From contig NC_068984.1 of the NCBI RefSeq assembly GCF_001194135.2, positions 42,280,391 through 42,320,202 on the forward strand: DNA of 39,812 bases, written 5' to 3'. The stretch's first letter is position 1. Each line of letters starts with the position of its first letter. The notes below the pieces were generated by a model. It was given only the letters and a program-made list of their open reading frames with translations. It had not been told where the DNA came from and searched no databases. This stretch comes from Octopus bimaculoides (taxonomy: Eukaryota). The position numbers and the translations under genes were made by a program. Positions 1 to 39,812 of this stretch are shown here, in pieces.

Positions 1-81
<81 letters not shown>
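1..81 (+). repeat. (AAT)n microsatellite running off the window edge
   Basis: Perfect AAT repeat. Confidence 0.98.
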
Positions 82-82
<1 letters not shown>

Positions 83-167
83 TCATCACCATCAGAAAAG
101 TATTAGTTAATTGAAAAGAACAGATAGTATGGCAGCGTAGTCTTTCTACAATATCTAAAACGCTTGA

Positions 168-432
168 AATATTTTAGGTGAAGGAAGCTAGTCGATTATA
201 TCGATCCAGTACATAACTGGTACCTTATTTTATCAACTCCGAAATGATGAAAGGAAAAGTTGACCCCGGTGGAATTTGAACTCAGAACGCAAAGAATTAG
301 AAGAAATGCCTCAGACCATTTAGTCCCATCCCGGAAAGATGAAAGTGGAAGCTGAATTCAGTCAAATTTGAATTCAGAACATAAAAAGCCAGAAGAAATA
401 CCCCTAAGCATTTCATTCGAGGCGCTAAAGAT
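168..432 (-). mobile_element. Two adjacent decayed partial copies of tRNA-derived SINE family A
   Basis: Reverse-complement matches to the family A body (B-box GAGTTCAAATTCC, CCTTTCATCCTTTCGGGGTCGATA) at ~168-330 and ~326-432. Confidence 0.75.
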
Positions 433-464
433 TCTGTCAGTTCACCGATCTAAATAATCTTAAA

Positions 465-532
465 AATTTGTATCAAATTCTGACTGAAGGCCAGCAACTT
501 CGTGGGAGGGGTTAGTCAATTATATCGATCCC
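465..532 (-). mobile_element. 3' tail fragment of SINE family A (tail type A3)
   Basis: Similar to the tails at 5157-5225 and 31375-31440; cut off at CCC by the 531-1063 element. Confidence 0.6.
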
Positions 533-1063
533 TGATGCAGTACCAGGCAGTGGTTCGCGTGGCTTCTGATCTTAACTGATTGAAAGTGTTAACATGTATA
601 CGTTTAGTCTTAGTATAAAAGATGGGCTACAGCAAATATTCTCATCAATACCGCAGATTTGATTGTCAGCTGCTTGATCTTAACCAATATATGCGTCTCT
701 GTTCACGAGCAGGTGTAGTGGGGAAGCATCATAGTTATGTGTTGAGAGGAATTCTTTGGAGTTTGAATAATTCACCCCCGAAAACATGGGCGTTTCGTTT
801 ATCATCTTTCAATAGCCCTTTTTCAGGGACCTTTTGAGCGAGATGGGCTACTCATCCTGAAGAAATTCTAGTTGCACCCTACCTGCAAGATTATGTACTA
901 TTTAACTTGATATGAGGTCACCATGTCACGCACATATCGTTGCGATGCATGTGCCTGGTGTACCTTAATCAGACGGGTAGTCATGATGGGTATATTGAGT
1001 TATTTGTACCCCAGTGTCACTTTGATGGCGTGCGCTGCTCTCTCACTCACCAACAACAATAAT
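531..1063. mobile_element. Unclassified ~520-bp non-coding interspersed repeat, copy 1
   Basis: Aligns along its length with 12057-12551 (CCTGATGCAGTA..., GATGGGCTACAGCAAATATTCT, TTTTGAGCGAGATGGGCTACTC); ends in CAACAACAATAAT. Confidence 0.85.
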
Positions 1064-2363
1064 GGTGGTAGTGATGGCGGTGACGATGATGATTTCTTTT
1101 ATTTCCCACAGGGCATCAATTAAGTGGACATTAAAAGAAAAGTTTATAATTGAGGTGGTATATAAAAGATTAGGGAAAGGAAGAGGAGAGGAAAATGAGG
1201 CAAAATATACATTGTATACAAAGTATGAGCACATATAAACAATACAGTCTTCTTGATGCAGGGGAACTTCCAACTAGAGCCAATCAAGAAGCCCCATAGA
1301 TACAAGATCACCCTGATCACTAAGAGCACTAGCTTTCGCCCATCTGTTGTTCTCCAATCTACAGGCACATGAGTAAGTGCATTCATCATAATCATTTTTG
1401 TCACACTCACCTTTTTACAAATTCACTCAGGAAGAACACTTCCCTCTCTACTACTTCAGTCTTAATATCTTTAGTGCAATGTTATTTTGCAATGAATATC
1501 TTACAATGAATATCTTTAGTCCAATGTTGATAAAGCTTTCAAATTTGTAGACATGATTTTGTAGACATATGTAGACATGATTTTCTAAAAGCATATAAAA
1601 ATGCTTATACATACATACATACATACATACATACATACAAACGTACGTACGTACGTACATACGTACATACATACATCCATACATACATACATACATACTA
1701 ATGTGACTATCTCTTCGAAAATCAAAGAGAGAGGGATAATTATAAACAACTGCTTCAAAACATCTAGCTTCTATACCCAGGTTATAAATTTGTATTTATA
1801 CCAACAATAATCGATGCACATGGTTTTGTAAGTGTCTAAGTCACAATCTGATTAAGTTGGGGTTTTCATGAAAACAAATCAACCAACTAACACGTACGTC
1901 ACAAATGCAATCTGCAAGTGGAATAGTAAAAAAAGCACAAGGCTCTTCTCAAGTTCAAAATGTGAATTTGTTTTAGTTCTCAACATTCCAATGACGGAGC
2001 TTTGTATCTCTGTTAGAAATCAGTTCCTTCTTTACAGGAAGATTTCATATAATTAAAACTAGAAAAGATACATTACAATTTCATATGTATGGCTGTGTGC
2101 GTGTGTATATCAGTGCGGAATATATATAAAGTAGAAGAATAATCATTGGTATGCTGATAGTGGTGATGATTCGACAGAGAGTAAAAGATCTCTTAGTAAT
2201 TCCATACGAAAGGCCTGATGGTGAGACAACTTGCATAGCTTAATAATAAAAAGCCTCACATAGCTGAGGCTCTCGAGGCGTGGAGAATTAATAGTCCGAT
2301 TTTATGCAGTAGACAGATGCACTGAATGTTGTATAATGCATTTAGGGTTGCTAATCCTGCTGC

Positions 2364-2421
2364 TGACGATGATGATGATGGTGATGATGATGGCGATGAT
2401 GATGGTCATGATGATGATTGA
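2364..2421 (+). repeat. Imperfect (GAT)n microsatellite
   Basis: Direct reading. Confidence 0.9.
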
Positions 2422-2684
2422 TGGTGAAAATGCTTTATATGTATATCTGCTGTAACGCTTAAAGAAGGTAGTGCTGCAATGCACCCATTTCATTCCTTCA
2501 AATACACTTCCTCCACCCCACTTATCCCCATTTCCTTTCCATCTGTCTTTGTCTTTCTCGACCTTTTCTTTACCCAGACTCTTCGTTGATACATGTACAT
2601 AGACAAATACAGCCATATACACACCATACAAGCGCTCATACACAATTACACACACACATAGACACACATGTTTTTCTCTATCTC

Positions 2685-2687
<3 letters not shown>

Positions 2688-2726
<39 letters not shown>

Positions 2727-2907
2727 NNNNNNNNNNNNNNNNNNNNNNNNNNNNNNNNNNNNNNNNNNNNNNNNNNNNNNNNNNNNNNNNNNNNNNNNNN
2801 NNNNNNNNNNNNNNNNNNNNNNNNNNNNNNNNNNNNNNNNNNNNNNNNNNNNNNNNNNNNNNNNNNNNATCGAGAGAGAAAGAAAGTGAGAGAGAAAGAG
2901 TGAGAAA

Positions 2908-2977
<70 letters not shown>
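2688..2977. repeat. (TA)n / assembly gap 2727-2868 / (GA)n
   Basis: Direct reading. Confidence 0.95.
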
Positions 2978-2981
<4 letters not shown>

Positions 2982-3399
2982 TTAGATAGATAAAGCGAAA
3001 GCAAGCGAGATAAATAGACGCAGTTTTCGTAAATTTCAATTGAATTTTATTGTCTACTAGTAATGACAATATATATTGTTAGAATAACCACGTGGTCATC
3101 AAAGAAATAATCATTATCCCCATCCCCCTTATCATCAGTCGCATCACCTCTATTATCATCACTATCTTTATAACCATTTCCCTAATCGTCATCACCATTG
3201 CTATAAGTATTACAAGGATTCCGAACCATGGAATCGATACAAAGCCGGAGCAAAATGCTTGTCAGTATCTAGACCTGTGAACCTTCTGAGATATCGATGA
3301 CTTAAACTTTCCTCTCAAATGTGTCCATTAATCCCTCGCCATATTGCGGTTTATTATTTAAGCTTACGTCGATTCCTCCGTGGTGTTGTTTTGCATTTA

Positions 3400-3873
3400 T
3401 CAGGTCATCCCATAAGTTCTGTCCGAATTTTGAATAAAGAAAACAAGTGATCAAAATCTTATATTTAATTGAAATTTAATCATCAATGTACTTTCCCTGA
3501 TTATCTATGATTCCTTCCATCTATTTACAAGCTTTTAAATCCCATCAATGTAAAACTCTTTTGGTTTCAAAGCGAAGAACTCTGAAACGTCAGTTTCGAC
3601 CTCCTTCAGGCTTGCAAAAGTTATGTCCCCCAAATGATTCTGTAAATTACGAAACAAGTTGTCTGAAGGAGCAAGGACGGGAGAATAAGGTGGATGAGGA
3701 ATTTTTTCCCAACAAAGCTCTTCGATCTTCTGTGATGTGATCTTTACAGTGTGGGGTCGCGTATTGTCCTGATGAAACACCACTCCTTTTCGATTCACTC
3801 AAGCGGGTCTTTTTTCCTCAAAGCTTGGTTCAAACGCTCTAATTGCTGACAGTAGACTTGAGCATTGATTGTT
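3400..3873 (-). mobile_element. Mariner (DD34D) transposon 3' remnant with one TIR
   Basis: Minus strand reads TINAQVYCQQLERLNQAL../NRKGVVFHQDNTRPH..HPPYSPVLAPSD, matching mariner motifs HQDNARPH and YSPDLAPSD. TA plus TIR-like TCAGGTCATCCCATAAGTTCTGTCCG at 3398-3425. Truncated by a SINE at ~3874. Confidence 0.9.
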
Positions 3874-3874
3874 G

Positions 3875-4361
3875 TACGCCGGGCGAAATGCTTAGCGGTA
3901 TTCTGTCTGTCGCTACGTTCTCAGTTCAAATTCCGCCGAGGTCGACCTTGCCTTTCATCCTTTCGGAATCGATAAATTAAGTTCCAGTGAAACACTGGGG
4001 TTGATCTAATCAGCTAGTCTCCTCCCCCACATTTCAGGCCTTGTGCCTATAGTAGAAAGAATTATTAAGATTATTTCAGGTGGCGAGCTGGCAGAATCTT
4101 TAGCACGTCGAGTGAAATGCTACGTTCTGAGCTCAAATTCTGCCGAGGTTAACTTTGCCTTTTACCCTTTCGAGGTAAATGAAATAAGTACTAGCGAAAC
4201 ACTGGGGTCGATGTAATCGACTAGTCCCCTCCCCCAAATTTCAGACCTTGTGTCAATAGTAGAAAGGATTTATAAGATTATTTCAGGTGGCAGGCTGGCA
4301 GAATCGTTAACACCCCGGGCTGAGCGACTTTCGTTCGTCTTTATGTTCTGAGTTCAAAATC
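3875..4361 (+). mobile_element. Head-to-tail trimer of SINE family A (tail type A1)
   Basis: Three copies with A-box TGGCAGAATCGTTAG and B-box GAGTTCAAATTCC. The junction AAGATTATTTCAGGTGGC occurs at 4067 and 4274. Confidence 0.9.
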
Positions 4362-4650
4362 AGTATAAATTTTAATTTAAAATTTATGCATGTATATTGA
4401 GCTTGAAATTATGCTTTCAAAACAGAAAGAATAAAAAGGTCAGACGAGAATAGTACAGAAAGAATGGATAATAAATAAATTCAGTCGTTTTTGTGTTTTC
4501 TCACTATAGACTAATGGGGCACTTCTTACTATATTATTAGGCAAAAAATTTCCGTTCTTAAACCTATTACTCATGCATACACATACATGCTTATTTATAC
4601 ACATATATACATATATATGCATATATATTTACATACATGTTGGCATACAA

Positions 4651-5018
4651 TGTTGGCACTCCGTCGGTTACGACGACGAGGGTTCGAGTTGATCCGATCA
4701 ACGGAACAGCCTGCTCGTGAAATTAACGTGCAAGTGGCTGAGCACTTCACAGACACGTGTACCCTTAACGTAGTTCTCGGGGAGATTCAGCGTGACACAG
4801 AGTGTGACAAGGCTGACCCTTTGAAATGCATGTACAACAGAAACAGGAAGAAAGAGTGAGAGAAAGTTGTGGTGAAAGAGTACAGCAGGGTTCGCTACCA
4901 TTCCCTGCCGCAGCCTTGTGGAACTTTAGGTGTTTTCGCTCAATAAACACTCAAAATGCCCGGTCTTGGAATCGAAACCGCGAGTCCGCTGCCCTAACCA
5001 CTAGGCCATTGCGCCTCC
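4651..5018 (-). mobile_element. tRNA-derived SINE family B, full length
   Basis: Minus-strand head GGAGGCGCAATGGCCTAGTGGTTAGGGC (A-box) and GTTTCGATTCC (B-box); body matches 6324-6663 and 12552-12868. Confidence 0.9.
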
Positions 5019-5156
5019 GCTTATTGGCATATATNNNNNNNNNNNNNNNNNNNNNNNNNNNNNNNNNNNNNNNNNNNNNNNNNNNNNNNNNNNNNNNNNN
5101 NNNNNNNNNNNATATATATATATATATATATATACGTACTAACACATATGTAACTG

Positions 5157-5375
5157 AAATATTGGTTTCAAATTTTGGCATAAGGTCAGCAATTTCAGGG
5201 GAAAGAGGTAAGTCGATTGCATCGACCCCAGCGTTGAACTGTCACTTATTTTATAGACACCGAAAGGATGAAAGGCAAACTCAACTTTGGCGGAATTTGA
5301 ACTCAGAACGTAAAGACGGATGAAATGCAGCTAAGCATTTAGCCCAGCGTGCTAACGATTCTGCCACCTCACCGA
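5157..5375 (-). mobile_element. SINE family A, full length (tail A3)
   Basis: Head GGTGAGGTGGCAGAATCGTTAGC, B-box, tail ...GCCAAAATTTGAAACCAATATT. Confidence 0.9.
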
Positions 5376-5903
5376 CTTATATGTATTATTGAAATATTGA
5401 GACAGCATGTGATTAAGTGCGGTTTACCACAGGGTTTCAATATATGCTTAAATGCACGCTGAAAATAGAAGGCTAACTACTGACGGTGGGGTTATCAAAT
5501 ATATTCTTTGCATAGTAACTTTCACATACCTTTCTAGCACTTCCTCTCCCTCCGTCACACACATTTATACGCTCAGAAGCATATAAAAATAACAACATAC
5601 ATACATATATACATATATATAATTAGTTTTTAGCTGTTGAACTCGAAGTAGATATAGCTACTAATGTAAATATTGGATTAAAATACGTATATTTGTATGA
5701 CTATATATTCTTACATCTATATACACAATCATACAAATATATGCACAGATAAATACGCACATGTCGGTATGAGAGCGTGGCTTAAAAATAAACAACTGAC
5801 GATTCAACACACCAATAATTATAGAAACTAAAATTGTCAACATGAATAGAAGTCTATTTATTTAAGATACAATCTCGTGTATAAATGAGTTAGATCAGCA
5901 GGA

Positions 5904-5992
5904 GTGTGTGTGTGTATGTGTGTGTGCGTGCGTGTGCGTGCGTGTGTCTCTCTCTCTCTCTTTCTCTCTTTCTCTCTTTCTCTCTCTCTCTC

Positions 5993-6031
<39 letters not shown>

Positions 6032-6318
6032 NNNNNNNNNNNNNNNNNNNNNNNNNNNNNNNNNNNNNNNNNNNNNNNNNNNNNNNNNNNNNNNNNNNNN
6101 NNNNNNNNNNNNNNNNNNNNNNNNNNNNNNNNNNNNNNNNNNNNNNNNNNNNNNNNNNNNNNNNNNNNNNNNNNNNNNNNNNNNNNNNNNNNNNNNNNNN
6201 NNNNNNNNNNNNNNNNNNNNNNNNNNNNNNNNNNNNNNNNNNNNNNNNNNNNNNNNNNNNNNNNNNNNNNNNNNNNNNNNNNNNNNNNNNNNNNNNNNNN
6301 NNTATATATATATATATG
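5904..6318. repeat. (TG)n-(TC)n / gap 6032-6302 / (TA)n
   Basis: Direct reading. Confidence 0.95.
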
Positions 6319-6323
6319 TAGGT

Positions 6324-6663
6324 GGAGGTGCAATGGTCCAGTGGTTAGGGCAGCGAATACGCAGTCGTAGGATCGCGTTGTGAATGTTTATTGAGCAAAA
6401 ACATCTAAAGCTCCACGAGGCTCCGACAGGGGGTAGTGACGAACCTTGCCGAACTCTTTCACCACAACCTTCTCTCACTCTTTCTTCCTGTTTCTGTTGT
6501 GCCTGTATTCTGTTGTACCTTGTCACGCTGAGTCTTTCCGAGAACTACGTCAAGAGTACATGTGTTCGCGGAGTGCTCAGTCACTTGCACGTTAATTTCA
6601 CGAGCAGGCTGTTCCGTTGATCGGATCAACTGGAACCCTCATCGACGTAGCCGACGAAGTGCT
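6324..6663 (+). mobile_element. SINE family B with a deletion near the B-box
   Basis: Head GGAGGTGCAATGGTCCAGTGGTTAGGGCAGCG; body matches the reverse complement of 4651-5018. Confidence 0.88.
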
Positions 6664-6705
6664 ACTATATATATACATATATATATATTACTGATTGCAC
6701 CTATA

Positions 6706-6918
6706 AAGTTCTCCTCTAAGGCATAATTCCGAGCAAGGTTGTTTGTGGAAGATCAGTATACCATGCATACCAGTCTTCCTTCTCCACGCCAACGTGGAAA
6801 GGCTAAGTGAACTGATGAAATAATGTCTTGCTCAAGAACTGAACACACAGCTCGGTCCGGGAATTGAACTCACAAACTCATGATTGTAAACTCGATGCTC
6901 TAGCCACTGTTCGATGCA
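6706..6918 (-). mobile_element. tRNA-derived SINE family D, decayed
   Basis: Reverse complement contains GTGAGTTCAATTCCCGGACCG, also seen at 13121-13141; tail shared with 13255-13340. Confidence 0.7.
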
Positions 6919-6989
6919 CCTTCATGTGTGTGTTTGCACATATATATGTGTGTGTTTGCACATATATATGTGTGTGCGTGTGTGCGTAT

Positions 6990-7320
<331 letters not shown>

Positions 7321-7405
7321 TGTATACATATAGAAAACTGTCTATCTCTCCTTTCTCTTTCTCTTTTCTCTCCTTTCTCTTTCTCTTTTCTCTCCCTCAC
7401 TGTAA

Positions 7406-7451
<46 letters not shown>

Positions 7452-8377
7452 ACGCGCACGTTTTTAATCGCTGGCCAATGTGATATTTTTATTTTGACAT
7501 TTTATTCTTTATTTCTTCATATTGTAGTATATTTCTTCATTCCTCTATATACCTAATCTCTCACAATACATTCCTTTACGGCGCATTTTCATTAGCTCTA
7601 GGTTATTTAATTAATATTGTTTCTTTATTTGTAAGCTGATCAGCTCGGCACTGCAGATTTAGATATATTTTACTGTTTCAGCAAACCGCTTATTTTAGTT
7701 AATTACTTGCATTAGACTCTATAATAACGGTCAGAACTAGATTTCTATCCTTAAAAATAAGTAATGAGTACTTAAGAAAGTTTGATTTATCCATATATCC
7801 AAACTGCGCTTCATATACCTACACTATTTATATTAAGATGTTACCCTATTCTCTTTCCAGATGTAAACTAGTAATTGTATACTACCATGTCCACTTAGAA
7901 ATTAGCAAGCAGGTGCATACAATTAGACTATGCTTAAAATTAAACTAGCAGCTACAAATTTAAATATGTATCTCTAATTTCGCTACAAAACCATTACCTA
8001 AAAGAGTCTGCATTATCGCCACCCAGAAATTTCTAATAGCAATTTAGAATCCATTAATTTTAAAATTACTACTATAGTTAATTAAGTTTATTTTATTTTA
8101 CATAATATTTTGTTTAGGCTTGTTGTTTATCCAAACATTGTATTTTCTCTTTCTCCTAGTTGTTACTTTATTTTATTTTATATCTTTTACTTCTTTCAAT
8201 CATTGGAGAGCAGCCAGTATAGAGTTTATACGAACTAATAATTATTTTAAAACCCTGGTACACGTTCTATTCATCTTTTTTTTTTTTTTTTTACCGAACC
8301 GCTAATTTTAGGTTCTAATACGGTGGGTCTAACAGCTATTCAGAAACCATGTGCAGTAATTTACTCGTTTGCTCTTG

Positions 8378-8726
8378 TCATCTTTTAATTGCTGTTTGAT
8401 CAGTCTTCAACTTTAAACTTTTCAACACCCTGCTTATGAGAGACTTCTGCGCCAATTTACGTGTTGACTTCTTTGGATTTTGAGTAATCCCTTGACGAAT
8501 GTCCTGAATAACATCGACGTTTAGCGTTCGAACTACAAGGTTTCTTTGTTTTGGGGCGTTGTGCACTGACCCTGTAGCGAGCCACTTCAACCAACATTTA
8601 TATAGTTCTCTTTGCCGATAAACCTTTACTCAAAAACTTGAGTTCAAAAATTTCACGCGTTTGTTTAACAGAATTCGTTATCACATGCGTTTCTAGAATT
8701 TCCATTCTTTCTGCTATTGAGTACAT
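8378..8726 (-). pseudogene. N-terminal remnant of an IS630-Tc1-mariner transposase (DUF4817-like HTH)
   Basis: MYSIAERMEILETHVITNSVKQTREIFELKF..KRTI*MLV / KWLATGSVHNAPK..VRT..IRQGITQNPKKSTRKLAQ; one stop and one frameshift. Confidence 0.75.
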
Positions 8727-8959
8727 CATCTAGCTGAAAAGGCTAGAGATGTTCATACAATCATCTAAAGCGGTGAGGATGCAGTGAGGATAAATAAGCA
8801 AACAGTGGACTAGTGCGCAACCTTTGTTCAACAGTTACAAAAAGTCGAAATAAAACAATGACACTTGTAAACGAAAGGTTGTGTGCATTTCTCGAGTGCG
8901 TAAATTTATTTCTGTCTTAACACTATGCTACAAAACCCGTGCTGCCTTTTTGTAGGCCA

Positions 8960-9100
8960 GTATATATATACTATTGTGTCTGATGAGAGGCATTCTCTTT
9001 TAGTGCCTTATAATTTAACACATTCACAGGTAAAGTTTTCACTCATTTACTTATTTTGCTAAAATTTTCGTTGCGTCTTGCAACCTTTTCTATAGTTGTC
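8960..9100. mobile_element. Probable interspersed repeat fragment, possibly a Penelope-like terminus
   Basis: Resembles a recalled octopod repeat (TGTGTCTGATGAGAG...CCTTATAATTTAACAC...TTTTCGTTGCGTCTTGCAACCTTTTC); only one copy in the window. Confidence 0.35.
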
Positions 9101-9239
9101 AACCCTGTCCGTTATCCGAGCTGCGTTCTTTTTGTTTGTTTGTGCGCATGTGTGTAGGTCAGTGTGTGTAGGCATACGCATGTATGTACGTACGTACGTA
9201 CGTACGTACGTACGTATGTATGTATGTATGTATGTAGGT

Positions 9240-9273
<34 letters not shown>

Positions 9274-9274
<1 letters not shown>

Positions 9275-9345
9275 CGACGGGCTTCTTTCAATTTCCGTCT
9301 ACCAAATCCACTCACAAGGATTTAGACGGCCTGAGGCTATAGAAG
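9274..9345 (-). mobile_element. SINE family C fragment
   Basis: TACGACGGGCTTCTTTCAATTTCCGTCTACCAAATCCACTCACAAGG matches 10718-10762. Confidence 0.8.
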
Positions 9346-10189
9346 AATGCAATTGACCACAGTGCCACACTAGATTTGTATGTGTCTATNNNNNNNNNNN
9401 NNNNNNNNNNNNNNNNNNNNNNNNNNNNNNNNNNNNNNNNNNNNNNNNNNNNNNNNNNNNNNNNNNNNNNNNNNNNNNNNNNNNNNNNNNNNTATATATA
9501 TATAAAAACAAATACATGTGTTGATATGCACATATACACTATAGGTGTTTTAGCTAGCGCGTGAGAGGTGCAGAAAGTTATAGACAGAAAAATGCGTAGA
9601 GAGATTGAGAAAGACAAAGAATAAGGCGGGGGAAGCGATCCGTCCACATGAGATTTTCGTATGAATTATTCTGTTCGTTGTATACGTAAAGTGCGTATAT
9701 TATTATAATACATGAATGCAGACCATATGGCTTGTTAATGGTGATATATTTAGAAAATTGATAACATGAAGAAGCCAGAATATCGTTTGCTGGAAGAATT
9801 GACAGCTAGACACAAAATATTACGCATACACACACTCGCGTATGCACACACAAGCATACACACAAATACACACACCTCTCTCTCTGTGTCTCTCTCCCTC
9901 TCTCCCCCCTCTCTCTCTCTCTCACTCTTTCTCTTTTATGCACACAAATGCAAACACATAAGCATACACTTACATAAGCTGACGCACATTTCTGGGAAGA
10001 AGCCTTTACATTTTTAGATTTTGCTAAAGTCAATATTAAAAGCGCTCGCACATGCATGCAATTATTCACAGAAATACATGGCTCAAAAAGGTAAAGATAG
10101 AACACCGACAAAAATCATCATTGGTTGGAGCTGCAAGAGTTCTCTGCAGGGTCCTTGAAGCATGAATAGTAAAGAAGTGTTACCAAAGA

Positions 10190-10493
10190 GTAGGCGTAAC
10201 AAGATTATACTTACGTAGAGAGGAAGGTGGTAGAGGGTTAAACAAGAAAAAATGGAAGATTATCTGACTGGCAAGAGAAGGCTTTGCATGGTAGATCCCA
10301 AAGATAGTTGCAGGAAACAGTAATAAGGAGACTTACTTATGGCTACAGAAATGAAGGCTGAAAACGGAGATAGAAAGTGTGTTAGTAGCGGCACAAGATC
10401 AAGCGTTGAGGACTAATTGGATAAAAGTCAAGATAGGCAAAAACCAGGTAGATTCCTAATGTAGGTTATGTAAATCAAAAGAGGAAAGTGTTA
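10190..10493 (+). pseudogene. RLE-type non-LTR retrotransposon fragment (R4/Dong-like), post-RT to zinc knuckle
   Basis: VTRLYLRREEGGRGL..WQEKALHG..WLQK*RLKTEIESVLVAAQDQALRTNWIKVKI..DS*CRLCKSKEESV; homologous to 24230-24400. Confidence 0.85.
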
Positions 10494-10499
10494 CTCTTT

Positions 10500-10821
10500 T
10501 ACCTGTTTCAGTCATTTGACTGCGGCCATGCCGGAGCACCGCCTTTAGTCGAGCAAATCGACCCCAGGACTTATTCTTTGTAAGCCTAGTACTTATTCTA
10601 TCGGTCTCTTTTGCCGAACCGCTAAGTTACGGGGACCTAAACACACCAGCATCAGTTGTCAAGCGATGTTGGGGGGACAAATACACAAACACACACACAC
10701 ATATATATATACATATATACGACGGGCATCTTTCAGTTTCCGTCTACCAAATCCACTCACAAAGCTTTGGTCGGCCCGAGGCTATAGTAGAAAACACTTG
10801 CCCAAGGTGCGACGCAGTGGG
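10500..10821 (-). mobile_element. SINE family C; 5' end lost in gap 10822-11726
   Basis: Minus strand reads CCCACTGCGTCGCACCTTGGGCAAGTGTTTTCTAC..., internal (TA/TG)n, tail GGCCGCAGTCAAATGACTGAAACAGG. Confidence 0.9.
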
Positions 10822-11728
10822 NNNNNNNNNNNNNNNNNNNNNNNNNNNNNNNNNNNNNNNNNNNNNNNNNNNNNNNNNNNNNNNNNNNNNNNNNNNNNNN
10901 NNNNNNNNNNNNNNNNNNNNNNNNNNNNNNNNNNNNNNNNNNNNNNNNNNNNNNNNNNNNNNNNNNNNNNNNNNNNNNNNNNNNNNNNNNNNNNNNNNNN
11001 NNNNNNNNNNNNNNNNNNNNNNNNNNNNNNNNNNNNNNNNNNNNNNNNNNNNNNNNNNNNNNNNNNNNNNNNNNNNNNNNNNNNNNNNNNNNNNNNNNNN
11101 NNNNNNNNNNNNNNNNNNNNNNNNNNNNNNNNNNNNNNNNNNNNNNNNNNNNNNNNNNNNNNNNNNNNNNNNNNNNNNNNNNNNNNNNNNNNNNNNNNNN
11201 NNNNNNNNNNNNNNNNNNNNNNNNNNNNNNNNNNNNNNNNNNNNNNNNNNNNNNNNNNNNNNNNNNNNNNNNNNNNNNNNNNNNNNNNNNNNNNNNNNNN
11301 NNNNNNNNNNNNNNNNNNNNNNNNNNNNNNNNNNNNNNNNNNNNNNNNNNNNNNNNNNNNNNNNNNNNNNNNNNNNNNNNNNNNNNNNNNNNNNNNNNNN
11401 NNNNNNNNNNNNNNNNNNNNNNNNNNNNNNNNNNNNNNNNNNNNNNNNNNNNNNNNNNNNNNNNNNNNNNNNNNNNNNNNNNNNNNNNNNNNNNNNNNNN
11501 NNNNNNNNNNNNNNNNNNNNNNNNNNNNNNNNNNNNNNNNNNNNNNNNNNNNNNNNNNNNNNNNNNNNNNNNNNNNNNNNNNNNNNNNNNNNNNNNNNNN
11601 NNNNNNNNNNNNNNNNNNNNNNNNNNNNNNNNNNNNNNNNNNNNNNNNNNNNNNNNNNNNNNNNNNNNNNNNNNNNNNNNNNNNNNNNNNNNNNNNNNNN
11701 NNNNNNNNNNNNNNNNNNNNNNNNNNAT

Positions 11729-12007
11729 CTAAAAACAGAAACAATTCCTATCATAGTAGGTGCCTTACGTATAATAAAAAAATATTTAGACAAATACATA
11801 ACAAAAACACCAGGACTTACAAATATATATATAACATACAGAAAATTGCGCTACTGGGCACAGCACACATCCTACGCAAAACACTTTCAATACAGTAACC
11901 ATAAGAGCACCACAGCAAACCACAGCACATACCCAAGGCGCACAGAGCTGCGCTCGGTAGTGAAGTGAAAGCACGGTATAAAATAAAACTACTGAACAAT
12001 AATAATG

Positions 12008-12056
<49 letters not shown>
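11729..12056 (+). mobile_element. 3' end of an R4/Dong-like RLE LINE with 3' UTR and (AAT)n tail
   Basis: LKTETIPIIVGAL..KKYLDKYITKTPGLTNIYNIQKIALLGTAHILRKTLSIQ* (one frameshift), ~100-bp UTR, (AAT)n at 11996-12056. Confidence 0.88.
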
Positions 12057-12058
<2 letters not shown>

Positions 12059-12551
12059 GCCCTGATGCAGTAACGGGCACTAGCTCTCATGGCTTCTGAT
12101 CATAACTGATTAGAAGTATTATCATATGTTTTGTCTTGGTATAAGAGATGGGCTACAGCAAATATTCTGTTTAATACCGCAGATTTGCTTGTAAGTTGCT
12201 TGACCTTAACTACTTGAGCATGTCTCTTAGTGGCTGATGATATGTGCATCTCTGATCATGAGCAGAAGTAGTGGTGGAGCATCATAGCTATGTGTTGAAA
12301 GGAATTCTTTGGGGTTTGAATAAATCACCCCTGGAAACATGGGTGTTTTGTTCAACATCCTTCAACAACCCCTATTCAAGGACATTTTGAGCGAGATGGG
12401 CTACTCAACATGAAGAAAATTCTAACTGGGCCCCCACCTGCAAGGTCATGCGCTCTTTATCATGATATGAGATCATCATGTCACGCACATATGGTTGTGA
12501 TGTATGTGCCTGATGTACCCTTATCATACAGGTAGTCATGGTAGGTATACT
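12057..12551. mobile_element. Unclassified ~520-bp repeat, copy 2; right end replaced by SINE B
   Basis: Aligns with 531-1010; starts directly after (AAT)n. Confidence 0.85.
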
Positions 12552-12868
12552 GAGACCGGGCGTTGTGAGTGTTTATTGAGCGAAAACACCTAAAGCGCCA
12601 CGAGGCTCCGGCAGGGGATGGTGGCGAACCCTGCTGTACTCTTTCACCACAACTTTCTCTTACTTCCTGTTTCTGTTGTGCCTGTAATTCAAAGGGTCAG
12701 CCTTGTCACACTGTGTCCCGCTGAATATCCCCGAGAACTACGTTAAGGGTACACGTGTTTGTGGAGTGCTCAGCCACTTGCACGTTAATTTCACGAGCAG
12801 GCTGTTCTGTTGATCGGATCAACTGGGACCCTCGACGTCGTAAGCGACGGAGTGCCAACAACAACAAC
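12552..12868 (+). mobile_element. SINE family B, 5'-truncated, (CAA)n tail
   Basis: Matches 6376-6663 and the reverse complement of 4651-4965. Confidence 0.88.
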
Positions 12869-13084
12869 TTCAGTGTATTCTTTCTGTTACTTTCCCCACA
12901 TACAAGTCTTGCCAATGAAGACCACCACCATAGTCTGTTTTTTCTTACATACATACATACATACATACATATACATGCGCGCGCACACATATACATACAC
13001 AGAGACATATACAAGGAAAAACATTCGGAGTTACAGATAATTCTTCTGCGACATTTACAGCATATAAAAAATGCAAGATGTACT

Positions 13085-13388
13085 CAATGTTTAAAGCGCC
13101 GAGCTTACGACCATGAGGTTGTGAGTTCGAATCCCGGACCGGGCTGCGTGTTTATTTCACGTTGCTCCAGTTCACTCAGCTGCAGAAATGTGTTGCGACG
13201 TCACTCACTGGTGCCAAGCTGTATCGGCATTTGTCTTTCCCTTGGATGACATTGGTGGCGTGGAGAGGGGAGGCTGGTATGTATGGGTGACTGCTGGCCT
13301 TTCACAAACAACCTTACCCGGACTTGTGCCTCGGAGGATTACTTTCTAGGTACAATCCCATGGCCAATCGTGACCGAAGGGGGTCTCC
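13085..13388 (+). mobile_element. tRNA-derived SINE family D
   Basis: B-box GTGAGTTCGAATCCCGG, central TTCACGTTGCTCCAGTTCACTCAGCTG; tail shared with 6706-6800. Confidence 0.75.
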
Positions 13389-13802
13389 GCACTCAGATCC
13401 AAATTAAACTGAACTCATCACAATAAAGAAAGTAGAATGACTTACAAATAAACTTAGAAAAATCACAAAATCCACAATTGGCCAAGAAGAAAAAACAACA
13501 ATTGAGTACAGATAGTTCATACGATTAATTAAGTACATGCGCTACAACAAATCAAAATTATTAGCAGAGAACAAAGCAGCGCACGACGCATCATAACAGG
13601 CGTTGTACACGGACGACTACCATAAACAACATACAGCTCGAAAAAAGATAGGAGAAAAATGCCTGAAAAAAAAAAGGTCAAAGCAAGCTTTAGCTTCTGC
13701 AGTTATGATATAAATGTGAAGCTGGTTTTAAGGGCTGCGGCTCAACGTTCCGCCGAGTACCACTATGGTCTAGGTGCTCGATCTAAGCTAACGTGGGGTC
13801 TA

Positions 13803-13822
13803 CACAACACACACACACGCAC

Positions 13823-13855
<33 letters not shown>

Positions 13856-13880
13856 CACACACACGCACACACACACATAT
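13803..13880. repeat. Imperfect (CA)n
   Basis: Direct reading. Confidence 0.9.
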
Positions 13881-14847
13881 ATATTTATACACGCTTACAC
13901 ACACATACTTACACAAACACACATAAGCAAACAAATATGCACATACATACACAGCGGTATGTGTGCGTATGTGTGTGTACGTATTAGTTGCATACATGTA
14001 AATGTATCAGTGTGTTTATATTTAAGTGGGTAACCTGTTTCACTGAATAAAATGNNNNNNNNNNNNNNNNNNNNNNNNNNNNNNNNNNNNNNNNNNNNNN
14101 NNNNNNNNNNNNNNNNNNNNNNNNNNNNNNNNNNNNNNNNNNNNNNNNNNNNNNNNNNNNNNNNNNNNNNNNNNNNNNNNNNNNNNNNNNNNNNNNNNNN
14201 NNNNNNNNNNNNNNNNNNNNNNNNNNNNNNNNNNNNNNNNNNNNNNNNNNNNNNNNNNNNNNNNNNNNNNNNNNNNNNNNNNNNNNNNNNNNNNNNNNNN
14301 NNNNNNNNNNNNNNNNNNNNNNNNNNNNNNNNNNNNNNNNNNNNNNNNNNNNNNNNNNNNNNNNNNNNNNNNNNNNNNNNNNNNNNNNNNNNNNNNNNNN
14401 NNNNNNNNNNNNNNNNNNNNNNNNNNNNNNNNNNNNNNNNNNNNNNNNNNNNNNNNNNNNNNNNNNNNNNNNNNNNNNNNNNNNNNNNNNNNNNNNNNNN
14501 NNNNNNNNNNNNNNNNNNNNNNNNNNNNNNNNNNNNNNNNNNNNNNNNNNNNNNNNNNNNNNNNNNNNNNNNNNNNNNNNNNNNNNNNNNNNNNNNNNNN
14601 NNNNNNNNNNNNNNNNNNNNNNNNNNNNNNNNNNNNNNNNNNNNNNNNNNNNNNNNNNNNNNNNNNNNNNNNNNNNNNNNNNNNNNNNNNNNNNNNNNNN
14701 NNNNNNNNNNNNNNNNNNNNNNNNNNNNNNNNNNNNNNNNNNNNNNNNNNNNNNNNNNNNNNNNNNNNNNNNNNNNNNNNNNNNNNNNNNNNNNNNNNNN
14801 NNNNNNNNNNNNNNNNNNNNNNNNNNNNNNNNNNNNNNNNNNNNNNN

Positions 14848-14888
<41 letters not shown>

Positions 14889-15520
14889 ATTTACTCAAAC
14901 GCATGTGTGAAATGTAAATATGAAAGAATATACACAAGTGTAATTAGATTGGACTAACAGTTACGCTGGAGACAGTCCGATATCTTACATGTCACATCTC
15001 AAATAGCAGAAACACTTTGGCGTGTTTTAGCAATTATCCCCTTTCCACCATTCTCACTTGGTAATACTGGAAACACCCGAAAAGGCGGGGTGGTAGTTGA
15101 AAATCTAGTTCCGGTTGGGTGTTCGTCTCTCAGAATCAAAGCCAATGTAATAAACAGAAGTGTAATAATCTAATACTTACAAGAAATATTGACTGGTTCT
15201 CGTTGACCACTTTGTTACCAGCAGTGAAACCTTACGTGGTTCATAGTTTTTGCCAACCCTTTGTAAGTAGGTATGGGTATTTGCAACTACGGGATTTTAA
15301 GTTCGATCTCACTGCCCATTATCTTTACCAATGAGTTCTATTATATATAACCTAGCATCGACCCAAAGCCTTGGAAGGGCAATTTTTTAAGACAGAAACT
15401 GTGTGAAAGCACACCGGTGTAAATGTTCCTGTTCTTAGCTAGTAGACTTAATCTTTTATTCGGTTTAGTATCATAAACTACCCATTCACTGTCCTAACCG
15501 CAGTCTGCCGTCTTAGATTA

Positions 15521-15725
15521 TGAAGGCGTGCTGATAAAGCTCCTGGCTTTGAGTAAAAGAAAATACAGGTGGATCAGTTAATTATCATTTTATTCAACAT
15601 ATTTCTCTCTCTTATTCACACATTTATTGCAGCGGTCCTTCAATATATCTAAGCCTTTCAAAAGAACTCAGAAGGCAGGACTTTCGCCATACTCTTAAAG
15701 CCAGGAACTTGTCAGCATCCCTTCG
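15521..15725. mobile_element. 205-bp Tc1/mariner-type MITE
   Basis: Imperfect TIRs TGAAGGCGTGCTGATAAAGCTCCTGGCTTT / AAAGCCAGGAACTTGTCAGCATCCCTTCG; TA at 15519-20 and 15726-27. Confidence 0.85.
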
Positions 15726-15849
15726 TATTTGACATCTTACCTTTGATCTGCTACTGTGGAAATAAAAGGTATCGTACGCGTTCTTTTGGTCTGAATCGTG
15801 TCCATCTGCCTGTCTACAGAAAAGAAATATTTGTATCTTTACTAGTGAA

Positions 15850-16100
15850 ATGCGAAGGAATGGAAAGCTCCAAAGTCAAAACTCAAAGCAGATGCTCTAT
15901 TCATATAGTGTAAATGAAAATATTGAGAATAGTGAAGGAAACACAATGTAAAGTCATTAAATGCAAAGACATGGGTCTTGCTTGAATTTAAAGGGGGCAT
16001 CTTGCAGAAATATGAGCAGTGACAGCTTCGTGATGTTTGAAAGCCAGCGAATGTACGAAGCCGGCATAAACGGCAACAGTGGAAAGATGAGACATATTAC
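15850..16100 (+). mobile_element. Possible very old RTE-like LINE 3' remnant
   Basis: Scattered peptides GHLAE and HKRQQWKDE resemble the RTE C-terminus; many stops. Confidence 0.25.
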
Positions 16101-16559
16101 AATGTCACTTGATCGCAAATTGAATCTTTTTATATACTAACTTCCACTTCGCCTCGCTCTCTCGCATAGAGATGTTTCATCTCCACCAATTTACTTCTGT
16201 TTAATTCTCATCTATTCTACATTCAATTTCTTTAAGTCACCTACTTCTTCCATTATTCCTAACTCTTTATTCTTCCCTTTCCTCATATACTTTCCTTCCT
16301 TCCTTCCTTCCTTTCTTTTTTTTTCTTTCTCTTTGATAGTTTTGTAAACTTATAAAAGTCGCCAAATAACCGCCTCAGAGGAGACCTGACTTCTAAGATA
16401 CTGAATGGACACACATATATTGGTAAAGATGAACATTCTCCCCACAAACAAATAACATAAAAACACATTTTAAAATGTTTAAATGAACTTGCCGATTCTT
16501 CTTCTTTATGATCATATGTGGACTCTAATACAAACTAAACTACATCACATTATCATACA

Positions 16560-17210
16560 AACCAAAGATCCTGTTCTTTTCTGAGCTGCATATCTTCCAA
16601 CCTTTATCAACAACCCACATCTGTCTCTAATCCACAAGTTCACCTTTGAAAGGTGGTGTCTGCTCATATGTAGAATCCATCACTAACTTTTCTCAACTAG
16701 ATTAACAACAAAGATGTCCAATTAATTTGGTTCATAATCTACCCACATCACTATTCTAAATTCTTTTATTTCGTTTACGTCTCTCCGAAATTCCTCAACA
16801 GCTAACTACTAATACAGCATATCTCATTTTGCATCTTATTCCACTCATTTCTGAAGTCATCATCATTGGCGACTTCAAAGTCACCAAACCTTGCTCTCGC
16901 ACTCGACTCATACAGATGTTGCTGAATCAAGAATTGAATCTCTGGTTATCCTAAACTTTCAAAATCTTAATCTTTCTATTATCTCCCACATGTATTCCTC
17001 ATCATCACAATTTAAACACCGTTAATCTCTTTATCAACTCCCAAACCAAACTTTAGCAAACTACCAGTCTTTGCACATACCAGATCGTCTGACAACTACC
17101 TAACAAATTCACATACCACATAACCACATACTATTCGACGCTTCCGTCCATATCACTTCAAGACGGCTAAGAGGTCAAACTTCACAACATCTATGAAAAC
17201 CAGTGGGTTT
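16560..17210 (+). pseudogene. Heavily decayed APE endonuclease of a CR1/L2/Jockey-type LINE
   Basis: Ordered motifs FYFVYVSP, EVIIIGDFK, PT..P....NTVNLF, SSDNYL and YHFKTAKRSNF, broken by frameshifts. Confidence 0.55.
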
Positions 17211-17614
17211 CTCTTTGGCCCTCCCGAAATTGTTGAGCAGGAGACAATCTCTTTAGACACTAAATTTTACTCTGGGGTATATCCATAGATTTTAGTCGTC
17301 ACTGCAAAAATAAATTAAATATATTAGCTACATGAGACAGTTATAAACACCTATCTTATAACAATCCTACCATGGACAGTAAAAGTGGAATCAACTGAAC
17401 AATTTTTTCACGTAATTAAAGCGATAGGATTTGGTACATCATAATTTATTTTAACTTCAAAAATGTTTGCCATAACCGTTTGGCCACCATTTATGAACTT
17501 CCTATGGTGCATCATGTTCACCTCTATCTGTTTGGGCCCCTAAGCACAGTGTATCAACCGCCATGAATTAATGTGTCTACGAAGTGGAAATTTACCTTTA
17601 AATGTCACTTCAAC

Positions 17615-17795
17615 CGATTTCAAATTTTGGAACAAGGCCAACAATTTCGCGAATGAGAGTGGGGGTTAAGTCGATTGCATCGACGGTAATACTCAACCCC
17701 GAAAGAATGAAAGGCAAAGTCGACCTCACGGAATTTAAACTCAGAACGTAAAGATGGACGAAATGCTGCTAAGCACTCTGCCCGCCTTGATGCCA
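17615..17795 (-). mobile_element. SINE family A (tail A3), decayed
   Basis: GAAAGGCAAAGTCGACCTCACGGAATTTAAACTCAGAACGTAAAGA; tail TTTCAAATTTTGGAACAAGGCCA. Confidence 0.85.
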
Positions 17796-19607
17796 CTTCA
17801 TATTAATTAGACTTTATGTTTTCTATTCACAAATATCAATTAACTTTATTGTATATCAACCCTATATATATATTTGGTTTTAACGAATAATTCATACCTT
17901 TCTTGTTCTAGCCTAGTAGATCAAACATGAAGCGTGTGTTCCCTTTGTTATGACAGCGGTACCATCTCATACAGAATCGTCTCATTCTGTGTTAGTCTTG
18001 TAACCGCTACAAAAACCATCCAGTATCAGGCTTTATTGCGGGACTTCGACTAAAGGCCCCACCCACTTAAAAACAATCGGGACCCCCTGTATGTTATTTG
18101 AGCTGTGTAATTTCTGGTGTACGATATGTTTGTGTAAATGTCTTGGCTCACCGCAAGCTTGTTTGTATATTCGCTTTCATGCAGAAATCGCCTCCGCACG
18201 CCAGAGACTTTTGGCATGTTTACAAATTAACGAAAAAAGATTTAAGTTCCCCTTCACCAACCTTTCTGATGACGACAACTGCAAGAACAACAGTTACAAG
18301 TTAAATAAGAGGATGATGAAGAAAAAGAAAATGAAAAAAAGAAGAGATAGGAAAAGGAGTTAAAGAAAAAGACAGACAAGAGCAGTGAGGAATATACCCA
18401 AATATACAGAAAGACTATACAGACACACGCACATGCACTCTCTCTCTCTTTCTCTCAAACACAAATACACACATACATGCACACGCACGGACACACACAC
18501 ACATACACATAGGCAACATATAGTGGCACATACAGAGGCAACTATATATAAAAAATATATAAAATCATTATACACGTATGATTATATATGCATGTAGATA
18601 TATAGATATACATATATGTATATACATATATATGGATACATATATATATATATANNNNNNNNNNNNNNNNNNNNNNNNNNNNNNNNNNNNNNNNNNNNNN
18701 NNNNNNNNNNNNNNNNNNNNNNNNNNNNNNNNNNNNNNNNNNNNNNNNNNNNNNNNNNNNNNNNNNNNNNNNNNNNNNNNNNNNNNNNNNNNNNNNNNNN
18801 NNNNNNNNNNNNNNNNNNNNNNNNNNNNNNNNNNNNNNNNNNNNNNNNNNNNNNNNNNNNNNNNNNNNNNNNNNNNNNNNNNNNNNNNNNNNNNNNNNNN
18901 NNNNNNNNNNNNNNNNNNNNNNNNNNNNNNNNNNNNNNNNNNNNNNNNNNNNNNNNNNNNNNNNNNNNNNNNNNNNNNNNNNNNNNNNNNNNNNNNNNNN
19001 NNNNNNNNNNNNNNNNNNNNNNNNNNNNNNNNNNNNNNNNNNNNNNNNNNNNNNNNNNNNNNNNNNNNNNNNNNNNNNNNNNNNNNNNNNNNNNNNNNNN
19101 NNNNNNNNNNNNNNNNNNNNNNNNNNNNNNNNNNNNNNNNNNNNNNNNNNNNNNNNNNNNNNNNNNNNNNNNNNNNNNNNNNNNNNNNNNNNNNNNNNNN
19201 NNNNNNNNNNNNNNNNNNNNNNNNNNNNNNNNNNNNNNNNNNNNNNNNNNNNNNNNNNNNNNNNNNNNNNNNNNNNNNNNNNNNNNNNNNNNNNNNNNNN
19301 NNNNNNNNNNNNNNNNNNNNNNNNNNNNNNNNNNNNNNNNNNNNNNNNNNNNNNNNNNNNNNNNNNNNNNNNNNNNTGACGCGTTCGCGTGAAGAAAAAG
19401 CATGTAAGAATGCATGTTATGATATGTAGAATTGCATTAGCAACAAACTGAAGTTTTCCCATTTTTGAATTTGTTTTTGTTTTCAAGGATCTTGTTGCTA
19501 GCAGACCACCGGCGGTGGCTGACGCTCTCTTTTCAACTTCTTTTTTTTTTTGCTAAACGCGTGAACATAATTTGCAATAACAATATTAATAACAGCAACA
19601 AAAACTA

Positions 19608-19640
<33 letters not shown>

Positions 19641-20375
19641 TATCTCATTATCAACAACAACAACAACTACAACAACAATACAATGGTAACAACAAAATAG
19701 GGCAACGACAACGTTATAGAAAGCAATAGCCAGAACAGTTTTGGAAAAGGGCTGAATTGGTGAAATCGAACGCAGTACTTGCCTGGTATATTCTGACTGA
19801 TCTCACAGCAGGCGGAGTTTGAACTGGAACTGAAGTGACTCAACATGATCTAGCAAACGTGTTTTGTCCTTGGCTCTCAAGACTGTTACCTCGTTACTTC
19901 CACACTTTCACCCTCCTTTTCTTCTTGCTCCTCTTCCTTTTCCTCCTTCTCTTAGACCTGCAGCTGCTGTTAGCCTTGACACTCACGTTAAACCTTCAAC
20001 TCTGGTTGGAAGTGAGGTATCTACTTTGCAAGTCGAGGATTTTTGGTTGCAGAAAGTTTGGGCGTTGCTGGAAGTGCCGGCAAGTAGGTCACTGATAGTG
20101 AGGACGAATAGCCAATAATTATTTTCATTTACGAAAAAAATATTTCATAAAAACTTGCGAAAAACTTGCGTATTTCTAATTTGAAATTGTACGCAGGTAA
20201 TGAAAAACTACACTTTGCTGTCAATAAAACTCAGCAAATCTATACCTAAATTTACAAATATCTTTAGCTGTTAAAAAAATGTTCGCTTTTAAATAGGCTT
20301 TAAACATTTTTATTAGCTATTTCAATTCAAGTAAGTGCATTGTCTAAAGTCGCATTCAATATCTTGCAAATGTAA

Positions 20376-20586
20376 GGCGGTGGACTGGCAGAATTGTTAG
20401 CACACCGGGCAAACTGCTTAGCGGCATTTCGTCTGTCCTTATGCTCTGAGTTCAAATTCCGCTGGGATCGACTTCGCCATTCATCCCTTTCGGGGTCGAA
20501 GCACCAGATGAACACTTGGTTCGATATAATCTTACCCTCTGCACCCAAAGTTGCTGACTCTGTGCCAAAATTTGAAACCAGTATTG
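20376..20586 (+). mobile_element. SINE family A (tail A3), full length
   Basis: GGCGGTGGACTGGCAGAATTGTTAGC...GAGTTCAAATTCCGC...GTGCCAAAATTTGAAACCAGTATT. Confidence 0.9.
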
Positions 20587-20816
20587 TTTTCAAATGTATT
20601 TGAGATCACTGTTGTTACCAATGTCATGCACTGGGGTCATTGTGTTCCTTCATTTCAAATACTGAGGGATTATTTTATAGACAAGGGTGTGACGCAATTT
20701 TCGCTTTGCCCTATCTTCAATATTAGAAACAACACATCTAATGCTATATAATCATTCTTACCCGATATATGTCTCATAGTATCAACGATGACTGTTCTCA
20801 GATTGTTCTATAAATA

Positions 20817-21206
20817 CAGGGTGGGTGGAAAGTAACGGCATTAGAAATTGCTTATAGAATTTTTAGCATCACTGAAGGCATGTCAAAAACCTTTTTTAAA
20901 CAGTCAACACTAATGGGGATTTCTTATTTTCTTATTGTCTTATTTCTTATTTTCCAGATGGCCGGTCACTTGACTGCACAGGAGCGAGCTAAGATAGCAG
21001 CACACTATGAAGTGTGAAATTCCAGTGTTCTTGTTCAGAAATGGTGGCGTACATGGAAAAGTAAGCATGCAACACTACGTCCGGCGACAATAAAAAGTTA
21101 TGCAAAGCTGATGATCACGGGTTCTGTGAACGATGCAATAAATTTGTAAAAGGATTATAGATTTTATAAACAATTTTTAATACCTACTTACTTTTAACCT
21201 ACCCTG
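20817..21206 (+). mobile_element. 390-bp internally deleted Tc1/mariner-superfamily element (DUF4817-like N-terminus)
   Basis: TIRs CAGGGTGGGTGGAAAGTAA / TTACTTTTAACCTACCCTG; TA at 20815-16 and 21207-08; ATG at 20958 gives MAGHLTAQERAKIAAHYEV*NSSVLVQKWWR...LMITGSVNDA. Confidence 0.85.
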
Positions 21207-21929
21207 TAGAACAACAAAGAAACCTTTGTGACTGTGGCAATGCATAGATGCGTTACCTTCCTTCTTTCAAGTGTCTGTGTGACAGTATAGGGTAAAAAAA
21301 CATTTGATTATAATGCGGTCATACTATTTTCTTTCGTTTAAATGTTGCATGCCTAGAGCTAGTCTATTTCAAGACAAAACTAGTACCCCATTCAAATTTC
21401 TATCATCTTTTCATTTGAAAAACAAACAAAAAAAAAAACCTTGCATGTGTGTGTGTGTGTGAATGTGCGTACATTCATGTGTGTGCATATGTGTGTGTGT
21501 GTGTGTACGTGCACATGTATGTGAATGTATATATATGCGTGTGTGCAAGTGCTAAATTCTTGTTTTTATTTTCGGAAAATCACTAGAATTGCTCATTCTA
21601 ATGTTACTGTCGATAGAAAAGTCATTATTATTTGTTTAAACGAGTTTGTCTTCCTGCATAATATTCTTATTTGTAGGTGTTTTTTGTGTGATAGTTTTCA
21701 TTCTTAATTTTTTTCTTTCGGGGGCGTCGCTGCTATTTTCGTAATAGTTTTGTATATGTATGCAGACAAATAAGAGGAGAGAATGTAATTTATCTGCAAG
21801 TAAACTGAAATCTGCATAGGCAGTTTTCCATATTCTTCAAATCTCTCTGTATGAGAAAATAATTAAAAAATTATTAGCTCGTGCAGTTTGAAGGGTGATT
21901 TCAAAACACGTCTGAATAGGTCAGCAGTG

Positions 21930-21942
21930 AATAATAATAACA

Positions 21943-22018
<76 letters not shown>

Positions 22019-22029
22019 TAATAATAATA
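21930..22029 (+). repeat. (AAT)n microsatellite
   Basis: Direct reading. Confidence 0.97.
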
Positions 22030-22288
22030 GGAAGAATTTAAAGCAAGCATGAGAACAGTAAAAGTCGTGCCTATAATAACTGGTGCGTTGGGAACAGTAA
22101 GCAAAGATATAGACAAATGACTGAAGAAGTTTGGAATAGAATGGCCAATAAAGCTCCCATAGAAAGTTTGTCTCTTAGGGACAGCACAGCAAGGAGTATC
22201 AGGAGGGTTCTAAGGAGTCGACAATAGTGGCAGAGACAACAACTGTCTCTACATCTGTCTCTACAATACAGGGCTCAATACTAATAAT
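22030..22288 (+). mobile_element. 5'-truncated R4/Dong-like LINE 3' end
   Basis: RTVKVVPIITGALGTVSKDIDK*LKKFGIEWPIKLP*KVCLLGTA; short UTR ending AATACTAATAAT. Confidence 0.8.
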
Positions 22289-23598
22289 TTTAATGTCGCA
22301 CAAATATGTCTTACGAAACAAAAAAGGCAACTTCAACAGTACACCTTAATCTGGAAGATTAAGAAGAGAGCCAGCCTGGGGTCGAAAAGTCATCCACTGG
22401 CACACATTCTCCTCTGAATATGAACCTGGATGGTCACTTGAACGGGAACTACCTCAACTCGAGTCCTCCAAGTCCACCACCACACCCACACAGAAAGAAA
22501 AATGTAAGAGGAACAAATGGACTCGAGAAGAGTAGAGTATACAGAAGTAATATGTGCCTATTATTATGCATTAGACGAGCTATCTGATGAGATACAAACC
22601 GCACACTCTTATCAAATATGGAGAAGACGAAATCAAGACAGCAGACTACATTTGGACGAAAACAAGTTGGCAAATGTTAGGAGGGATATCTTCAGAAATA
22701 AAAGACTAACAGATAATGGAATAAGCGCGATCAAGCAAGCAGCAGAAAATGATCTAAATATAAGACAGAAAGGAAATGAACAACTAGACGAACCAACCGT
22801 TCACAGGTCTTAATTGAAAGACCACCATCTCACAAGAACACGCAAACGTCTGGAGAAATAAATTGTAATGAACCTGATAAAGATAGCGAGGAAAGTGGTA
22901 AAGAAACAATATTGGTTAACGTGTCGGCTTTATAAAATCAAAACTGCTGACAAATGGTACAAGCACCACGCTGAGGCTGTAACTGAGAGAGAAAACGTAA
23001 CTATTCTGTGGGACTTCCCACTATGTACAGATCAGACCATCAAGGCAAATAAACCAGCTATTGTTGTGAAAGACAAAAGCAATAGAGCCTGTTTATTTAT
23101 TGACATGAGCATATTCTGCGACCATAATATCTCGATAAAAGAATTTGATAAGCTCAGAAAATATAAAGATTTGCTAATCGAAATCGAAAAGATGTGGCAT
23201 CTCAAGACAGTTACAATACCAGTGATTGTAGGAGCACTTGGAATGATCAAAAAAGGAACTGAAAATTATTTAAGAATGATCCCTGGCTTACCATCCATGC
23301 AGGAAGTGCAAAAGATTGTCTTAACTGGTACGTCACACGCATTGAGAAGAGCATTGTCGCTGTAAATTTTATTTCCTTTTCCCCCCTCTATACTTTATTT
23401 GATTACTTTTCTATTTTTTTTGTTTTTTCCCTTTTCTCTCTGTCTTCCCCTTTTTCTCTGTCATATGAATTTCTAAATGGACAACCTGGTGTGCTTGTTT
23501 CAATGGCTTACCAATGTATACAGTCCGTTTTTTTTTTGTTCTAGGCGTCAGAAATGGAAACAGAATTGAAAGAAGATGTTAATGAAAATAATAATAAT
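22289..23598 (+). mobile_element. Internally deleted R4/Dong-like LINE (N-terminus joined to RLE domain, no RT)
   Basis: N-terminal KWTREE/YTEVICAYYYALD...DENKLANVRRDIFRNKRLT; C-terminal ILWDFPLCTDQTIKANKPAIVV..FIDMS..DKLRKYKDL..IPVIVGALG..QKIVLTGTSHALRRALSL* (to 23365); UTR; AATAATAATAAT at 23587-98. Confidence 0.88.
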
Positions 23599-23619
23599 AG
23601 TGAACACGGTCCACTGATT

Positions 23620-25039
23620 TAGTACTGATGTTACAATGGAATTAAGACTCAAGAAGTGCGGAATAATCTACCTAAAAAGGGGCAAGATACAGTTCCTAGC
23701 AGGAACAGAATTACCGAATAAAGACTTGATTATGCAAATTAAAACGGAAAGGGACAAATACCTTCCTGTACTAGAGGCCAACGAGATAATGGAAAAGGAA
23801 ATGAAAAAGCAACTGAGGATGGAGTATTTCTGAAGACTGAGGTTGGTGCTGCCCTCAAAATTTACTGGATGGAATAAAATTCAAGCAGTTAATACATGGG
23901 CGATAGCATCCCTTCGGTATGGAGTGGGAATTATAAAATGGCAAAAGAGAGAAATTAAGAAAATGGATGTCAAGACCAGAAAAATCACAGAGTGATACCG
24001 ATAGGCTGTAGTTGTCCAGAAGGAAGGATGAGACAGCCTAGGGTGGTATATAAAAATGCCGTGGTGCTGCTGTTGAAACACACGAAGAAGTCCGGTGTCA
24101 TCATAACTGAAAATTGTGTAATAAAGAAAAATTTAAACAAGAAATGAACAGAAGAAAAAAGAAAAAGCATGGAAAGAAAAGAAAATGGACGGTCAGTTTG
24201 CAAGAGAAGTGAACGCCAAGACAGAGAGGACCGGTGGCTATGGATGAAGAGGAGTGACCTGAGGATAGAGACAGAAGCACTCATATACGCAGCTCAGGAA
24301 CAAGCGTTAAGGACCAACTATGTGAAGTGCAGAATAGGCAACACTACCGATAGCGACAAATGCAGAATGTGTGGTGAGAGAAGTGAAACGGTATGGTACG
24401 TCGTTAGCGAATGCCCGAAATTGGCACAACGCAAATACAAAAGACGCCATGACAACGTGGCAAAAGTGATCCATTGGGAACTCTGTGGAAATCACGGCCT
24501 ACAAAGAGCAAAGCTTTGGTATCAGCAAACCTTAGAAGGAGTCACCGAAAATGAGAATCGCAAAATCCTGTGGGATGCAATGATCCAGTGTGATTACCTG
24601 ACCAGACATCGGAAACCAGACATTGTTGTGAATAAAAAACAAAGAACATGTATGGTAATCGACATAGTATGCCCCGGTGACAACAGAATCAATATTAAAG
24701 AAGAAAAAAATAAACAACTATGACGATTTGAAGTGGGAAATACGAAAGTTGTCAATGAAAAGAGTAGACGTGATACCAACAGTAATTGGTGCACTTGGAA
24801 GTATCAGCACTCAACTTCCAGCATGGCTAAAAAAAGATCGCTGCAAGTGTGAAGGTAGAACACCTACACAAATCAGCATTGCTTGGAACTGCATGAATTC
24901 CTCGCAGGGTTCTTGAAGCATGACCAGTAAAACAAATGTCACCTTAGTCTGTTGGCTGTGGACAGCTGACACTTTACATCATACCCAGCAATATAAGCTG
25001 TGAGTTTAATACAACAATAATAATAACAATAATAATAAT
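23620..25039 (+). mobile_element. 5'-truncated R4/Dong-like LINE (end of RT, CCHC, RLE, 3' UTR, AAT tail)
   Basis: LKKCG..KRGK..KYL..LEANEI; AVNTWAIASLRYGVGII; AAQEQALRTNY..CRMC..ETVWYVVSEC..RRHDNVAKVIHW; ILWD..RKPDIVV..IDIVCPGD..YDDLKWEI..VIGALG; many stops and frameshifts. Confidence 0.92.
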
Positions 25040-25250
25040 CTTTTCTACTAAAAGTACAAGGCCTGAGATTTTGGAGGAGGGGTTAGGTTGATTACATCGA
25101 CCCCAGTACTTCACTGGTACTTAATTTATCGAACCCAAAAGAGTGAAAGGCAAAGTCAATCTCCGCGGAATTTGAATTCAGATCGTAAAGGAAGATGAAA
25201 TGCTACTAAGTGTTTTGCCCGGCGTGCTAACGATTTTGCCAGCTCGCTGT
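25040..25250 (-). mobile_element. SINE family A (tail A1), full length
   Basis: Reverse complement of head GACAGCGAGCTGGCAAAATCGTTAGC and tail CAGGCCTTGTACTTTTAGTAGAAAAG. Confidence 0.9.
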
Positions 25251-25251
25251 C

Positions 25252-25385
<134 letters not shown>

Positions 25386-27550
25386 AATTCAACAACAATG
25401 ATAATGACTTCGAAGAAGAGTAGAAGGCATCGAATATTGGTGGATGGAGCAGTCAATTATATTGATCATAGTACTTGAGTTTCACTTATTTTATAAATAG
25501 ATTTATTTAGATTATTTTTCAAAGAAGTTTGCAAAAGTAATCTAAATATCAGAATATCATCTGTGCCATTAACACATTTGCAATGTACGCCATAACATAT
25601 GGTTCTATAGCATTGGACTGGAACATAAATGACTTGGATTCTATGGACCGTGTATATTTTCTTTAGAAATATATGTAAAGCATTACTATTACATAAAAAG
25701 TCTTACGAAGATGACTTCATGTAGAAGACGTGGCAGGAGGTGGTCATTGAATGTCAAGGAGCAGTTTAAGAAGGCCATTATTAGTGTTTATAAAAAGCAG
25801 AGTCTGAGGAACCTAGTTGTGTTCTGCGTTAGCAAAGATTATGCTATCAGGATTATGAGATTGGAACAGTTTGATAATTCCAAAATTGTACATTCCTCTT
25901 CTGTTCATTATGTACGACCTTACCCACACTCATAGTTATTAAGTATGTTCACTATATCTTCTCAACTTTAGAATAATTAAAATCTAAATTAAAAAAAAAA
26001 TATGTCAACATAAAATGATATACTGATTATAGATAACACGGTCGAAGTTAAGAACGAGAAAAAGAGGGAGAGGGAGAGGGAGAGAGAGAGAGAGATAGAG
26101 AGAGAGAAAGAGGGAACATAAACTTAAAGTAACGATAAAGTTCCTAAAACTCGTAGCAAAATTTTCCTGGAATGGCAGTCTACCATCTTATAAAGGGGAA
26201 AATGTATTAGATAGTATACTCTTAGCTATGTTGCATCTGAAGCTGAGATCGAACGGTCGTAGTAGAAATGCCTGTAACGATTGAGCATCTTGTTCAAGAA
26301 TGACCAAGAGTTAACCACAAAAACAACCATCAGGGCTTTCCTTTGCATGGTCTATATTCCGTAAAATGAATAATCTACAAATAAATAGAAGTACAGGCCA
26401 GGATAAAGAAACCCAGCCTAAAGAAACCCAGCCTAAACGCAACGTCTGGATACAGGAATAAATTTCATTATCAAGAGTATCGAGAAAGCATGCATAAATA
26501 CATACATATACATATGCACGCATATGCGCGCGTATTCATGTCATGTGTGTATGTATGCATGTATGTATATATGTTTGTATGTATGCATGTATTTCTTTTG
26601 AATAAATGGCATTTCATCTTGATGGCATATTTTCTACTCTAAGAAAAAATATTTTACATAGATTCAAGTTAATCTACATTTCCGCGAAATACTTCAAAAC
26701 TCTATAACATATCAGCTCTTTCCGGTCACTGCGTTTGAACATTTAAGAGAAAAAGTCAAAGTCAAAAAGCCTTATAGGGTATATATGAATCTGAACCGGT
26801 CTTAGAATATGAATATAGTACAAGCACTTACCATACAAACAACAACTGGATTTTAAAGAATAAACCTGATAATAATTTTCTTTAAAATTTACGAAATTAT
26901 ATTAATGAATGACACAGCAATATCAAATGTATATAATGTGCTAAAGCTAGCTGCAATTAAGAGGAATTGTATTGATATGAGTGTTGAATTAAAAGCATTA
27001 TAACAGCTAAATGAAGGCTTGAAAAGGTTTGGTGGTTAGGTTGTTTGGTTCCTGATAATTAGGGCATGAGTTTAGTTTCTGGACCGGACAGCTCACCTCG
27101 TTGTGTTCTTGTGCAAGGCGCTTGCTTTACCGTCTAGGTTGTGAACGAGCACAAGCTGAATACTGGTGTAGCATCTCACCGCCTCTCTCTCTCTCTTTCT
27201 CCAGCCGCCTCAAGCTGGATGTGCCGCTGTGTCAGAAAGGAGGGAGGAGTGAGTGTTTATGTCTGCTTGCGAATTCTTAGACAACTAAAACAGCAAAAGC
27301 AAGGTACGTTACCAAGCCATATTCGATTACAGCTGACGGTTTTCTGTATTATAATTAAAGAATATGTCCATTCTTGGAATAATACACAACCATTTCTGCA
27401 GAGACATTGGAAAGTTACATCTATAGTCCTAGACATAGGCACCTTCCAGAAAATAGTAATTATAGAATGTATAAATATTGTTACGCCATCCTCAGAGAGC
27501 GATTTTTAATCTTGAACAAATTTATACGTTTTCCAACATGTATCTAATTA

Positions 27551-27726
27551 CAGTTCTATATTTAAGAGATGAGAAATTACGTACATTATTTACATTTGAC
27601 GGATATTTGTCCTCATCTTGTTTGTTGTTAACACGTTTCGGCTGATATACCCTCCAGCCTTCATCAAGTGTCTTGGGGAAATTTCGAACCTGGGTTCTCA
27701 TTCCTAAGGTATTTTTTCGATGTTGC

Positions 27727-27727
<1 letters not shown>
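27551..27727 (-). mobile_element. Short Penelope-like repeat carrying a degenerate hammerhead-ribozyme motif
   Basis: Minus strand GACAC-TTGATGA-AGGCTG-GAGGGTATAT-CAGCC-GAAAC-GTGTT; abuts the (ATT)n tract. Confidence 0.6.

Positions 27728-27811
<84 letters not shown>
27728..27811 (+). repeat. (ATT)n microsatellite
   Basis: Direct reading. Confidence 0.98.
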
Positions 27812-27812
<1 letters not shown>

Positions 27813-27889
27813 GCCCACGGGCATATGGTGTAGTGGTTAAAAGCACGGGCTACTAACACCAAGATTCCGTGTTCGATTCCAGGCAGTGG
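27812..27889 (+). mobile_element. Short tRNA-derived SINE or tRNA pseudogene with (AAT)n tail
   Basis: A-box TGGTGTAGTGG, B-box GTTCGATTCC; acceptor stem does not pair. Confidence 0.65.
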
Positions 27890-27920
<31 letters not shown>

Positions 27921-28077
27921 CAACAACAACAACATAGAAAAATATTAATAATCATAATAATACCGCTGGACGTGACAGCGGCTGGACGTTTCTTCGCTAC
28001 TCTGACTTGTCAGCAGCAGAAGACACAGAAACACTAATACAACCCAGCAGGATAACTGAAAAATAAATCTAAAAGAC

Positions 28078-28600
28078 TGGAATATCTACAGTTTCCTGTG
28101 AGTATTTTGAATTTCCCTCAAAATAAATTAAGGAACTTACATATCTACAGCTTTCGAACACATGAACAATCAGCTTTAAAACCTTTAATATCTACAACTT
28201 CTGTGAATGCTTATCCTTTCCTTTCCCCTGAGTATTCGAAAATGTAAACATCCTCTTTATTCGAAGAACACTACAGTTTTCTGTGTTCGGATAGACAAAA
28301 AATCATCTCCAGTAAATTTTAGAACCCTAATATCTACAATTTTCTGTGAAAAAATTTTACCTTCCTTTTCTTTTCGTTCCGTTTTCCCTGAATATTCGAA
28401 AATGTAAACATATTTTTTTTATTGCAAAAAAACAAAAAAAAAAAAAGCAAAATAAAACACCCACAGTCTTCTCTGAACAGACATATAAACGAACACTTCA
28501 AAAAATTTAGAAACTTTAATATTTCCAATCTTTCTGTCTTCCCCGATTAATAGAATATGTAAACATGCCTTTTATTACAACAACACAATTAAATGCACGA
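28078..28600 (+). repeat. Degenerate tandem repeat, ~140-190-bp units
   Basis: AATATCTACA..TTCTGTGA at 28081, 28187 and 28329 (variant at 28518); [G/A]AATGTAAACAT-type blocks at ~28240, ~28400 and ~28555. Confidence 0.7.
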
Positions 28601-29373
28601 TAAAAAATTAAGGAAGTAAGCACCTATCAATGTATACATACTGCACAACTACAAAACTGTAAACCACAGCAAAACTTTTAAAAAGAAAGAAACATTCCAA
28701 AAGAAAAAGAAAAAGAAATTCAGAAATTAAAAAATCCAACAAGGTAAACATCTCTTCCTCTTACTATTCCCAAAGACTACCAGTAATTACAAATAGAACA
28801 GGTTGAATTGCTTCTTTTCAAGGCTAAAGGAGCGCTTTCAGTGGTCACTGGCAATAGTAAACACATTTGACCTCCGCTGACCCAAAGGGTGCGAAGATTA
28901 TTTTGTCTATATGGCTGACTTCCTTACCATCTGCCGAATCTATAGACCTCCCTACCATCTGCCAACCTGTAGAATTTGATCTATTCTCCAAGCTGCTACC
29001 CAACTATTTCCGTCAACAACCACATATTTATGATTATCTCAAGTACAAGACAAAAGTGGAAAATAAAGAACATTTAGTAAAATATTTTAATAATAAATAG
29101 AAATAGTAATAATGATAATAAGAATGGTAGTGGTGGTGATGGTGTTAGGCATTAATGAGTTAGGCATTAATGAGAAAATAGAATCCAGTATTTAATTGGC
29201 CTCTTTTTTTAACATCGACTAAAGAAAAAGAGGAAAGATAAAGTTTACTCCAGTCGGACTTGAACTCAGCAATGAAAGACATTTTGTCCTTTGTCCTACT
29301 GATTCTGCCATTCAACGCCTCGTTTTCTTTTCGGAACAAAATGACGCTGTAGTCACTCATTTTGAAAACGATA

Positions 29374-29381
29374 GATGATGA

Positions 29382-29417
<36 letters not shown>

Positions 29418-29422
29418 CGATA

Positions 29423-29453
<31 letters not shown>

Positions 29454-29550
29454 GGAGGAGGAGGAGGAGGAGGAGGAGGAGGATGACGATGATGATGATG
29501 ACGACGTTGATGATGACGATGATGATAACGATGATGATGACAACGACGAT
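29374..29550 (+). repeat. Compound (GAT/GAC/GAG)n microsatellite
   Basis: Direct reading. Confidence 0.95.
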
Positions 29551-30759
29551 AAAGATGGGATTTGTAATCAGAACTGATTACTGAAAGTATAATATTGTGT
29601 TAACACTTAATAGAAATGCTAGATATTTGTGCCGTTCGAGTATTAACGACTGACGTCGATTCTGTTGACTTAATTCGTATAATGATAACATCATATAATT
29701 ACTCAACGTTTGTAATATAAACCCAGTTGATTGGAAAAAAAAGCAACAACAGAAGATTGAGTACATTCATCATTTCTGTTTTGTAAAATGCATTAAATCA
29801 ATTTTCTCTCACTTTACGAAAGAAGTTACAAAGATCTGAACGAAGAACTAACTATGGAAATTAAAATAGGGATTAAAAAAAGAACACGTCCCGGCATGAA
29901 AATGAAGAACAGAAAAGAAAGCGTAGCGTTAAAAGAATAAATTAAGAATTGTGACTGTTGAATAGAAGAATGATGGAATGTTCTTCTATTGTCGAGCCAT
30001 GGTTAAGTTGAAATAATTTACAGACTGCTTAAAGTAAAAATTGGGTTATGACCTTCAACTAATCCTACATCACTTATCAAAACCAAAGTTGGTGTAAGAG
30101 CTGGTGCAGAAATAATATATGCATTGGGAAATGAGAAAGGCAGTAGAAATGATGTTGAATATAGGTAAAATATAGAACTGTCATCACAGACAGGCAGATA
30201 GACAGACAGACAGACACACACACACACACGTATGCGTATGTGTTTGTAAATGTATGCATATATGTGTATGTTTGTTTGTAGATGTATATACACGTGTGTG
30301 CGTGCGTGTATACATGTATGTAAATATATTTATTCATACATAAATATATGCATACATATACATACATATAAATATATACATATACATACATATAAACATA
30401 CAAATATATGCGTATACATATAAATGCATATAAACATATACAAATATATGCATATACATATAAATGCATATATTTATACATATATATACTTATAAATACA
30501 TACATATATATGTATGTAAGTACGTATGTATGTATGTATGTATGTATTTATGCATGCATGCATGTATATATGTATGCATGCATAACATTCAAAGGAGTGA
30601 TTGCCAGCATACTAAATGTAATGAATAGGTTTTGAAATAGAAGAAAAGTTATCTAGAAAAGACAGTGGAATCTTGAAAGATTTATGAAATTTTTCACTCA
30701 GTAAACTGCTAAGTAATTACAAACAAACAAGATGAATTGGTATGATGAATTAAAAATAT

Positions 30760-31250
30760 AGGAAAGCCATATTATAGAAATTTGCAACTACAGTTTGAAA
30801 GATAATAAGCCGTCAGTTTGCTGGAAATGAAAGAAGCTACAGTTACAGATTGAATATTAATAAGAACAGGCAGATATATTTATAAAACTTAGGGCTAGTA
30901 ATTAGGGAAAGTAAAACTACAAAAATCTTGTAATTTGCAACGAATGCTTAGAATTGCTGAAAGGCTCAGAGAGAAAGTAAAATCTAGAATATGTGAAAAT
31001 TGATGTTAAAATCATTTCACAATACCATGTAAACATGAGGATTTTGATTGCACCAAAGAATGATCATATTTTAAAGTTAGTGTTAAAAACTCTTGAGATA
31101 TATTTATAAAGCAATAGGTTTCGTAATAGAGTATTGAGTTAGCATTACTTTCTTAGCTGAAGACTATTACTGAGGGAAATAAACACTAGAAGTGTTTGCC
31201 TGGGCTCCAGGTGTAGATTTATGCTGCACATATTACTGAAGAAACATACT
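30760..31250 (+). mobile_element. Possible extremely decayed LINE RT (RTE-like)
   Basis: Only faint peptides (NLQRMLRIAE, DVKIISQ, ILKLVLKTLEIY) in roughly RT order. Confidence 0.2.
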
Positions 31251-31374
31251 AGTCAACATGGTGAATAGTACGCTGAAGTAGTACCAGGCAGGATACACAG
31301 TTTGTTAAAGCAACATCAGGTACAGAGCTGAAAGTTATACAAACCTTTTTGGAAGTTTTTTATTCTGATTACAT

Positions 31375-31589
31375 ATTGGTTTCTAATTTTGGCTCAAGGC
31401 CAGAAATTTCAGTGGATGAGGTGAGTCGATTACATTGACCCTAATGTGCAGCTGGTAATTATTTTATCGACCACACATGTACGAAAGACAAAGTGGACTT
31501 CGGTGGAACTTGAACTCAGAACGTAAACACGGACGAAATGCCGCTGAATATTTTGCTCGGCGTGCTAATGATTCTGCAAGCTCGCCACC
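31375..31589 (-). mobile_element. SINE family A (tail A3), full length
   Basis: Reverse complement of head GGTGGCGAGCTTGCAGAATCATTAGC and tail GAGCCAAAATTAGAAACCAATAT. Confidence 0.9.
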
Positions 31590-32016
31590 GTTTCATGATT
31601 ATATATTACTAGAAAAGGACAATCGTCAGTTAAAGAGGTTCTACATTGTTATCCAATTTGATAGAAGTAGTAGCGAAATAATATCGTGCGTTTTAAAAAA
31701 GGTACCATTGGATAATGGATTTCTAATCTACAAAGTAAATAACTAAATAAATACAAGGCAAAATGGTTGTAGATGCAACGCTCTGAAGAGTTGTGGATAA
31801 TCTGGAATGAACAACGACATCAATAACAGCAACAACAACGGCAACAACAATAATAAAATTAACATGAAAATAATATTCAGAAAATGTTGAGTACGATTAA
31901 AAAGAAGGCAAATAGAAATATCAGAAAACAGCACTTTGTGGATTGTGCAATGCATCAGACAGACAAATCCATAAATTGCAATAGAGGCAAATAATATACA
32001 ACAATATTAATATAAT

Positions 32017-32220
32017 CCTTTCTGTTATAGGCCTGGAATTTTGGGGAAGGATGCTAGTCGATTACATCCACCCCAGTATTTGCCCGCTATTTATTTTATC
32101 GACCCAAAAAGTATGGAAGACACAATCGACCAGGTCGGAATTTGAACTCAGATCGTAAATACGGACGAAATGCCGCTAAGTATTTGCCCAGTGTGCTAAC
32201 GATACTGCCAGCTCGCCGTC
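32017..32220 (-). mobile_element. SINE family A (tail A1-like)
   Basis: Reverse complement of head GACGGCGAGCTGGCAGTATCGTTAGC and B-box GAGTTCAAATTCC. Confidence 0.88.
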
Positions 32221-32585
32221 TTGCAAGGTTAATATAATACGGTAAAATGAATATAATTCTACATTAAAGTTAATATGCATTTACATTAGAACTCACGTGA
32301 TGATTCGGGTAGTTGATACCGAAAATCTGAATGTTGTAACAGAAAAAGAAAAAAAAAATAGTACCTGAACAATGATAAAAGAACCTAAAAGCTGGGGTTG
32401 CGCCAACATGGTCTGAAATAAATGAAAGTGTAAAACAAAAAAAAAACGTCTGAAATAATAAAAAAAATATGGAGAAATATTTTTTGTGCTTCAAGAACAA
32501 TAGGTTTACGTGACACACAAAACTTATCGTTAAAAATGACTGAAAGAAAGAAACGCATTTCAAATATATATTTTAAGCATTACTA

Positions 32586-32832
32586 TTGGGGTTGTCCGGA
32601 AAGTTCGTGCCGATTTTTAAAGGAGAGAAAAAGGTCAATAAATACTTGCCATTACATTTTTAATGAACCAAATATGAACCATTTTGTTGCACAATACGTC
32701 TTCATCTTTCCTTTAACTTAAAAATACCCTCTTCCCAGAATTGAGGTGGTTTCATGGCAAAGAATTCATCAAGGTATTTTTTACGTCATCAAAGGAATTG
32801 AAATCTTTTCCATTAAGACTATTCTGAGAACG
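32586..32832 (-). mobile_element. Mariner 3' end (transposase C-terminus and TIR)
   Basis: TA at 32584-85, then TIR TTGGGGTTGTCCGGAAAGTTCGTGCCGATTT; minus strand reads RSQNSLNGKDFNSFDDVKNTLDEFFAMKPPQFWEEGIFKLKERWRRIVQQNGSY. Confidence 0.9.
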
Positions 32833-33572
32833 TTGGACAACTTCCAAAAGTCCTTAACCTGGCAATGCTACAGAGGTGCCTTGCCCGTTTGGTATAAGCT
32901 CGTAAGACACGGTAAGCGTCAGTCGCCGACCTTTCCAAGATGCGGGGGACACAGGGAAACCGTCTCCCACGTTATTGTTCAGTGTCCAGAGATATCTAAA
33001 ATGTAGGCTTATGCTGAACACCTGTTGTCTGGCGAAGGAAGAGTACAGCTGTCAACTGTGTCAATTATAAAAATTGACCCACCAGGAGTTTTAACCAACG
33101 AAGGTAAGAATTGTTTTCTCACGGTTGTAGCAATAGCGAAAGAAGTAGTATGGAAGACTAGGATAAAAGGAATTAAGACAGGCAAGTTTATCTCTGGCCA
33201 CAATTTAGATCATTTTTTACTTTTCATTTGAAAAGGAAGATGTGGCTGGAGAAGAGATGTCTGTCGGTGTACGTTCTAAAAGAGATGGAAGCATGTTGCA
33301 CGAGTGTTGTGCGTGCAGGGAACTGTGTGAATAGACGGGAAAAAAAGAACAAAAAAAAAGGTACCAGCGATAGATCGGGGCTTGTGGAGTTGGAGCATGG
33401 CCTGATCATCGCTTCATTTGTATTGTCCCTGTATTGTTAATTTCATCCGATTTTTTATATTTTATTTAATTTTTAAAAGTCACACTTAACGTAAAATCAT
33501 ATCGCATTACTGATCCCATCAGTTGTTCTGTCCATTTCTATGTTTAGCCCCCGGTGGGCAGTAAAGAAATTG
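32833..33572 (+). mobile_element. 3' part of the L1/Tx1-clade LINE (zinc-binding C-terminus, 3' UTR, tail), inverted relative to its 5' part
   Basis: LDNFQKSLTWQCYRGALPV..RCGGHRETVSHVIVQCP..AIAKEVVWKTR..HLKRKMWLE; tail GTGGGCAGTAAAGAAAT followed by a TSD. Confidence 0.88.
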
Positions 33573-33752
33573 GTATTTCGTCTGCCGTTACGTTCTGAGC
33601 TCAAATTCCGCCGAGGTCGACTTTGCTATTCATCCTTTCGGGGTCGATAAATTAAGTATCAGTTACGCACTGGGGTCGATGTAATCGACTTAATCCCTTT
33701 GTCAGTCTATGTTTGTCCCCCTCTATGTTTAGCACCTTGTGGGCAATAAAGA
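33573..33752 (+). mobile_element. Body and tail (type A2) of a SINE A copy whose head is at 37825-37884 (-)
   Basis: Begins mid-element at GTATTTCGTCTG, where the detached head ends. Confidence 0.88.
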
Positions 33753-33759
33753 AAAAAAC

Positions 33760-33955
33760 GAAACATTAGCACGCCGGGCGAAATGCTTACCGGTATGTCG
33801 TCTGCCTTTGCGTTCTGAGTTCAAATTCCGCCCAAGTCGACTTTGCCTTTTATCCTTTCGGGTCGATAAATTAAGTACTAGTTACGTACTGGGGTTGATC
33901 TAATCGACTGGCCCCCTCCCCCAAAATTTCGGGCCTTGTGCCTACAGTAGAAAAG
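33760..33955 (+). mobile_element. SINE family A (tail A1) lacking its first ~15 nt
   Basis: GAAACATTAGCACGCCGGGCG...GGGCCTTGTGCCTACAGTAGAAAAG, followed by a TSD at 33957-33972. Confidence 0.9.
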
Positions 33956-34448
33956 CCTATTTGAATCGCATGTCCTTTATGAGGTATCCCTTCTGTTCAC
34001 GAGGCGTTATGCGAATTCATCGAACATTACTTAACTGACCTCTGTTCTCAATTTCAACGGAGAGGATTTTTTTCATTAGTGCTTAATTAACATCAACATT
34101 ACAATGACTGGTTTTCTTTAAATTCAGAATTATCTTATTTCATTTAATAGCTTTATACACAGCATCATTCAATTTTGCAGTTAGAATTTCACGGCAAGTT
34201 ATAACATTTGTAAATAATACTCTTTTAATGGAGCTGCAGTTGGGGATTTCCACTTTATTATTTTTCGACATTGGATCGTTATCTGTCTTTGAGTTATTTC
34301 AAGGCCTATTTGACATTGGTTAGAACTGCCTATATCATGCCAGCGTTTCTGCAGTCATTGGGAATTTCTATGTTGCTTTTTCCCCCAGAGTTTACGACGC
34401 AATGTTTGCATTTTTCAGCATGTTTAAATGTCTTTTCAGGTTTTAGTA

Positions 34449-34576
34449 TTGGGTTGTCCGGAAAGTTCTTGCCGATTTATAGTAGCTTACCTTTCGACTT
34501 ATTTTAGAACATGGTTGAGTCCATAAAATAGGATTGGACTGCACCTCCATTTAGAGCACAGTTTAAGCTATCTTTT
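34449..34576 (+). mobile_element. Mariner 5' end (TIR and 5' UTR), same family as 32586-32832
   Basis: TA at 34447-48, then TIR TTGGGTTGTCCGGAAAGTTCTTGCCGATTT; non-coding interior differs from the 32586 end. Confidence 0.8.
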
Positions 34577-34579
34577 GAT

Positions 34580-36508
34580 TGTCTGTTCCCTCCATCCAGC
34601 GCCCAACAACGCTGTCTGAAGGCATTGACTTGCTAACCCAGGTGCCGAGCTGCAAGCCGACCGACTTTTCCCTGTTAATCTTTGCTCCTGCCACCTCCTC
34701 GTAAGCCTCAATAGTCTTAATCACTTCACGTAGGCATGCTACTGAGGTTACGGTGATAGTGATATCATCCACGTAAGCCGTAATAAACTCCTCTAGATCT
34801 GGTTCTCTCGGAATGCCACTCAACCTTCGCAGTAGGGGCTCGAGAGCCACCACATACAAAAGTGGTGAGAGCGTACATCCTTGACGAACCTAGCACCTGA
34901 TGCAGAACGGCTTCGAAAGGAAACCGTTCACCGGAACTATCGAGTCAATGTTGTGGTACAAGGAGATAAACTACCTGAGGAAGCCAAGGCCCTGGCCAAA
35001 CCGCACAAGCACAGTCGCCAAGTATCGATGATCAACCCTATCAAAAACTTTAGACTGGTCCAAATGTACCAATGCCCCACCTTTGCCAGATTTATTACCA
35101 ACCCTCTCTATGGTATAGTGAATAAGATGGTGGGCATTCTGAATGGTTCTGCCTGGGATGGCACATGTCTGTGCCTCCCCGACTATACCATTCGCGACAC
35201 GCGCCAACCTTTTTGCTAAGACTTTGGCCAAAATCTTCACTTCTGCGTTTAACAGAATGATGGGCCTGAAATTCTCTATAACGTCCCCCTTGTCCGGGTC
35301 CTTTCTGACCTATGTCACTACTCGCCGGCGCACAGATATGGGGATAAACCCATTCTGTTGCCAGTTCGCGTACACGTCAGCCAGTAGATGCCCGAGCAAG
35401 TCTGGCATACATTTATACAGCTCGTACGGAAGACCATCAAGTCCCGGCGACTTACCCGCTTTACAGTCGGCCAAAGCCTCCATCACCTCCAAAGGCGTGA
35501 TTGGTCCTTCACAAGACTCCGCATCCAACCCTGAGAGACATGGCAGCCCGACAAGAAAGTCCTAGAGGGCACTCTCACCACCAGGACCGCCGTCACCCCC
35601 GAACAGCTGGGCGAAGTACTCCCGAAAGGCCTCACACATTTTCTTGGGTTCGTTTACCAATACACCATTTTGATTCGTCAAAGACCGAATAGTGGAACTG
35701 TTTCGTTGCCGAGCTTCCACCACTCGGGCCCATCCAGCGGCCTTGATTCCTTCACTTCCCATCGCACGTAACTTAGCTCTGGAAATACTTCCCATGTGTT
35801 GGGCTTCAAGATGCTGGTTTAATTCCAGTCTTTTCACCCTCGCTTGGTCCGCATTACCAGTCCTCCAGGCTTCTTCAACTTCCTTAACTAGACCATCTCC
35901 TATTCTACGTCCCTTCTTAGCTAAACTTATGCTAAACCTAATAGACTCATATTTGATGGCTCTTTATAGGGCGTACCACCATTTGTTATTAATGATGGTA
36001 CCTGTTAAAGCCCTCTGTATTAACATCTCGATCTACTTTCTATACTACTCAATCGCCAAAAGGGACGTATTGAGTTTCCAGTAGCCAGATCCCTGACTAT
36101 GCAACTTATCTACCGTCAGTTTACAAGTAACCATCTTGTGGTCACTGTAGCTGCCTAGAAAAAATTGTGGACACTCGGCTATGGACTTATCTGTTTCTCT
36201 AATTAAAATCCTATCTAGATATATTCTGGAAAACCCATCATTATTTGACAACGTCCACAGGGGAGTGTTCGGGTGTTCCGACCTATATGGATCTGCTAGC
36301 TGAAAGTGACTTAGCAGATCTCGTAAGCCTGGGTTACATCTTCTGTTCATGTTCGAGCCAACACAATCTGTGTATGCGTCACATATTGTGTTAAAGTCTC
36401 CTAACAATACTAGCGAATGCGACGTGGCCAGGAACTTGCCCAGGTCACGAAAATATTCACTTTGCGGGCCCATAATGTTGGGTGCATAAATAGCGACCGA
36501 CTAGCCTG
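34580..36508 (-). pseudogene. Disrupted ORF2 (APE endonuclease and reverse transcriptase)
   Basis: IYAP, LLGDFN, YLDRIL, SDHKMV, YWKLNTSLL; GKSPGLDGLP, NFRPIILLN..KILAKVLA, LDQSKVFDRVDH, VRQGC.LSPLLY, YVDDITI, GAKINREKS; several in-frame stops. Confidence 0.93.
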
Positions 36509-36888
36509 NNNNNNNNNNNNNNNNNNNNNNNNNNNNNNNNNNNNNNNNNNNNNNNNNNNNNNNNNNNNNNNNNNNNNNNNNNNNNNNNNNNNNNNNNNNN
36601 NNNNNNNNNNNNNNNNNNNNNNNNNNNNNNNNNNNNNNNNNNNNNNNNNNNNNNNNNNNNNNNNNNNNNNNNNNNNNNNNNNNNNNNNNNNNNNNNNNNN
36701 NNNNNNNNNNNNNNNNNNNNNNNNNNNNNNNNNNNNNNNNNNNNNNNNNNNNNNNNNNNNNNNNNNNNNNNNNNNNNNNNNNNNNNNNNNNNNNNNNNNN
36801 NNNNNNNNNNNNNNNNNNNNNNNNNNNNNNNNNNNNNNNNNNNNNNNNNNNNNNNNNNNNNNNNNNNNNNNNNNNNNNNNNNNNNNNN

Positions 36889-37576
36889 AATTTTCTCTTC
36901 CTGTTTGATTAAGACTGCCGCCACCAACCACATAGGATCCACTTCCGGTGGGACCCTTGTGATTTTAATTCTGGACGTTCTCATCCCCATATAGGTGGGG
37001 ATGAAAACCACGTCGTCCGTTTTCAGTGTTTCTACTGAATGTTTTTGTGCAATTTCTTTGTTGGTAAACCTTACTTCCACCGTACCAAATTTCCTGCCTC
37101 TTGTCAGATAAACATGTCACTCCAGATTGGTTTCAGGCACTTCTCTATCTTCTCTTCTGTAATTTTCTTAATTTTTCTTTTTTGGAAACAGTATGTTTTA
37201 AATATTGTTTTTTGTTTTTCTTCTAATAGTAATTTCTCCGGTGGTTGTATTTTAACCACGTTATCGTTTATTTGCATCATTTCACAGTGTTTCATGAAAT
37301 CACACTTATTCGTCGAAAGCAGCCGGGTTCTACCCCCAGCTGCCAACTCAAAACTTTTTTTTCTTTTTTCGGTTGTTCAGTTTGGATGCTAGGTGCATCA
37401 ATTATTCTTTTGGACACAATACTTTTGTTTTTTTGGCAAACTCGGGAATTCTTCTAGTGAAAGTTCTGATGAGCTTTCAGACACATCTCCAAATATTCAT
37501 ACATTTTGTCATTCTTTTTTGCAACGGGGGAATGAAAAATTCCATTGTTCGTAGTTGGCTCCTCGCCAGACAACAT
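36889..37576 (-). pseudogene. Disrupted ORF1 of the L1/Tx1-like LINE
   Basis: Upstream of ORF2 on the same strand; VRF...FIPTYMGMRTSRIKITRVPPEVDPMWLVAAV resembles the Tx1-type ORF1 RRM-like region. Confidence 0.7.
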
Positions 37577-37824
37577 GTAATTCTTCCTTTCAACAGGTGA
37601 AACAAACAGGTGAAACAAGGCTCCTCGTTAGACGACATTCTTCCCCCCAACGGGGGAATGAACAACGCGTGCTTTCTACAAGCACTTATTGTTTTCAAAT
37701 GAAAACTCCAACAGTTAAGAAATTCAACAATTTAACAAAAAACAGCAGTTATTATCAATATTAACACTAAGAAACAGCAATTTTCACCACGAACATATGT
37801 GCGACGCGTAAGAAACAAAAGACA

Positions 37825-37884
37825 CAGACGAAATACTGCTTAGCATTTCGCCCAGCGTGCTAACGTTTCTGCCAGCTCGCCGCC
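37825..37884 (-). mobile_element. Detached head of SINE A (target of the LINE insertion)
   Basis: GGCGGCGAGCTGGCAGAAACGTTAGCACGCTGGGCGAAATGCTAAGCAGTATTTCGTCTG; TSD-like 16-mer at 37887-37902. Confidence 0.9.
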
Positions 37885-38364
37885 TTCATGCGATTTAAAT
37901 AGTATTTAATCAATGGGAAATTAATAATTTGACAAATGCGAACTATCGTAGGAAAAAAGATGTAGCGTACTTTAGTACTTTACTCAAAATATTCTCTCAC
38001 TCTTTCTCTCACTTCTCTTCTCTGTCGATAATAGATTTTCTGAAAATGATGACTGTAGCAGAAAAACCAAGAACACTGAACTGAAAATGTAATGAAAAAT
38101 AGATGATAGAATTAAATATTTCTAGTACATACAGTAATATTAAAAGTTTTAAAGAAATATTCCCAGAAGGTACCTTCCCTTTTATGCTCATTGTTTTAAT
38201 TGTTAACATTAAAAGAACCAATATAAAATGCTGTGTTTGAAATAAATATGAATCTTTTGTTATTTGTAACAATATGATTTAATTCACATTCTTACTAGCA
38301 AAATTTTAAAATTTTGCACTTTAAAAATACTTCTAACATTTTCAAGATGAAACTCATGAGTAAT

Positions 38365-38564
38365 AGTCAAGATTCAAAGCGAATCGTAGGAGGTACTCAA
38401 CTCATTTACGGAAAACGACTTCCAGGCCGGATTCCAAAAGTGACAAGAACGCTAGGGCCAGTGTAGTGCTGCGCAAAGTAATTTTGAAGATGATATTAAA
38501 ACTTAAGTAAAGTTATTTTTTATTAAACATAACTACTTCGACAACTTTTTGATGCCACCTCGCA
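38365..38564 (+). mobile_element. Mariner 3' remnant with right TIR
   Basis: KIQSES*EVLNSFTENDFQAGFQK*QER*GQCSAAQSNFEDD resembles the mariner C-terminus (FQKWQERW.KC...GEYFEGD); ends CAACTTTTTGATGCCACCTCG. Confidence 0.6.
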
Positions 38565-39479
38565 TATGGCCGTTTTATACCTTCATGCTTGTGTTTGTAA
38601 TTACAAACGTCTATAGAGGTTTACCGTCCAGCCGTATTCGTCCACTTTTACTACAGTAGAATGTAATTTGAGGGAGGATTGGCTGCTATTTGTTGGAGAT
38701 CGAGCAACTATGTAAAAGCTCACTATTGGTTGTTGTTGATTCTGATGTTGGAACTAATACTTCTAAACCATTATCATCTTCATCTACAAATTTAACTTCA
38801 TCTTATCCACTTATTCTTTTTTCTACATCTGTTTTGATTCTCAACAACTATTTAGAATGTACATGCAACAGGCTTAACAAATTAAAATTTTCGTTTGCTT
38901 GAAAAATAAAACAAAAATAAATTACAAAAAAAGTTCCGTATGCAAGACGGACATCATTTCAAAAACACGAGCACAAATACGCACGCGCAAGTACACACAC
39001 ACACACTTACCCACAGTTACGCACACAAGTATATACACATAATGATATATGGATATATAAAGGTTTTAATACACTTTGGCTACTTTACTATGTATATTTC
39101 TATGAGTATACATACCAATATTATAAGTAGACTTTTCACGCAACTCTACTGCATGTATCTGCATACACACGTGGATACACATATATATGTACATACATAA
39201 ATGCATACAAATATACACGCGCGCAATCATACACGCATACACGCATACACACATATATATGGATGCATGTACTGCATGCACTGCATGTACAGAGACAGAT
39301 CATTACCAAATTTACAGGGCGCACCTCCCGCTTACTACAATTATATTACTCTACGGCTGGTAAATTCTTTACATCCAAACGATGCAAGCAAATAACACAT
39401 ATATACATGCATATACATATATACGACGGCGAGAGCATGTGCATATATACATACATACATATATGCAAATATACATGCA

Positions 39480-39482
<3 letters not shown>

Positions 39483-39543
<61 letters not shown>

Positions 39544-39546
39544 AAT

Positions 39547-39587
<41 letters not shown>
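39483..39587. repeat. (TA)n tracts
   Basis: Direct reading. Confidence 0.95.
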
Positions 39588-39589
<2 letters not shown>

Positions 39590-39812
39590 GGAAGACTGTG
39601 AGAGGGAAAGAGAGAGAAAGAAAGCTAGCTACTATAGCAATGGTATTACACAATACGTTAAATCAAAATTAGAAATTCATAAAAACTATTTGAAGCTAAA
39701 AACAAAAGAGAAAAATAAAACATGAACTATAAAATAGACAGACAAAACTACAAAAGAACTAAAGGTTTGCCCTCCACTAACACGTCGTCATATATATATA
39801 TATATATATATA

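Follow-up and report, generated by a model that had tools for sequence, protein, structure and literature searches.

Nested, decayed transposons point to a small inversion, with sequence missing at its junctions, in an Octopus bimaculoides assembly

Within a 39,812-nucleotide stretch of the Octopus bimaculoides assembly (GCF_001194135.2; contig NC_068984.1, positions 42,280,391 to 42,320,202 of the forward strand; hereafter the window), two mariner ends point the same way, each is fused to LINE sequence, and the two parts of the LINE lie on opposite strands. The arrangement raises the question of whether a segment of the chromosome was turned around, and if so by what route, or whether the order of the pieces arose in some other way. 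A preliminary description of the locus, made from the letters alone, had proposed one inversion of about 1.75 kb, and all four of the signatures of inversion are present at or close to where it had placed them. The explanation that we consider likely is a real chromosomal inversion of ~1.75 kb (32833-34586) within old, dead, nested transposons; the rearrangement shows no sign of function. The features of the locus are collected in Table 1.

Table 1. Features of the rearranged region (positions in the window; a dot marks features without strand)
Feature	Position	Strand	Basis
TA flanking the left mariner end	32584..32585	.	read directly from sequence
Mariner 3' end, antisense on +: TIR ~32586-32619, 3' UTR, last ~50 transposase codons	32586..32832	-	Mos1/SETMAR match; L014/L064 3' ends
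J1, mariner / LINE junction	32827..32833	.	homology limits; placed within ~7 nt, up to ~5 nt assignable to either side
Decayed C-terminal part of LINE ORF2 (2-3 stops), from zf-RVT to near its stop	32833..33342	+	Pfam zf-RVT; P0001; L001
LINE 3' UTR and family-typical tail ...GGTGGGCAGTAAAGAAA(TT)	33343..33571	+	tail motif in L002; also ends SINE#1
SINE#1 body and tail, from SINE position ~50	33572..33754	+	aligned with 7 other window SINE copies
LINE TSD, 3' copy GTATTTCGTCTG	33573..33584	+	exact copies here and at 37825-36 only
SINE#2, from SINE position ~16, after an A-rich linker	33760..33956	+	alignment with window SINE copies
SINE-composite 16-bp TSD, 3' copy CTATTTGAATCGCATG	33957..33972	+	motif scan; adjoins SINE tail
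Single-copy non-TE DNA inside the flipped segment	33973..34446	.	no self-match in window; no match to any fetched locus
TA flanking the right mariner end	34447..34448	.	read directly
Second mariner end: TIR 34449-~34481 and 104 nt of interior, in which an inward-reading ATG lies at 34513	34449..34586	+	TIR match
J2, mariner / LINE junction	34578..34587	.	limit of LINE homology (34587)
LINE ORF2: C-terminal half of AP endonuclease, RT through YVDD and ~60 aa, decayed (7 stops)	34587..36508	-	Pfam; relatives
Run of 380 N (assembly gap) splitting the LINE between its ORF1 and ORF2 codon ~103	36509..36888	.	flanks matched to L002
LINE ORF1 fragment	36889..37113	-	tblastx to L002 1420-1644; weak L005 match
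LINE 5' part: ORF1 start and 5' UTR with three ~60-nt repeats, to the element's 5' end	37114..37824	-	SINE homology stops at 37825
SINE#1 head (SINE positions 1-62); last 12 nt (37825-36) = LINE TSD 5' copy	37825..37886	-	SINE alignment
SINE-composite 16-bp TSD, 5' copy CTATTTAAATCGCATG	37887..37902	-	motif scan

The division of the LINE, with its 3' part on the plus strand and its 5' part on the minus strand, agrees with the Pfam domains: Exo_endo_phos and RVT_1 run along the minus strand from 36497 to 34587, and zf-RVT runs along the plus strand from 32830 to 33324. The plus-strand piece (32830-33324) corresponds to residues 741-906 of the 912 residues of the related protein P0001 and to nt 2464-2830 of the related locus L001, and the minus-strand homology ends at 34587, equivalent to L001 nt 1799 and P0001 aa 520. 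Measured against these relatives, 220 codons (664 bp; L001 nt 1800-2463, P0001 aa 521-740) are missing at the LINE join, which bears out the earlier report of a loss from behind the RT domain to the zinc domain; a search for the P0001 aa 521-740 region elsewhere in the window found none. A check for two different subfamilies gave the same two best relatives for both pieces, P0001 and P0006, with identities of 56-57% in the RT part and 46-51% in the C-terminal part; this drop parallels that between the two relatives themselves (71% in the RT part, 65% in the C-terminal part), and by their sequence likeness the two pieces belong to one family.

ORF2 holds an AP endonuclease, an RT and a C-terminal zinc-binding domain and is accompanied by an ORF1 fragment and a 12-bp target-site duplication (TSD); relatives sharing this architecture include proteins named Tx1-like, and the element classes on these features as an L1/Tx1-like non-LTR retrotransposon. 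The ORF1 fragment (36889-37113) matches L002 nt 1420-1644 by tblastx, upstream of the ORF2 of that locus, and weakly matches residues 174-219 of the L005 ORF1 (E 0.019). The tail motif of the LINE occurs 254 and 620 nt past the ORF2 stop in the Argonauta relative L002, and the same motif closes SINE#1. The preliminary description had put the end of the LINE at the A-run at 33340-59, which we rejected as a poly(A) end: the run sits at the ORF2 stop, the family tail lies at 33554-69, and the true 3' end is at ~33569. Exact-protein look-ups of the longest LINE ORF (36045-36473) and of the ORFs spanning J1 (32746-33006) and J2 (34563-34859) returned no record.

For the mariner, the earlier claim was that two ends of one family both point rightwards. 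Their orientation stands: the TIR core GGGTTGTCCGGAAAGTTCNTGCCGATTT has exactly two copies in the window, both on the plus strand (32589-32616 and 34451-34478; shuffled sequences are expected to hold none), they are the only TIRs of this type within 40 kb, and each is preceded by TA (32584-85 and 34447-48), the target-site duplication of mariners. The right TIR matches the left at 30 of 32 positions, and the likeness fades after ~33 nt, so that these are two different ends rather than duplicates of one end. Homology identifies the left piece, beyond reasonable dispute, as the C-terminus of a transposase and the 3' end of a mariner: it matches residues 297-344 of the 345 residues of the Mos1 transposase (E 2e-8) and also SETMAR, and along ~240 nt shares 68-69% nucleotide identity with the full-length mariners L014 and L064 at their 3' ends (alignment score 108, against a shuffle mean of 26). 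Mariner homology of this piece is certain to 32826 and probable to 32832.

The claim of common family is less firmly borne out for the interior of the right piece, which is not mariner-like in searches of PDB and Pfam (no match) or when aligned with nine related full-length mariners at their 5' ends (no better than shuffles, p = 0.37); a protein search with the concatenated mariner fragments gave no candidate. It is nevertheless plausible that this piece is the mariner 5' end, presumably 5' UTR and the first ~24 codons, with the TIR as the only part common to both ends, and its TIR lies within 140 nt of the right breakpoint in the orientation that an inversion requires. Together the pieces amount to 385 nt of mariner, against ~1.24 kb in relatives; ~0.85 kb is absent at the breakpoint, part of which may have been lost before the inversion. 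Mos1-type mariners and their internally deleted or MITE derivatives likewise have TIRs of ~32 bp and TA flanks, and here the C-terminal 49 residues align to Mos1 (297-344); unlike them, the ends at this locus are in direct orientation, 1.86 kb apart, and the catalytic domain, which would carry the DD(34)D triad, is absent. This TIR is shared by relatives that occur as 1.24-kb copies and as MITEs of ~120 bp. Metagenome contigs with this TIR (Ga0157362-67) were used only as distant mariner references; a search of them for the cephalopod SINE and for an orthologous flank found neither.

The TSDs give two further signatures. As had been described, the copies of the LINE TSD lie on opposite strands: the 12-bp sequence GTATTTCGTCTG occurs exactly only at 33573-84 (+), next to the LINE tail, and at 37825-36 (-), next to the LINE 5' end. 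The proposal that a 16-mer is the TSD of the outer SINE also holds. Its copies at 33957-72 (+) and 37887-902 (-) agree at 15 of 16 positions and are the sole two matches in the window even when up to three mismatches are allowed. A 15/16 match within 5.7 kb is not rare by itself, and the weight of the pair comes from its position, one copy beginning right after the SINE tail and the other ending right before the SINE head; rough arithmetic puts the chance of a pair at such positions at ~1e-7. Another 16-nt match of this kind, between the LINE 3' part (33020-35) and the 5' UTR (37563-78), was set aside, ~0.4 such matches being expected by chance.

When the segment 32833-34586 alone was flipped in silico, the mariner, the LINE, the 12-bp TSD and the 16-bp TSD were all restored, reproducing what the preliminary description had predicted. 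The mariner becomes a 385-bp remnant with TA flanks and inverted TIRs (32589-616 on plus, 32941-968 on minus). The LINE becomes collinear with L001 on the minus strand, from nt 2830 to nt 98, broken only where it jumps from nt 2464 to nt 1799, which leaves one 664-bp hole. The two copies of each TSD come to share a strand, nested as 16-mer, 12-mer, LINE, 12-mer, 16-mer. The flipped segment also carries ~470 nt of single-copy DNA (33973-34446), and what was turned is thus genomic DNA and not a product of retrotransposition. Nested transposons and their TSDs serve here as built-in orientation markers, by which a small inversion, or a small contig placed the wrong way round, can be recognized from one assembly alone.

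We infer the following order of events. Insertion of a SINE composite would have produced the 16-bp TSD, after which a full-length L1/Tx1-like LINE would have entered SINE#1 in the same orientation, producing the 12-bp TSD; a mariner would have come to lie ~0.5 kb away, in single-copy DNA. Later, a break or template switch would have occurred once in the mariner and once in LINE ORF2, just past the RT domain, and the segment between the two breakpoints would have been rejoined in reverse. This is best read as an inversion of the delINVdel type, made by non-homologous joining and by no transposon enzyme. The class is known from catalogues of human complex structural variants (PMC5338099). The locus shares with it one contiguous segment reversed relative to both flanks, as seen in the flip of 32833-34586, two novel junctions, loss of sequence at the LINE junction and probably also at the mariner junction, and breakpoints lacking long homology. 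It differs in having been recognized by transposon forensics in one assembly rather than from read pairs, in its very small size (1.75 kb), in its cephalopod host, and in a mariner deletion that may be partly older than the inversion. As a known kind of structural mutation, neutral in appearance, in dead transposons, it matters little, and it was not seen to affect any gene or regulatory feature. If it is real, scoring the two junctions as present or absent would give a clean marker for comparing populations or species in this cephalopod.

The junctions had been placed at ~32832 and ~34578; homology keeps the left one at 32827-33 and refines the right one to 34578-34587, positions fixed within 7-10 nt, as the available references are just 66-69% identical. 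Nine nucleotides at J2 (34578-86) are assigned to neither element, and the joins appear to lack repeat homology, with microhomology of a few bases at most. Self-comparison of the window revealed no inverted repeats at 32832/34586. An inverted likeness between the junctions (GACAACTTCCAAAAG / GACAATCAAAAG) was considered as a mediator and dropped, since its best alignment score, 18, is reached by 10% of random window pairs (p = 0.10).

The inversion had been described as one with resection. The inversion and the loss at the LINE join hold good; resection is only one route to such a loss, and the mariner loss may be partly older. A second route, which we regard as a tentative possibility, is replication template switching of the FoSTeS/MMBIR type, in which a fork leaves the mariner, copies the opposite strand and jumps into the LINE, skipping ~0.85 kb and 0.66 kb. 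Two switches would give the deletion-inversion-deletion layout, microhomology may account for the few bases at J1 (32827-32) that are ambiguous, and the 9 nt at J2 have no assigned origin; against this, no templated insertion or duplication was seen at the locus, and references only 66-69% identical are too distant to establish microhomology. Template switching is a sub-case of the inversion explanation and not an alternative to it, and we lean slightly towards end-joining of two double-strand breaks over two replicative switches.

An assembly artefact would instead require that the genome itself runs collinear through a complete mariner and a complete LINE, and that a 1.75-kb contig bounded by repeat interiors was misoriented with two gaps closed to zero. 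The scaffold is rich in gaps: the window holds eight N runs (77-905 nt), and one of these falls within this LINE; what both joins lack is transposon interior, which short-read assemblers tend to drop or collapse; and a contig of 1.75 kb is of the small size that scaffolders misorient most often. However, unbridged places elsewhere in the window are written as N runs and there are none at J1 or J2. As had been stated earlier, neither junction has an N gap: the map of N runs is empty from 19377 to 36508, and both junctions thus lie within one unbroken stretch. Moreover, the junction flanks have no overlap that could cause false merging of contigs, two independent chimeric joins would be needed, and assembly ran straight through the RT region, which in a LINE is repeated more than any other part. 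We therefore regard this reading as unlikely, and that the assembly reflects the DNA of the animal is what we infer. The gap at 36509-36888 touches neither junction, but the LINE-TSD and 16-mer signatures use sequence beyond it and depend on the scaffold across it, which is backed only by the order of ORF1 and ORF2 on one strand. On L002 the two flanks of the gap fall at nt 1644 and nt 2957, and ~1.3 kb of that relative thus stands against 431 nt here. Were the arrangement an artefact, it would flag a local assembly error beside an understated gap.

The suggestion that a break in the mariner started the inversion found no support; the breakpoint is internal and not at the TIR tip where transposase cuts. 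We consider it very doubtful that this is a real, still polymorphic germline variant whose mariner breakpoint came from a break made or provoked by mariner activity, for example interrupted gap repair after an attempt at excision; in that case the seed of a local deletion-inversion would have been a cut-and-paste element whose TIR tips took no part. It is very improbable that the inversion is a by-product of transposon enzymes, through LINE twin priming, alternative transposition by mariner transposase, or recombination between inverted repeats, all three of which are known to give transposon-linked inversions.

Aberrant or alternative transposition of cut-and-paste elements such as Ac/Ds and the P element gives inversions with breakpoints exactly at the TIR tips. 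One breakpoint here is likewise in a DNA transposon, but the breakpoints fall within the mariner, ~245 and ~138 nt in from the tips of its TIRs, and both tips are still joined to TA. Inverted-repeat recombination would not remove sequence, and there are no inverted repeats at the breakpoints (p = 0.10, as above). In that its 5' and 3' parts face opposite ways, the LINE superficially resembles a product of twin priming (PMC2837659). In L1 twin priming, however, the two portions abut within one same-strand TSD pair and the host DNA is unturned, whereas here 1.2 kb of other DNA, with SINEs, unique sequence and a mariner end at 33572-34586, separates the two LINE parts and was turned together with the LINE 3' portion; the TSD copies are on opposite strands; and the minus-strand part meets its flank at the true 5' end of the element, not at an internal point.

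To our knowledge, target-primed insertion cannot yield a LINE that lacks its 3' end, so the 34587-37824 piece was cut off after insertion. A reading in which truncated mariner and LINE copies inserted separately, without any inversion, is already refuted by the geometry and hardly credible, common as 5'-truncated LINEs and fragmentary mariners are in such genomes: the minus-strand piece without a 3' end is impossible by insertion, the plus-strand piece is flanked by mariner (5') and SINE (3') and has no TSD of its own, both pieces share one 16-bp TSD and one split SINE, in which the SINE#1 body flanking the plus-strand piece continues the SINE#1 head flanking the minus-strand piece with an exact 12-bp overlap, and a single flip accounts for four features.

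A preliminary description had proposed that flipping one ~1.75-kb segment would give back a TA-flanked mariner with inverted TIRs, a collinear LINE and both target-site duplications. Scripted reversal of the segment (see the table) reproduced all of these: the mariner became a 385-nt remnant with inverted TIRs and a TA at each side, and the LINE lay on one strand, collinear with L001 (a locus related to the LINE) apart from one jump between nt 2464 and nt 1799. The nested order, entirely on the minus strand, is then 16-mer (the duplication of the SINE composite), SINE#2, SINE#1 body, 12-mer (that of the LINE), LINE, 12-mer, SINE#1 head and 16-mer. The nested-transposon reconstruction is correct. 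Since the segment includes about 470 nt of single-copy DNA, chromosomal DNA was turned, not a retrotransposition product. The window is AT-rich, repeat-laden eukaryotic sequence with eight N runs, and a SINE with a tRNA head is present in about ten copies.

Features at the inversion and elsewhere in the window
Feature	Position	Strand
Tandem SINE copies	3876-4330	
N-free stretch holding J1 and J2	19377-36508	
18 nt left of each TIR	32566-32583; 34428-34446	
Left mariner piece	32586-32832	
J1 (left mariner/LINE junction)	32827-32833	
Inverted segment	32833-34586	
LINE 3' end	about 33569	+
LINE end resembling SINE#1 tail	33513-33569	
SINE#1 tail	33690-33754	
12-mer copies	33573-84; 37825-36	+; -
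SINE composite with 16-bp duplication	33572-33972 with 37825-37902	
45-bp duplication	33760-33804; 37825-37869	
Single-copy DNA	33973-34446	
Right mariner piece	34449-34586	
J2 (right mariner/LINE junction)	34578-34587	
N run in LINE	36509-36888	
ORF1 fragment	37113-36889	-
5' UTR repeats	37510-37665	

In 40 kb there are exactly two copies of the TIR core, each on the plus strand and preceded by TA, in agreement with the two rightward-pointing mariner ends first described; these are alike for about 33 nt only, as expected of one element's opposite ends. Alignment proves the left piece to be the 3' end: its antisense translation aligns with residues 297-344 of the 345 in Mos1 transposase (E 2e-8), and at the DNA level it shares 68-69% identity over 240 nt with the 3' ends of full-length mariners that carry the TIR. 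The right piece is plausibly, though not provably, the 5' end; it carries the TIR and, 65 nt in, an ATG that reads inwards, the interior gave no match in Pfam and PDB searches, and its similarity to the 5' ends of related mariners was no higher than that of shuffled sequence. The 18 nt left of each TIR match at 11/18 in direct orientation, probably through AT-rich target preference or chance.

The 3' part of the LINE is indeed on the plus strand (Pfam zf-RVT) and the 5' part on the minus strand (Exo_endo_phos and RVT_1). Three lines of sequence evidence identify the two pieces as one element. Both share the same two best relatives, the proteins P0001 and P0006 (56% and 57% identity in the RT part, 49-51% and 46-48% in the C-terminal part), and the drop parallels the one seen when P0001 is compared with P0006 (71% to 65%); Argonauta hians is among the sources of the closest relatives, which points to a cephalopod, probably an octopod, as the host. 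The minus-strand piece ends at P0001 aa 520 (L001 nt 1799, window 34587) and the plus-strand piece begins at aa 741 (L001 nt 2464, window 32830-34); the 220 codons (664 bp) missing at the join were not found elsewhere in the window. To our knowledge, insertion cannot make a LINE piece lacking its 3' end, and the two are therefore halves of one insertion, parted later. ORF2 ends near 33342, at an A-run, and the tail (...GGTGGGCAGTAAAGAAA) lies about 227 nt beyond; this tail is also present after ORF2 of the Argonauta element and at the SINE#1 end. It adjoins SINE#1 at SINE position ~50, the LINE 5' end adjoins the SINE#1 head at position 62, and the SINE#1 parts on the two sides overlap by exactly 12 nt.

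The 12-mer GTATTTCGTCTG occurs in the window only as two exact copies, on opposite strands as had been reported. The 16-mer pair, ascribed to the outer SINE and likewise upheld, is the window's only match, and it carries weight because of its position, one copy directly after a SINE tail and the other directly before a SINE head. A single 16-bp duplication surrounds SINE#1 in full length, a linker rich in A and SINE#2 from position ~16. This may be one SINE insertion of chimeric or dimeric form (template switch), or else a LINE carrying a transduced SINE fragment may have gone into SINE#2, with the 45-bp duplication (87%); under either reading, the duplication copies are on opposite strands. 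Both pairs depend on the scaffold link across the 380-N gap, because both use sequence beyond it. This gap lies inside the LINE and reaches neither J1 nor J2. To its left, the minus strand encodes ORF2 from about codon 103-106 (VAIYAPN...), and to its right is the ORF1 fragment. The flanks thus share a strand and follow the order expected within a single element, but they are not continuous (431 nt apart, 380 of them N, versus 1313 nt in the Argonauta relative, L002 nt 1644 and 2957), and the reading frame cannot be carried across. The gap stands for ~1.3 kb of this closest alignable relative; its written length is probably ~0.9 kb too short, or else the LINE copy is deleted there.

At J1, mariner homology is certain to 32826 and probably extends through codons R-S of a conserved stretch, FRSLQNSL, as far as 32832; at J2, the nine bases preceding the LINE end have no assignable origin. 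No inverted repeat was found at the breakpoints, and the apparent likeness of the sequences flanking the two junctions does not exceed chance; the references are just 66-69% identical, so microhomology at J1 and J2 is not readable to the base. The best-supported reading is a non-homologous inversion with two junctions and loss of sequence at each of them, two double-strand breaks with end-joining being slightly favoured over two replicative template switches. The earlier idea that a break in the mariner set off the event finds neither support nor contradiction here. The suggestion that sequence is missing at both breakpoints stands for the LINE; the mariner lacks about 0.85 kb relative to 1.24-kb relatives, a loss that may partly predate the inversion, since the related family has many derivatives that are internally deleted or MITE-like. 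An assembly error is unlikely: the scaffold is rich in gaps and the repeat interior is what is absent at both joins, but two independent false joins would be required, the junction flanks have no overlap to cause a false merge, and Ns, written elsewhere where bridging failed, are present at neither junction, as originally stated. Twin priming (PMC2837659) is rejected, since the minus-strand LINE piece meets its flank by its genuine 5' end and a target-site duplication, as in a normal full-length insertion, and transposon enzymes are excluded by geometry, the breakpoints lying within the mariner and not at its tips. The layout matches deletion-flanked inversions (delINVdel), which have been catalogued as one class among complex structural variants (PMC5338099). 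This is a new instance of that class, without function and without a new mechanism; the two junctions would serve as a good marker.

One metagenome set (L006-L125; JGI Ga0157362-Ga0157367) contains at least 120 exact matches to the 25-nt core of the mariner TIR, among them full-length copies of 1.24 kb and MITE derivatives of ~120 bp. Internally, these share only ~68% identity with the mariner in the window, and the cephalopod SINE is absent from these loci; therefore, the TIR occurs in another host too. The LINE 5' UTR holds three copies of a ~60-nt unit. Distant LINE relatives from marine metagenomes (L003 194-2494; L005 1279-3477) have an ORF1 of unusual length (732-766 aa), which lacks Pfam domains and lies 8-24 nt upstream of ORF2. 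In its final ~57 nt, the LINE resembles the SINE#1 tail and, more loosely, all other SINE tails in the window (e.g. 4030-4060, 5166-5200, 25034-25070), and the motif recurs after ORF2 in the Argonauta relative (L002 6240-6282 and 6600-6648); this family of L1/Tx1-like LINEs is probably the partner that mobilises the SINE. The head-to-tail tandem SINE copies, with a repeated linker between them (..ATTATTAAGATTATTTCAG), are a satellite-like array.
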